A stretch of DNA of 64,000 nt from an uncultured Pseudomonadota bacterium (GCA_900315145.1 OMYE01000016.1:2385-66384); one strand, 5' to 3'. Counted from the stretch's first letter, positions 1 through 64,000 are shown. The notes: a model not told the origin generated them from the letters alone. Program-made: numbers and translations.

Positions 1-56
1 TGAATATAAATATGTCAGCCATGCATGTATTTTCAACATTTTGACTTTGAGATCAG

Positions 57-1532
57 ATGATAACGAATATGAATAACGAATCTGCTTTAAATTCACTGGA
101 ACCGATTCCGGTATGGCAATACTTTTCAGATATTTGCAACATTCCCCACACATCTGGAAACGAAAAAAACATGGGTGATTTTCTGATTGAATTCGCGAGA
201 GTTCATAATCTGGAATGTCATCAAAGTAACTGCGGTAATGTTTTTATAAAAAAAGCAGCTACCTCAGACAAAGTCGGCCACTCCCCAGTTATTCTTCAGG
301 CTCACATGGATATGGTGGGCGTAAAAAATGACAAAACAGAATTTGACTTCTCCATTGATCCCATCAAACCTGTAGTCACAGACGACGGCTTTGTCACAGC
401 GGAAAACACTACTTTAGGTGCGGACAACGGTATAGGTATGGCCATAATCCTGGCGATTTTAGCCGGCAATAACATATCTCATCCAGAGATTCATGCCTTA
501 TTCACCGTAGCTGAAGAAACGAGTATGGGAGGCGCTGTTCTACTCACTCCTGACGACATTGATGCCAATCTTGCCATCAACATTGATTCAGAGGATCTCG
601 GGGAAATCTGTGTCGGCTGTGCCGGTGGCAGTGGCTATACCATTAGTACGGAACCTGATATTGCCGCAGTTCCGGATACGGGATATGATGCTTTGGTTAT
701 ACGGGTGTATAACGGCGTGGGAGGACACAGCGGTATAGATATCAATAAAAAGAGGCTTAATGCTGCCAGCGCCATCCTCGCCATGATAAACTTTCTCAAG
801 GAATCTGATATTGATGTACATATATCGGATATTTCATCAGGAACTGTTAAAAACTCCATTCCTTCAGAAGGTTATGCCGTAATCTGTCTGCAGAAGCACC
901 TGACCAGTAAAGCTCTTACCCTGCTTCAGGATTTTGCCTTGAGGCTGCAGACCAGGTATACAGAAACAGATCCTAATATTTCATTTGAATTCTCCAAGAC
1001 AGATAATATCCCGGACTTCATGACCACAGAGAAAGCCACTGAAAACATTCTAACACTTCAGGGACTCAATACTAAAATAATGGAATATGTTCCGGGAACC
1101 CAGAATCCTATGACCTCATGCAATTTAGGCAGAATCCACTGGGAGAACAACAAATGCACATTCTCGCTTCTAGCAAGGTTTGCTACCTCTGAAGGAAAAA
1201 ATAAGGTTGAATCCAGGATTAATGAACTTGTTGCAGCAGCAGGTGCTGTCATTGACAATTATGAAACCTATGTTTACTGGGAACCGGACTTTGAAAGTCA
1301 CATGCTTTCAAGAGCAGTCTCCACCTACCATAAGCTCACAGGTAACGACTCCGTTACCACTGTAATTCATGCCGGACTAGAGTGCGGTCTTTTCAAGAAG
1401 CTGAATCCTAAGCTTGATATCATCTCCATAGGTCCGGATATATATGGTGCCCACAGCTGTAATGAAAAGGTAAGAATTTCATCCGTTGCTGTATGCTTCG
1501 AATGGATTAAACTTATGTTGGCGGACATTTAA
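57..1532 (+). CDS. pepD: Xaa-His (aminoacyl-histidine) dipeptidase, M20 family
   Basis: 491-aa ORF colinear with E. coli PepD. Motifs PVILQAHMDMV, TTLGADNGIGMA and NIDSEDLGEICVGCAGG are present. Confidence 0.9.
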   Translation: MITNMNNESALNSLEPIPVWQYFSDICNIPHTSGNEKNMGDFLIEFARVHNLECHQSNCGNVFIKKAATSDKVGHSPVILQAHMDMVGVKNDKTEFDFSIDPIKPVVTDDGFVTAENTTLGADNGIGMAIILAILAGNNISHPEIHALFTVAEETSMGGAVLLTPDDIDANLAINIDSEDLGEICVGCAGGSGYTISTEPDIAAVPDTGYDALVIRVYNGVGGHSGIDINKKRLNAASAILAMINFLKESDIDVHISDISSGTVKNSIPSEGYAVICLQKHLTSKALTLLQDFALRLQTRYTETDPNISFEFSKTDNIPDFMTTEKATENILTLQGLNTKIMEYVPGTQNPMTSCNLGRIHWENNKCTFSLLARFATSEGKNKVESRINELVAAAGAVIDNYETYVYWEPDFESHMLSRAVSTYHKLTGNDSVTTVIHAGLECGLFKKLNPKLDIISIGPDIYGAHSCNEKVRISSVAVCFEWIKLMLADI

Positions 1533-1571
1533 CGCAAAAAACAATTAGTAATGAATTTCAAGGGCATAAAA

Positions 1572-1603
1572 AAAGAGAATCCTGTGGGTTCTCTTTTTTT
1601 TTT
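1572..1603. terminator. Rho-independent terminator between convergent pepD and ilvH
   Basis: Stem agagaa/ttctct with a 9-nt loop, an A-run before and a T10 run after, so it could work in both directions. Confidence 0.6.
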
Positions 1604-1666
1604 CGATGTTTCCTTAATATCCTTTGCCGGCAACAGCCGTGGCTGTCAGCCGGTTCTATGCAAAAA

Positions 1667-2164
1667 TTAAGGTCTCAGTGATCTTTCGCCCTGAGAAATA
1701 CCGCAGACACCTGAACGGATAATTTCAACAATGTCAGCAGCCTGACTGATGGCATTAAGGAAATTATTGAGTTCCTCACTGGTACCGATTACCTGAATGG
1801 TGTAGAGATCCGGAGTAAGGTCAACAATCTGACCATGAAAAATGTCAGAAATTGACTTAATTTCATCCCTTAAATCTCTAGTATTGGCTCTAACCTTTGC
1901 AAGCATGATTTCTCTTTCTATATGACCTGAATCAGCTAGATCAAATACCTTCAGAACATCAATAAGCTTGTGCAACTGCTTGGTGATCTGTTCAACCTCA
2001 TCGTCATCACAGTAAGTGACAATAGTCATGCGGGAAAGAGTATCATCTTCTGTCGGCGCAACGGTCAGTGATTCAATGTTAAAGCCACGCTGTGAAAACA
2101 AACCTACTACACGGCTTAAAGCCCCTGCTTCATTTTCAAGCAGAACTGAAATAATATGTTTCAT
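1667..2164 (-). CDS. ilvH: acetolactate synthase small (regulatory) subunit
   Basis: 165 aa. The N-terminal ACT-domain sequence ISVLLENEAGALSRVVGLFSQRGFNIESLTVAPT is typical of IlvH. Its start overlaps the ilvI stop. Confidence 0.9.
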   Translation of the reverse strand: MKHIISVLLENEAGALSRVVGLFSQRGFNIESLTVAPTEDDTLSRMTIVTYCDDDEVEQITKQLHKLIDVLKVFDLADSGHIEREIMLAKVRANTRDLRDEIKSISDIFHGQIVDLTPDLYTIQVIGTSEELNNFLNAISQAADIVEIIRSGVCGISQGERSLRP

Positions 2165-3912
2165 TATGTACGCTCCGTCTTGCTTAAGAACATATCAGCC
2201 ATTGATCCTCCGCCAATCTGCATTGGATATACACGGGAATCAGGATCTGCAATAACATCTACCACAACTGTCTTGTCATGAATAGAGAATGCCTTAGCCA
2301 TAACTTCATCAAGCTGAGCTTCATTTTCTACTCTTAAACCAACCTGACCATAAGATTCAGCCAGTTTAACAAAATCAGGTACCGCATCCATATAGGACTC
2401 ACTCTGACGTCCGTTGTAGAACATCATCTGCCACTGCTTAACCATACCAAGCGAGCGGTTATTAATGATAATAACCTTTACGGGCACACTGTACTGCAGA
2501 CAAACAGCAAGCTCTTGAAGGTTCATCTGGAATGAACCGTCGCCTGTAAAGCATACAACTTCACATTCCGGCTTGGCGATCTTTGCACCTATAGCAGCAG
2601 GGAAACCATACCCCATAGTTCCAAGTCCGCCTGAAGACAGGAAGCGACGAGGCTGCTGCAACGGATAGTAAAGTGCAGCAAACATCTGATGCTGACCGAC
2701 GTCGGTTACAACAATAGCATCACCTTTTGAAGCTTTATAAACAGATTCAACGACTCTGGCAGGATGTAACAGTCCCTCAGTGATATCACTAGCATATTCC
2801 AGCGGATGTGCAGTCTTGAAGCCGTCAATCATTTTCCACCAGTCGGCACTGTTAGCATCAATGATAGAACTGTCAACATTGCCGTTTGCCTGAAGCTCCT
2901 TGATAGCTTCATTCAGCTGATCAAGAACTGTATTTACATTACCTACGATAGGTACGTCTACTTCAACACACTTTGAAATTGAAGACGGGTCAATATCAAC
3001 ATGAATGATGCGGGCTTCCGGACAGAACTTGGAAACGTTGTTGGTTACACGATCATCAAAACGGGCACCTAGAGCAATAATCAGGTCTGAATTGTGCATT
3101 GCCATATTAGCAGCATAAGTTCCATGCATTCCGAGCATACCAAGGCACAGTCTGTCACTGCCGGGAAATGCGCCTATAGCCATCAGGGTTGTAACTACCG
3201 GAATATTGAAGCGATGAGCAAGATCAGCAACCTTTTCTGAAGCTTCTGAAGCTACAACACCTCCACCGATATAAAGAATTGGCCGCTTGGCTTCAACAAC
3301 CATTCTGGCTGCTCTCTTTACCTGACCTCTGTGACCTACAGTGGTAGGATTATAGGAACGCATTGAAATATTGCTTAACGGAATTGTTTCATAAGGGAAC
3401 TTCAACTGCGGATTCTGTGTATCCTTTGGAATATCTACAACTACAGGACCGGGACGGCCGGTAGAGGCAATGTAGAATGCCTTTCTGATGTATTCAGGAA
3501 TATCGGTAGCCTTCTTGCAGAGGAAGCTGTGTTTTACGATAGGGCGTGAAATACCCAGCATATCAACTTCCTGGAAAGCATCTGAACCGATTAATGTTGT
3601 GGCGACCTGACCGGTCAGTACAACCATAGGAATTGAATCAGCATAGGCTGTGGCAATACCAGTGATAACATTGGTAGCACCAGGACCTGAAGTAACCAGA
3701 ACACAGCCTACCTTACCGGTGGCTCTTGCATAACCGTCAGCCATGTGTGAAGCGCCCTGTTCATGACGAACAAGAATATGCTTTATCTTGGATGATTCGA
3801 GCAGAGCATCATAAATGTGAAGAACGCCACCACCAGGATATCCGAATATCTTATCAACCCCCAAATCCTCAAGGGTGCGAATAACCATCTGGGCACCAGA
3901 TAACATTTCCAT
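2164..3912 (-). CDS. ilvI: acetolactate synthase large (catalytic) subunit, ThDP-dependent
   Basis: 582 aa. The N-terminus MEMLSGAQMVIRTLEDLGVDKIFGYPGG closely matches E. coli IlvI. The ThDP motif GGLGTMGYGFPAAIGA...GDGSFQMN is present. Confidence 0.92.
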   Translation of the reverse strand: MEMLSGAQMVIRTLEDLGVDKIFGYPGGGVLHIYDALLESSKIKHILVRHEQGASHMADGYARATGKVGCVLVTSGPGATNVITGIATAYADSIPMVVLTGQVATTLIGSDAFQEVDMLGISRPIVKHSFLCKKATDIPEYIRKAFYIASTGRPGPVVVDIPKDTQNPQLKFPYETIPLSNISMRSYNPTTVGHRGQVKRAARMVVEAKRPILYIGGGVVASEASEKVADLAHRFNIPVVTTLMAIGAFPGSDRLCLGMLGMHGTYAANMAMHNSDLIIALGARFDDRVTNNVSKFCPEARIIHVDIDPSSISKCVEVDVPIVGNVNTVLDQLNEAIKELQANGNVDSSIIDANSADWWKMIDGFKTAHPLEYASDITEGLLHPARVVESVYKASKGDAIVVTDVGQHQMFAALYYPLQQPRRFLSSGGLGTMGYGFPAAIGAKIAKPECEVVCFTGDGSFQMNLQELAVCLQYSVPVKVIIINNRSLGMVKQWQMMFYNGRQSESYMDAVPDFVKLAESYGQVGLRVENEAQLDEVMAKAFSIHDKTVVVDVIADPDSRVYPMQIGGGSMADMFLSKTERT

Positions 3913-4258
3913 ATAAAAGCCTCCGGGCTTTATTAAATATTTAGAATTTTTAGAAATAATACGAAGTCAACGACTACATAACTCATCAGTTCGATCAAAT
4001 TAATAAGTCATAAGCTCTGAATACACTTATTTTTGACTGGCCGACACAACCATCCGCTAAAAAAATAATTTTCATAAATGAAATTTACTTAAGAAAACAA
4101 TCTTGATGAAGGTAACTGTTACCCTCATGCGGTCAGTGTGATAGTTAAAAACTACATGTACTTTATATCAAAAACGGCATCATAATTCAACAAATTATTA
4201 TTATCCAGAGGTATCTGCCTGCCTCAGGATAATTCTTTGTCTTAAAAAAGTCTCCTGT

Positions 4259-5845
4259 TTACTGCTCAATGGCCAGCATATAGCTGTATGCCTCGTCAAC
4301 AGTAAGATTCCTGCTGTCTATGTATAGCTTGCTTTTTATATATTTACGAGACGCTTCAAGAATAGTCTGTCTGTCATTTCTGCCTTCTCGCGGCAGGAAC
4401 CCCGACGAAATAAGACGTTTGCTTATATATTTAAGCTTTTCTTTCTGAGAAAGTCCGGATCCGATTCTTGATCTGCTCTGATTTCCGGAAGATTTTCCAA
4501 CTTTTTTTCCGGAGTTCTTTGCAATAACGCCTTTTTCCACACCGTCATCTAGATATTTCACCGTATTCTGAACATCATTATTTCTGGCAGCGGCATACAG
4601 TTCAAGAGACGGTATAGGTTTAGTAATACTGTCAGCAAAACCTACACCGGCACTCGTCAGCATATCAGACATCCAACCGCGACCGGCTCCCTGACAGTTA
4701 AACGGCATAATCTCCCGCCTGCAGACGGTATACATCTCCTGCCGTTTAAACAGAGTGCTCACATTAGGCAAATCAATATAGCCGCTTCGATCCGTAAAAT
4801 TGTAGATTGAGGCGAATTCCACACCGGATATACCCACCCATAGCATGACAAAGGTTAGCAGACTGTTGATTCTCACAGCCTCCCGGAATTTTCTCTTTCT
4901 GCAGGTAAGTATATTCCAAAGAAACTCTCCGGCGGATACTATCAGAGCAAGACAGGTTATCAGCAGAATTACGGCATATTCACTTAAAAACCAGTCCTTC
5001 AGGTTAAAAACAAAAGCTATATGCGTAACACTGTTAAGTCCCTTTTCCCAGTCAGAGAAATCCAGATCATGAACATACTGAATGATACTTCTGACCAAAC
5101 TATCCGTATACGGCAGTTTCTCGAGAAACATATCGGTAAAGGAAAAGGATACGACCGCCATAAAAACGAAACCGAGTCCCCAGAAGAAATGAGTGGAATC
5201 AAAAACCTTCCACCAGAAGAACCTGTTAACTTTATCCTCGACAAGATAAGTACTGCGGTACGGATTCTCATACTTTTTTCTGATAACAAAACAGGTTAAG
5301 GCCGTCAAAACAGCCGGCACTGACATAACGGCAAGATAGAAAAGATAACCTGAAAGAAACAGCAGGCATATCAGATTACTCACAATCAATAGCCATATGG
5401 TGGTGACAATACCATAGAATGCAAACACTACACCTACAAAAAAGTTATCGGAAAAAGAATCAATGCAGTTATCAATCTGCTCCTTTATATGCTCAATGAT
5501 ATTCCGCCAGTAGCATCTGAATGTCAGAATAAAATCAGGATAGCTGCGGTAAAAATAATAGTTTTTCACTCTAACGGGAAATGGAATACCTTTCTGATAC
5601 ACCTGATTGCTGTTTTTTACCTCTCCAGCCGTGGATATGATATTTCTGATAATAAAAAACGAACAGTTTATCAGGGCAACCGCACTGACTATGAGAAATA
5701 TTACCGAGACAACAGATATAAAGATAAATGCCACAATCACAGCTACGGTAAGGATTATTAACAAGGAGATAAGCATGGCTGCACCTGCAAGATCGGCGCT
5801 GTTATCTCTTTCGTAAATGTAAACGAACTTAGTTTCGTCAGGCAT
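4259..5845 (-). CDS. hypothetical polytopic membrane protein with a basic, soluble C-terminal region
   Basis: Long ORF with many hydrophobic segments and no family I recognise. I moved the start to the internal ATG at 5845 (MPDETKF...), which follows GGAGAAAGAGAA. The upstream 47 codons look like read-through. Confidence 0.55.
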   Translation of the reverse strand: MPDETKFVYIYERDNSADLAGAAMLISLLIILTVAVIVAFIFISVVSVIFLIVSAVALINCSFFIIRNIISTAGEVKNSNQVYQKGIPFPVRVKNYYFYRSYPDFILTFRCYWRNIIEHIKEQIDNCIDSFSDNFFVGVVFAFYGIVTTIWLLIVSNLICLLFLSGYLFYLAVMSVPAVLTALTCFVIRKKYENPYRSTYLVEDKVNRFFWWKVFDSTHFFWGLGFVFMAVVSFSFTDMFLEKLPYTDSLVRSIIQYVHDLDFSDWEKGLNSVTHIAFVFNLKDWFLSEYAVILLITCLALIVSAGEFLWNILTCRKRKFREAVRINSLLTFVMLWVGISGVEFASIYNFTDRSGYIDLPNVSTLFKRQEMYTVCRREIMPFNCQGAGRGWMSDMLTSAGVGFADSITKPIPSLELYAAARNNDVQNTVKYLDDGVEKGVIAKNSGKKVGKSSGNQSRSRIGSGLSQKEKLKYISKRLISSGFLPREGRNDRQTILEASRKYIKSKLYIDSRNLTVDEAYSYMLAIEQ

Positions 5846-6247
5846 TTCTCTTTCTCCGGATAATAATCTGTTCCATTGATATCCGGATAAAACCGGAACT
5901 CTGAATAAATACGTCTTCCTTATCACCTGAAGGTAAGGGGCCTGTAACTGTCCGGTAATAATAACGGATATAAAAAGAAACAGCATTCAACTGTAAATTT
6001 AACGGATACCAAGCTGTAGCTGGAAATAAAAAATCCTGTATTCCGACCGGAAGACCGTTCAGTAACACAGGACACGTATGATAGTATAATTCCGGCCGGA
6101 CAGTTCAAATGAAAATGAATAAGGAGAACCTTATCATATTATTTTTTTCTGCATCCGTTTTGTTGCCGGTCGTCAAACAGTTTTCAGTATAGTAGCGGAA
6201 AACCTCAATGAGAAAGGCGGTCCGCCATATCCTTCGGATATGCCGTC

Positions 6248-6466
6248 CTATTTAATCATTTTTCTTTCTTCGACACCATTAATTCTGACAGCTTCAGCAA
6301 TTTTCTTGTCAGTATAGTGCTTACTTAGAGCATAGAAAGCCCAGCAGATGCTGACAGGATAGCCGAAACCGGTTAAACAGAAAATCAGACAGAATATTCC
6401 CTGAAACGGCTTGCCCAGAATAAACAATACCAGAAAAGGAAGCAGGATAGCAAGTACAATCATCAT
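6248..6466 (-). CDS. small membrane protein, Pmp3/YqaE (UPF0057)-like with a C-terminal extension
   Basis: 72 aa. AILLPFLVLFILGKPFQGIF...GFGYPVSICWAFYAL parallels E. coli YqaE (IILPPLGVLLGKGFGW...LGYIPGLIHAFW). Confidence 0.5.
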   Translation of the reverse strand: MMIVLAILLPFLVLFILGKPFQGIFCLIFCLTGFGYPVSICWAFYALSKHYTDKKIAEAVRINGVEERKMIK

Positions 6467-6568
6467 GGCAAAAAAACTCCATTAAAAATCAAAAATAAAC
6501 ATTGCAATTCTTATACACGGCATCCGGGGATTTCAACCGGGAATAATAAATCAGTGAACCATCTTCGA

Positions 6569-9500
6569 TTAAAGCAGCTTATTCAGTACCTGAAGCGGGT
6601 GCATAATGGTAACCTGTTCCATTCGGCGAACCTGTTCTCGACATGAATAACCGGTTGCCAGACACTGTTCAATCGGATATTTCTTAAATACCGGAGCCCA
6701 GTTTTCTTTATAAATTGCCTTGCTCCGTTCAACATTTCCGGCAATATGACCATATAAACCAGCCATACCGCAACAGCCTACAGGAACCGGCACCAGTCTG
6801 ATACCTGCTTTGTCAAAAATTCTGGTCCAGTCACCATGTGTTGTCGGCTTAAGACTCTTCTGAGTACAGTGTGCCAGCAGGTAGTACTCCTTGAGACCTG
6901 CTTTCTTATCATCGGCAACACTCTTCACTGCATCAAGATTGTCAAGAAGCCATTCCTGGGTAAGCTGCACCAGAAAATCACCTCGATCATCACCTAAAAT
7001 TTTCCGGTATTCATCACGATAACAAAGAGTCATGGCAGGATCAACTCCAACCATAGGAATACCCAGTCTGTACACTTGATTGTAGAAATCGGCAGTTGAC
7101 TTAGCCATTCTGGCGAATTCTCTCATGTATCCACGAATATGCGCCACCTTGCCGTTAGGCTTTAACGGGAGAATTACCGGAATTCTGCCGAGCTTTTCCA
7201 CAAGTTCCACAAAATCGGCAATCACTCTGGCATCATAGGCTGTGGTAAAGGCATCCTGAACCAGAATGACATACTTCTTTCTGTCTTCGGCTGATAAGGC
7301 ACTTAACTTTTCCAAATCAAGATATTCTGCACTGGTATTCTTCACCAGAGTGTTGAATGTCGGGTAACTGATCTCCGGAACATCAACAAAACCCCACAGC
7401 TTTTTAGTCATGTATTTAACCGGTGTCAGACCGTTTACAGTATTCAGAAGTCTAGGTATTCTAGCCATAAAAGGTGTGGCAGTCTCAATATTTTTAATAA
7501 GGAGATCGCCTGCCGGTCTTAAATAACGTCCGTAATAAAGATTTAAAAATCTGGATCTGAAATCAGGAACATCTACCTTTACAGGACATGCTGAAGCACA
7601 GGCTTTACATGCAAGGCAGCATTCCATTACCTCTCTCACCTCATGACTGAAATCATCACTCTGACTATTACTCAGGGTATTGCTGATTCTGGCAAACAGA
7701 TCCTTCAATCTTAAACCCGGTTCATCCAGCTTCTTTTCCTCATCAAGAGGATTTACCCCGGCAAGCTCCATTAAACGCAGCCATTCACGGGTGAGTCCAG
7801 CTCTTCCCTTAGGAGACTGACGGCGATCACCTAACAACTTATACGTCGGGCACATCGGTGCAGTCTTGTCGAAATTAAAGCACAGTCCGTTACCATTACA
7901 GGTTACGGCTGCTCTAAAGCTCTGTCTTACCTCCTTAGGGATTGTTCTGTCAAACGTACCTCTCTTAACGTCATCAACACTTACAAGATGATCTACATCA
8001 TTTCCCCATGGGATGCATATCTTACCCGGATTCAGGCGGTTATTCGGATCAAATGCAGCCTTAACCTTTCTCAGTTCATCAAACAGTCCCCCGAAAAATT
8101 CCGGACCGTATTCAGAACGGAATCCTCGGCCGTGTTCACCCCACATAATGCCACCATACTTGGCGGTAAGAGCAACAACAGAATCAGAAATTTCACGCAA
8201 TGTCTTTTCCTGCTCAGGGTCGCAGAGATCCAAGGCAGGTCTTACATGGAGTACACCTGAATCAACATGACCGAACATACCGTAGGTAAGTCCGTGGCTG
8301 TCCAGAAGTGCTCTGAATTCCTTAATATAATCCGCAAGATGCTTCGGCGGAACTACAGTATCCTCAGTAAACGCAATCGGCTTGGCGTCACCGGCGGCAT
8401 TGCCTAAAAGACCTACAGCCTTCTTGCGCATTGCGTACACAGCAAGAATATCCTTAAGATCAACACAGGTTTGATAACCGATAATCCCCCTGCTGTTACC
8501 GGCACTGCCAAGCTCGGCATCCAGAACGTCGATTAAGGCCTTCATTCTGCCACCTTCAAGTTCATTGTCCCATCCGGCAAATTCAACGATATTGATGCCG
8601 TCCATGGTCTTATCAGGAACTTCTTTTATCAGATCCTTAACACTGTGCCATACAATATCCTGTTTGGCCAAATTAAATACCTTGGAATCCACTGTTTCTA
8701 CAGAAAGTGCATTTGCCTCCACTAGAACCGGAGCATGTCTCAGTGCAGAATCAAAGCTGTCATACTTGATAACAACCAGTGAACGGTAGCTTGGTACCGG
8801 AGTAAGATCCACCTCTGCTCCGACAATAAAGCCCAGAGTACCTTCAGCACCGCATATGATACGGGATATGTCCAGAGTGTCTATTTCAGGATCATATACA
8901 TGCTTGAGATCATAACCGGTTAAAAATCTGTTTAGATCCGGAAAGGTGTTGATAATCTCATCCCGTTTATTTCTGGCAATATTGTATACTGTACGGTAGA
9001 TACGACCTTCCATATTCTCCATATCAAGCTTGGCCTTAAGCTCATCCCCGCTTACCGGCGCAAAGGTTACCAGAGAACCGTCAAGCAGCACCACGTCAAC
9101 ACTTATAATATGCTGTGAGGTTTTGCCATACTTAAGAGACCCCTGACCTGAAGAGTCATTACTTATCATACCGCCGAAGGTGGCACGGTTTGAGGTTGAT
9201 AACTCTGGAGAAAAGAAGAGACCGTGAGGTTTAATCTGCTGGTTCAAATAGTCCTTAATAACACCAGCTTCAACATGTACGCGGCGCTTCGCCACATCCA
9301 GACCGGTGATACCGCGCATATGTCGGGACAGATCTACAACCACCCAATCAGTGAGTGACTGACCGTTAGTACCTGTACCGCCGCCTCTTGGAGCGAATTT
9401 TATAGAGGCGAATTCCGGCTCATTGGCAATCTTTACCGCCAGCACGACATCCTGAGCATTTTTAGGCAGAATCACCCCCGCCGGGATCTTCTGATAAACG

Positions 9501-9637
9501 GAATTATCAGTTGCTACTGCCATTCTGCTTGAATATGAATACTCAATATCCCCCTGGAATGATTCATTCTTTAATCTTTCAAAATACTTAAGATAAACTG
9601 ACTCTACGCTGTATGCAGGGTTAATCTTTGGAATCAT
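6569..9637 (-). CDS. ydiJ: FAD-binding (FAD_binding_4) and Fe-S/CCG-domain oxidoreductase, YdiJ-like
   Basis: 1022 aa, the same size class as E. coli YdiJ (~1018 aa). It has an N-terminal FAD-linked oxidase region (PRGGGTGTNGQS), central 4Fe-4S Cys clusters (CCLACKACASACP) and C-terminal Cys-rich repeats. Confidence 0.8.
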   Translation of the reverse strand: MIPKINPAYSVESVYLKYFERLKNESFQGDIEYSYSSRMAVATDNSVYQKIPAGVILPKNAQDVVLAVKIANEPEFASIKFAPRGGGTGTNGQSLTDWVVVDLSRHMRGITGLDVAKRRVHVEAGVIKDYLNQQIKPHGLFFSPELSTSNRATFGGMISNDSSGQGSLKYGKTSQHIISVDVVLLDGSLVTFAPVSGDELKAKLDMENMEGRIYRTVYNIARNKRDEIINTFPDLNRFLTGYDLKHVYDPEIDTLDISRIICGAEGTLGFIVGAEVDLTPVPSYRSLVVIKYDSFDSALRHAPVLVEANALSVETVDSKVFNLAKQDIVWHSVKDLIKEVPDKTMDGINIVEFAGWDNELEGGRMKALIDVLDAELGSAGNSRGIIGYQTCVDLKDILAVYAMRKKAVGLLGNAAGDAKPIAFTEDTVVPPKHLADYIKEFRALLDSHGLTYGMFGHVDSGVLHVRPALDLCDPEQEKTLREISDSVVALTAKYGGIMWGEHGRGFRSEYGPEFFGGLFDELRKVKAAFDPNNRLNPGKICIPWGNDVDHLVSVDDVKRGTFDRTIPKEVRQSFRAAVTCNGNGLCFNFDKTAPMCPTYKLLGDRRQSPKGRAGLTREWLRLMELAGVNPLDEEKKLDEPGLRLKDLFARISNTLSNSQSDDFSHEVREVMECCLACKACASACPVKVDVPDFRSRFLNLYYGRYLRPAGDLLIKNIETATPFMARIPRLLNTVNGLTPVKYMTKKLWGFVDVPEISYPTFNTLVKNTSAEYLDLEKLSALSAEDRKKYVILVQDAFTTAYDARVIADFVELVEKLGRIPVILPLKPNGKVAHIRGYMREFARMAKSTADFYNQVYRLGIPMVGVDPAMTLCYRDEYRKILGDDRGDFLVQLTQEWLLDNLDAVKSVADDKKAGLKEYYLLAHCTQKSLKPTTHGDWTRIFDKAGIRLVPVPVGCCGMAGLYGHIAGNVERSKAIYKENWAPVFKKYPIEQCLATGYSCREQVRRMEQVTIMHPLQVLNKLL

Positions 9638-10167
9638 ATGCTGGCACCATTAAAATAAATAAGCACTGTATGGATTGTACAATATAACGGATAACCGTCG
9701 TTCTCAAACCTGATATCTGATGCCTCCGGAGAGCATTTTCCATACTCCCGCAATCCGGAAGTCTTCAAATCCCGGAGTTTTCGGAAACCCGACGGTTCAT
9801 TCTAAAAAATGATAAAAATGTCTGAGAGAACTTAAAAAGAACCTTTATTTCAGACTGTAAAAGTTTTCTGCTATTTTCTCACTTTTGTGATTAATTGCAA
9901 ATAAAAAGCATTATATTTGACGTTTTTTTCCAACGACAGCCGCTCCTCCCTGAAAATGATTAAAATATCAGTTAAAAAACATAAAAAGAAGGTAAATTAC
10001 TGTCATTGTTGGAATCAGATGTAATCATAATCAGAAAAACGGGCGATATTTTAGCATTAACCGGTATCTTTGCATGCTTATACGTAATGGAAATCAGCTT
10101 ACATACTGCTGTGCTACATCATGATTTCAATTCCGGTAAATATCTTTTAAATGAAAACTGTCTGCTC

Positions 10168-10707
10168 CTAGATACTCTCGTCATATTCGGCGATATACGG
10201 CAGTTCACGGTACTTTTCATTAAAATCCAGACCATAGCCGATGACAAACAGATCCGGAATTTTAAAAAGAGAAATATCCGGCTGGAAATCATTAACCCTT
10301 TTTGAAGGTTTATCCAGCAGTGTCACTACCTTTAGAGACAGAGGATTTCTTGAACGCAGGATGGCGTCAACCTCATGAAGGGTTCTGCCGGTATCCACAA
10401 TATCTTCGACTAAAACCACATGATAATTGCTGATATCCCGGTTAAGATCCATCACAATATCCACCATGGCGGTTGATTTGGTTCCGCAGTAGCTTTTTAC
10501 ATACATAAAAGCTACTTCACTCGGAGTCTGAATCTTACGACATAAATCAGCCATAAAAACAAAAACTCCACTCAAAATACCGACCAGAAGCAAAGGCTTC
10601 CCACGATACTCTTCAGTAATTGCAGCAGCAACTTCAGAAATACGCCGCTGGATTTCATCATTGGTTATAAGAACACGTTTAATTTTCTTATAGTCACTGT
10701 TAATCAT
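10168..10707 (-). CDS. hpt: hypoxanthine phosphoribosyltransferase
   Basis: 179 aa with the PRPP-binding motif VVLVEDIVDTGRTL and typical Hpt length and order. Confidence 0.9.
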   Translation of the reverse strand: MINSDYKKIKRVLITNDEIQRRISEVAAAITEEYRGKPLLLVGILSGVFVFMADLCRKIQTPSEVAFMYVKSYCGTKSTAMVDIVMDLNRDISNYHVVLVEDIVDTGRTLHEVDAILRSRNPLSLKVVTLLDKPSKRVNDFQPDISLFKIPDLFVIGYGLDFNEKYRELPYIAEYDESI

Positions 10708-11086
10708 AGTAGCCTCTTATCTCCCGGCTTGATAATATTTGAAAAAATGCACACTATCTATAATATATCCAATGACATTTGAATAAAATAACTACAGCAG
10801 GAAATAATCAAGGTTTATGATACCTCCGTGCATTATTACAATTTTATCTAAATACGGCAGTTCGCATAATCCTCCACAAACTTATTTGAGTACCCTTAAT
10901 ATTCTTCATAAAACATAAGTAAAAGAACACCTTAATCCGTTTTTTCAAGAAACAGAAAAAAATATTTAAAGAAGCAGCATATTGGATTTACAACTGCTTT
11001 TTTTTAATTCCTCTTATATGGAAAATTAAGTAAGTGACTCAGGTTAGTAGTACAATAAGCAAAATTATTTATAAGGACATCAAACC

Positions 11087-12271
11087 ATGATTAACCCAAA
11101 AATGTACGAACTCGGTTCACGTCGCAGTGTTATCAGAGAAATATTTGAATACGGCAAACTCAGAAAACAGGAGGTAGGTGAAGACAAGGTTTATGATTTC
11201 AGTATCGGCAATCCAAGCGTTGAAGCACCTGCAGCCGTAGCTGAACGCGTAAAAGAACTTCTTGAAGTAAATCCTTCTACTCTGGTTCACGGCTATACCT
11301 CTGCTCAAGGAGATCCTAAAGCACGTCAGGCCATTGCAGATGATTTAAACAACAGATTCGGCACCTCTTTTACAGGTAGCAATGTTTATCTAACCTGCGG
11401 TGCTGCTGCCTCACTGACCATCTCACTAAGATCCGTTATCGACAGTGAAAATCAGAATGTTATGGTTTTTGCTCCGTTCTTTACTGAATACAGAGTATTC
11501 ATTGAATCCATGGGAGCATCCATACAGGTAGTACCGGCATCATTCCCTAAACTAGACCTTAATTTAGACGCCTTTGAGAACATGATTAACGACAAAACAG
11601 TTGCCGTTATTCTTAACTCTCCTAACAACCCTACCGGTGTTGTTTACAGTGAGGAACAGATTATGAGACTCGCTGAAATTCTCAATAGAAAAAGTGCTGA
11701 ATTCGGTCACCCTATATACATCATCTCTGATGAACCTTATCGTGAAATAACCTATGGTTGCGTACCGCCTTTTATCACAAAATACTACGCAAATTCCCTT
11801 ATCTGCTACTCATACAGCAAGGGGCTGTCACTACCAGGAGAACGTATTGGATATATCCTTGTTCCGGATGTAATGCCTGAATGGCAGAACATGTACGCTG
11901 CAGTCTGCGGTGCCGGCCGTTCACTAGGCTTTATTTGTGCTCCAACAATGTTCCAGCACGTAATCACCAAGTGTGCACCGCTCACCTCGGACCTTAGCAA
12001 ATATGCAGCAAACAGAGACCTTATTTATAACGGACTAACTGAGCTGGGTTACGAATGCGTGCGTCCTGACGGAGCCTTCTACTTGTTTGTAAAATGTCTT
12101 GAGGATGATGCCAATGCATTCTGCATGAGAGCAAGAAAATATGATCTGCTACTGGTACCTAGTGATGATTTCGGCTGTCCGGGATATGTCCGCATAGCCT
12201 ACTGTGTATCAGCTGATACCATCAAAAACTCTATGCCGGCATTCAAAGCTTTAGCTGAGAGCTACAAATAA
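11087..12271 (+). CDS. PLP-dependent class I/II aminotransferase (AspC/AlaA-like)
   Basis: 394 aa with motifs FSIGNPS, NSPNNPTG and YSYSKGLSLPGERIGY (the Lys-containing SxSK motif). Confidence 0.8.
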   Translation: MINPKMYELGSRRSVIREIFEYGKLRKQEVGEDKVYDFSIGNPSVEAPAAVAERVKELLEVNPSTLVHGYTSAQGDPKARQAIADDLNNRFGTSFTGSNVYLTCGAAASLTISLRSVIDSENQNVMVFAPFFTEYRVFIESMGASIQVVPASFPKLDLNLDAFENMINDKTVAVILNSPNNPTGVVYSEEQIMRLAEILNRKSAEFGHPIYIISDEPYREITYGCVPPFITKYYANSLICYSYSKGLSLPGERIGYILVPDVMPEWQNMYAAVCGAGRSLGFICAPTMFQHVITKCAPLTSDLSKYAANRDLIYNGLTELGYECVRPDGAFYLFVKCLEDDANAFCMRARKYDLLLVPSDDFGCPGYVRIAYCVSADTIKNSMPAFKALAESYK

Positions 12272-12557
12272 TTTCAGCGAACCGGAACACTGCTGATTTA
12301 AGATTTTAAAAGCTTAAAATCTGATTATCCGCATTCTGATATGAAAGTTAAGAAGCGACTCAATATATTAAATTTGAATCGCTTTTTATTTGTGTCATCA
12401 GAAGAATGCCGTTACGTCACAATGTTAAAAAAATCTGCACCATATCCGGATTTCATATTGCCATGCATGAATTAGCAGAAAACGTTCTCTAAAAGTGATA
12501 AAATCAGCAGTATTTACTATAAATATTTACTATATTTTTTTGTATATGGGGCAGACA

Positions 12558-12818
12558 ATGGAAATTAAGCATTTAGACTACGTTACAACCGGCGTATGCG
12601 CTAGAGTTATATCACTCGACATTGATGAGAATCATGTTCTCTCAAATGTTCATTTTCTCGGCGGATGCAACGGCAATCTTAAAATGATAGCCAAATTTGT
12701 AAACGGCATGAAGGCAGAGGATGTTGTAGCAAAATGTTCGGGAAATCTCTGTGGTAATAAAAATACCTCATGCGCTGATCAACTGGCTCACGCTGCAGAA
12801 GCCGCTCTTAAACTGTAG
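12558..12818 (+). CDS. TSCPD-domain / TIGR03905-type small 4-Cys protein
   Basis: Motifs TTGVCAR...GGCNGNLK...CGNKNTSCADQLA. I chose the ATG at 12558 (MEIKHL...). The GTG at 12495 in the ORF track adds an implausible leader. Confidence 0.6.
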   Translation: MEIKHLDYVTTGVCARVISLDIDENHVLSNVHFLGGCNGNLKMIAKFVNGMKAEDVVAKCSGNLCGNKNTSCADQLAHAAEAALKL

Positions 12819-12843
12819 AAACGTACGGCATAAATCCTGCTTA

Positions 12844-12873
12844 AGACCTGTTCTCACGGACAGGTCTTTTTTT
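12844..12873 (+). terminator. Rho-independent terminator after the TSCPD gene
   Basis: Perfect 8-bp stem agacctgt/acaggtct with an 8-nt loop, followed by T7. Confidence 0.8.
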
Positions 12874-12944
12874 ATTTCTTTATTTTTATAAGAATTCCCG
12901 GTGTTACTCTTTCAAATACTTTTCGCTCCACAAAAGTATTCCGG

Positions 12945-12977
12945 CATAAAAAAAGTACAGTCTGTATAGACTGTACT
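12945..12977 (-). terminator. Rho-independent terminator after malE
   Basis: 9-bp stem agtacagtc/gactgtact with a 6-nt loop. The A7 run on the + strand gives a U-run on the - strand transcript. Confidence 0.75.
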
Positions 12978-13048
12978 TCAAAGACGCAATATTGTATCTA
13001 GTTAAGATATTTTACATTTTATATTATATATGTTGAGACTGTTCCGTA

Positions 13049-14239
13049 TTATTTGCTTGGATTAACAATACGATCTTCAGCAGTCTTCAACGCTTCATCT
13101 ACTGTCTGACGACCGGTAGTGGCATTCTTAAGAGCAGACTGTAATGAACTCCAGAATCTTGTCATTTCAGGAACGCTTGGCATGATATCACCCATCTTTG
13201 CATTAGCCATGGTCTGAGCAATACGAGGATCAGACTCTAACTTAGCTTCAAAGCTCTTGAGTGCAGCTGCCCCCAAAGGTTTATCATCATTCATTTCACT
13301 CAGCCCCTCATCGGTAAGCAGATAGTTAAGGAGGAATTCCTTAGCCAGGTCCTTATTAGGAGAAGCATTGTTGATAGTCATACCAAGTACACCTACAAAC
13401 GGCTTACCTGGGTTACCATCTAATGTAGGGAATGGGTTTACGCTGTAGTTAACCTTCTTGTACTGCCCCCACGACCAAGCACCATTTATAATACAGCCAA
13501 CCTTACCGGCTACGAAGCTTGATTCCATGATACCATAGTCAGCTCCCTTAGGAATATGACCGCCCTTGATCATGTTTACGAGATAGCTGAGCCCCTTCTT
13601 AGCGCCTTCATTGTTAACACCGGTCTTGGTTACATCATATACCCCCTTGGCATCGGTTCTGAATGCAAAACCGCCGTTAGCAGAAAGGAGCGGATAGCTG
13701 AAGTAGGCATTGTTGTAGTCCCACATGATTGCGTGCTTGCCTTCTTTCTGAAGCTTCTTATCGAGGTCGACCAGTTCTTCAAAGGTCTTAGGAGCTTCAG
13801 GAACGATATCCTTGTTACAAATCAGAGCAATAGCTTCGATTGAAACCGGATAACCATAGTACTTACCGTTAACCTTCATTGCATCCCAGGCCACCTTCTG
13901 GAATCTATTGAGTTCGTCTTCAGTTGGAACAATTTCAGTTAAAAGACCAGACTGAACCCATTCACCGAAACGGTCATGAGCCCACATAAAAATATCCGGA
14001 CCGTTACCTGATGCAGCATTCTGCTGGAACTTGACTTCAACCTGATCCGGATGACCTACGGTAACCTTAACACCGGTAACTTCTTCAAAACGCTGACCTA
14101 CACGGGCAATACCATCATAACCTTTATCACCGTTAACCCAGATAGTCAACTGTCCTTCTTCAATTCCTGCAGCAGAAGCAACAGTGCAACCTAAAAGGGT
14201 GGCTAAGCCGATGGCGGCAGATAAAATTCTTTTTTTCAT
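13049..14239 (-). CDS. malE: maltose/maltodextrin-binding periplasmic protein
   Basis: [41 protein letters not shown]...[21 protein letters not shown] is colinear with E. coli MalE, and a signal peptide is present. The ATG at 14239 follows GAGGAAAG. The track start at 14254 is a TTG inside that SD. Confidence 0.88.
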
Positions 14240-14659
14240 TAATTCTTTCCTCAAAAAATTATTACAAACTTACTATCTCAATGTGATCAGTCAGTTAGTC
14301 GGTCTTTTGTGTTGTTTATTATTAATTACGGATTGTGAGTGAAATGCATTATACCTAACCGCCCCTGTCATCAGGAGCAGCATCTAACTTGGAGGCTATG
14401 ATATACGATCATTTAATTACTTTCTTTTTGAAAACCTTTTTTTATGATTCCGTCGCAAAAATATAATAAAATTGTATTATTTTTGTTAATCAACCGACAA
14501 AAACAGCAAATAAATCCATTATTTCGATTAAGTTCTCACTAGTCCAAAGTAACTGTTTTTCTAAGTTTAACGACATTTTCCCGTATCATCTGGTTCAATG
14601 AAAAATGTAAACAAAATGATAAAATTATAATTATACCGGAAGTTAGTATTTATCATAAA

Positions 14660-14693
14660 CGTAAATTTTCCCAAAATTCCTACTAAAATCCCC
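14660..14693. repeat. IS left terminal inverted repeat
   Basis: cgtaaattttcccaaaattcctactaaaatcccc equals the reverse complement of 16711-16744 with 3 mismatches. Confidence 0.85.
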
Positions 14694-14780
14694 ACCCAAA
14701 ATAATTAATGAATTCATTGTCACATAAGCGTTTGTGAAGATCAATTTATTCTTTACTACCCCCGAAAATTGACATATAAT

Positions 14781-14801
14781 TTTAGTAGGATTCCTACTAA
14801 A
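14781..14801. promoter_or_regulatory. subterminal palindrome that reuses the IR core, a candidate transposase-binding or operator site
   Basis: tttagtagga-t-tcctactaaa has 10-bp perfect arms. Each arm equals the TCCTACTAAA core of the terminal IRs. It lies 33 bp upstream of the transposase ATG. Confidence 0.5.
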
Positions 14802-14833
14802 GGAATATGTGGCGGCAGTAAGGGGATCAGGGT

Positions 14834-16660
14834 ATGCCAATTTACCGGAATATTGTTGTTGACATTCCATCTAAATGCTATATCGAGAAAAAGGATCAAA
14901 GTGTATTTGTAAAGGACAGGAACGAATATGATCCTGCTGTGAAATATAATCGGGTAAGCCATGTAATTATCGGCAGGGCAATTGACAAGACAAGGATGTA
15001 CCCCAACCATAATTTCCGCATGAGATATCCTGAAGCTTTTCAGCAGGCGGCGGGAGAACCGCAGCTGAAATCCATAAAGAGGATGGGGATGTATGCCGTT
15101 GTCCTGGCTCTTCTGGAAAAGAACTCCATGTACCGGTGCCTGCACGAAACCATGGGAATTGAGTCGGCAAACCTGATTCTTGATTTTTGCATGTATTCCA
15201 TACTCCATCATTCAGCTGTTTCCGATCACTTCAGAACAGCCATGTCTGAACAGCTGCTGTTCTCCCGCAATCTCAAATCCGGAAAGGATTTATCTTCGTT
15301 TTTTAATCAGGATGAGAATATTGAAAGGCTGGAAAGGTTCAAGACAGAATGGGCAGGAGCCTGCAAAAAACGCGGGATAAAGAATGTCTGGCTGGCAATT
15401 GACGGCTCAAATAATGATTGCGCCGCAGATGCCGATATTGCTGAGCGGGGGTACGCAAAATCCAAAAAGGATGTTCCGGTCGTTAGTTATCTTTATGCTG
15501 TTGACAGCAGTGACGGAACCCCGATAAGCTTTGATGTTTACCGGGGCAGCCGAGTTGACAGCAAAGCCGTTATGAAAATGATCGGATGGCTGAAAGCATA
15601 TGAGATGAATGTCAAAGGGGTGGTGGTTGACCGGGGTTTTGCAACCAAAGATGTTCTTGAGATGCTTGACAGCAATGAACTTCAATATGTTGCCATGCTC
15701 AAGGGAGATACAAACGCTCATAAGACAATGCTTGCCGAATATGCATCCAAAATCAGCAGGCAATTCGAGTTCATGCTGGACAGATATGATAACAGCGGAA
15801 AAACAGACAATGTCAGAGTCTTCAGCAGTAATGACAATGTTTACTATGGGATATCATCAGAGGATAAGGTTAAGCTGTTTAAGCAGCATAAGTATAAGGC
15901 TTATGTTTCTCTGATTTTTGACGGACAGAACGGTGAGGAGCGCCAGCAGAACTGGTTTAAAAAGGTCTCTAATGCTGCGGTGGATTTGCAGAACAGACTG
16001 AATTCAGGAGAAGATGCCAAAGTTCCGAAGGAATTTGAAAAAAGCATGGAAATCCAGCAAAATGAAGGCAGGAAAACAGTCCTGATAAATATGGAAAAAG
16101 TACAGATCTGCGGCGATCAAAAAGGATTCAGTTCTCTTGCAACTTCCGAAAAGATGAGCGCCGGAAGAGCCAATGAAATTTACACCATGCGAAGCTCTGT
16201 TGAAGCTGATTTTGCGATAGTTAAAACTCAGCTTGGTTACGGCAAGACCGGAGTACACAGTGAAACTGGGATAAAAACCAAGATTTCCATTGGTTTCATC
16301 GCCTCTGTGATTCGAAATGAACTGCTGAAAGCTGCAAAAAAGGCGGGACTTCCTACCAATAAAATAGCAAAGGAAATCAACTACATTACGATGGGGCTCA
16401 ATCAAAGCGACCGGTATTTTGTCTCTCATACCGAAAGTAAGAAACAAAAAGAGTTCCTTAAGGAATGCGGTGTTCTCCCTGCAGATCTGGATCGTATAGC
16501 CGAGGCTGAAAATAAGAGAATTTCCAGTAAAGAACCGAACCCGTTCCACAAATTCCCTAAAGCTAACACAAAGGAAAAAAAGTCAAAGAGCGGACAGTCA
16601 AAAGCTGACAATTCCTCCGTCAGCGGGACATCATCTGTTACTGCTGGCAAAGAGGAATAA
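14834..16660 (+). CDS. DDE transposase, IS4 superfamily
   Basis: 608 aa. Candidate catalytic D (WLAIDGSNND), D (VVVDRGFAT) and E within an exact Y-x2-R-x3-E-x6-K motif (YTMRSSVEADFAIVK), which is the IS4-family signature. Confidence 0.85.
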   Translation: MPIYRNIVVDIPSKCYIEKKDQSVFVKDRNEYDPAVKYNRVSHVIIGRAIDKTRMYPNHNFRMRYPEAFQQAAGEPQLKSIKRMGMYAVVLALLEKNSMYRCLHETMGIESANLILDFCMYSILHHSAVSDHFRTAMSEQLLFSRNLKSGKDLSSFFNQDENIERLERFKTEWAGACKKRGIKNVWLAIDGSNNDCAADADIAERGYAKSKKDVPVVSYLYAVDSSDGTPISFDVYRGSRVDSKAVMKMIGWLKAYEMNVKGVVVDRGFATKDVLEMLDSNELQYVAMLKGDTNAHKTMLAEYASKISRQFEFMLDRYDNSGKTDNVRVFSSNDNVYYGISSEDKVKLFKQHKYKAYVSLIFDGQNGEERQQNWFKKVSNAAVDLQNRLNSGEDAKVPKEFEKSMEIQQNEGRKTVLINMEKVQICGDQKGFSSLATSEKMSAGRANEIYTMRSSVEADFAIVKTQLGYGKTGVHSETGIKTKISIGFIASVIRNELLKAAKKAGLPTNKIAKEINYITMGLNQSDRYFVSHTESKKQKEFLKECGVLPADLDRIAEAENKRISSKEPNPFHKFPKANTKEKKSKSGQSKADNSSVSGTSSVTAGKEE

Positions 16661-16710
16661 GCCAACAATTTTGACAAGCTAAAAAGGACTTTTGCTTCTG
16701 GGTCTGGATT

Positions 16711-16744
16711 GAGGGTTTTAGTAGGATTTTTGGGAAAATTTACG
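16711..16744. repeat. IS right terminal inverted repeat
   Basis: gagggttttagtaggatttttgggaaaatttacg, the reverse-complement partner of 14660-14693. Confidence 0.85.
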
Positions 16745-16849
16745 CCGGTAATACGCACTGACTGTCAGGAATAAACACCAAAAACCACACCTAAAAAAAC
16801 ATTTTGTTCTAAAAGAATCTCTATCCCCCCCTTTTTCTTCTTTCTTCAA

Positions 16850-16885
16850 TAAAAAAAGGGAACATCGTTTTTCGAAGTTCCCTCT
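16850..16885 (-). terminator. Rho-independent terminator after the mscK-like gene
   Basis: agggaacatcg/cgaagttccct stem with one mismatch. The A7 on the + strand gives a U-run for the - strand transcript. Confidence 0.65.
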
Positions 16886-16942
16886 GAACATCAGGATACT
16901 GAAATAATCCTTCCGCATCCTGTCTCTCTGTATATACGTCTG

Positions 16943-19900
16943 TTAGACACTCGGCTGCTTAACAGGAGTCACTGTCTGACCGGAAGTTTTTTCCGTTCCG
17001 GAATTAGTCCCTTTACTGGAAGCCATTTCCCTTTTGTAGGCTTCTTCTGTAGAACCAGACTTCTGTTTCAGCATATCCACACTATCAATCTTTATTTCCT
17101 GACCGTCTTTGACATTCTTAACGTAAACATCAACCTGATTAAAGGCAATTTCAATATTGTTGGCATTAAAGGTCTTGAATATATCACTGTTAATGGTATC
17201 TATACACGGGTACCTGTCAGATATTTTTTTGGTGTAAAGATAAAAATCTATATTCAGATTGCTTTCTCCAAAGCTCATGAAATATATCTTAGGTTCAGGA
17301 GAAGACATAACATAAGGATTTCTAGCAGCAATCTCTGTTAAAAGCCTTTTAACCTTATCAATATCAGAACCATAACCTACGCCGACCTGGATAACCACCC
17401 TAGTTATCGTATCCCTGAGTGTCCAGTTTGTCAGGGCACTGGTGATTAATGAACGGTTTGGAACCACGTATTCTTTCAGATCAAAATCGACAATAGTCGT
17501 AGCTCTTATACGGATACGTGAGACAGTACCGCTGTGATCGTTTATAGTAATGATATCACCTATGCGCACCGGTCTTTCGAACAACAGAATAAGACCTGAT
17601 ACGAAATTAGCGAAGATTTCCTGTAAGCCGAAACCCAAACCTACAGATAACGCTGCCACCAGCCACTGAACCTTATCCCAACCAAGACCTATGGTCGAAC
17701 ATACAAATGCCGTATCGATGGCTATGAGAAGATAGGTAATAATGGTTGTTACAGAGTAGCTGTATTTCTTAAGCCATTCCCACTGATTGAAAATAAGCAC
17801 CTGCATCACACCTGGAAGGTTCTTGATAACAACAGCACCAATACCGAGAGCATATGTAACCAGAAGCATGTCGAAAGCAGTTATAGCCCTTCCTGCATCC
17901 CCCGAACCGACCTTATAGAGCGTAAAATTCTTAAGATAATTGGTAACTGTTATTAAATCACCCCATATACTGTAAAGAATCACGGCCAGTAAGAATATAA
18001 AAATCTGGTCAACAATTGTGACAGTCTGCTCACTGACCTTATTGGCACTGATTTCGTTGCTCTGAAAAATCAACGCTATATCAAGATCGTCTTCTGCAGA
18101 CTGACCGGCTGAATTTTCCATCTTCTTTTTCTGTTCTTCACGCCACTGCTTATATCTCTGCTTGAACGTGTATACCCTGAAGGTTCTTTTCACCAGACTG
18201 CGGAGCAAATCGTACACCAGAATGATAAACAAAGATATAATTATCTGATGACAAATAAGCACTGCGGAATAATAATACCCCATGTAGGTGATAACCGTCT
18301 GGGTGATACATGCCGCTGCAGCTATGGCATAAATAAACTTTTTACGTAACAGCACATTATTCTTTTTAAGACTTCTTAAAAGAAGCTTGATGAATACCCC
18401 TGAGAGATACAGGGATACCAGAAACATAATAAGCTGCCCCATCAAATCTGATGAGAATATCTTTGGCGAGTTGATACGCCACAGAATAACCAGCCATATC
18501 AGAGAAATACAGATAAAAATATTTCTATATGTTCTATAAAGAACCCTGTCAAAATCCACGTTGAACAGTTTATCATTTATGCCGTTTTCAGAGTAAAACT
18601 TAAGGAAAAAGGTTGAACCGGCGGCCAGCAGTGATACCCCCCATACAATAAACAGTGAACGACCGTCCATAATAATACTTTCAATATCGTCACTATTATA
18701 GAGCTCGGTTACGTTTGAAAAAACATATCCCAGGAAGAAAACCACCAGGAACCACTTGAGACCATGCATGGCATCGGCAAACAGTGCTATAAGAGCATCA
18801 CTGTATCCAGCCTTCATCTGCTTGTTGTAGTTCTTGATAATGACATCCTTTTTCTTGTTGGCTATTCTGCCTACACAGAAAGCTATTACAAAAGCAAGGA
18901 CAAGCCCCACCATTACTAGAAGCTGCTTAGGTTCCGGAACAGTTAATCTCAGGCTGTTGAAATATGAAACCAAAAAGAAATCCCTATTGGAAATATTATC
19001 TACAATCTGGTTTAGCCACTTCTTACTGCCGCGAAGATTTGACGGATTCCAGAACAGAGCATTTTTCACCTTTTCTTTAAGACGCTGGCGGAGTTTTTCA
19101 TAGCTTGTATAGCTTATCTGCAGACTCATCGCATTGCGGGTGTTGGCATTAAGAAGCAGATTAAGCTCAGAAAGAAGCTTTAATCTGAGTTCCAGATTGG
19201 ATTTTACAGATTCTTCAAGCTTTGGATCTGCGGCAAATTCATCCTTGTACTGTTCATAAATTACCTTTTTCTCATTCTCCAGTTCATTCATATCGTGTCT
19301 GATACGGTATGACATCATACGGTGCTCTGAAAGAGTATCGGTAAAATTATCCGGAAGAGATGCCTTCTTATAAAGATTGCTAGGATCTAGCAGAATCTTG
19401 GCAAGATAAACGGTTCCTTTAAAATAGGAAATCTGATTATCTATATCCGCCTCAAATTTCTGGGCTTCGTCAATCATTTTAGTAATACGGTTGTTATCTA
19501 TAACGTATTTATTATTCTCATGATTGATTTCTTCGATAAGTTTCTGAGTATAACGGTTCTTTTCTGCAAGTTCCAAAACAGCAGGATGAGAACTGGCGTT
19601 GTTTACAATCTCATCAACCATGTCCTTGGTTTCACTTAATTCCTTCTTTCTGAATTCATGCTGTATCTTATTCAGTTCATCAAGGAATTTTTCAGCCTCA
19701 GCAACTATCTCCTGACGCAAATTCACGCCCATTCCCAGATTTTTGTAAGAAATATCATAGTTATTCAGCATAAACTGGATGACGTTAATTTTTGAGGCAT
19801 AACTGGCATTTTGAGCCTTAAGACGCAGATATTTGGACTGATTCACTGTCTGATCAACATCAGTGAGAGCAGCATTGTTCTCCTGAGTCTGAGCTGTGAG

Positions 19901-20608
19901 CTCTCCTATTTTGGCAGTAGAATCCTTAATAAAGTTATTGGAATTGTCGTAAAAATTCTTTACGCGGTTATAAGCAGTGGTTGCCTGTTCCTTTTTTTTG
20001 GAGTACTTGGCTATCAGGATTGCAGTATCCGCACTGGTTATAGATTCCAGTGTCTTTCTGTCCTCTTCAAGTTCCTTAAAGAAATTATTGTGTTCAGTTA
20101 AATAACGATTGTTATTAGGATCCATGTTGATAAAACCATAGATCCATTCCATAGTTTTCACATCCTGAAGAATTTCCTGATTGCATTTCCTGATAGCAAG
20201 ATAATCTTCAAGACTGAGTGCCTCTTCAGAACCGATAATACCGTCCTTTTCCTTCTGTTGCAGTGCTTTAATGCGACTGTCAATTTCCTCAACGGTAACA
20301 CCTATTCTAGACGGATCGTTTGTTTTAAGCCCGTCTCCAAAACTTAAGGATTCTTCGTTATTCTCTTTATTTTCCCCGGTATTGTCAGCACCGGATGTTT
20401 CTCCATTTTTTCCGGCTGCAGCCTTCCTGTCCGGAGCATTAACCACCTGTCTGCTACCGGCTTTACCTTCCGATTTATTGACGGTGGTAGCCCATGATGT
20501 ACTGACTCCCACTGAAAAACAGACAGTCATCATCAACGCAAGGCGTGTAATATTTTTAGTTAACTTCATTTTGATTTTAGAAAAAAATATCTTTAACCAT
20601 GATTCCAT
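16943..20608 (-). CDS. large mechanosensitive channel of the MscK/KefA (MscS superfamily) type
   Basis: 1221 aa with a signal peptide, a long coiled-coil periplasmic region, ~11 TM segments and a C-terminal MscS core (FANFVSGLILLFERPVRIGDIITI). The alternative start M14 at 20569 (MKLTKNITRL...) is equally plausible. Confidence 0.85.
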   Translation of the reverse strand: MESWLKIFFSKIKMKLTKNITRLALMMTVCFSVGVSTSWATTVNKSEGKAGSRQVVNAPDRKAAAGKNGETSGADNTGENKENNEESLSFGDGLKTNDPSRIGVTVEEIDSRIKALQQKEKDGIIGSEEALSLEDYLAIRKCNQEILQDVKTMEWIYGFINMDPNNNRYLTEHNNFFKELEEDRKTLESITSADTAILIAKYSKKKEQATTAYNRVKNFYDNSNNFIKDSTAKIGELTAQTQENNAALTDVDQTVNQSKYLRLKAQNASYASKINVIQFMLNNYDISYKNLGMGVNLRQEIVAEAEKFLDELNKIQHEFRKKELSETKDMVDEIVNNASSHPAVLELAEKNRYTQKLIEEINHENNKYVIDNNRITKMIDEAQKFEADIDNQISYFKGTVYLAKILLDPSNLYKKASLPDNFTDTLSEHRMMSYRIRHDMNELENEKKVIYEQYKDEFAADPKLEESVKSNLELRLKLLSELNLLLNANTRNAMSLQISYTSYEKLRQRLKEKVKNALFWNPSNLRGSKKWLNQIVDNISNRDFFLVSYFNSLRLTVPEPKQLLVMVGLVLAFVIAFCVGRIANKKKDVIIKNYNKQMKAGYSDALIALFADAMHGLKWFLVVFFLGYVFSNVTELYNSDDIESIIMDGRSLFIVWGVSLLAAGSTFFLKFYSENGINDKLFNVDFDRVLYRTYRNIFICISLIWLVILWRINSPKIFSSDLMGQLIMFLVSLYLSGVFIKLLLRSLKKNNVLLRKKFIYAIAAAACITQTVITYMGYYYSAVLICHQIIISLFIILVYDLLRSLVKRTFRVYTFKQRYKQWREEQKKKMENSAGQSAEDDLDIALIFQSNEISANKVSEQTVTIVDQIFIFLLAVILYSIWGDLITVTNYLKNFTLYKVGSGDAGRAITAFDMLLVTYALGIGAVVIKNLPGVMQVLIFNQWEWLKKYSYSVTTIITYLLIAIDTAFVCSTIGLGWDKVQWLVAALSVGLGFGLQEIFANFVSGLILLFERPVRIGDIITINDHSGTVSRIRIRATTIVDFDLKEYVVPNRSLITSALTNWTLRDTITRVVIQVGVGYGSDIDKVKRLLTEIAARNPYVMSSPEPKIYFMSFGESNLNIDFYLYTKKISDRYPCIDTINSDIFKTFNANNIEIAFNQVDVYVKNVKDGQEIKIDSVDMLKQKSGSTEEAYKREMASSKGTNSGTEKTSGQTVTPVKQPSV

Positions 20609-21201
20609 CTACCATTCCAAGGAACAGGATTTCTGCATTACCTAATCTGTATCTGTCAAAATCCCTTCCTAAAACAAAGGAATGGTTCAGTCATCTCCTA
20701 CAAAACATGGGTATTTTACCAAAAAAAGCAAATAATTAATTTTTTTATGAAACAAGTATTTGATACATGCCTATTTACATATATTCCCGTAAGAATATAT
20801 TTCTGAAATCGTAACACCGTGTTTTCAAGTTTTCAGCAGGAATTATTCCTGCCGAAAGAAACAGAGACAGCACACTGTAAGCCAGACTTTCATAACCGAC
20901 AATCACAGTATAAGTAGCTTTCCGGTAATATAATTGAATTAAAATTAATTTTTTAATAGAATTAGCACCGGATTGGCAGTAATCAGTTTTATCCATGCAC
21001 CTCTTTTATAAAGCTGACTCCGACTGTATGGGATACCACCGGAGAAATACCTGTTTTATCAGGTACGGTTTTATGGTAAACATGTATATATAACTCCAAG
21101 ACAGTGAAGAGAAGAGAAATAAAAGTTCCGCCTCTCCGGAAAATAATTAAACACCTTTGAGTTATAAAGAATAATCCTGAAAGATTTCCAGCCGAATATA
21201 A

Positions 21202-21681
21202 AAACGGGATACGTTCACAGACTGTCAGCCTTCATCATTAACCAACCCAAACACCATCACTAATGCCGGTATTGAGGTTTCCGGACAGACGAGTATTTTT
21301 GATAACGAACATCATCAGGTATCAGCCAGTATCACATCTACTACATATCCCCTAAAAAATAACATACAGGCTACAGTTTCCGTAAAAACAATAGAACCGC
21401 CGCAATTTCAAGAAGACGGAAGACTCTCTCTTATAGAACTCTGCCAGGAACTGGGTATATCCACGGCTACAGGAAGAAACTGGCTGAAACTTGGAAAGCT
21501 TACCGCAGGTAAAGATAATAAATTCACCAGAAGCTACCTTAACCGGCTGCGTCAGGAGCTTCAGGATAAAGGCAACAGTACTCTGAAAACCCGTCGTAAT
21601 AAAAAACTGACATCAGGCCATAAAATATACACCTCATATATTCCGGAATATTCATATAACATAACCCCTGTTATTACTATT
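21202..21681 (+). other. 160-codon open frame contiguous with the methyltransferase ORF, without ATG/GTG/TTG; it encodes an HTH-like segment
   Basis: Same frame as 21682, with a TAA stop at 21199-21201 and no stop afterwards. Translation includes EDGRLSLIELCQELGISTATGRNWLKLGKLTAGK, which resembles an excisionase/MerR-type HTH. Confidence 0.5.
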
Positions 21682-23502
21682 ATGGAAGAACTTTATCGGC
21701 AGAATCTCGAAATTACCGATGATCTGCTGAATCTCATTCTGGTTTCAGCCGCGCTCAGCCTCATCTGCCACCGCAGACAAATCTATACTTCCGCACAGAT
21801 TACAGAAATATCAGAAGATCTCCGTGAACCGTGCCTTCTTTCCAGATATCTCAGCAATCAGCAGGATATAGGTCACTATAAACGACTAGTGGATGCCCTG
21901 CTTCCTAGAGATCTTTACTGGACGGAAATGCAGATAAAACTCACTCCGACTCTTTTCAGACAAACATTTGTATATGAAAAAAACTGCGACCCTCTCGGTT
22001 TTCTTTACATTTCATGCAAGTGCCTGAGACAACGCAAGGCGGCCGGCATTTACTACACTCCTACTAATGTAGTTCTTAAGCTCATAGAAGGCATTTCCTC
22101 TGATAAAAACTATCAGGAAAGGAATTTCATTGATCCGTGCTGCGGTACAGGGAATTTTCTTATTCAGCTTCCCGATGACGTCCCCTTTTCCCATATATAC
22201 GGCAATGACATTGACGAAACCGCCGTCAAACTCGCCCGCATAAGCATGGGACTTAAATATCCTGATGTAACTGCGGAATCACTTGAATCACATCTGGTGG
22301 TCTCAAACTATCTTACCGGCATATTTAAACTGGGAGAATTTGACTATGTAATAGGTAATCCTCCATGGGGCAGTGTCTTTACCTTTGAGGAGGAAAAATT
22401 CATTAGGGAAAACTTTGTCTGCGCCAAAGAAGTAAGACACCCGGAATCCTTTGAGCTGTTCATCGAGGAGGGACTTAAAGAACTTACCGGACAAGGAGTT
22501 CTTTCATTTGTCGTTCCTGAAAGTATTCTTAACGTTAAATCCCATATAAATATCAGAAAAATAATTATGGAAAAAACCTGTATTTCTGAAATACAGTTTT
22601 TAGGAAATGTTTTTGACGGAGTGCAGTGCCCTTCCATCATTCTTAAACTGAAAAAAAACGAACGTGGGCTGAATACCAAAGGAATGATCGTAAAAACTCC
22701 GAAAAGAACCTTCACCATCAATAAAAAACGGCAGGTTGATGCTGAAAACCTCAGCTTTAATCTTAATGATGACGAATATGAAGTAATCCGCCAGATTCAG
22801 AAAACAGGTACCCTGTCATTAAAAGATCATGCCTCGTTCGCTCTTGGAATAGTAACCGGAAACAACAGAGATTTTCTTCATATCCATAAAACATCAAGGA
22901 ATGAGGAATATATCCTTGCAGGTCTCGATATCAATAAATACGCTTACGAACCAGGTAAATCATATATAGAATTCCGACCGGAAAAATTTCAGCAATGTGC
23001 AGACGAGTCATTCTTCCGTGCTCCGGAAAAGCTTATATACAGATTCATTAACAAAAAGCTAATCTTCGCCTATGATAATCGGAAAATACTTACTCTAAAC
23101 AGTGCCAATATCATCATTCCTGATCATCCGAAGCTAAACATATTCTATGTTCTTGCTGTTCTTAACTCAAGAATAGCCCAGTTCTATTTTTCTTTTGTAT
23201 TCAATTCAGTGAAAGTGCTGCGCTCCCACCTTGAGAATATTCCTATTCCCGATGTATCCCCAGAAAAACAGCTATTGGTTAAACAGCTGGTTTTAAAAAT
23301 CATCAGAAAAGACAATCTGGAGAAAAATTCAGCTCCCGCACTGGATAAAATGTCTCTTACTCTCTCATCTGCCGGTAAAAATTTGGTGGAACCGCAGGAA
23401 TTTCAAAAGATCTATGACGAAATAGATGAACTTATCGCTGAACACTACGGACTTACAAAAAAATCCTACAATCTGCTCAAAACAGCAGTGGATAATATAT
23501 AG
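21682..23502 (+). CDS. N6-adenine DNA methyltransferase, gamma class (Eco57I/TaqI-like with a TaqI_C-type target-recognition domain)
   Basis: AdoMet motif I DPCCGTGNFLIQL, catalytic motif IV IGNPPWG, and a C-terminal LAVLNSRIAQFYF...LENIPIP typical of TaqI-like TRDs. No endonuclease gene is adjacent. Confidence 0.85.
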   Translation: MEELYRQNLEITDDLLNLILVSAALSLICHRRQIYTSAQITEISEDLREPCLLSRYLSNQQDIGHYKRLVDALLPRDLYWTEMQIKLTPTLFRQTFVYEKNCDPLGFLYISCKCLRQRKAAGIYYTPTNVVLKLIEGISSDKNYQERNFIDPCCGTGNFLIQLPDDVPFSHIYGNDIDETAVKLARISMGLKYPDVTAESLESHLVVSNYLTGIFKLGEFDYVIGNPPWGSVFTFEEEKFIRENFVCAKEVRHPESFELFIEEGLKELTGQGVLSFVVPESILNVKSHINIRKIIMEKTCISEIQFLGNVFDGVQCPSIILKLKKNERGLNTKGMIVKTPKRTFTINKKRQVDAENLSFNLNDDEYEVIRQIQKTGTLSLKDHASFALGIVTGNNRDFLHIHKTSRNEEYILAGLDINKYAYEPGKSYIEFRPEKFQQCADESFFRAPEKLIYRFINKKLIFAYDNRKILTLNSANIIIPDHPKLNIFYVLAVLNSRIAQFYFSFVFNSVKVLRSHLENIPIPDVSPEKQLLVKQLVLKIIRKDNLEKNSAPALDKMSLTLSSAGKNLVEPQEFQKIYDEIDELIAEHYGLTKKSYNLLKTAVDNI

Positions 23503-23595
23503 AGACAATTACATAAACTCCATGCAAAAAACGCGGAGTATTCAAAAATATCCGCGTTTAAATCTTTTAAATTTCACACTTAAGCAGACATCCCG

Positions 23596-23994
23596 CTATC
23601 TAAGTGCACTGGTTTTTCTGAGTTCCTTCTGGATATCTTTATCAAGATTATTTACCCAGCGGTTGTAGTTACGGTGAATCTTGCCGCCTCCTTCACCGAG
23701 TCCGCGACTGTTCACATAATTGATGGTGTACCCAGTATTGGTGTAATGGACCCTTATTGTAGCACTGCAACATCCTGGTTTAATTAAGGTATCCTCAATC
23801 ACTCCTTCCTCAATTACTTCAGGAATCCATTCTCGATTAACACTGGCGCTGATAATAGCTTTTTTCACTTCTTCACTGGTATAGTTACCACTTATATTCG
23901 AAGAAGGTGTCATCATATCATGCGAGGTAGAACATCCGGCCCCCAAAAAAGAAGCCAATACAACAGCCACAGGTAATAATTTCTTAAATTTCAT
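23596..23994 (-). CDS. small lipoprotein, function unknown
   Basis: 132 aa with a signal peptide and lipobox (LASFLGAG-C). Confidence 0.6.
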   Translation of the reverse strand: MKFKKLLPVAVVLASFLGAGCSTSHDMMTPSSNISGNYTSEEVKKAIISASVNREWIPEVIEEGVIEDTLIKPGCCSATIRVHYTNTGYTINYVNSRGLGEGGGKIHRNYNRWVNNLDKDIQKELRKTSALR

Positions 23995-24265
23995 AAAGTC
24001 ACCTTTTATGCATGTTTATCTTTCATTGTCCGATTAAGAAAAATAGCATTTTAACCGGTGCGGAATTCTGCCCGCTCTAAGATCATACATTAGCTTAAGA
24101 ATATAATTACAGTTAATCACCTGTACATATATAGGTTCATCACATAATAATTTAAAGAAAACTTTTTCAATGTTTAATCAGGCCGTTTTTTTCAGCTAAA
24201 AATCTTTAAAACAAAGATGAAAATTACTGAAACAAAACCTAAACTATCATTTTAAGATTACATCT

Positions 24266-24294
24266 TGTGAGATATTTGCCATATTATTGTAAGC
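24266..24294 (+). promoter_or_regulatory. distal upstream box of sRNA-1: TGTGAGA-N15-TGTAAGC (GacA/UvrY-like half-sites in direct orientation)
   Basis: The same arrangement recurs at 25078-25107 and 28387-28415. Each lies 179-182 bp upstream of a TACAAT -10 hexamer. Confidence 0.5.
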
Positions 24295-24459
24295 TATTCG
24301 TAATTCATCACTTTTAAAACTCAGTTTTTTAATTATTAAAAAAACTCAGTAACTGCAATACTTTAAGAGCCATTTTTCATGTCTTACAAAGTCTCACAAG
24401 AGAAATTAATTTGAACTGCGTCATAATTTTAATAAATCACTCCATGTACAATTATAAAC

Positions 24460-24702
24460 AAGCAACGGGGACAAGGATGTCACAAGTTAGCATGAAGCTA
24501 TAGACCGCTGTACAAGGCTGGATGCCTGAGAACAGGATGTTTACAGGCAAGATGCCACTGATTCGGAACAAGGATGTTCCATTATGTATGCAATGAATGC
24601 GTGCATGTCAAATAACAGGATGTTATTTAAGAATATATTGAGAGATAAGAAGTTATAATCTAGCTGTCAGAATATGGATGTTCTGACAGTTTAATTTTTT
24701 TT
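24460..24702 (+). ncRNA. CsrB/Rsm-type CsrA-sequestering sRNA, copy 1 (ends approximate)
   Basis: TACAAT -10 at 24447-24452. Hairpins with GGA in the loop: GAC-aaggat-GTC (24470-81), GGC-tggat-GCC (24516-26), AAC-aggat-GTT (24532-42), GGAAC-aaggat-GTTCC (24565-80), AATAAC-aggat-GTTATT (24611-27). The terminator CTGTCAGAA-tatggatg-TTCTGACAG plus a T-run ends ~24702. A second hairpin plus T-run lies at 24704-24741. Confidence 0.75.
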
Positions 24703-25077
24703 AGGTTCTGCCTTCATCCTAAGGCAGAACCTTTCTGTTTTTACAGCAGCATATTTCCTGTCTTTTACATTTCTCCATAACTGTCAGGATGCTCGTCTTC
24801 CTCAGGTTGGCTGTTTAATAACGTTTAAAAGTCCGCTGTTCTATTCTGTTTATTCCGATACAATGGTTATCCAGTACGAATTCTTCATCAATTCTTTCCG
24901 ACATAGCTGGATAAAACAAAAGAAATTACCAATCTATTATAAAATCCTTAAAAGGAAAAATATCCGATTAGAAAGAATTATGATAACCGGCTTGGTTCAA
25001 AAAAATTAACACCTATAAACATAATTCTCCAAAAAAATAACAATTTTCCCGGTTTTATGGAGAATAATCTCACTTTT

Positions 25078-25107
25078 TGTGAGACATTAACCATAATCAC
25101 TGTAAGC
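25078..25107 (+). promoter_or_regulatory. distal upstream box of sRNA-2: TGTGAGA-N16-TGTAAGC
   Basis: The sequence tgtgagacattaaccataatcactgtaagc is nearly identical to the copy-3 box. It lies 182 bp upstream of TACAAT (25260-25265). Confidence 0.5.
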
Positions 25108-25271
25108 AAAGCAAAAAACATTACGTTCTACCGCAGCAGGGAAAATCAATTCAAAATATCTTTATTTACAAGGGTTTGATAGATGTAACATCATTATCTC
25201 ACACGCCAAATAATCGATAAAAATTGATTTAAATCAAAAAATACAGTTTTATGAATATATACAATTATAAA

Positions 25272-25492
25272 TGTCAGGGGGGACAAGGAAGTCCAAAAGC
25301 AAGATTAAAACCCTGAGCACACGGTCTTAATCTGTTATACAGGATGTTGACGGATATTAAGACATTGCGGAACATGGAAGTTCCTGTACATGCCAACTTT
25401 TACAAGGATGTAATCGCCGGCACACAAATCGCACATACAATATATTATACGTTCGGATCATTCTGACAGATGGTGATCCGAACTTTTTTTTT
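25272..25492 (+). ncRNA. CsrB/Rsm-type sRNA, copy 2 (ends approximate)
   Basis: Hairpins GGAC-aaggaa-GTCC (25281-94), TCTGT-tatacaggatgttg-ACGGA, GGAAC-atggaa-GTTCC (25369-84) and TTTAC-aaggat-GTAA(t). The terminator GTTCGGATCA...TGATCCGAAC is followed by T9 and ends ~25492. Confidence 0.75.
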
Positions 25493-25694
25493 GCCTAGAT
25501 TTCACATATATCCATTTTTATATGCAGAAAAACATAAGCATACCACGATACAGAAACAAGTGTGTTTCCGCTTTATATACAACTTTTTATAAAAAATGCA
25601 GACATCATATCCGCCCTTCCGGATACAGATAACTGTATGCTGTTAACTTGTAAAGATGCTGCACAGATTTATCAATCACGGTATTGCTTAAAAA

Positions 25695-26444
25695 TCAGGA
25701 TATCTGAGACAGAAAATCCTTTAACCTCTGTGATTCCGGGTGCTCAAAAATTCTATCCGGAGTTCCTTCCTCCTGGATTATCTTATCAGCAAAAAACAAC
25801 ACTCTGTCAGATACACTTCTGGCAAATTTCATTTCATGAGTAACCACCAGCATAGTCATTTTCTGATCAGCAAGCTCCTTAATCATCGCCAGAACCTCAT
25901 TAACCATTTCAGGATCAAGAGCACTTGTGGGTTCATCAAAAAGAATAATTGCTGGGCTCATGGCAATAGTTCTGGCAATGGCCACACGCTGCTGCTGACC
26001 GCCTGACAGTTGAAGAGGATACTTATCGGCGTGTTCAGCAAGACCTATTCGTTCAAGCATCCGCATACTCCATTCATCAGCCTCATCCTCAGTCATCAGG
26101 CCGTGAACAACCGGTGCCATCGTTATGTTCTTTCTCACAGTCATATTATGGAAAAGATTAAACTGCTGAAACACCATACCGATTTTCGGAATAATTTCCG
26201 TTAATTTTTTTTCGGAAAGGGATGTCAGCTCTGTATCTTTAAAATATATTCTGCCAGAGGTCGGTCTTTCCAGAAGGTTCAGCATTCTGATAAATGTTGA
26301 CTTACCGCATCCTGATGGACCGATTATGGCAATAACATCTCCCTGATTGATATCCAGAGAGATATTTTTGAGTATTTCCTTTTCACCGTAGCTTTTACAG
26401 AGATTATCAATCCTCATGATCACTTTAGAATCATTATCTTTCAT
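25695..26444 (-). CDS. polar amino-acid ABC transporter ATP-binding protein (GlnQ-like)
   Basis: 249 aa with Walker [10 protein letters not shown], signature [13 protein letters not shown] and Walker [12 protein letters not shown]. Overlaps the upstream permease gene. Confidence 0.9.
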
Positions 26445-27945
26445 TTTTCTTTAATCTCCTCTCCAGAATACTTACAGCAAATGACAGCGAACCGATAATA
26501 ATGAAATAAATTAAAGCTACTGCAAGCAAAGGCAGGAAAGCCTCAAAGGTAATATTTCTAATGATCACCCCGCCTCTGGTTAGATCCATAAGACCTATGT
26601 AGCCACATATTGAGGTTTCCTTAATCAGAGATATACCTTCATTGGCAAGTGACGGCAGAACATTCTTGAAAGCCTGTGGCAGTATAATATATCTCATAGT
26701 CGTGCTAAGCTTAAAACCGAGACTGTAGCCTGCCTCATACTGTCCATTAGGAATAGCCTTGATACCTCCTCTGATAATCTCCGCAGTATACGCCATGGAA
26801 TTAAAACCGAAGGCGATAATGGCCACAAAAATCTTGTTAATATCCACAGAAGCAAAAATTACATAATAAATAATCAGAAGCTGTACCATTACTGGCGTGC
26901 CTCTCACTAGATTTATGTATAACTTAATAAGCATATTCAAGATCTTAAATGAACCATTCCTGTAGTTAACAGCTCTGATTATGGCCATAACCGTGCCACC
27001 AACAAGCCCGATAACCGCTGAGAACACTGATATAATTAAAGTTATCCCCAAACCGTTCACCAGCATTTTCCAGCGGTTTTCTTTAATGAAGTTGTTATAA
27101 AACTTATCTTTAAGGTCTGCAATACTAAAAGAACTGGCATTATTGTTAGGAACAATGAGATAGATCCTTGAGGCAAACGTCTTATCAGTAAAATTAACTA
27201 CTTTAGCTCTTTCCTCTGTTCTGGAAAATCCTGAAAACCCCACATCCACCTTACCGGAGCTCACAGCATTGATGATACTGTCAAACTCCATGCTTTCAAT
27301 TTCAAGTCGCATATGCAGTTTATCTGCTATCATTCTGGCCAGTTCTATTTCCATACCGACTATTTGGTTATTCTCGTAATACTCATATGGAGGAAAATCA
27401 GGACTTGAAGCAATGGTAAGAACCGGACCATCCTTAACCTTCTGTTCATAATGATAGTCAGAAATATTCAGAACATAGGTGTTTCTAAGTTTATCAAACA
27501 TTCCCTCCTTCTTGATTTCTTCAATAGCGGTATTAATTTTCTTTAAAAGATCGACTTTATCCTTGTTTACTATGGCTGCATATGACTCAGGCTCAAAAGA
27601 ACTCTCTATAAGAGTAATCTGCGGAATGGTCTTGACAAATTCAAATGCCGGCAATTCATCCATAACCACCACGTCGAGTTTTCCCTGTACCAGAGCTGTC
27701 ACCGCATCAGGAGTTCCGTTATAACCTTCAGACAGATTACATTTATTTTTAGATAGATAATCATTAGCTACTCTTTCCATTGTGGTACCTATCTGAACAC
27801 CTACTCTGGCTCCGCACAGATCCTCCATACCATTAATCTGGCGTCCTTTATCATTACATGCCGTTAATAAAAACAGCATCATTATAAAAAATACAGGGAA
27901 CAGCCATAAGGACGTTCTCCGTTTTTCAGCTCTGAATAAACACAT
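26434..27945 (-). CDS. fused substrate-binding domain / permease of a polar amino-acid ABC transporter (GlnP/HisM-type TMD)
   Basis: 503 aa with a lipoprotein-type signal (LFLLTA-C), ~250 aa of type-II SBP sequence, then a 5-6 TM permease with an EAA-type region ([26 protein letters not shown]). The SBP halves are in permuted order (see findings). Confidence 0.85.
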
Positions 27946-28386
27946 AAAAACATCGACTCTTAAAATTTAAATTGCAATAAACCATATAGCCGTCATGCTC
28001 CGACAGCTAAATCATCATATTTTGCGTTTTTCTTATTGTTATTGTTTATTTGAAATAATTTTGAAAACAGGAATAGTGTTTAAAATTGTCCTGAACTGTT
28101 ACGCATAGGAGAACCGGCATGTTCACTCATGCGCGCCTGAATGCTTAATTATGTCTGATTATTTTAGTTTGCATCCGGACAACAGTTATTGAACAGCTGC
28201 GATAAAATCCGCAAAGGCACATGCTATTTTACTGATATTTATATATTTCATCCACATCTAAGATAAAAACATCTAAAATCTTTTAATTTTATCTCCTTAG
28301 CATTCATTCAACTATTCACCGGGGAACAAAAAAATTCTGAAAATATCTCTCAGAATCGTACAAAAATAGTCACTTTCGCTATTCCT

Positions 28387-28415
28387 TGTAAGACATTAAC
28401 CATAATTTTGTAAGC
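28387..28415 (+). promoter_or_regulatory. distal upstream box of sRNA-3: TGTAAGA-N15-TGTAAGC
   Basis: tgtaagacattaaccataattttgtaagc lies 179 bp upstream of TACAAT (28566-28571). Proximal GCTTACA boxes are at 28501 and 28511. Confidence 0.5.
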
Positions 28416-28578
28416 AAAACAAAAGACGTACATTTTCATTCAACATAATAGTTATTAAAAAAAAATCTTATTTTTCAATACTTACAAAAGATTTTTTATG
28501 GCTTACAAAGGCTTACACGGCAAAAAATATTGATCTATATCAAAAAAATCATATAAAAGAGTATATACAATAGAAAAT

Positions 28579-28790
28579 GTCAGGGGGACATGGAGGTCCG
28601 CAACGATAAGTTACCCTAGACATTCAAAGTTTTATCCGTTTACAGGATGTTGACGGACGGAGACTTAGGAACAGGGAAGTTCCTTATATTTAGGGCTTGA
28701 ATTTACATGGATGTAATAACAGCCTAAGATTTACAGGTTCGGACCATTTTGGACAGATGGTGGTTCGGACCTTATTTTTTTCTCTTTAAA
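28579..28790 (+). ncRNA. CsrB/Rsm-type sRNA, copy 3 (ends approximate)
   Basis: Colinear with copy 2: GGAC-atggag-GTCC, TCCGT-ttacaggatgttg-ACGGA, GGAAC-agggaa-GTTCC and TTTAC-atggat-GTAA. The terminator GGTTCGGACCA...TGGTTCGGACC is followed by a T-run ending ~28790. A second hairpin (aaaccgg...ccggttttt) lies at 28799-28825. Confidence 0.75.
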
Positions 28791-29360
28791 AACCGGTAAC
28801 ACGCCGGTTTTTGTTTTTATTTCGATTAGGATAAACTGAATAACGACACTTTTATCGCGAGTTCACTCCATTCACGTCTCTATCAACTGCTAGTAGTTTT
28901 CTTTTTTATCATATGTGCTGTAATAATAGTGAAACTTCCGGCATTGACAGTTATTCTAATATCTCCATATTCTCCGTACCAGTTTTTACCGGAACGGTAT
29001 ATCCGGGAATTAGGACCTCACGACAAAAGGAAACAGCATCCTGCCACGGTGACAACCGCAGATTTCGAATGATTCTTTTCTCACCCAATGAGGTGGTTTG
29101 AAGATTATCCACACCTAGGTGAAATGCTGTCAGACTATCGTCGATAATTCCATTAGCACACATGCTATATATACATCTATAAGACCAGTAATACCACAAA
29201 CAATATATCACATCAAAGTCATGAGATAATACATCAATCATTAATAGTTTTTGTGAACTCTTAAAATAACAGAAATAGAGTAATTAACGACACTTAAGTC
29301 AGAAGATTTAATTTAGATTACAAAAGAAATAGAAGAATGCTATTTAGTGAAAAACTTCAT

Positions 29361-29445
29361 TGGTACCCGAGGCGGGACTTGAACCCGCACGCCATTACGC
29401 ACTACCACCTCAAGGTAGCGTGTCTACCAATTCCACCACCCGGGC
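29361..29445 (-). tRNA. leuU: tRNA-Leu (anticodon GAG)
   Basis: The reverse complement reads GCCCGGGTGGTGGAATTGGTAGACACGCTACCTTGAGGTGGTAGTGCGTAATGGCGTGCGGGTTCAAGTCCCGCCTCGGGTACCA. It has a long variable arm, anticodon loop UUGAGGU and an encoded CCA. Nearly identical to E. coli leuU and, as in E. coli, downstream of secG. Confidence 0.95.
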
Positions 29446-29497
29446 ACAAATTAGTTTTTTTAGACTTATTTTAAACTCTTCATTGAGCTACGATAAA

Positions 29498-29582
29498 TGG
29501 TACCCGAGGCGGGACTTGAACCCGCACGCCGTTACGCACTACCACCTCAAGGTAGCGTGTCTACCAATTCCACCACCCGGGC
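29498..29582 (-). tRNA. leuU: tRNA-Leu (anticodon GAG), tandem second copy
   Basis: Identical to the 29361-29445 copy except for one base in the variable arm (A/G). The spacer between the two is 52 bp. Confidence 0.95.
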
Positions 29583-29664
29583 ATTTATCGATAGAGGGTT
29601 TTGCGTTAACCCTGTCATTTAAAAGTGTGCCCATTATATCTAATGGACACATGGTTTACAACAA

Positions 29665-30459
29665 TTATTTTTCAGTTTCTGTTGTGTTTGTTTCTTTTTT
29701 ATCCACTGACTCAGCTGAATCAGGAGTCACAACCTTCTTTACATCGTCAGCAGCGTTGTTTAAAGAGGCTTTGGCAGCTTCAACATTTTCTCCAACAGCC
29801 TTGTTAACTTCAGCAACTTTGTCATTAACCTGATCGACAGCTTCACTTACTTTATTCTGAACACTGTCAGCCGCATCACTTACAGCCTGCTTGCCGTCTT
29901 CATAAGCAGCCTTAGCCTGTTCAGTAGCATTACCTACAGCCTGCTTGCCGTCTTCATAAGCAGCCTTAGCCTGTTCAGCAGCTTTACCTACAGCCTGCTT
30001 GCCGTCTTCATAAGCAGCCTTAGCCTGTTCAGCAGCTTTACCTACAGTCTGCTTGCCGTCTTCATAAGCAGCCTTAGCCTGTTCTGCCGCCTTGTCAACT
30101 GCTTCACCGGCCTTCTCAGTCAAAGACTTCTTTTCAGTATCCGCCTTGTTTTCATCAGCGGATGCAGACTTCTTGTCTTCTGCAACTATCACACTGAAAT
30201 CATCACTGCTGAGTTTACTACGGTGAGTAGTAATATAACCTAAAGAAATAGTCAGAACGGCAAATACTGTGGCAAGTATCCATGTTGACTTAACAAAGAA
30301 GTTGGCACTGCCTACAGAACCGAACAAAGTATTTGAGGCACCGGCCCCAAATGAAGCTCCCATGCTGGCGCCCTTTCCCTGCTGCATCAAAATAAAAGCA
30401 GCAAGAATAATCGCTACGATCAAGTCGAGCACTATAAGTATTGAATAAGCATAATCCAT
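29665..30459 (-). CDS. secG: preprotein translocase subunit SecG with a long repeat-containing C-terminal extension
   Basis: The first ~80 aa (ILIVLDLIVAIILAAFILMQQGKGASMGASFGAGASNTLFG...) are canonical SecG. The remaining ~150-180 aa are hydrophilic and A/K/E-rich, with four 18-aa repeats. Confidence 0.85.
   Translation of the reverse strand: MDYAYSILIVLDLIVAIILAAFILMQQGKGASMGASFGAGASNTLFGSVGSANFFVKSTWILATVFAVLTISLGYITTHRSKLSSDDFSVIVAEDKKSASADENKADTEKKSLTEKAGEAVDKAAEQAKAAYEDGKQTVGKAAEQAKAAYEDGKQAVGKAAEQAKAAYEDGKQAVGNATEQAKAAYEDGKQAVSDAADSVQNKVSEAVDQVNDKVAEVNKAVGENVEAAKASLNNAADDVKKVVTPDSAESVDKKETNTTETEK
29867..30102. repeat. 54-bp tandem repeat, ~4.4 copies, inside the secG 3' half
   Basis: Units start at 29887, 29941, 29995 and 30049 (ctgcttgccgtcttcataagcagccttagcctgttcagcagctttacctacagc). 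They are near-identical and encode (G)KAAEQAKAAYEDGKQAV. Confidence 0.9.
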
Positions 30460-30620
30460 TTTTTGACACCTCTGTCCTTGCGTTATATGGCGGTTATTCT
30501 ATCAAATAACGTGATCTTTTCAACCTTTTTAATGTTCGCGGGAACATGTGCGAATACTCAACAAGGCCTGAAAATAGCAGTAAAACAACAGGTCCGCCAT
30601 ACCGTATAAGACTCAAACTA

Positions 30621-31961
30621 TTAATTCTGACTCTGTTTCACAATAACATTGGCTATATCACTGGCAAGCTTCTTTACCAGCCCTCCATCCTCGCCTTCAA
30701 CCATAACACGCACCAAAGGTTCCGTACCTGATTTTCTTAAAAGTACACGTCCCTTGTCCCCAAGCTTAGCTTCAGCATCACGTGTAGCTTCGAGAACAGC
30801 GGCATCACTCAGAGCATCAAATCCTGATGTAAGTCTTACATTCACCAGTTCCTGAGGGAACAGCTTGACATCCTTATGGAGTTCACTCATAGAAACCTTA
30901 TATTCACACATAGCACGAAGTACCTGAAGAGCACTGATAATACCATCTCCTGTAGTGGTATGTCTCAGACTGATGATGTGACCAGAATTCTCACCACCAA
31001 GTCCCCAGCCCAGTTCAAGAAGCTTTTCCATAACGTAGCGATCACCCACCTTGGCTCTTTCAAACGGTATACCGAGTCTGGCCAGCGCCTGCTCAAATCC
31101 AAGATTTGACATCTGAGTACCGACGACACCGCCGTTAAGTTTGTTGAACTGCTGCTGATACTTGGCAATGATGTAAAGCAGAACATCTCCATCTAGCACT
31201 TCACCTTTTTCGTCAACCATCAGTACACGGTCACCATCACCGTCAAAAGCAATGCCTAAATCAGCCTTTGTTTCAAGAACTTTTAAGATAAGGTTGTTCG
31301 GATGGGTTGAACCATACCCGTCATTGATGTTAATACCATTAGGTTCATTACCAATGGTAATAACCTTAGCACCGAGCTCTTTGAACACCATGGTTGCAAC
31401 CTGATAGGTGGCTCCATGGGCGCAGTCGAGAACAATATTCTTTCCTTCAAGAGTATAGGTATTAGGAAATGTACTCTTACAGAACTCCACATAACGGCCG
31501 GGAGCGTCATTTTTACGACTGGCTTTACCCAGCTTGCTGGCCTCAGCCACAGTCATAGGCAGATCAAGAAGAGCCTCGATCTGCAATTCAATTTCATCGG
31601 GAAGTTTAGTACCGTCCTTTGAGAAAAACTTTATACCATTATCATAGAAAGGATTATGGGATGCACTAATTACCACACCAGCCTCTGCCCTAAAGGCTCT
31701 GGTAAGATAGGCCACAGCAGGTGTAGGCATCGGTCCTAGCAGTACTGAATCAACACCTGCTGCACTAAATCCAGCCTCAAGAGCCGCTTCCAGCATATAT
31801 CCGGATATACGTGTATCCTTGCCTATTATAACTCTTCTTGTTCCTTTCTCAGACAACACCTTGCCGGCAGCCCAGCCCAATTTCATGGCGAACTCGGGAA
31901 CAATCGGATAATTACCTACTTTACCTCTTACACCGTCTGTACCAAAATATTTTCTATTCAT
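30621..31961 (-). CDS. glmM: phosphoglucosamine mutase
   Basis: 446 aa with [12 protein letters not shown], the active-site SASHNP and GDGDR motifs. In conserved position between folP and secG. Confidence 0.95.
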
Positions 31962-32862
31962 TAGTTTTCTTCCTATTCTTTATAAGTTTGGTAATTTTTA
32001 ACAATTCTCTGAGTTTAGGTCCTTTTCTTTCAAACATTTTTGCATGATTCCAGCAAGTTAGGGCCTGGACAGTCTCAGCAACATCATGAACTCTTATTAT
32101 CTTTGCCCCTTTATTAACTGAATACATCGCCAGTGCCAAAGATCCAGGCAGTCTGGCATCAACAGGAGCCCCTGTCAGCTTACCAATAAGTGATTTTCGA
32201 GACAGTCCCACCAGTATCGGATAACCAAAGCTACCGAAAGTATCTAGTCTGCCTAACAGTTCATAATTCTGATCCATGGTTTTTCCGAAACCTATACCTG
32301 GATCAATAACAATATTCTGTTTAGACATGCCTGCATTTAAGCACTGATGCAGTTTTTTAAATAAAAATTCTGAAATATCACCGAGAAGATCCCTATAATG
32401 AATATCCTCCTGCATATTCTTAGGCTCGCCCATCATATGCATAAGACAGACTGGTACGTTCAACTCAACACAGGTTTCCAATGCTCCTTCGACATTAAGG
32501 GCTCTGATATCGTTTATCATATGCGCCCCGGCATTAAAAGCCTCTCTCATAACCTCCGGTTTTGATGTATCAACAGAGATAAAAGTATCCAGTTCCTTAG
32601 CAATCTTTTCAACCACCGGAACAACCCTGTCCAGCTCCTCCTGAACAGAAACCTCTGCAGCTCCGGGACGGGTTGACTCTCCACCGACATCTATAATATC
32701 AGCTCCGTCATTAACCATTTTGGACGCATGAATTACAGCGGAATCAAGCGTACAGTGAGTACCACCGTCAGAAAAAGAATCCGGCGTAACATTTAGAATC
32801 CCCATTACTCTTGGCTCTGCCAGAGATAACGTACGGCCGTGAGCTGTCAATCTGTATATCAT
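31954..32862 (-). CDS. folP: dihydropteroate synthase
   Basis: [16 protein letters not shown] and [13 protein letters not shown] motifs. The start is set to the ATG at 32862 (MIYRL...), preceded by a G-rich SD. The 68 upstream codons in the track ORF lack similarity and are Cys/Leu-rich noise. Confidence 0.88.
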
Positions 32863-33168
32863 ATACCCCCCGATAAATTTATCCTGCTGATTGTCAGTAC
32901 AAGTCGATAACAGACAATCATATAAATCCCGAATTTTAACATAACAGCAGTATTTGAGACATTGTGACAGCACTGAAATTCCCAGTTTATTATTAAACTT
33001 TAAACAAAGCTCAAAAAACAACAGAGCGAAAGCCGTTGAATCAGTACATAAACCACTCTGTTTCAATTATTTAAGAATATCCATAATAAAAAACGGAATC
33101 TCTGCAGATCCCGTTTTATTCTGTCCGGTTATAAAAAAACACCGGGAAATAAATAGTAAATAGCTTAC

Positions 33169-35157
33169 TTAAAAACTATCCTGTGACGGTTTGACCGGTT
33201 TATCTCTATCTTCACCATCCTTTGATCCTTCTTTAGGAACTGAGACAGTTTCCGGATTACCGTTTTCAATACCGGCATTATCCTTAGCCTCTTTGTTTCC
33301 GCTGTTGCTATCTTCATCACTCCCGCTACCGGAAACCGGGTTAAAGTCGCTAGGCTCTCTTACAGGCTTTCTGGCCATAAGATCATCAATCTGGGCGGAA
33401 TCAATGGTTTCATATTTCAGTAATGCATCCTTCATAGCATGAAGAATATCAATATTACTTTCCAGTATCTCCTTGGCACGGCTATAGTTATGGTCAAGAA
33501 TAGCCTTGATTTCGCTGTCAATAAGATCCTGTGAACTATCTGACATAGCTCGGAGAGATGAAGAACTGCCGCCAAGATAATTCTCTGTTTCCTCTCCTTC
33601 CATCAGCTGAGGACCTACCTTCTTGCTCATACCCCATTTGATAACCATATTTCTAGCCCAGTAGGTAGCTCTTTCAATATCATTAGAAGCTCCAGTAGTC
33701 ACATTATTCTCACCAAAGATGATTTCTTCAGCAATACGACCGGCAAAAAGGGTGGCAATTGTATCTTCAATATAATCCTTTGTATAGCTTAAACGTTCAT
33801 TTTCAGGAAGATACATGGTCACACCAAGCGCTCTGCTGCGCGGAATAATGGTAACCTTGTATACAGGATCAAAGCCGGGAAGCATTCTACCGACAATTGC
33901 ATGACCTGACTCATGATAAGCTGTATTAATCTTTTCCTTTTCGTTCATTACCTTGGAACGGAGTTCCGGTCCCATCAAAAGTTTGTCCTTGGCAAGTTCA
34001 AACTCATTCTGGCTGACAAGATTCTTGTTCTTTCTGGCCGCAGCAAGAGCAGCTTCATTCACCAGATTGGCAAGTTCAGCTCCGGAAAATCCGGGAGTAC
34101 CGCGGGCAATCTTCTTAATATCCACATCTTCAGCAATAGGCACATTACGGGTATGAACCTTCAGAATCTGCTCACGGCCCTTGATATCAGGAAGACCGAC
34201 AGTCACGCGACGGTCAAAACGGCCTGGACGCAAAAGAGCGGGGTCTAAAACGTCCGGACGGTTGGTTGCGGCAATGACTATTACAGCCTCATTTCCATCA
34301 AAACCGTCCATTTCAACAAGTAGCTGATTCAGAGTCTGTTCACGTTCATCATGACCGCCACCAATACCGATACCTCTCTTACGACCAACAGCATCAATTT
34401 CGTCTATAAAGATGATACATGGACATTTTGACTTAGCCTTGGCAAACAGATCTCTTACACGTGATGCACCTACACCTACGAACATTTCCACGAAATCAGA
34501 ACCGGAAATTGAGAAAAATGGTACTTTGGCTTCACCGGCAATGGCTTTTGCCAGCAATGTTTTACCTGTACCAGGCTGACCTACAAGCAGTACACCTCTA
34601 GGAATCTTACCGCCAAGTTTCTGGAATTTTTCTGGTTCTCTGAGGTAGTCAACCAGTTCCTTGACTTCTTCTTTTGCTTCGTCACAGCCGGCGACATCAA
34701 CAAAGGTTGTCCTAACTTCATCTTCCCTGAACTCTCTCGCCTTGCTCTTAGAAAAACTGAAGGCACCTTTTCCGCCCCCCTGACTGGCACGCATAAACCA
34801 TATCCAGACGAATACCAGCAGAATCATCGGGAACCAGGAGATAAAGATACTCAAAAGAAGGCTAGGCTCTTCAGGGAGAACCCCTGTAGTCTGAACCTTG
34901 TGTTCCTCAAGCTTAGGAAGTAGATCCTGATCGCTAATCGGAATAATAACCTTAAATTTTTCACCAGTCTTGCGTTCAGCATTGATAGTACGGCCGTCAA
35001 TCTTTACGGATTTAATCTGACCACTTGACAGTTCTTCCTTAAAAGCCACATAGTCATTCTTATTTCCAACAGAATCACCGGCAGTGTTAAATGTTTCAAA
35101 ACCCCATATTAAGATAATGGCAACAAATAACCAAAGCAGTAAGTTTTTTTTCATCAT
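33169..35157 (-). CDS. ftsH: ATP-dependent zinc metalloprotease FtsH
   Basis: 662 aa with two N-terminal TM segments, Walker [17 protein letters not shown] and the HESGHA zinc motif. Confidence 0.97.
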
Positions 35158-35183
35158 TTTTTCCCTAATTTTTCAGATCTCTG

Positions 35184-35846
35184 TTATCTGAAAATATCTT
35201 GTTCCTTATTATTGCTGTTACCTTTATATCCGAGCCCCACAAAATAAACCTCTCTGGATCTCTGTCTTGAGGCATCCGGTTTACGAACTTTAACTTCTTT
35301 AAATGAACTTCTGAGGAGTTTTAAATAAGCTTCAGTCCCCTCACCGTTGAACACCTTAACCACAAATGAACCGCCGGTTCTGAGTATTCTGCAGCACATA
35401 TCATACGCCAGTTCCACAAGGTACATGGCTCTGGGCTGATCCACTCCTAGATTACCTGACATATTCGGTGCCATATCTGAAAGAATAACATCAACCTTAT
35501 CGTCGCCAACAATCTCCAGAAGTTTATCCAGAACCTCCTGTTCACGGAAGTCCCCTTGAAGAAAATCCACTCCGTTAATAGGAGTCATCGGCAGGATATC
35601 GCAGGCTACAACCCTGCCGTGTTCACCGACGCAGTTAACGGCATATTCAGACCAGCCGCCAGGGGCAGCGCCTAGATCAACTACCTTAAAACCTTCTTTA
35701 ATAATTCTGTCACGTCCCTGAATTTCTTCTAGCTTAAAACTAGCTCTTGATCTGAGCCCCTTCTTATGTGCTTCCTGCACATAAACGTCATCAAAATGCT
35801 CTTTAAGCCATCTGGTCTGACTTGCTGTACGTTTTTTCTTTGTCAT
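35184..35846 (-). CDS. rlmE: 23S rRNA U2552 2'-O-ribose methyltransferase
   Basis: 220 aa with [10 protein letters not shown]...[12 protein letters not shown]. In conserved position upstream of ftsH. Confidence 0.93.
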
Positions 35847-36206
35847 TATTCTGATTGATCAACTATTAGTTCAGGACTGTCCGACATCACGGAAGACAAC
35901 CATTATCCGCTATCAGACATAAACGTAAATTAGTTTTGTCCACTAAAATATTTACACACACCAAACTATATATTAACAAAAATTAGCATGGTTGTTCAAA
36001 TATTCACAATAGAATGTCGATAAACATTTGATAAATTTAGTCTAAAGAGTTGAAAAATAACCATCTCTATTTATCGGCAATCATGTCATTGCATGTTATA
36101 ACAAATCACAGCGTATTTTTTATATAGTGCCGAAAAAAATTTTTTCAATAGCCATGAATAACAACCTCAACCGTTGGTTAAAACGGCCACCGGGATTCTT
36201 GATGGA

Positions 36207-36245
36207 ATTCATGATTTATGCGGCAGAGCCGTATAAATCATGAAT
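36207..36245. other. long, nearly perfect hairpin (18-bp stem, 3-nt loop) in the rlmE/sbcC spacer
   Basis: attcatgatttatgcggc-aga-gccgtataaatcatgaat with a single G:T position. No adjacent U-run on either strand. Confidence 0.6.
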
Positions 36246-36315
36246 AAAATCCTTCTTAAATAGCAAACGCAAAACGTAGTTCTCAGTTTGTTTTGTTACT
36301 CAAACAATATGCATA

Positions 36316-39300
36316 CTATTTCAGTACGACAACCTCACTTCTGGTACTGTTTCCTTCACAACTTTTCACTAGAATCTTTGATTCAATCATACCTCCGTTA
36401 ACCACCTGATCCACATGAGTAATAATACCTATCTGACGGTTGGTAACCTTGGTCAGTGAATTGAGCAGCGAATCAAGTCTTTCATTATCTAAAGTATCAA
36501 AACCTTCATCAATAAACATAGTATCAACTCTTACACTGCGGACTATAAGATCAGACAGGCCAAGAGCCATTCCCAGGGATATACGGAATCTTTCCCCGCC
36601 GGACAGCGAGGATACCGGACGGCATAAATCCCCTTGATCATGATCTATAACCACTATTTCAAAAAAGCTTTGTTCAGCTCCTTTATTCTTTTGTACAGAA
36701 GTTACACACTTCAGCTCATATCTGCCGTCCGAAAAATCCAGAACATATCTGTTGGATTTATTCACAAGATACCCGAATGTAATGCTCTGAGCATATAGTT
36801 TAAAGCTCTTTTTACTGTCAAATAGCTCCCTGAGACCGCTGAGAGCTCTGTTACCGTCGCGTATCTCATCGCACTTTTTATTAAGATTATCTATATCTAC
36901 GATACTTTTCTCATCATTTCGCAAATCTGTCTCAAGTGACAGTTTCTGTTCCTCCAGTTCATTTTTATATTTTATTGCCTCTGAAAGAACATTCTCACGG
37001 ACGGAATCACCGTCTCCGGTCAAATCATCGGGAGACATTTGTTCCTTAATCCTAAACAGTCTGCCTTCAACATCATCACGGACGGCCTGCTTTTTATCAA
37101 TTCCATCTTTAATCTTGCTGATTTTTTCTTCAAGGATTTGTATTCTGTCCTCGCTTTTCTTATAGGTCTCACTACTTATTTTTAGTCCATCAAGAATCTC
37201 TTCTATGGAAAAATGCCGTATATTGTCATTTGATGCAACTATATCATCCACACCGTCCATAAGCTTTTTCTTAAGACATTCAACAGTACTGCCGGTCGTT
37301 TTTATATCCCTTTCGTATTCTTTCTCCCGTTCTAAACAGTTATTCAAATGATTACAGCTGGTATTTTTGGCAAGCTCTGCCTTCTGCTCCTCTCTCAAGG
37401 CTTCCTCAATATTTTTCTGCAGTGTGCTCCTCAGAGTCCTCACAGGAATACCGGATGTAAGAGTATTCAGTCTGGCGTCAATTTCAGCCATATTATTTTC
37501 ACATTCAGCAATCTTTTCAAAGATTTTTCCCAACTCTGTCTGCACATTATTTCTATTCTTTTCACAGTTTTTGATCTCAACTTCCTGTGCCTTCAGTAAA
37601 GCCTCCATTTTCTCCTTATTTTTTTCAAAATCATTAAGATCTTTAACAATTCTGTTGTAATCCCGGATAAATTCATTGAACTTATCGTCAGGAACAGATA
37701 CCATTTTTTCCCAGACATTAGCGAGTCTTTCATCATCAGTCTGGTACTTCAATGCGGTTATTTCATTTTCAACAGTCTGCAATACGGCATTTTCCTTTGA
37801 CTGGAAGTCTACGGATGATTTATATCGTTCATAAGTATTTCTGATACCTTCAACCACCCGTCCGGTCTCCGTGAGACCAGCGTCAATAGCACCAATCTCC
37901 CGGTATTTTTCCTTCATTGAATTTCTGAACGCGGTGACATTATCTGATTCTTTTTTCAGAAGATTCGTCTGCCTACCGATATTGAAAATCCGCTGCTCCA
38001 TGGCATTACAGCAGGCTTCGGCATTCTGCTCAGTGGCACTCACAGCCCCGGTTATTTCAGAGGTAAATCCCTTAACTACATCTGATATATTCTGCAGCAA
38101 AGTCTCCCCGTCCCGTTTTATTCCTGTTAATAAATCCCTCATATTAACAAGACATGACGCAGAATAATCATCATTCATACAGGAAAATAGAGAGGAATCG
38201 GCAAATACAGCATCAGCAGTCTGAATAGAAAGGGATATTTCCCGGGCTGTATTCTGCAGCTTTTTATGAGAATTTCCGAGCCCGTTAAAAAGTGACTCTC
38301 TTTCAGAATCAAGTTTCTGTCTGTTTTCCTGATACACTTTTATATCAGCATCCACTCTCTTCTGTTCACCTTCGTACTTATCCTTGTCAGCCTTCAACTT
38401 ATCTAGAAGTCCATCCAGTCCGTTCTGAAGATTATCAATTCTAGGATGGACAGTAGAACCGCAGCACGGACATGGTTCCCCCGGCTTCAGATTGACAACA
38501 TAGTCATGCATCTTAATACCGGTACTAACAGCCATAATAATTTCTTTAAGCTCACACTCTCTTTTCTTAAGAGTGTCAAAACGACTTCCTTCGACATCAT
38601 CAAATTGCAACCTACGCTGAGAATTAGCAACAATCCCGGAAAGGCAGTTCGCAAAATTCTCTGCCTCAGCAATATAATCATCAATTTTACTGCCAAGCAT
38701 AGTTAGACCTGTATTTATAGTAGTGTATTCTTCAATAAATCTCTTAGCTATGCCGGATGCTGATACATACATACCAAACTCAGGCAGTCTCCCTTCCTCG
38801 AATGAATAGGTGCTGCTGTCACCGGTTAAAACGGTATACTTTAAATAACTTTCCTGCCATTTCCGGAGATGTTCCTGCTGTTCACAGTTTTTTTCCGCAA
38901 TTAAACTCTTCTTATCTGCTAAAAGTTTCACTTTTTCCCGGTACATAGAAATATTCGTACTAAATTCATGCCAGATAGTCTTTATGTATGAATATTTTCT
39001 GTTTTGTTCATTTTTCTTCTGAAGAATATCTAAATCCAATTTGATTTCAGTTTCATCTTTTTCAGCTTTAGCCAGTTCATCTTCTGCATCTTTAAGCTTT
39101 TTTTCCTTGTCAGATTTTGAAGTATTGTGATTATTTATCAGTGTTAACCAGTTGCTCTTTTCTTTCTCCAGCTTTTCTGCTTCAACTAGTTTAGGCTCCT
39201 TCTGAATTATTTCATTCTTACAGGCAATTGTTTTCTGTTTGCTGATTTCAAGGGTCTCAGTATCTGTCTTTAACTGTGTCTCAGCAAAAACAATTTTTTC

Positions 39301-40305
39301 AGAAAAAGCATTTAATTCCCTCTTTAATGAGCTAAGCCGATCTTCCTGATTTGTTAACTGAACATGAACATCTTTCACCGGCTCTGACAGATGGTAGAGT
39401 TCCATTACCCGGTAATCATCCTTATAATCTTCCCTCTGTTTCTCTAGACTCTGACATTCTGCATTTTTTTCAGTAATTTCCTCATCTGCCTTTTTTAGCT
39501 CAATCCTGCATTCACTGAAATCGTTTATTAACTGTATTTTTCTGTCAACACTGTCGATGTTTTTTCTACAGACGTAAAGCTCCCTTTTTTTCTCTTCTTT
39601 AACATCATCAGTCAATAGCTTTTCACTGATTATCTCTATCTGTCTTTCATAATCCTTCAGTCCATTCTCTAGAATCTTGTACTTGCTGGAAACAAGATCA
39701 TCAATTTTCTTATATATCTCCGTTCCCGTAAGCTTTTCTAGAAGCTTTGATTTAGCATCAGGATCATCTTCCAAAAACGCAGCAAAATCCCCCTGCGGCA
39801 GAACAATCACTCTTCTGAACTGATCCCAGGTCAGACCTGTGTACTTCCGGATAATATCATCATGAACAGCGGTTTTGTTTTCACTGCTTGTAATCTTTAT
39901 CGCATCTCCTGATTCATCTAATTTTTCCAGCTGATAATTATATGAATATTTAATTCTCTTTTTGCTTATACTGAAACTGGAACGGTACTGCTGACCGCCA
40001 ACACCTTCAAAATACACTGTAGCACTGCAGTTGTTCTGACCTCTGGTCATAATATTAATCGGATCATCAGGTGACAGAGCAAAATCCTCTAGATCCAGTT
40101 TACCGGAGCGGGAATTAAATTTGGCAATACGCGGAGTTTTCCCGTAAATTCCAAAACAGATGGCATCAAGTATGGTGCTTTTACCAGCACCGGTATCACC
40201 GATTATGGCAAAAATTTTTTTACGATTTCTTGTAACCTCACGAAAATCAATGTCAAATTCTCTTAAACTTGCTAAATTAATTCCCTTAACTCTTAATACT
40301 TTCAT
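36316..40305 (-). CDS. sbcC: SbcC-type SMC-like ATPase (exonuclease SbcCD subunit C)
   Basis: Walker A GDTGAGKSTILDAI, a long coiled coil with the zinc hook CPCCG (PGEPCPCCGSTVHP), a signature/Q-loop region LSGGERFRISLGMALG and Walker B FIDEGFDTLD. The start at 40305 (MKVLRVKGINL...) matches SbcC N-termini. The track start at 40350 adds 15 aa. Confidence 0.85.
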   Translation of the reverse strand: MKVLRVKGINLASLREFDIDFREVTRNRKKIFAIIGDTGAGKSTILDAICFGIYGKTPRIAKFNSRSGKLDLEDFALSPDDPINIMTRGQNNCSATVYFEGVGGQQYRSSFSISKKRIKYSYNYQLEKLDESGDAIKITSSENKTAVHDDIIRKYTGLTWDQFRRVIVLPQGDFAAFLEDDPDAKSKLLEKLTGTEIYKKIDDLVSSKYKILENGLKDYERQIEIISEKLLTDDVKEEKKRELYVCRKNIDSVDRKIQLINDFSECRIELKKADEEITEKNAECQSLEKQREDYKDDYRVMELYHLSEPVKDVHVQLTNQEDRLSSLKRELNAFSEKIVFAETQLKTDTETLEISKQKTIACKNEIIQKEPKLVEAEKLEKEKSNWLTLINNHNTSKSDKEKKLKDAEDELAKAEKDETEIKLDLDILQKKNEQNRKYSYIKTIWHEFSTNISMYREKVKLLADKKSLIAEKNCEQQEHLRKWQESYLKYTVLTGDSSTYSFEEGRLPEFGMYVSASGIAKRFIEEYTTINTGLTMLGSKIDDYIAEAENFANCLSGIVANSQRRLQFDDVEGSRFDTLKKRECELKEIIMAVSTGIKMHDYVVNLKPGEPCPCCGSTVHPRIDNLQNGLDGLLDKLKADKDKYEGEQKRVDADIKVYQENRQKLDSERESLFNGLGNSHKKLQNTAREISLSIQTADAVFADSSLFSCMNDDYSASCLVNMRDLLTGIKRDGETLLQNISDVVKGFTSEITGAVSATEQNAEACCNAMEQRIFNIGRQTNLLKKESDNVTAFRNSMKEKYREIGAIDAGLTETGRVVEGIRNTYERYKSSVDFQSKENAVLQTVENEITALKYQTDDERLANVWEKMVSVPDDKFNEFIRDYNRIVKDLNDFEKNKEKMEALLKAQEVEIKNCEKNRNNVQTELGKIFEKIAECENNMAEIDARLNTLTSGIPVRTLRSTLQKNIEEALREEQKAELAKNTSCNHLNNCLEREKEYERDIKTTGSTVECLKKKLMDGVDDIVASNDNIRHFSIEEILDGLKISSETYKKSEDRIQILEEKISKIKDGIDKKQAVRDDVEGRLFRIKEQMSPDDLTGDGDSVRENVLSEAIKYKNELEEQKLSLETDLRNDEKSIVDIDNLNKKCDEIRDGNRALSGLRELFDSKKSFKLYAQSITFGYLVNKSNRYVLDFSDGRYELKCVTSVQKNKGAEQSFFEIVVIDHDQGDLCRPVSSLSGGERFRISLGMALGLSDLIVRSVRVDTMFIDEGFDTLDNERLDSLLNSLTKVTNRQIGIITHVDQVVNGGMIESKILVKSCEGNSTRSEVVVLK

Positions 40306-40426
40306 AACAGCCCTATAATAATCCGTTAATCCACAATCTTTGGCATTCATAATGTTATGTGAATATCTTTTACTGCCTCAGAGACTGCCAAAACAGCATC
40401 CCATGAGATGAAAACCTGCGTTTCTA

Positions 40427-41818
40427 CTACAGGTTATCCTCTGATTTCTCAATTTCCCTGATAACATCCACTAGAAGATTCTTGATTTCCTCCGGCATTT
40501 CCTTTCCGTTATATACCTCTCTGTACATCCTCGATGCCAGTTCAACCGGAGAGGTAATATCATCAAGAGACTGAACATCATCTTCGTATTTTTCACCTGA
40601 CCCTTTATCGGCGGCACGGACAGTAAATTTAAAATCACAGAATCGGAATACCCTGCCTGAAAGTTCACCTATTTTGCTCTCAATAAGATTCCTGTATACC
40701 CCCTTGTCCCTGAAATCGGTATTATCCGGATCATATTCAGCGAATATCGAACAGAATGGAAGAAGAGCTGCGGGTAATTTTTTCTCCATCAATGACAGCT
40801 TATCCAAAGCCTCCAGCACTGCATTCTCACCGGCATATCCGGATCCACTGGGAATTCTTATAAAATCAACAGTTCTCTCAAATATCTGTGAATTTACAGA
40901 AATCTCATACCTGTTACCACTGTCAGGTTCATCTGCCTGTTTTATATCTACGATATCCACTCCGTGGCGGTATTCACACTCCCCGAAATTTACAGGCAGG
41001 GGAGAACCGCAGTAACGAACACGCCTGTCATCAGTAATATTCTGTCGCAGATGAATATGTCCCAGAGCCACATAATCAAAGCCGTCAAACACGGAGGTAC
41101 CTAAACTCTGCTCTCCTCCTACAACATCGAAGGCTTTATCTCTCTCATCTCCTTTAAGCTTTGTATCTTTGGCAAAAAAATGCCCCATGGCGATAAGCGG
41201 AACATCAACTTTGTTCAGTTCTTCATTATGCTTAATATAATCAAGACACCCTTGGTATATTCCACTGACAGCTGATTCATAGCTGAAATCATCCCTCATC
41301 CCGTTTCTGGCTACATCAAGATTCCATACGATGTTATTGTTAAGATACGGCATAGCTACTACAACAGCCTGCAGACTGCCATCCCTGGTATATACAGGGT
41401 AGATAAGCTTTTTATAATCAACATCTACCCGATCTCGTGAACAATCAGAACAAACAACAGGAAGTTCCCCCACTATTTTCAATCTTTCACAGCATTCCAT
41501 ATATACGGAAACACTGTCTATTTTTCTGGCGCTGTCATGGTTACCGCATGTAATCACTATGTGAAGTTCCGGATATCTCGTACGTATTTCGTTTAGTGTC
41601 ATTCCGAGAAACTTTTCCGCATCAAGAGGAGGATTTATCGTGTCAAAAACATCTCCTGATACCAGCATAAGATGAGGCTTTTTATCCTCTATGATATTTA
41701 TCAGATTCTCTCTGAATCTTTCATACTCTAGGCTTCTGTCAAAATCATGAAGTTTTTTTCCAAGATGCCAGTCTGATGTATGAAGAATCCTTATTTTCAA
41801 ATTATTTAGCTGTTCCAT
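40427..41818 (-). CDS. sbcD: SbcD/Mre11-type nuclease (exonuclease SbcCD subunit D)
   Basis: Calcineurin-like phosphoesterase motifs ILHTSDWHLG, SGDVFD, GNHD and GHIH. Sits immediately upstream of sbcC. Confidence 0.88.
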   Translation of the reverse strand: MEQLNNLKIRILHTSDWHLGKKLHDFDRSLEYERFRENLINIIEDKKPHLMLVSGDVFDTINPPLDAEKFLGMTLNEIRTRYPELHIVITCGNHDSARKIDSVSVYMECCERLKIVGELPVVCSDCSRDRVDVDYKKLIYPVYTRDGSLQAVVVAMPYLNNNIVWNLDVARNGMRDDFSYESAVSGIYQGCLDYIKHNEELNKVDVPLIAMGHFFAKDTKLKGDERDKAFDVVGGEQSLGTSVFDGFDYVALGHIHLRQNITDDRRVRYCGSPLPVNFGECEYRHGVDIVDIKQADEPDSGNRYEISVNSQIFERTVDFIRIPSGSGYAGENAVLEALDKLSLMEKKLPAALLPFCSIFAEYDPDNTDFRDKGVYRNLIESKIGELSGRVFRFCDFKFTVRAADKGSGEKYEDDVQSLDDITSPVELASRMYREVYNGKEMPEEIKNLLVDVIREIEKSEDNL

Positions 41819-42114
41819 TTTTACTTTCCTGAAATTATCACGATTATTATGAAGATGAATCGCCCCACACAGATGCCGATCCTAATATTATTACAATTAT
41901 TTTTTATTATCAATATTGTTTTTAGTCTTTATGTTTAATATATAATACATATCATATTATTATACGATAGACACCTGTTATGTATTTTTATGTGCAATTT
42001 TAGAGGGAAAGGCCGAAAAATTCCGCCCCGAACACCATAGATCGGCCATAAAAAGCCCAAAAAGCCTTTCAACAGCTCAGTCAGGATTGTATCATGATCT
42101 AGTAATACATCATA

Positions 42115-42150
42115 AAAGCAGAAAACCGGAGTCATACTGACTCCGGTTTA
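42115..42150 (-). terminator. Rho-independent terminator after dut
   Basis: 11-bp stem aaccggagtca/tgactccggtt with a 3-nt loop and a U-rich tail on the - strand. Confidence 0.75.
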
Positions 42151-42237
42151 TCCTTATGATTTTCTCTTATAGCGAAATTGCTACTGGAGGATTAATCGGA
42201 CTATAGGATAATCAAATATTCTTCTTAAATCATGAGG

Positions 42238-42672
42238 TTATCTAGTTGAACCAAAACCACCGGCTCCTCTCTCAGTTTCGGTTAATTCATCGGCAATCTC
42301 AATAGTTTCAGTTACCACCGGAACTATAAGACACTGAATAGCTCTGTCTCCTCTTTTAAACATAAATTCTCTGCCGCGACTATTATCACCCTGCTCATCA
42401 ATCACAATATGAGCAATCCATTCTCCGCGGTAATCGGAATCAATAACACCTACGGTATTGCGCAAACCGATTCCTTTAATACCAGCACCTGAACGAGGCA
42501 TCAGTAGAGCCACATGACCAGCCGGAACTTCAGCGGCAAATCCAAGATTTACAACATTGTCTACACCGGCTGTCAGGGTAACGTCACTCTGAAAATAAAT
42601 ATCCATACCGCCTGCGGATGCTGATTTATATTCCGGTTTAATAAAATTATCAACTAACGGTTTTACACGCAT
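42238..42672 (-). CDS. dut: dUTP diphosphatase (trimeric dUTPase family), divergent
   Basis: 144 aa with motifs SAGGMDI, PRSGAG, GVIDSDYRGE and a C-terminal RGAGGFGST. Confidence 0.8.
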   Translation of the reverse strand: MRVKPLVDNFIKPEYKSASAGGMDIYFQSDVTLTAGVDNVVNLGFAAEVPAGHVALLMPRSGAGIKGIGLRNTVGVIDSDYRGEWIAHIVIDEQGDNSRGREFMFKRGDRAIQCLIVPVVTETIEIADELTETERGAGGFGSTR

Positions 42673-42920
42673 TCTTACCGAACTCCTAAAACAATTAAAT
42701 ATGAATAATATCTGCCTTCTACCAACTAATTACTGACAGATGTTTTCTGCCGGAACAGAACGCCGGCTCTTCACTAACGTAAAACAAACAGCTTTAAATA
42801 TAAAAAAAGTAATGACTGCAAATCATTACCTTTTAGTAATAAATATGGATGATTATAAACGAAATAAGGTAAATAAACAAAAATGTCCTTAATGCTGCAA
42901 TCCTGCTCCCGTAAGCTTTT

Positions 42921-43595
42921 CTATTTTTGTTTTCTGTCTTCCGGATAGATAATAAAGCCGTTTCTTTCTCTGGCTCTTTCAAGAAAAACCTTAAGCCTGC
43001 TGTTTCCGGCCACATCAGAACTGCAGTTCGGCCAGCACAGATCCCCTATTGCTTTCGCATCCATCTCATTATAGAAATTCTCCGGAAGGGGTATTGAATT
43101 ACTGCAACCGCCCATACTGCTCGCTGAAATTCCTGGACTGTTACATTCCTCGTAGATACGCGGTGTTCCAGCGGCTGAGAACTTCAAAATTACAACAGTT
43201 CTGCCGTATCCGGAATAACTGCCGAATCTGACCAGTTCTAAATCCATATGCATAAACCGGAGATTATGCTCCAAGGCAAATTTCTCTGCATAGCTACTGA
43301 ATTCCCCTCGTATAACCACGCCGTTTTCCCTGAATATACGCAAAGTATCATCTGTCACACCTATGCTGGTGACACTTGCCGGAACAATCAACTCCTTCAG
43401 AGTGGCAAATTCATCCAAAAATCCCTTCTCAACTGCAGTTATTCCTGTTTTAATAACAAATGAAACAAATTTGTTTCTTCTGATAAAATCATCCCGGTTA
43501 TACTTAGTTCTGTTAAGATCACTGCATCTTAACACACCGGTTCCTACCGCCTCAATGCCGTCATAATTCGTATCAAAACAAACTTCTATTTTCAT
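42921..43595 (-). CDS. hypothetical protein, possibly with BspA-type leucine-rich-repeat-like segments
   Basis: The ORF has GGAG 7 nt upstream of the ATG at 43595 (MKIEVCFD...). Segments like ITAVEKGFLDEFATLKELIVPASVTSIG resemble LRR_5 repeats, but this assignment is weak. Confidence 0.4.
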   Translation of the reverse strand: MKIEVCFDTNYDGIEAVGTGVLRCSDLNRTKYNRDDFIRRNKFVSFVIKTGITAVEKGFLDEFATLKELIVPASVTSIGVTDDTLRIFRENGVVIRGEFSSYAEKFALEHNLRFMHMDLELVRFGSYSGYGRTVVILKFSAAGTPRIYEECNSPGISASSMGGCSNSIPLPENFYNEMDAKAIGDLCWPNCSSDVAGNSRLKVFLERARERNGFIIYPEDRKQK

Positions 43596-44162
43596 TTCTG
43601 TACTCCGGATCTTGTGCAATATGCAATAAAAAAACATCCCGTATTCATTATCGTTACCTCTGCAGAAAATAATCATAAATTCTGACGGTAAAATAAAAAA
43701 AACATCATAGACATTATTTCAGTGAATCTTTCTTAAGACAAAGCCCCTTTCTTATATATATGATCAATAACCAAGATTTATGTTACGTGTAATTCTCAGT
43801 GATAATTACTCAAAAAAAACAGGTTCTACAACCTAACTTTGCAAATATACATAAAAAAACAACCTCCATAGTATTTTCTCTAATCAGAATTAAGTATTAT
43901 TAAGCTGACAGAACCTATGAATTTCCCGATTTCAAAAAAAGAGAATTTTCAAAAACGTAAGCAGCTTTTTATTGGTTCCACTGTTTAGTCAGTTATTCAT
44001 AAGCATCACAATTCACTGAACGTCATTCTGCAACACAGATATATCAGGATGTTTTAGAGAAACTACTATCGTCAGGATATAAATCCTGCTTATATCGTAC
44101 TTATTCACAGCATGCGTAAAAATTTGTATAATGCTGAAAATTTAATTGAGGATTAATACACT

Positions 44163-44462
44163 ATGGAATTAACAACCAAGCAGAAGCTTTACCTTAAGAG
44201 TAAGGCTCATGATCTTAAGCCAGTCGTAATGATCGGACAGAAAGGCATTACCGCTAATGTAATTGAAGAAATTAAGAGTTCAATTGATCATCATGAACTT
44301 ATTAAGGTTAAGATTGCCGGACTGGAAAAGGAAGATAGAGAAGCAGTAGCCCTCGAGCTTTCAGAAAAAGCTGATATCGCACTGGTACAGATTCTGGGAA
44401 GTAATGCTACCTACTTTAAACAAAAGAAGAAAGAATCAGCATTTAATCTTCCAAAAGAATAA
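44163..44462 (+). CDS. yhbY: CRS1/YhbY-family RNA-binding protein
   Basis: 99 aa. LTTKQKLYLKSKAHDLKPVVMIGQKGITANVIEEI...HELIKVKI is colinear with E. coli YhbY, and the gene is adjacent to greA as in E. coli. Confidence 0.88.
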   Translation: MELTTKQKLYLKSKAHDLKPVVMIGQKGITANVIEEIKSSIDHHELIKVKIAGLEKEDREAVALELSEKADIALVQILGSNATYFKQKKKESAFNLPKE

Positions 44463-44627
44463 TGCCCCGGGTATACTGAACTCCGTAATATAAAAACCCC
44501 TGGTGTCTAACTTCTGCTGAAATGAATAGCCTTTACATACCCAGGCTTCATAAAAACAGGTAAGTAGCAGACATTCAGGAACTCAATATAATGGTTATTT
44601 CAGTAACTTCAGGATTAAGGAATTATT

Positions 44628-44969
44628 ATGCCTTTTATTGATGCAAAAATTTCACTACCTCTAACCCGGGAGCAGAAAGATAAACTTAAGACTAGATTCG
44701 GTCAGGCCATATCCATTCTGCATAAGCCGGAATCCTACCTCATGATTAATATTGCCGATAGTCAGAGTCTTTATTTTGCCGGTAAGGCGCTTGAAAAAGG
44801 AGCCTACATAGCCATTTCGGTTTTCGGCCAGGTAAACGCAGGTGATAGCAATAAAATGACCGGAGAGGTATGCAGAATTCTGAATGAGGAGCTAGACATT
44901 CCGGGTAATGCCGTATATGTCTCCTACCATCCGGTAGCCAATTGGGGATGGAACGGCAGTAATTTCTAA
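44628..44969 (+). CDS. tautomerase/MIF-superfamily protein
   Basis: 113 aa starting Met-Pro-Phe (catalytic Pro1) with an MIF-like C-terminal W-G-W-N-G-S-N-F. Confidence 0.6.
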   Translation: MPFIDAKISLPLTREQKDKLKTRFGQAISILHKPESYLMINIADSQSLYFAGKALEKGAYIAISVFGQVNAGDSNKMTGEVCRILNEELDIPGNAVYVSYHPVANWGWNGSNF

Positions 44970-45027
44970 TTTATGGAATTATGCGTATGTAGGCATACCG
45001 GGAAATATAATACAGCGTATAAGACGC

Positions 45028-45066
45028 AAAAAAAAAAGAGGGGCTGACACTCCTCTTTTTTTTTGC
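45028..45066. terminator. bidirectional terminator between the tautomerase gene and greA
   Basis: A10, then stem aagagg/cctctt, then T9. Confidence 0.7.
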
Positions 45067-45087
45067 ATAGTACTTGATATTCAGATA

Positions 45088-45573
45088 CTAAACATAAAGA
45101 ATATCGTTAATATAGTAGGTTACCTTTCCCTTTGGAGTAACAATTTCTACTTCATCATCGACATATTTGCCCATAAGGCCTCGGGCAATCGGAGTTTTAT
45201 AGGAAAGAAGACCATTGGTAACATCTGATTCATGTTCACCGACAATCTTATAGGTGATTTCTGTACCATCATCCTTTTCAAGTTTGACTGTAGCACCAAA
45301 AACAACCTTCTTTTCGCCATCAACCTTAACTTTCTTGATATCAATAATTTCAGCAGTAGATAACTGCACTTCAAGGTCCTTGATTTTAGCTTCACACATC
45401 CCCTGGGCTTCACGGGCTGCATGATATTCGGCATTTTCCTTCAAATCGCCATGTTCTCTGGCTTCAGCAATTAATTCAGAAATACGTGGACGTTCGGTAC
45501 CTTTTAAGAACTCAAGCTCCTTACGTATTGCATCAGCACCCTGAACGGTCATAGGAGTTCTATCCATTATCAT
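45088..45573 (-). CDS. greA: transcription elongation factor GreA
   Basis: 161 aa with [19 protein letters not shown]...[18 protein letters not shown], typical GreA. Confidence 0.95.
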
Positions 45574-45788
45574 ACCTCATATTTTTAGAATAAAAAAAAG
45601 AGAACCAACCATATGAAATATGGCTGATCCATAAAAAAATGTATTATCGTAAGCTTCTTGTTACAGCAAAAAAATCAGTAACAGACATTGTTACCATTTT
45701 AACCCAGTATAAAAGAAATACTTATATATTTCTCACAACTTTAAATTTTTCGGTATCACATGCCTATATATTACACGCAAACATCATC

Positions 45789-46952
45789 TTAATCTTTCTT
45801 AAAGAAAGAAGCGAGCTTATCAAGGAAAGACTGTTTCATTGGTTCATGCTTTTCTTTCTTACTGTCTTTATTTGAAAGAGACTCTTCAAACTTCTTCAAC
45901 AGTTCCTTCTGTTCGTTATTCAGGTTGACAGGAACTTCAACAATCATATTGCAGTACAGATCACCAACCATGCTGCCTCTAAGTGATGGAACCCCCTTAC
46001 CTCTAGCTCTCAGCTGAGTACCTGACTGAGTACCGGCCTGAACCTTAAGCTTAATACTGCGACCATCAAGTGTAGGAACCTCAACATCACCGCCGATAGC
46101 AGCTGTTGTGAAGCTGATTGGCACATTCACGAACAGGTTAAGTCCTTCTCTTTCGAAGATTGCATGAGGTTTAACTCTGATGAATACATAAAGATCTCCT
46201 GCCGGAGCTCCATTACGTCCAGCCTCCCCCTTTCCAGGAACTGTAAGTCTTGTTCCGTCTTCAACACCTGCCGGAATGTTGACTTCAATCTCTTCCTTGC
46301 TGCTGTACCGACCTTCGCCATTACACTTTTTACATGGTTTCTCAAAAATCTTACCGGTACCATGACACTTAGGACAGGTTTCCTGAATTCTGAATATGCT
46401 GTTGCCCTTCATGATCACACCATGACCATGACAGGTAGGACATTCCTTGGTTGCAGAACCAGGCTCTGCACCGGTTCCCTTACAACAGTCACAGGTTACA
46501 TTTTTGTTGATACGGAAGGTTTTCTTTATACCATGCACAGCTTCTTCAAGAGTAAGATTTACAGAAAGCTGCAAATCCTCTCCAGGTTGACTGGTGCTTG
46601 TACGTCTGTTACCACGCGCACCAAAGATATCACTGAAAGCTTCACCGAAGATGTCGCTAAAATCAAAGCCTCCGGCACCGCCAAAGCCACCGAATCCACC
46701 TCCGAAGCCCCCACCGCCCTGATTAGGATCGACACCGGCAAAACCGTACTGATCGTATGCAGCACGCTTTTGCGGATCACTTAAAACAGCATAAGCTTCG
46801 TTAATTTCCTTAAATTTTTCTTCTGCACCCGGTTCCTTGTTACGATCCGGATGATATTTCATTGCCAGACGTTTAAACGCTCTCTTGATTGTCTGATCAT
46901 CTGAATTCTTATCGACACCCAATACTTCGTAATAATCACGCTTATCTGCCAT
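45789..46952 (-). CDS. dnaJ: molecular chaperone DnaJ
   Basis: J domain with HPD (KYHPDRN), a G/F region and four CxxCxGxG zinc-finger repeats. Confidence 0.97.
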   Translation of the reverse strand: MADKRDYYEVLGVDKNSDDQTIKRAFKRLAMKYHPDRNKEPGAEEKFKEINEAYAVLSDPQKRAAYDQYGFAGVDPNQGGGGFGGGFGGFGGAGGFDFSDIFGEAFSDIFGARGNRRTSTSQPGEDLQLSVNLTLEEAVHGIKKTFRINKNVTCDCCKGTGAEPGSATKECPTCHGHGVIMKGNSIFRIQETCPKCHGTGKIFEKPCKKCNGEGRYSSKEEIEVNIPAGVEDGTRLTVPGKGEAGRNGAPAGDLYVFIRVKPHAIFEREGLNLFVNVPISFTTAAIGGDVEVPTLDGRSIKLKVQAGTQSGTQLRARGKGVPSLRGSMVGDLYCNMIVEVPVNLNNEQKELLKKFEESLSNKDSKKEKHEPMKQSFLDKLASFFKKD

Positions 46953-47437
46953 AAAGAATACTTCCTAAATAAAGTGCTAAAACCATGAATATATTGGTCT
47001 CAAAGACATCATTGTACTTTATTAAAATTCCTTGCATTTTGACATCATTTTTCTTAAAAGGTTTTTTAAAATACTGGTTATACACCTACCTTTAAAAAAC
47101 CGGCATATTACATTCTATGGATTCAATGCCAGTTGATATCTGAAGGTTTTAATTCTTTAATAACTGGCCTGTTTTTCACACCATTGACAGGACTGAAAAA
47201 GATAACAAAAGACTTTATCTAAATCAACGCTAAAACAGGCATTTATTATTATATCCACCGGTAGAAAACAGTTCCCGGCAAATATCTGATATCCAGGAGT
47301 TTGTTTTTTCATCCTATAAGTGAATCTTTTTGTTCTCTAAACATACAAGTAACGGACTCCGTCTTTAAACGTTGTCCGTCACCTAATATTACATCAGTTC
47401 AATGGATTCACTTTAACAGATTTCTGATTCCGTTCTA

Positions 47438-49351
47438 TTAAACTTCTTCAAAGTCTGCATCACGTGCACCGCCGTTGGCATTGCTGCCTGCATTAGCGTT
47501 AGCACCTGCATTGGCACCTGGGTTAGCACCTGCACCAGCCTGCTGAGCATACTGAGATAAAGAACCGGCAACATCCTGAAGTTTCTTTTCAGCAGCTTCG
47601 ATGGCAGCTAAATCATCGCCACGGCATGCATTTTCAAGATTGTTGATAGCCTGATTAAGTTCAGTCTTAATGTTTTCAGGTAATTTATCACCGTTTTCAG
47701 ACATCTGCTTCTTATAGCTGTGGATAACAGCATCAGCACGATTGCGTGCATTAGCAAGGTCAGCGAACTTTTTATCTTCAGCTGAATGCTGTTCAGCTTC
47801 ACGAACCATCTTCTGAATTTCTTCTTCTGACAGACCTGATGAAGACTGAATAGTAATCTTCTGTTCCTTACCGGTGTTCTTGTCCTTAGCACTTACATGG
47901 ATACAACCATCAGCATCGATATCGAATGTTACTTCAATCTGTGGAACACCACGTGGAGCTGGAGCAATACCATCGAGGTTGAAGTTACCTAACAGTTTGT
48001 TGTCCGCAGCACGCTTACGTTCACCCTGGAGTACACGAATGGTTACTGCAGGCTGATTATCTTCAGCAGTGGAGAAGGTCATGCTCTTCTTTGTAGGAAT
48101 TGTAGTATTCTTTTCAATCAAGGCAGTCATAACACCACCGAGGGTCTCAATACCGAGTGATAAAGGAGTAACGTCGAGAAGAAGAACGTCAGTCTTATCA
48201 CCTGACAATACAGAACCCTGAATTGCAGCACCAACAGCTACAGCTTCGTCAGGATTTACGTCCTTACGAGGTTCCTTACCAAAGAATTCAGAAACAACCT
48301 TCTGAACCAGTGGCATACGGGTCTGACCACCAACAAGCAATACTTCATCAACATCACTCTTTGAAAGACCGGCATCCTTAAGAGCTGTCTTAACAGGTTC
48401 AAGTGACTTAACAACCAGATCTTCAACCAAAGATTCGAGCTTAGCACGGGTAAGCTTGATATTCATATGCTTAGGACCGGTAGCATCTGCTGTGATGTAA
48501 GGAAGGTTAACATCAGTCTGTGTAGCTGAAGAAAGTTCAATCTTAGCCTTTTCAGCTGCTTCCTTCAAACGCTGTAATGCAAGAATATCCTGTCTTAAAT
48601 CGATATTGTTACTGATCTTGAATTCATCAATCAGGTAGTTAATCAGCAGGTTATCGAAATCCTCACCACCTAAGTGTGTATCACCGTTGGTTGAAAGAAC
48701 TTCAAAAGTCTTTTCACCATCAACTTCATCAATATCAATGATTGAAATATCAAATGTACCGCCACCAAGGTCGTATACGGCAATTTTCTTTTCACCCTTA
48801 ACCTTATCTTCACCGTAAGCCATAGCTGCTGCGGTTGGTTCGTTGATAATACGTTTTACATTGAGACCTGCGATACGGCCGGCATCCTTTGTAGCCTGAC
48901 GCTGCTGGTCATTAAAGTATGCAGGTACTGTAATAACTGCTTCAGTAACTTCTTCACCGAGGATATCTTCAGCAGTCTTCTTCATCTTCTTTAATACTTC
49001 TGCAGAAACCTGTGGAGGAGCCATTTCCTTGTCTTTTACGCTAACCCAGGCATCACCGTTAGTTGACTTGACAATCTTGAAAGGCATGATTGAAATATCA
49101 CGCTGAACTTCAACATCATCAAAACGACGACCGATAAGTCTCTTGATAGCGAATAAAGTGTTCTTAGGGTTGGTAACAGCCTGACGCTTAGCAACATCAC
49201 CTACTAAAATTTCGCCATCTTCAGTATAACCGATAATTGACGGAGTTGTACGATGACCTTCAGCGTTCTCTAAAACACGTGCAGTACCATTTTCGTATAC
49301 TGCAACACATGAGTTGGTTGTACCAAGGTCAATACCGATAATCTTACCCAT
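47438..49351 (-). CDS. dnaK: molecular chaperone DnaK (Hsp70)
   Basis: 637 aa with [13 protein letters not shown] and [10 protein letters not shown] motifs and a C-terminal ...DFEEV. Confidence 0.98.
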
Positions 49352-49433
49352 TTTGAGTCTCCTATTAAAATATTCTTTAAGCTGTGTTTTTCTTCATTAT
49401 CTTTACAGCTTGTTTTTTATCTCTACACTATTT

Positions 49434-49461
49434 AAATAATGCTATGTTTTCCACTTTCAAG
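49434..49461 (-). promoter_or_regulatory. sigma-32-like promoter candidate for dnaK
   Basis: The - strand reads CTTGAAA-N13-CATTATTT, ~80-110 nt upstream of the dnaK ATG. It has the same pattern as the grpE candidate. Confidence 0.35.
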
Positions 49462-49715
49462 ATCAAATAAAAAAAATTTTTAATTTTTTTTATTTTTTTA
49501 TTTAAAAAATGTCTGATATCTCCGCTAGAGACTGGAAATTCCTTTGTTCAGAAGCTTACTTTGGAACCGCATATCATTATTTTTAATAAAAATATTATTT
49601 TTATCTTAAGAAAATCTCCGAAAATAATCTAAAAAAAACTGGATATAAAAAACCCTGATTCCATCAGGAATCAGGGAAATGTCTGATTATTCGAAAAAAA
49701 ACTTTACCGGATGAT

Positions 49716-50540
49716 TTACATAGCGCGTGAAACAACCACGAGAGCCGGCTTGATTACGCGGCCGTTGAGCACGTATCCCTTCTGAACCACATCGATAACA
49801 TGGTTAGCTGGAAGATTCGGATGAGGAACGTGCTGAATAGCCTGATGGAAATTAGGATCGAAAGGTTCCCCCTTAGGATCAAGCACCTGCACACCGTTCT
49901 TGCTGATAGCCTTCAGAATGAGTTCAAATGTCATTTCCAGACCATTAATCATATCCTTCTGAGCTTCATTTGAGCGGTCGGCGTAGAATAAAGCCTGTTC
50001 AAGAGGTTCAAGGCTAGGGATAAGATCCTTAATAAAGCCTTCCAGTGCAAAACTCTTGGCTTTAGCAATCTCATTCTCACTTCTAGTCTGAATACGCTTG
50101 ATTTCCTCATCTCTGGTCTGCAGAGCTTCGTTAAGCTTCTTTTGGGTAACTTCCATTAATTTTTGAACTTTATCCTTCTGTTCAGCTTCAGCATTCTTCT
50201 TGAATTCTTCATACTGACTCATTACAGTAGCCTTTTCAGCTGCAAGGGTATCAAGCTTTCTTTTCATTTCAGCCTTCAGCAGCTCCTTTTCAGTTCTAAT
50301 CTGTTTAATAGACAGACGTGCAGAAAGCAAATCTGTTCTTAACTGTTCCGGTGTCAGATTGGCAATACTCTCTTCTACACATTCATTATCATTTTTTTCT
50401 TCTGCTGACGCTTCCTTTACTTCAGCCTGATTTTCATTCTGCTGTTCTGCAGACTCTGTCTGCTGGGGATTCTGCTGTTCGGTCTGATTCTCAGCATTTT
50501 CTGCCTCATTGAAATTATTCTGAGTTTCCTGCTCACTCAT
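49716..50540 (-). CDS. grpE: nucleotide exchange factor GrpE with a Q/E/N-rich N-terminal extension
   Basis: The C-terminal ~190 aa are typical GrpE (...DPNFHQAIQHVP...VIDVVQKGYVLNGRVIKPALVVV). The first ~70 aa are low complexity. Confidence 0.92.
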   Translation of the reverse strand: MSEQETQNNFNEAENAENQTEQQNPQQTESAEQQNENQAEVKEASAEEKNDNECVEESIANLTPEQLRTDLLSARLSIKQIRTEKELLKAEMKRKLDTLAAEKATVMSQYEEFKKNAEAEQKDKVQKLMEVTQKKLNEALQTRDEEIKRIQTRSENEIAKAKSFALEGFIKDLIPSLEPLEQALFYADRSNEAQKDMINGLEMTFELILKAISKNGVQVLDPKGEPFDPNFHQAIQHVPHPNLPANHVIDVVQKGYVLNGRVIKPALVVVSRAM

Positions 50541-50583
50541 GAAAATGTTCTCCTAAACTAAAAAAATAAAAATCTACTCTGAA

Positions 50584-50611
50584 ATATAGTGATTAATTTT
50601 ACAAATTCAAC
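50584..50611 (-). promoter_or_regulatory. sigma-32-like promoter candidate for grpE
   Basis: The - strand reads GTTGAAT-N13-CACTATAT, ~44 nt upstream of the grpE ATG. Confidence 0.35.
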
Positions 50612-50826
50612 AACTTATGTCAAATAATAACGTTTTATTCCATATAAAAAGTCAATTCATACTGACGTGTTCTTTTAATCGGCAAAAGCCACCGGCATTA
50701 AAAAAATAATTGCCATTTGTTTTAATTACCTTATAATTGACCCGTAAATGTAAATAATGTCACATTTATGATATTTTTCTCTTTTAAGGTTTTTTATAAA
50801 TCACCGGAAATACAGGAATCATTATC

Positions 50827-51183
50827 ATGTGGTACATAGTTGCAGGTTGTGTGTTTTTACTTGTAATAAGCAATGTATTCCAAAACATTGCCTGGTATGG
50901 TCATTTAAGTAAATTATCAGATCAACCGGTATACATCGCCATACTGGTATCATGGCTGATTGCTCTTATAGAATATGCATTGATGGTTCCGGCAAACCGC
51001 TACGCTCACGATTATTTCACCGTCGGTCAGCTCAAAATCATGCAAGAGGTAATTACCCTTACCGTGTTTGTTCCACTATCAATAACTCTTTTCGGGGAAA
51101 AATGGAACTGGGACTACCTGTGGGCGGCATTATGCATGGTTGGAGCCGTATTCTTTGCCTTCAGGTCAAAACTTTTCGCCTGA
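50827..51183 (+). CDS. small DMT-superfamily membrane protein (DUF486 type)
   Basis: 118 aa with 4 TM segments. The motif GQLKIMQEVITLTVFVP is typical of this family. Confidence 0.65.
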   Translation: MWYIVAGCVFLLVISNVFQNIAWYGHLSKLSDQPVYIAILVSWLIALIEYALMVPANRYAHDYFTVGQLKIMQEVITLTVFVPLSITLFGEKWNWDYLWAALCMVGAVFFAFRSKLFA

Positions 51184-51949
51184 CAGTCAGAATAGCCGTG
51201 CGGTTCAGAATAAACTCTGATAGCTTGAGTATCAAGAGTCACTATTCTGTCCGCACCACGTCGTAAAGCAAGCAGAAAAAACACCTTAATTATTCTCCCT
51301 TTTTTTAATTTCACTTTCCACAGACATTTGCCCTGTACGGATATATCTAATTCTTTCTCTGCTTAACATTTAAACCGATTCAATATAAATTCATCAGATA
51401 CATTTCCAGAATAATACACATTCCGTTACTCATTCTCCGTTTTATTCTCACAGTTTTTACTGACTGTTATCATATTTTTATATTCAGTAGCTATTATTAG
51501 TCTGAAACATGGTTGTACAATGAAATCCGATATCGTATTTGAGATTCCGCAGTCAGGGATAAAACGCCGTAGCTCTATCTGAATAACATATTGTAAAGAT
51601 AGGTCTGTCCGGAAAAACTTCCTGATGGTTAATATAAGATAACCGGTTTCCCCTAAGGAAAATTATCTCCCTTCAGGATACCATTTACCGTAATCATCAT
51701 AAGGGGCTTGCTTAAACGGACAAAATAAAAAAACATGGATGTTGACCGGGCCCAAAAGGCGGAAACGCCTGCTGTTCATAAACTAGACTTATGATTTTTA
51801 TGCCGAACAGCCAAGGTTCTTACGATACATATAACCTCTATCTATCGCCTATGACTTTCACGGAAAAACGAAGCCTGCCACACTTCAGTTAGACAGCGAC
51901 TTGTGAATTTTCCGGTAAAAATCACTGGACCGTTAGAATAGAATTCTGA

Positions 51950-51965
51950 GCAGACACGTGTCTGC
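51950..51965. promoter_or_regulatory. perfect 16-bp palindrome just upstream of the ygiW ribosome-binding site
   Basis: gcagacac|gtgtctgc lies 13 nt before the GGAGGA SD and 21 nt before the ATG. Confidence 0.4.
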
Positions 51966-51986
51966 ATAACGAAAAAAACGGAGGAT

Positions 51987-52379
51987 ATGCCCATGCGCAA
52001 AATTGCTATCTTTTTATTTCTTTCCGCTCTTACCGTACCTGCCTGGGCCGGATTTCAGCAGAATAATGTCAACACCGGCAACGGCGGTTTCGTAGGACCT
52101 GGAGCCACAGCAGGTGTCACCACTGTTGCTCAGGCGAAATCAGCCCGTGACGACAGCCCTTGCGTTCTCACAGGAAGCATTGTACAGCGTATGCCAAGCG
52201 ATAATGATCACTATCTGTTCCGCGATTCCACAGGAGACATTCTTGTAGATATCGATGATGAACTGTTTATGGGACGCACAGTCACACCTGAAACAGTAAT
52301 CCGTATTTACGGTGAAGTGGATAACGAGGTTTTTGAACGTACCAAAGTTGACGTAAAGAATATGGAGATATTGAAATAA
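51987..52379 (+). CDS. ygiW: YgiW/YdeI-family periplasmic OB-fold (BOF) stress protein
   Basis: 130 aa with a signal peptide. TVAQAKSARDDSPCVLTGSIVQRM..DHYLFRDSTGDILVDIDDE....IRIYGEVD matches the family pattern. Confidence 0.8.
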   Translation: MPMRKIAIFLFLSALTVPAWAGFQQNNVNTGNGGFVGPGATAGVTTVAQAKSARDDSPCVLTGSIVQRMPSDNDHYLFRDSTGDILVDIDDELFMGRTVTPETVIRIYGEVDNEVFERTKVDVKNMEILK

Positions 52380-52437
52380 CTTCCATCTCATAAACCTGTT
52401 TCTGAATATCTTTTTATAACCTATTGATATTCATACG

Positions 52438-52466
52438 TAAAAGCCGGCATAAACCGGCTTTTTTAT
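52438..52466. terminator. bidirectional terminator between ygiW and rsuA
   Basis: Stem aagccgg/ccggctt with a 6-nt loop, T6 after and A-rich before. Confidence 0.75.
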
Positions 52467-52541
52467 TACTGATAAATTCAGTAACACTGTGAAATTTTCC
52501 AAAAGTTCCGCATAAAACCAAATGTTATCTTGCTGAATAAA

Positions 52542-53261
52542 TTAAAATTCTGCGCATTCCTCAGGAGTGAGTTTTCTATACTCTCCAGGCTGCATATCCT
52601 TATCAAGGGTAATATTACCTACAGATAGGCGCTTTAATCCAACAACTCTGTTTCCGGTGAAAGCAAACATTCTTTTTACCTGATGATACCTCCCCTCAGT
52701 AATGGTAAGAAGAACATGTCTTGGTTCAAGGATCTTGAGTACTGCCGGTCTAGTAGGAGTTTTCTCCCCGCGAAGCAGTACGCCTTCGGCAAACAACTTC
52801 TCCGCATCAGCACTACAGTCATCAGCAAGCCATACTTCATAGGTTTTTGGATGAGATTTCTTTGGAGAGGTAATACGGTGAGACCATGCCCCATCATCAG
52901 TTATCAGTAATAGACCTTCAGTATCTAGATCAAGCCTTCCGACACAAAAAAGTCCGGATGATTCCTCCAGAAGACTTAAAACAATTGGATTCTGAGGATC
53001 ATCATTAGAACAAACACACCCTTTCGGCTTGTATATCATAAAATACCGTTTTGTTTTTTCGGTGACGACATCCAACTGCCCGCCTTCAAACTCTATGAAG
53101 TCCTCCGGACTTACCTTTAGGGCCACATCCTTGCAGACAGAGCCGTTAACGGTTACCCTGCCCTTTCTGATTATGGTTCCCGCCTCCTTTCTGCTGAAAC
53201 CATAGTTTATGGTAAGACACTTATCAAGTCTTATCGTACTGTTCATAGATAACAGCTCCAC
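52542..53261 (-). CDS. rsuA: 16S rRNA pseudouridine(516) synthase
   Basis: An S4 domain plus GRLDLDTEGLLLITDDGAWSHRITSP...EGRYHQVKRMFA, colinear with E. coli RsuA. The start may be M6 (53246). Confidence 0.88.
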   Translation of the reverse strand: MELLSMNSTIRLDKCLTINYGFSRKEAGTIIRKGRVTVNGSVCKDVALKVSPEDFIEFEGGQLDVVTEKTKRYFMIYKPKGCVCSNDDPQNPIVLSLLEESSGLFCVGRLDLDTEGLLLITDDGAWSHRITSPKKSHPKTYEVWLADDCSADAEKLFAEGVLLRGEKTPTRPAVLKILEPRHVLLTITEGRYHQVKRMFAFTGNRVVGLKRLSVGNITLDKDMQPGEYRKLTPEECAEF

Positions 53262-53284
53262 TAAGTGAATATTTCGTTACAAAT

Positions 53285-53320
53285 AAAAAATCAGAAGAAA
53301 TATATTTCCTCTGATTTTTA
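53285..53320 (-). terminator. terminator after fabB
   Basis: atcagaaga/tcctctgat stem with one mismatch, flanked by an A-run and a T-run. Confidence 0.55.
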
Positions 53321-53364
53321 CAACTGCTCATAAAAGACTGATACCGTCCATTCAGCTTTATAAG

Positions 53365-54579
53365 TTAACCGTGATACTTGTTAAAAATCAGACAAGCATT
53401 GGTTCCGCCGAAGCCGAAGCTGTTGGACATTACACATTCAAGATCTATATTCTTTGCTTCCGTAACAATTGGAAGACCTTCAGCTAGAGGATCCATATTC
53501 TCAATATTAATACTTGGAGCAATAAAGTCATTGTTAAGCATTAACAGTGAATAAATAGCTTCCTGAACGCCTGCTGCACCGAGACTGTGGCCGGTCATTG
53601 CCTTGGTAGCACTAAGGAACGGAACATCTTCGGTAAATGCTGTTCTGATAGCTTCAAGCTCTTTTGTATCACCAACCTTGGTTGATGTACCATGGGTATT
53701 GATGTACTGAACTTTGGTGTTTACGGTTGCCATGGCCTGCTTCATACATCTCACTGCCCCCTCTCCTGAAGGAGCAACCATGTCATATCCGTCAGATGTA
53801 GCGCCAAATCCGGTAATTTCACCATAAATCTTGGCACCTCGTGCCAAAGCATGTTCCAGCTCCTCAACAACAACCATGCCGCCGCCACCGGCAATAACAA
53901 AACCGTCACGATCGACATCGTAAGTACGTGAGGCTTTGGAAGGAGTTTCATTGTACTTAGTACTCAAAGCCCCCATGCCATCGAAAAGACAGGCAAGAGT
54001 CCAGTCCAGTTCTTCACCGCCTCCGGCAAAAACAATATCCTGCTTTCCAAGAAGAATCTGCTCATAGGCCGTACCTATACAATGCGCAGAAGTTGAACAG
54101 GCTGAACTGATACTGTAGTTAAGTCCCTTTATTTTAAATGGTGTGGCCAAACATGCTGATGTTGTTGACCCCATGCATCTTGTCACCTGATAAGGCCCCA
54201 CACGACGGATCCCTTTGGTTCTCAGAATATCACATGCTTCAACCTGACTTCTACTTGATGCCCCACCAGAACCACAGATAAGACCGGTTCTTTCATTTGA
54301 AACCTCTGATTCAGACAGACCTGAATCCTCTACTGCCTGCTGCATAGCGAGATAGGCATAAGCTGCAGCATCCCCCATGAAACGCTTAACCTTACGATCA
54401 ATCAACTCATCCAGATTGAGATCAACAGCTCCCCAAACGTTGGACTTAAGTCCTGCTTCCTTGAACTGTTCAGAAAAAGAAATACCTGATTTACCTGTTT
54501 TCAGGGACTGCAGAACATTCTGCAAATTGTTACCGATACTAGAAACAATCCCCATACCGGTAATAACCGCTCTCTTCAT
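53365..54579 (-). CDS. fabB: 3-oxoacyl-ACP synthase I
   Basis: The N-terminus [28 protein letters not shown] is nearly identical in pattern to E. coli FabB. 404 aa with the active-site Cys context [12 protein letters not shown]. Confidence 0.93.
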
Positions 54580-55629
54580 AATTTACTTCTCTTGATAGTA
54601 ATGTAAAACATCCAAATCTTAATATATACCGTATACTGTGTTCTCTATCTTACAAACATTTGCCACAAATAGAAAACTAAACCAAAATATGATCTGCAAA
54701 TCTAAATTATGCAGGGGTAATAAAAAGATTAAATAAATTGTATCCATAGTACTGCATTACAAACGCTGTCAGTACCGATAATTGTGTCTTCTGTTATAGC
54801 ACCGAACACAACAATTACTTTTATTAGACAAGCATGCACTGATTCACGGCAATACAGATAGATCAACTGCCCGCAACCGGAAGGAGGCGGACCTGCAACT
54901 GTCAGGTCGCAGTAAGGGCAATACACTTTCGACCTTTACCCAGAATAGATACTGCTACCTAACGGGGGTTACATCCCAGGGGGTTTGACGTCGCCACATA
55001 CAGTAGAGCTTACTCTGCTGTATCCGCATCTAAGACTTGAACATTTTCACAATAGTTTATTCACTTACAATGCTCACTCATGGCACCATTACGGTCTCAT
55101 CAGACCTGTATCCGCAATTTTTACAGCAAAAACAGATGTAATATTATATTCCTGTCATCAAGAAGCTTAATTCCGGATAATTTCTGTCATACCCGCGCAA
55201 AGATTGTATTATATTAGCAAATGTTTGTAAACATACGAAACTCTTACCGGAACATCACAAACTCCGCGCAAATACCAGTATTTCTAGTCTCTACGACAGA
55301 TTATCAATCAAAAATTAATTCTATAGATTAAAATATTGGCAACAGACGTGAATAACACGTTTTTTAATACCAATATGCTCTGTCGGAAAACAGAAAAACT
55401 GATTCACCACTCTATCTTAGACAGATATCTTTCCAATAGTTTATTTTTTTTTAGAAATATCGCAAAATGATTTCCCGATTATTTATGAGATCAGCCTGAA
55501 GATTCTGTATAATTGTCACAGGCGGATTCCGTTAATTCCAAACACGGCGACATGATTTCCGATAAAAACAGGTATCCGTTAAAATCGATATATAGACAGC
55601 ACCGCTATCCGTAAACGGTCAATAATAAG

Positions 55630-56418
55630 ATGGAACAGATAATATCTAATATCCCGGAGGCACCCGTAAAATACGCCGACGTGGAGTTTAATGAAAAAAA
55701 CGAACCTCACAGCAGTCTTTTTAACGATGTTTACTTCTCTGACTGCGGAGGAGCAGATGAAACAAGACATGTCTTTATCAACGGCTGCAACATTGAAAAC
55801 AGGCTAACTGAAGCTGCCGCCAATCTTTCAGGTAAAAGAGATACATATGTCATTGGGGAAACGGGCTTCGGCACCGGACTTAACCTGCTAGTTACCATGA
55901 AATGCCACTCTGAACTAAGAGAAAAATTATCAGCAAAAACATCTAATGCTCTCATTCTGCCACGGCTGAATTTCATATCCGTAGAAAAATATCCGTTACA
56001 CATTGACGATATGAAAAAAGCACACAGTCATTTTCCGCAGTTCTCTGAAGAAAGCAGCATTCTTCTTGAATCTCTCAAAAAGAAGCCTCTACACACAGGA
56101 CTTAACACTTTGGAACTTACTCCATGGATTACCGTATACCTTCTTATCGGTGACATTTCCGAATGCTATGGAAATTTAAGTATCAGTCAGCCCGTCGATT
56201 CATGGTACCTTGACGGTTTCAATCCTGAAAGCAATACTGACATGTGGTCATATGATAATATGAAACTTCTAGTAAATCTCAGCCACCCCGGAACCAATCT
56301 CGCGACCTTCACCGTCTGCCGTCAGGTAAAAGATAATCTTAAGGCTGCTGGATTTACATTGATAAAAAAAGCAGGTTTTGGCAGGAAAAGAGAAATGCTC
56401 ACAGGATTTCTGGATTAA
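55630..56418 (+). CDS. mnmC: tRNA mnm5s2U34 methyltransferase, consisting only of the MnmC N-terminal (DUF752) domain
   Basis: 262 aa colinear with residues ~1-250 of E. coli MnmC (FNDVYFS..ETRHVF, ETGFGTGLN, WYLDGFNP..N.DMW, ATFT, GFGRKREML). It stops at the domain boundary. Divergent from fabB as in E. coli. Confidence 0.85.
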   Translation: MEQIISNIPEAPVKYADVEFNEKNEPHSSLFNDVYFSDCGGADETRHVFINGCNIENRLTEAAANLSGKRDTYVIGETGFGTGLNLLVTMKCHSELREKLSAKTSNALILPRLNFISVEKYPLHIDDMKKAHSHFPQFSEESSILLESLKKKPLHTGLNTLELTPWITVYLLIGDISECYGNLSISQPVDSWYLDGFNPESNTDMWSYDNMKLLVNLSHPGTNLATFTVCRQVKDNLKAAGFTLIKKAGFGRKREMLTGFLD

Positions 56419-56544
56419 TTGAAAGTTCCCAAACTCACATGTAAAAAAAAACAGGTAATATTGCTTAAAAATAAAAGTATCAAATCTAGAATCATCAGCC
56501 TCTACTATACCGGTTCTAGAAATATCTGACAAAAAGCCAAAAAC

Positions 56545-56577
56545 ATTAAAAAAGGTCTGACTTTTTAAGTCAGACCC
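56545..56577 (-). terminator. terminator after the 56606-57505 gene
   Basis: 8-bp stem ggtctgac/gtcagacc. The A-run on the + strand gives a U-run on the - strand. Confidence 0.65.
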
Positions 56578-56605
56578 TCAAGTCCAATTAACAGCCGTAT
56601 TCAGT

Positions 56606-57505
56606 TTAATCGGCATTTACAGTTTCTATATAATCCTGTCTTGCGAACGCAGGCATCTTCACACCCATAAGTTTACCGCCACCTGTTTCGTAACGGTACC
56701 TCTTCATTTTTTCTTTTGCCAACTCAATACCATGATTCCCGATATCATTAACCTTGTTTATCAGTTCAGAACAAAGAGCCTGACGCGGAATGAATCTGAT
56801 ACGATTAGAGATTTCCCTAGTAATTTCAACCATAATCTGATTATGCTTAGCTTCGTACTTGGAGACACTGTTCAGGAAATTACCCCACTGACTCTTTACA
56901 TCATCAGACTGGCTTTCAATTCCGACCCACTGAGGAACCATCGTATTTACAGTTGTTACCACATTGGCACCGTAAAACTTGCACTCACCATCTTCCTGTC
57001 TGGTGTCAAGACTCCAGTCGATACCATAGGTAACTTTGGTAACCGTCTTCTTGCCTGTTGAAGCATTCTCAGGGGCAAACATAACGATCTTTTCACGCAG
57101 TTCTGAAGGGTCTTCTGCCTCTACCTGGTAAAAATCGGTATTTCTGTTAATTTCTTCCCTAATGTTCAGATTATGATAGTAGACACTGGCAGTCTGCATC
57201 TGAGGAGTGACAGGTCTGACGACACCGTTATTGTCATGCAGATATTTCTCGTCTATATAGTGAGCATCCCGGCCTGAACTGTTAGAACTCATTGAGGAAA
57301 ATTTTCTGTTTAAAACAGAATCACTGTCATCGGCTCCGTTTATTGCCGGAATTATAAGCATTGCTGCATATAAAAACGATAAAGGGAGAACAACAAAGTA
57401 TATAACCGAACCTATCTTGGACATCTTATCTATCCCATCATATCCTGCTACGGCAGTCTTATAGAAAACAACACCATAGCCAGACATACTGCCCGATCCC
57501 CACAT
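56606..57505 (-). CDS. hypothetical membrane-anchored or secreted protein, possibly DUF922-like
   Basis: One N-terminal TM/signal-anchor segment. The C-terminal pattern ...MVPQW.......W..F...VSKYEAKHNQI resembles the DUF922 predicted Zn-protease fold but has YExxH instead of HExxH. The start may be M28 (57424). Confidence 0.4.
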   Translation of the reverse strand: MWGSGSMSGYGVVFYKTAVAGYDGIDKMSKIGSVIYFVVLPLSFLYAAMLIIPAINGADDSDSVLNRKFSSMSSNSSGRDAHYIDEKYLHDNNGVVRPVTPQMQTASVYYHNLNIREEINRNTDFYQVEAEDPSELREKIVMFAPENASTGKKTVTKVTYGIDWSLDTRQEDGECKFYGANVVTTVNTMVPQWVGIESQSDDVKSQWGNFLNSVSKYEAKHNQIMVEITREISNRIRFIPRQALCSELINKVNDIGNHGIELAKEKMKRYRYETGGGKLMGVKMPAFARQDYIETVNAD

Positions 57506-58476
57506 ATTCTGTATCAGCTACAGTTATGGAAAAAACGGTAATATCTTCAGCTATAGCCTGCAATTACTCACAGTTATGCTTCTTTATCTGTTTTCTTCAC
57601 TCGTAATGTTTATTAAATAAACCGGTCCTTCTCAGCGGATACTGTCTCAGGGATAACACTAGAGGTGTATCTGACTTCTGCATCCACATCGTCGAACATG
57701 ATTTTAAATTGTTATATCATTCCATCTGCTCAGCCATTTGTCTATATAGTAGTGCGCGGGTATGTTTCACCATAACCTTCCACCGGAAATGCCGGATACC
57801 AGACTACATCTAAAGTCTAATAAAATCTGGACTCCATGGACTATTCCGGAAGGATTATTCCCCTTCCGCAGTTCGTTCTGCACTCAGATACAAATGATTA
57901 ATCTGAATAAAAAAGTGCAAAAACATATACATAGATCGTATAGATTTTACTTTATTATTACATCAAGCTCTATTTTTTTATTTTTTCTGAACATTTTTAA
58001 TTGAGATTAATCACGATAACAGATATCAGTTCAGGATAAAAAGTCATCAACTATAAAGCCGCCTATTTTATGTTCTTGGTGCATCAGGAGAAATACTCCT
58101 TTCTGCACAGAAATAAGCTTCAGTCCGCCTATCCTTAATGACGGAAATTCCGTCATCATTACAGGAATACCTGGGACATATTGAACCTGAAGTAAATAAA
58201 TGATATATAACAGTTATACCAGCATTATACTCTTGTTTTGTTTATTTTTTAAACAATTTGTTAATTACTCTTTAAAAAACTGTTTTTTTATTATCATTTT
58301 TTCATAATAAAAAGCCCCCTATTTGAGAGGTAGTTCTCTTTTTTTTTGCATATTTATAAAAATAATAGTATAATTCACGGCAATTTTTGATATTCCAAAA
58401 TATGAATATACATTAATAATTACTAGTCCACATACATTACATAAATTATTAAAAAATAATAAAGGATCAATTATAT

Positions 58477-58695
58477 ATGTCTAAAGAAGACAATATTGAA
58501 ATGCAGGGAGTTGTCCTTGAAACTCTTCCAAATACCACATTTAGAGTACAGTTGGAAAACGGTCATGTTGTAATGGCATACATTTCCGGAAAGATGCGTA
58601 AGAACTACATCAGAATTCTTACCGGTGACAAGGTTACTGTTCAGATGACCCCTTATGATCTGACAAAAGGTCGCATAGTATTCCGCAGTCGTTAA
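58477..58695 (+). CDS. infA: translation initiation factor IF-1
   Basis: 72 aa. [66 protein letters not shown] is essentially canonical. Confidence 0.98.
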
Positions 58696-58733
58696 TATAT
58701 ACAGTTATATAATCCGTACATTATTCTGGAGGA

Positions 58734-59546
58734 ATGATGCTGCTTTTCATAATAAAGACAATAGTATGCTTCGGAATCATGTACTGTGCTACCCGGTTTT
58801 ACGGTAATGTCAGTGACAACCTGTTGGTAAAGGCGTTCCTTTGTCTAGTAATCATGTTTGCCACATACTGGGTTGATGTATACAGATTTTCATCTATATT
58901 CCTCAACTACTATCTGGCACTTAGAAACTATCGCAAAGGAAAGTACAACAGGGCCTTTGCCACCTTCGAAGATTTACTCGGCAAGGAATTTGCGCCGTCA
59001 CTTCCTTATCTCGCCAGAATGAGATTTGAAGGATTAGGGACAAACATCAATATTGATGCCGCAAAGTTCTACTGTGAAAGAGCTATCAGAAATGATTTTT
59101 CCGAATGTCTCTATCTCCTTGCCGTCATTAATTTTTTCGGTGACAACCTGACAGAATACTTCTACAGCAGAAACAGTAAAAATAAGGCTGACAGACAAAA
59201 CAGTACTATAAAAACTGCAACAGAAGAAAACACTAAACCCTTAAGGAAAAATACTGTTACCAAAAAAAGAAGGACAAACACATATAAATCAGAAATGTCC
59301 CCTGATTACAACGAATGTGTGTTTCATCTTCACTCTTTTTTGGAAAAAGCTTCTGAAACTGATGCTAATTACGGTGATGCCTGTGCCCTTCTGGCGTACT
59401 GCCTCTATACAGGGAAAGGCGTGCCAAAGAATATTGAACAGAGTAACGCTCTTTTTAAGCATGCAACCATGCTGAGCGCCAAGAATGTGAAGTATCTAAG
59501 ACAATGTGCTATCGACAATATCGAAGTAGCAAATTACGTTATGTAG
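58734..59546 (+). CDS. membrane-anchored Sel1-like repeat protein
   Basis: Two N-terminal TM segments, then Sel1/TPR-like repeats (ARMRFEGLGTNINIDAAKFYCERA; AYCLYTGKGVPKNIEQSNALFKHA). Confidence 0.6.
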   Translation: MMLLFIIKTIVCFGIMYCATRFYGNVSDNLLVKAFLCLVIMFATYWVDVYRFSSIFLNYYLALRNYRKGKYNRAFATFEDLLGKEFAPSLPYLARMRFEGLGTNINIDAAKFYCERAIRNDFSECLYLLAVINFFGDNLTEYFYSRNSKNKADRQNSTIKTATEENTKPLRKNTVTKKRRTNTYKSEMSPDYNECVFHLHSFLEKASETDANYGDACALLAYCLYTGKGVPKNIEQSNALFKHATMLSAKNVKYLRQCAIDNIEVANYVM

Positions 59547-59643
59547 GAAATATAGGAAGCTCTGTAACATCTTCTGTAACATCTTCCGTTTTGGAGTATC
59601 AAACAGTTTACTCCGATAATCTAAAACTTCAGAGGAATTTATT

Positions 59644-60054
59644 ATGAGTCCGGAATTATACAAAAGATGGAGACTTGGTTTAGGTTTTGTTACCGCCAAG
59701 AACTTGGCAGAACATTTAGATATGGCTGCCATTTCAATCAGCACATATGAATCAAGAGGAAGTGGCTCAAGTGCTGATGACAAGCTTTTAAGAATTCTTG
59801 AGAAGAAAATCATCGAAAGAAGTGATGACTTCATCAACGCCGTTGTTGAAACAGCCGCAAAATTCGGCATGCTTTCAAATAATTATCAAGCAACAGGAAA
59901 CACTGCATCCGACCAGAATACCGCAGATGATAAAGCAATTGAACAAGCTGCTGCCAGCAAGGCCATCCTGGCTGACAAAGCACTGGAACTCAAGATTTAC
60001 GATCTTGAAGAAAGAGTTAAGACTCTCGAAAAGATTATTGCTAAAAATACTTAA
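59644..60054 (+). CDS. hypothetical protein with an N-terminal XRE-like HTH and a C-terminal coiled coil
   Basis: WRLGLGFVTAKNLAEHLDMAAISISTYESRG resembles an HTH_XRE segment. The C-terminal heptad-like sequence is LELKIYDLEERVKTLEKII. Confidence 0.45.
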   Translation: MSPELYKRWRLGLGFVTAKNLAEHLDMAAISISTYESRGSGSSADDKLLRILEKKIIERSDDFINAVVETAAKFGMLSNNYQATGNTASDQNTADDKAIEQAAASKAILADKALELKIYDLEERVKTLEKIIAKNT

Positions 60055-60336
60055 AACAGAATATTGTCCGGCCGGTGTAACAGTTTAAATCACGACAGAC
60101 CGGACAATACAGCAATAATCACCGGAACTCTAAACTCAAATCAACTGTTGCCGGTACTGTGAAAAAATATAATGTATTTTTAAGTCTGTTTCAAAGCCGG
60201 GATGAATTTATCTCCTGAATGAACTTCTCAGCGTTTTGTTCTCTGAGATGTTTTAAATGAACACTCATTATACAGTTTTTTACACCAGAATACCGCACAG
60301 ACTATCGAACAGCAACAGATAGTAAAATTAAGGTCA

Positions 60337-60368
60337 AAACGCTGAATCACCAGATTCAGCGTTTTTTA
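60337..60368 (+). terminator. strong Rho-independent terminator with no annotated ORF immediately upstream
   Basis: 11-bp stem aacgctgaatc/gattcagcgtt with a 4-nt loop, followed by T6. Confidence 0.8.
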
Positions 60369-60911
60369 TTGTCTTCAGGTAAATACCTCACTTCCCTCTC
60401 TATTATTTACACTCCGGTATCCGTTTCAGATCCATGACATTGTTACTGCACCATTAATGTGAATTAACGCCCAATTATTGCACTTTTTGATTACAAAACA
60501 GGCAAAAAATGATTTTAATCCCCATCTTTATCTTTTAAACAAATAATTACATTTTTGCAATCTTCTTCTCATTTTTAAATTAATTTTTTCTTAATCTAAA
60601 CCGCAGTAATTTTATATTTAAAGCTTTAATCACAGTGTTATATATATCCATCGTACTGAATCCTCGGATAGGACATTTATACAGCTCTAAAAAAAACAAA
60701 AAACGGCATATTTTTTGCTTAACTTAATTAGTTTAAACAGACTGTCTGATATTTTCTTATTAATACAATATTGCCGTTTATCCTAAACTAATCCATATCA
60801 CACAGTCTGTATAACTTCCGGACACCGGTACATAGTCCGGCAACCGGTTTTTAATTCCATAAACAATCGCTCAAATAATTTTTCAGTTTTCTTTTTTAAC
60901 GGAGATGTATC

Positions 60912-61172
60912 ATGCTAAAAGGTACTGTAAAGTGGTTTAATAATGCAAAGGGATTCGGCTTCATCATTCCTGATGAAGGTGGTGATGATGTATTTGCTCA
61001 CTACTCAGCCATATCCATGAGCGGATATAAAACACTTAAACCAGGTCAGAAAGTATCCTATACCGCCGAAGACACCAGCAATGGTCAGCATGCCATTGAA
61101 ATCAAGCCAGAAGAAGAAAACATAGCAGAACAGACTGGAATAAAAAGTGGGGAACTGTCCATTGCCGCTTAA
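60912..61172 (+). CDS. cspD: cold-shock-domain protein, CspD-like with a short C-terminal tail
   Basis: [35 protein letters not shown] matches E. coli CspD closely. Confidence 0.8.
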
Positions 61173-61827
61173 TAATCAAATATTGGACTTTATACATTAA
61201 CTCCTGAAGTCTCCTTTTTAAATATCCATACATATGAAGGAGATTTTCCAGCCAGATTCCGTAAATAACCACGGTTCAAAAATATTATGTTTTCTTCCTG
61301 TTTCTGCACGTCATCCATATCCGAATTCCCCATGTCCGCAGTACCATCTGTTCATTTTCTGCCGGATATTTCAAGCATTTAACATTATTTAGGATATGAG
61401 TCATGCCCATACCGTTACCACCTAACGGCAATTTTGTAAAAAGGAATCGGATCGTAAATACCTTAAACCACGATAGTTTCTTTCCGGTAAAGTTGACCGG
61501 AGATAAAATTAAACAATTTATTGGTGCATTCTCACATAAATACATGTTTTGTATTACCAGCAAATGACTGTAATTGTAAACTTAAAACAGGAGTGTTGTG
61601 TTAACTCCGGACTTACTTTTTCAAGCTATCCGGTTCACGACAATATAATGATAGCACCCAATAAATCAAAACAACCGGCCAGCTCTTAAGTCCCGGAGAT
61701 GCCTAATTTTATACCAACAAAAATAAAAAAAGACTAGAATAACCATAAAACAGAAAAACTGAATCATACACTCTTGACTGAATGGTGACACTTCGTCAGA
61801 TAATCACAAATTACGGAGCTATTTTCA

Positions 61828-62733
61828 ATGTCAAAATGTCAACAAATAATCAAAAACGTTTCTCAGGTCATATTGGATAAGGAACAGCAGATAACCCTAG
61901 CTCTAAGTTGTATTCTGGCAAGAGGCCATCTGCTTATTGAAGATTTACCCGGCATGGGTAAAACAACTCTAGCCCGTGCACTGTCCCAGATACTGGGGCT
62001 TCAGTGCCAAAGAATCCAGTTTACAGCCGACATGCTTCCAGGGGACCTTCTCGGTGCAAACATCTATAACGAAAACGAACACCGCTTTGAATTTCACCAG
62101 GGACCTGTATTCACCAATATGCTTCTTGCCGATGAAATCAACCGCGGTTCGCCACGTACCCAAAGCGCACTGCTGGAGGTAATGGCAGAACATCAGGTTT
62201 CCTTTGAACGTCAGACATATAAGATTCAAGAACCTTTTTTTGTTATAGCAACCCAAAACCCTCTAGATCAGGCAGGAACCTTCCCTCTCCCGGAATCACA
62301 GCTTGACCGTTTTACCATGCGTATTGAACTTGGTTTTCCGGCCAGACAGCAGGAAATGCAGATTCTGAAACGAGAAAACAAGAATATTGAGCTTGAACCT
62401 CTCACAACCGGAGAAGAACTGATTAACATGCAGAACGAAGCAGAACAGGTTTTCGCCTCCGACGCCATTATCAATTACATTCTGGATTTATGTGAAGCAA
62501 CCAGGAGGGATCCGGATATTCCGAATCCGTTATCACCAAGAGCTGCCCTTGCCCTGCTTTCCGTAAGCCGGGCATATGCATACGCCAACGGCCGTAATTT
62601 CGTAGCTCCTGATGACGTCCAAACCCTGTTCCCGCACATAGCCGAACATCGTCTGCGCAAGGGAAATCTGGCCACACTGAATGCAAATACCTTCAGCACC
62701 AAGATTCTACACAAGGTTACTCCTAACGTATAA
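61828..62733 (+). CDS. MoxR-family AAA+ ATPase
   Basis: 301 aa with Walker A LPGMGKTTLARAL, Walker B LLADEINR and FFVIATQNP..QAGTFPLPESQLDRF. Confidence 0.9.
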   Translation: MSKCQQIIKNVSQVILDKEQQITLALSCILARGHLLIEDLPGMGKTTLARALSQILGLQCQRIQFTADMLPGDLLGANIYNENEHRFEFHQGPVFTNMLLADEINRGSPRTQSALLEVMAEHQVSFERQTYKIQEPFFVIATQNPLDQAGTFPLPESQLDRFTMRIELGFPARQQEMQILKRENKNIELEPLTTGEELINMQNEAEQVFASDAIINYILDLCEATRRDPDIPNPLSPRAALALLSVSRAYAYANGRNFVAPDDVQTLFPHIAEHRLRKGNLATLNANTFSTKILHKVTPNV

Positions 62734-63061
62734 CCTTTTAAGATGAAGCAGGAACAGTTCTCATGCAGGCCTATCCTGTTTTAGAGCAGTTAAACAATAT
62801 ATTTTTATAAATCCTCAGAAGAAAAAGCCGTGTCAGATTTTTCACGGGAGACTGCGCATTCTGTTCTTATCCTCTGTCGGAAACAGACAGCATGCCTTTC
62901 TAACTTTGAAATATTTTTTATCTGACACAACTGAAGTCTGCCGGATGTTCCGGAATATGAGGAAATAGATACATACAACACCTATCACTAATGATACAGG
63001 TACTACTGATTTTTCAGTATAAAAAAAACAAAAGTGATACAGATATTTAAGGTGACTTGAC

Positions 63062-64000
63062 ATGGCACTACGGAACAAAAAAAGATGGTCTGTGCAGGAT
63101 AACGAATCCCTTTCCAGACGTTCGATATACCTGCTTCCCAACAAAACTGGAATAATCTTTATCATTACCTGTGTACTCATGATTGGCTTCGGTTTGAACT
63201 ACGAAAACAATCTTGTTCTCTTTGTTGCCCTGTTTTCCCTGTCAGCACTGATCACCAGCCTGATATACAGTTTTTTTAATTTAAGAGGTTTGAGTATTTC
63301 ACATAAGGAATCTATCAACAATATATACGCCGGAGGATCCATCAGCATTCCTATTCATCTCAGCAATATCAATAAAAATCACATAATAAGAGAACTGCAC
63401 TTAGCCACTGGACAGGGCCCGGATGTATTTATAGACAATACCCCGTCAAGTTACACAGCACAGTTAAACTGTGTATGTCATCAGCGAGGCTTTTATGATA
63501 TTCCACTAATCAAAGTAGATTCCATCTATCCCCTAGGTCTCATCCGGGCTTTCTCATATTTCAGCATTGAAGAAAAAGTGCTGGTTTATCCTAAGCCACA
63601 AAGCTGCGAATATATGCTGCAGAAAGATCTTAACCGCAGTTCCTTTGACAGTTCCAGACAGCAGGTTCATTCCACAAGAAGTCACGGCAACGATGAAATT
63701 TCCGGCCTGAAAAACTACCGTCCTGGGGATGCCATTAGTCTTATTGACTGGAAACAGCTGGCAAAAGGGAAAGGATTAATGGTAAAAGATTTCTCCGCAG
63801 ACGAATCAATGGATATGTACCTTACTGAAAACAGTATTAAAAGCAGAGAACTTGAGGAACAGATAAGCATGCTTACGTATGCAGTAATTGATCTTACACG
63901 CCGGGACATTCAGTTCGGTTTTCGCTTCAGAGAAATTAATATACAACCGGGAAACGGCTTTGAACATCAGCAGTACATTCTGAGGAGACTTGCTCTCTAC
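63062..64000 (+). CDS. DUF58-domain protein (MoxR partner), 3'-truncated by the window edge
   Basis: Absent from the ORF track because it has no stop. I translated 313 codons by hand from the ATG at 63062 (AAGGTGA SD) to the end of the window without meeting a stop. It has two N-terminal TM segments and the DUF58 motif GNDEISGLKNYRPGDAISLIDWKQLAKGKGLMVKDF. Confidence 0.8.
   Translation, partial: MALRNKKRWSVQDNESLSRRSIYLLPNKTGIIFIITCVLMIGFGLNYENNLVLFVALFSLSALITSLIYSFFNLRGLSISHKESINNIYAGGSISIPIHLSNINKNHIIRELHLATGQGPDVFIDNTPSSYTAQLNCVCHQRGFYDIPLIKVDSIYPLGLIRAFSYFSIEEKVLVYPKPQSCEYMLQKDLNRSSFDSSRQQVHSTRSHGNDEISGLKNYRPGDAISLIDWKQLAKGKGLMVKDFSADESMDMYLTENSIKSRELEEQISMLTYAVIDLTRRDIQFGFRFREINIQPGNGFEHQQYILRRLALY

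Follow-up and report, generated by a model that had tools for sequence, protein, structure and literature searches.

CsrA decoy RNAs act by a well-known mechanism. In E. coli, CsrB presents about 18–22 sites in roughly 369 nt, and CsrC, which is 246 nt long, presents about 9–13. For csrC of E. coli and Salmonella, the UvrY/SirA sites have been footprinted (TGTGAGACATTGCCGATA / TGTGAGACATTGACCATT), and E. coli csrB has a box at about −183 in a layout with a "+5 bp extra half-site" (PMC4682653). The csrB1-4 genes of Vibrionaceae are preceded by a VarA box, TGTG[AC]GAGATCTCT[TC]ACA (PMC6262261), and the upstream activating sequence (UAS) in Pseudomonas is TATAGCGAAACGCTTACA (PMC7911923). Tandem arrangements have been described: rsmX-1 and rsmX-2 in Pseudomonas lie in tandem, and each of these duplicates has a separate UAS (PMC7911923); csrB2 and csrB3 are reported as adjacent duplicates in a species that the paper calls Aeromonas salmonicida in one place and Aliivibrio salmonicida in another (PMC6262261).

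Here we analysed a 64-kb stretch of DNA (64,000 nt, the window) from an uncultured bacterium. Judged at the sequence level, three loci in it are very probably sibling genes for CsrA-sequestering sRNAs of the Csr/Rsm type under predicted BarA/UvrY-type control. The RNA family matches no described one, and it is undescribed for the host lineage.

The three genes and their GGA hairpins

Three homologous ORF-free units, each ending in a terminator, lie on the + strand at about 24459–24702, 25272–25492 and 28578–28781, where the sequence-only reading had placed them. No ORF of ≥50 aa overlaps the three loci, and the short ORFs differ between the copies. The kept −10 elements, the stem and U-run terminators, the lack of a conserved ORF and the neighbours on the other strand predict an independent non-coding unit. 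Copy 1 (24459–24702, predicted start, about 240 nt) is of type I and has five GGA loops. Copies 2 and 3 are of type II; copy 2 (25272–25492, 221 nt) has four GGA-loop hairpins, and the hairpins of copy 3 (28578–28781, 204 nt) are colinear with them. A covariance model seeded from the type II copies placed copies 2, 3 and 1 at 25272–25492, 28578–28781 and 24461–24699, respectively. Copy 1 was found with E=1.9e-7 in 412 kb, though it was not in the seed, and the search detected no further credible copy in the 64-kb window. The GGGGAC...GTC 5' hairpin, noticed earlier as a GGGG(G)GAC run, occurs at three places in the window, all at these loci, where the TACAATTATAAA / TACAATAGAAAA elements were also found.

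A two-gene ABC transporter of the amino-acid type is located between copies 2 and 3 on the − strand (25695–27945). It encodes an SBP-permease fusion (503 aa) and an ATPase (249 aa), and it is outside the sRNA system. Copies 2 and 3 are more widely spaced in the window because this transporter, which is absent from the arrays of other species, intervenes. The close clustering of the genes had been regarded as unusual; this is overstated, since tandem Csr/Rsm pairs are known (PMC7911923, PMC6262261).

The four upstream loops of copy 1 are formed by GACA-AGGA-UGUC, AACA-GGA-UGUU, GGAACA-AGGA-UGUUCC and AAUAACA-GGA-UGUUAUU. The fifth belongs to the terminator, CUGUCAGAAUA-UGGA-UGUUCUGACAG followed by a U run, and a second terminator-like hairpin (AGGTTCTGCCTT...AAGGCAGAACCT with a T-rich tail, 24703–24742, + strand) lies directly 3' of it. 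Copy 2 folds into GGAC-AAGGAA-GUCC, an extended hairpin with an ACA-GGA-UGU tip, GGAAC-AUGGAA-GUUCC and UUACA-AGGA-UGUAA. The corresponding hairpins of copy 3 are GGAC-AUGGAG-GUCC, UCCGUU-UACA-GGA-UGU-UGACGGA, GGAAC-AGGGAA-GUUCC and UUACA-UGGA-UGUAA, and its terminator is GGUUCGGACC...GGUUCGGACC with a U run. The sequence-only reading had correctly described conserved stems with variable loops in copies 2 and 3 (GGAAC-atggaa/agggaa-GTTCC, and TCTGT/TCCGT with ACGGA). Its claim that every terminator has a GGAUG loop holds for copy 1 (AUAUGGAUGUU) and fails for copies 2 and 3 (...GACAGAUGGUG..., no GGA); the terminator of copy 2 is without GGA.

Folding placed GGA triplets in hairpin loops, with MFE z-scores of −3.5, −2.8 and −3.6 for copies 1, 2 and 3. 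The numbers of GGA lying fully in hairpin loops are 5, 4 and 5, compared with means of 0.35, 0.23 and 0.58 (maximum 1–3) in dinucleotide shuffles. Over nine homologous RNAs, the counts are 4–6 against shuffle means of 0.2–0.7 (maximum 3). The loops carrying A(N)GGA that had been claimed earlier are borne out by 4–5 GGA per RNA as against 0.2–0.6 in shuffled sequences. Many loops of the three RNAs resemble the high-affinity CsrA consensus RUACARGGAUGU. Eight of the ten ACA(N)GGATGT motifs on the + strand of the 64-kb window lie inside the three loci, and the − strand of the window has none. RTACARGGATGT with ≤2 mismatches has 33 matches (16.2 ± 4.4 expected), of which 8 are inside the approximately 660 nt of the three RNAs. 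Three of these eight, GGACAAGGAUGU, GAACAAGGAUGU and UUACAAGGAUGU, differ from the 12-nt SELEX consensus by a single mismatch each, in agreement with the consensus fit noted earlier.

Promoters and the predicted mode of action

Positions given relative to the start all depend on an assumed start 7 nt downstream of the −10 element, and all elements described here are on the + strand. The distal box of copy 1 (24266–24294) consists of the 18-mer TGTGAGATATTTGCCATA (24266–24283) and TGTAAGC (24288–24294) and lies at about −185. Its counterparts are located at 25078–25107 in copy 2 (TGTGAGACATTAACCATA, 25078–25095, and TGTAAGC, 25101–25107; about −185.5) and at 28387–28415 in copy 3 (TGTAAGACATTAACCATA, 28387–28404, and TGTAAGC, 28409–28415; about −182.5). 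The sequence-only reading had missed these UvrY/SirA-like boxes. Each gene has one match to the 18-mer and the rest of the window has none; TGTGAGACATT..CCATA with TGTAAGC near −185 is an invariant core in all 11 promoters from four species. Of its 18 positions, the 18-mer shares 15 with the csrC site of E. coli and, in copy 2, 16 with the SirA site of Salmonella csrC. It is weakly palindromic, like csrC and unlike csrB, and a sequence search found the canonical perfect palindrome TGTAAG-N6-CTTACA to be absent. Going by its sequence, the distal box is a predicted site for a UvrY/GacA-type regulator, and the genes carry the signature of such control.

Copy 1 has a proximal pair of half-sites at about −70 (24383–24398, CTTACAAAGTCTCACA), the reverse complement of those in the distal box. 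Copy 3 has proximal half-sites at about −70 (28502–28517, CTTACAAAGGCTTACA) and a further CTTACA at 28481. A CRP/FNR-type box follows in copy 1 (24411–24424, TTGAACTGCGTCAT, centre about −41.5), and perfect FNR-consensus palindromes centred at −41.5 are present in copy 2 (25224–25237, TTGATTTAAATCAA) and copy 3 (28530–28543, TTGATCTATATCAA). Exact TTGAT-N4-ATCAA occurs twice in the 64 kb, at the promoters of copies 2 and 3, where 0.27 are expected. All 11 promoters share an unchanged TGA-N6-TCA core 21–22 bp upstream of the −10 element. Its half-sites mix TTGA and GTGA, and the centring at −41.5 rests on the predicted start. The shared promoter element reported earlier was found as the −10 hexamer TACAAT in all three copies (24447–24452, 25260–25265 and 28566–28571); copy 1 has no −35 element at 17 ± 1 bp.

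The assignment to the protein-sequestering Csr/Rsm class, already proposed by the sequence-only reading, is supported by the sequence anatomy, including promoter and terminator, the CsrA-like sites placed in loops, the compensatory pairs between species, and the identity of the upstream boxes to UvrY/SirA sites. We infer the transcription start, which regulators act, the binding of CsrA and the physiological effect. Each gene would be its own transcription unit without a usable −35 element. A phosphorylated UvrY/GacA-type response regulator would activate it from the 18-bp box and the extra half-site near −185, with further half-sites at about −70 in the type II genes and copy 1, and an activator of the CRP/FNR family may bind the TGA-N6-TCA palindrome at −41.5 in class II geometry. 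The resulting RNA of 200–240 nt, ended by the intrinsic terminator, would carry 4–5 (A/N)GGA motifs, placed in short hairpin loops and mostly with the ACA...UGU flanks of the CsrA SELEX consensus. A single RNA could therefore take up some two to three CsrA dimers, and by such titration the RNAs would keep CsrA off mRNA leaders. With three copies of the gene here and three or four in relatives, the dose may be higher, and type I and type II may be controlled differentially.

Homologous arrays and alternative explanations

Homologues in other species were found without the use of synteny. Arrays in which a single type I gene precedes two or three of type II were seen in at least two further metagenomic species (L091 and L093, both uninterrupted, and also L113); a fourth contig (L112) ends inside the type I gene. 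These arrays are also downstream of mscK/methylase genes, whose proteins are 52–58% identical to those of the window. Of the 50 base pairs of type II, 17 are changed on both sides, in an alignment that was fitted to the model. This covariation was reached by none of 500 shuffles, and 88.5% of the alignment cells are paired, compared with 29–52% when the partners are slid. The loops remain GGA while the stems covary. The invariance of H3 and the H2 tip is partly ascertainment, because the metagenome search pattern demanded both. The type I core, a double GGA hairpin and GGAACA.GGAUGUUCC, is nearly invariant between species, and the type I terminator covaries from AU to GC.

The RNAs might instead be sibling base-pairing sRNAs of the Hfq/ProQ type, like Qrr1-5 or PrrF1/2, with the loops as mRNA-pairing seeds. 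We consider this improbable. Multi-copy tandem genes with their own promoters and terminators would suit such sRNAs, and the type II RNAs of other species carry a conserved, unstructured, GGA-free 3' segment, ACACACACAUGUAAGUC, which the sponge model leaves unexplained and which could be a seed. However, this segment is absent from copy 3 of the window, and the (A)GGA(U) loop mimics the Shine-Dalgarno sequence rather than complementing it. The loop is repeated 4–6 times per RNA in the CsrA-selected ACA-GGA-UGU hairpin context, it stays GGA where the stems covary, and the promoter bears the site for the activator of csrB and csrC.

The host is a gut gammaproteobacterium, Succinivibrionaceae-like and close to Aeromonadaceae; its GlmM is 67–69% identical to those of Aeromonadaceae, and Csr sRNAs are expected in a lineage related to this family. 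Neither the window, nor the 10 kb past each end, nor the homologous loci examined yielded a csrA, uvrY/barA or crp/fnr gene; the partners CsrA, UvrY/BarA and CRP/FNR are assumed on the basis of general knowledge of Gammaproteobacteria. The missing csrA in these regions, together with the lack of a match to known Csr/Rsm covariance models, would fit RNAs that sequester or serve another protein, or have an unknown ribonucleoprotein role, with a convergent likeness to CsrA sites. This is very unlikely, given that the 12-nt SELEX consensus is matched with great specificity (three times with a single mismatch), that a UvrY-type box lies at a csrB-like position, and that CsrA is, to our knowledge, near-universal in Gammaproteobacteria. 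Cis-acting leaders or attenuators of the neighbours, or a functionless repeated intergenic or mobile element, are hardly credible: the copies are repeated DNA and flank the ABC transporter operon, but the neighbours are on the opposite strand or beyond strong terminators, the operon is absent from the arrays of other species, boxes, −10 and terminator are kept per copy across species with flanking proteins of only 52–58% identity, and there are neither terminal inverted repeats nor a transposase.

Relation to known Csr/Rsm systems

At the gathering threshold, none of the Rfam Csr/Rsm families (CsrB RF00018, CsrC RF00084, RsmX, RsmY, RsmZ and others) matched. No Rfam family matched even at E≤10, also when a single RNA was searched alone. 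As a positive control, the Rfam CsrC model gave 278.7 bits on E. coli csrC; in the reverse test, model R1 gave ≤5 bits on the same gene. We found no literature joining Succinivibrio* with CsrA or "carbon storage regulator". Both results agree with the earlier statement that no description was known for this lineage.

Like CsrB and CsrC of E. coli and Salmonella, the RNAs of the proposed CsrA-sequestering family are non-coding, carry GGA in a series of hairpin loops and end in an intrinsic terminator. The footprinted csrC site is nearly identical to the 18-mer, here with an extra half-site about 5 bp downstream, and the box positions of E. coli csrB (about −183) and these genes (about −185) are alike. 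However, covariance models match in neither direction. The RNAs have 4–5 sites in 200–240 nt, a low number compared with CsrB, and these sites are closer to the SELEX optimum than those of CsrB and CsrC. The CRP/FNR-type box at −41.5 is not found in E. coli csrC, and the genes form a tandem array, whereas those of CsrB and CsrC are dispersed.

The Vibrionaceae (CsrB/C/D, csrB1-4) likewise have several paralogous Csr sRNAs per genome that arose from duplication, and the paralogs, like the genes here, may differ in regulation. The Vibrio copies have mostly been relocated after duplication, whereas the array of three or four genes stays in place across species. The RNAs are shorter than CsrB/C/D of Vibrionaceae, and their box is of the csrC type, not the symmetric csrB/VarA type. 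RsmX, RsmY and RsmZ of Pseudomonas are similarly short sponge RNAs (about 110–130 nt) with few GGA loops and a UAS for GacA. They belong to another lineage and another sequence family, with no Rfam match to the RNAs described here, which differ further in the second, CRP/FNR-type site at −41.5.

Anatomy and genomic setting of the three loci

Three clustered CsrB/RsmY/RsmZ-like genes had been proposed in a sequence-only reading, and piecewise alignment by a direct-repeat scan confirmed three homologous loci on the plus strand (copies 1–3, approximately 24459–24702, 25272–25492, and 28578–28781). Each locus contains, once, a 5' hairpin (GGGGACA.GGA.GTC), a ACAGGATGTT.AC.G block, a GGAACA.GGA.GTTCC hairpin, and a 21-nt upstream block. 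The pattern of the 5' hairpin and the upstream TGTRAG half-site pair has no other plus-strand occurrence in the 64 kb. Of ten ACA(N)GGATGT motifs on the plus strand of the window, eight are inside the three loci; the minus strand has none. With up to two mismatches allowed, the 12-nt CsrA SELEX consensus was matched 33 times in the window versus 16.2 ± 4.4 expected; eight of these matches fall within the three RNAs, which together span ~660 nt. A scan of a 5.1-kb region showed an excess of intrinsic-terminator-like sites (9 versus 2.7 ± 1.4). One of them ends copy 1 and a second follows directly, and the folded terminators of copies 2 and 3 consist of a 10–14 bp stem and a U run. The terminator loop had been described as GGA-bearing in each copy. 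This is true only of copy 1, since copies 2 and 3 have ...GACAGAUGGUG...; the rest of that description of the loci was correct.

No ORF of at least 50 aa overlaps the three loci, and shorter ORFs are not common to the copies. The flanking genes are on the opposite strand; therefore, the three loci are not leaders. All three RNAs are more stably folded than their dinucleotide shuffles (z = −3.5, −2.8, and −3.6 for copies 1–3). Their minimum-energy structures place 5, 4, and 5 GGA triplets wholly in hairpin loops (shuffle means 0.35, 0.23, and 0.58), and adjacent GGA loops are spaced roughly 30–55 nt apart. A generic scan for GGA clusters in any 4-bp hairpin was too noisy and was dropped.

The window has a G+C content of 40% and gammaproteobacterial-type gene orders, rlmE(ftsJ)-ftsH-folP-glmM-secG-tRNA-Leu and grpE-dnaK-dnaJ-greA. 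Its GlmM is 83% and 79% identical to two proteins named 'Succinivibrionaceae bacterium', 68% identical to those of Succinatimonas hippei and Succinivibrio sp., and 67–69% identical to those of Aeromonadaceae. The species is common in ENA metagenome assemblies (99.9% DNA identity), and the GTDB representative set holds no genome with a high-identity match to the window. The window is therefore assigned to an uncultured Succinivibrionaceae-like bacterium.

Several features of the surrounding DNA were recorded. Two tandem, near-identical tRNA-Leu genes (29364–29445 and 29501–29582, minus strand, 51 bits each) are located between copy 3 and secG (29665–30459, minus strand). SecG is unusually long (264 aa) and has a C-terminal internal repeat with a period of ~54 nt (~29860–30100, minus strand). 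Because its called length differs among strains of the same species (210, 246, or 264 aa), the repeat number varies. For the Eco57I/TaqI-like DNA methylase adjacent to the array, gene calls in other strains give 754 aa, and the longest ORF in the window is 606 aa (21682–23502, plus strand). The alignment of the window with the strains breaks at ~21250, upstream of this ORF, with ~37–38 nt missing. Given these lengths and this break, the methylase gene may be 5'-truncated in the window strain. A 608-aa ORF at 14834–16660 (plus strand) corresponds in position to a 608-aa DDE_Tnp_1 transposase gene in strain L006, and strains L001–L005 have no such gene at the matching place, which suggests an insertion polymorphism. 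An isolated near-consensus CsrA-type site, AAACATGGATGT, is intergenic at 51731–51742 (plus strand), ~250 nt upstream of a 130-aa ORF (51987–52379) with a signal-peptide-like start; it could mark a CsrA target leader or be a chance match.

Homologous arrays and conservation of RNA structure

JGI metagenome contigs were scanned, independently of synteny, for a pattern common to the three paralogues (ACAGGATGT, 15–45 nt, GRAACANGGANGTTYC). The 21 stretches found belong partly to the window species and partly to two or more different species. In species B (L091), one type I gene resembling copy 1 (6305–6523) precedes three type II genes that resemble copies 2 and 3 (6943–7174, 7609–7840, and 8193–8408), all on the same strand. 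In species C (L093), one type I gene (11088–11303) precedes two type II genes (11695–11922 and 12446–12659). Several copies in these two arrays do not match the search pattern and were recovered only by adjacency or with a covariance model. A mechanosensitive-channel gene (minus strand) and the methylase gene (plus strand) lie immediately upstream of the array in each of these species, and their products are only 52–58% identical to those of the window. Methylase orthologues led to further array contigs, from a variant of species C (L113 and L114) and from a fourth species (L112, truncated within its type I gene). The second and third sRNA genes of the window species are separated by a two-gene ABC transporter operon (25695–27945, minus strand), whose nearest relatives are in Ruminobacter and Succinimonas (64% identity). 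The arrays of the other species are contiguous; therefore, the ancestral arrangement is a tandem array without interruption, repeating every ~600–750 nt.

Eleven Succinivibrionaceae loci reached through the ABC transporter or glmM/secG anchors contained no sRNA copy. Seven of them (Ruminobacter and Succinimonas) have the transporter operon elsewhere. The other four are from relatives with 80–87% identical GlmM and have no sRNA downstream of secG; therefore, the right-hand flank is not conserved. Three further candidates were rejected: an apparent GGA cluster in L008 is coding sequence, a covariance-model match at 59262–59440 of the window (minus strand, E = 0.035) apparently lies within coding sequence, and a CA.GGA[TA]G cluster in L042, a locus from Lachnospiraceae, lies antisense to a 636-aa ORF.

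The type II covariance model (R1) was built from six sequences, and 15 distinct type II RNAs were re-aligned to it. In this alignment, which is fitted to the model, standard pairs fill 88.5% of the cells, compared with 29–52% when the 3' partners are slid by 1–3 columns. Both sides have changed in 17 of the 50 pairs, and none of 500 shuffles reached the covariation score. Of the 16 pairs in the long hairpin with the ACA-GGA-UGU tip, 10 have compensatory changes. The stem of the 5' hairpin shifts from GGAC/GUCC through GAGAC/GUCUC to GAAAC/GUUUC around a constant A(A/U)GGA(N) loop. The metagenome pattern required the tip of the second hairpin (H2) and all of the third (H3), so that their invariance is partly by construction. 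Among six strains of the window species, the loci are 99.6–100% identical and give no covariation signal.

Across species, type I RNAs are almost invariant over two hairpins (the central double-GGA one and GGAACA.GGAUGUUCC), and their terminator covaries (AU to GC) with GGA kept in its loop. A further hairpin has a wholly different stem in each species around a retained GGA (AAUAACA-GGA-UGUUAUU, CCGAA-AGGA-UUUCGG, and CGAA-CGGA-UUCG). Copy 1, which was absent from the seed, was recognised by the model at E = 1.9e-7; therefore, types I and II are homologous. The type II RNAs of species B (L091 6943–8408) and C (L093 11695–12659) share a conserved GGA-free stretch, …GAUUUUAAAACACACACAUGUAAGUC…, located after the final GGA hairpin and before the terminator. 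This stretch is degenerate in window copy 2 (25420–25450) and missing from copy 3. It might serve as a base-pairing seed or a turnover signal.

Other GGA-loop hairpin sets, of two to four hairpins each, were noticed on six G+C-rich metagenomic contigs from unrelated organisms: L099 (1607–1745, −), L101 (8748–8799, −), L104 (1631–1682, +), L100 (74–130, +), L108 (9296–9484, −), and L097 (4291–4430, +). Examples from L101 and L104 are CCGACAGGAUGUCGG, GGAACAUGGAAGUUCC, CUGCAUGGAUGCAG, and GUUCACGGAUGAAC, and TGTAAG-like sequences are present just upstream of the hairpins in L099, L101, and L104. None of the six sets matched an Rfam family at gathering score, and R1 gave only 16–26 bits. They may represent more undescribed Csr/Rsm-like RNAs.

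Promoter architecture

Alignment of 11 promoters from four species revealed three conserved blocks. The first is an 18-mer, TGTGAGACATT(T/A)(G/A)CCATA, followed after 4–5 bp by TGT(A/G)AG. Its only three matches in the 64 kb are at 24266–24294, 25078–25107, and 28387–28415 (plus strand), and the 18-mers are centred at −184.5, −185.5, and −182.5 for copies 1–3 if transcription is assumed to start 7 nt after the −10 element. UvrY footprints were mapped to a distal 18-nt repeat in the upstream regions of csrB and csrC (Zere et al. 2015, PMC4682653). For csrB, this repeat reads TGTGAGAGATCTCTTACA, with its centre at −183/−182 and an extra TGTAGGAGA 5 bp downstream; for csrC, it reads TGTGAGACATTGCCGATA in E. 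coli and TGTGAGACATTGACCATT in Salmonella (PMC4682653). The window boxes match the csrC UvrY/SirA sites at 15–16 of 18 positions, the E. coli csrC sequence having been checked directly, and resemble the E. coli csrB site in spacing and in the extra half-site.

The second block, near −70, consists of reverse-complement half-sites, (G)TCTCACA-N3-(G)CTTACA, in most type II promoters and in window copy 1; window copy 2 keeps TCTCACA alone. At ~−125, between the distal and proximal UvrY-type boxes, type II promoters have an extra conserved block, CCTTTATTTTCAATGG (L091 6820–6840; window 28455–28475). It fits the IHF consensus poorly and, by analogy with E. coli csrB, might be an IHF-like bending site.

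The third block is a CRP/FNR-type palindrome, [T/G]TGA-N6-TCA, whose core is invariant in all 11 promoters. It lies 21–22 bp upstream of a TACAAT/TAGAAT −10 element, centred at −41.5 from the predicted start, and these promoters have no −35 hexamer at 17 ± 1 bp. The predicted layout is that of class II CRP/FNR-dependent geometry. Half-sites are mixed, TTGA (FNR-like) and GTGA (CRP-like), and the boxes are imperfect in type I and near-perfect in type II. Copies 2 and 3 have the perfect FNR consensus TTGAT-N4-ATCAA, which occurs only these two times in the window (0.27 expected). No comparable box is present at −41.5 in E. coli csrC.

Proposed function and relation to known Csr/Rsm RNAs

The three loci very probably encode RNAs that act as CsrA sponges. 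In this reading, a UvrY/GacA-type regulator would activate each gene from ~−185, with the DNA probably bending from this region toward the proximal half-sites, and a second activator, of the CRP/FNR family, would act at −41.5. The 200–240 nt product would display four to five SD-like GGA loops in the ACA...UGU context preferred by CsrA. A CsrA dimer can bridge GGA sites spaced 30–55 nt apart; therefore, each RNA could hold about two or three dimers. No csrA, uvrY/barA, or crp/fnr gene was found in the window, in 118 other loci, or within 10 kb past each window end, and tblastn with E. coli CsrA, UvrY, and FNR gave no relevant match in the window and the other loci. CsrA is, to our knowledge, near-universal in Gammaproteobacteria. 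Our literature search returned no paper linking Succinivibrio* with CsrA or 'carbon storage regulator'.

More tentatively, and with the odds somewhat against every part being right, these genes may constitute a Csr sRNA family that has not been described before, carried by uncultured Succinivibrionaceae-like bacteria of the gut and rumen and maintained as a fixed tandem array of three to four genes under an ancestral UvrY input at ~−185 and a class II CRP/FNR input at −41.5, with types I and II tuned differently. In that case, BarA/UvrY input alone would not suffice for CsrA antagonism in these strict anaerobes, and another global signal (of the redox or cAMP type) would be needed as well. We know of no description of such AND-gate logic for csrB/csrC or rsmX/Y/Z. 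The invariant CRP/FNR-type box offers a testable additional input to the Csr circuit.

Ruminants, pigs, and some human populations harbour abundant gut Succinivibrionaceae, a family whose genetics is almost unstudied. The Csr sRNAs of this family would provide a handle on global carbon and lifestyle regulation, and with the new covariance model annotation pipelines could label genes that Rfam now misses. Compact RNAs with four to five near-optimal CsrA hairpins would also lend themselves to biochemical or synthetic applications as a convenient minimal sponge.

In predicted function, the window RNAs resemble CsrB/CsrC, the Vibrio CsrB–D, and the Pseudomonas RsmX/Y/Z RNAs. The Csr/Rsm models of Rfam 15 gave no match at gathering score or at E ≤ 10, even for single RNAs with the laxest filters, and the same scan scored E. 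coli csrC at 278.7 bits; in the reverse test, R1 gave at most 5 bits on E. coli csrC. Therefore, the window RNAs are not members of these known sequence families. A csrC-type UvrY box at the E. coli distance from an RNA whose sequence has turned over completely indicates that promoter architecture can outlast the RNA. Clustering had been considered unusual in the sequence-only reading. Tandem copies are already known: rsmX-1/rsmX-2 in several pseudomonads (PMC7911923), and csrB3 adjoining csrB2 in a species named both Aeromonas salmonicida and Aliivibrio salmonicida (PMC6262261). What sets the present array apart from them is that three to four genes of two RNA types are held in place across species, with a −41.5 box at every promoter. 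The window RNAs are best read as a new sequence family within a familiar class of regulators, found in a lineage without an earlier description.
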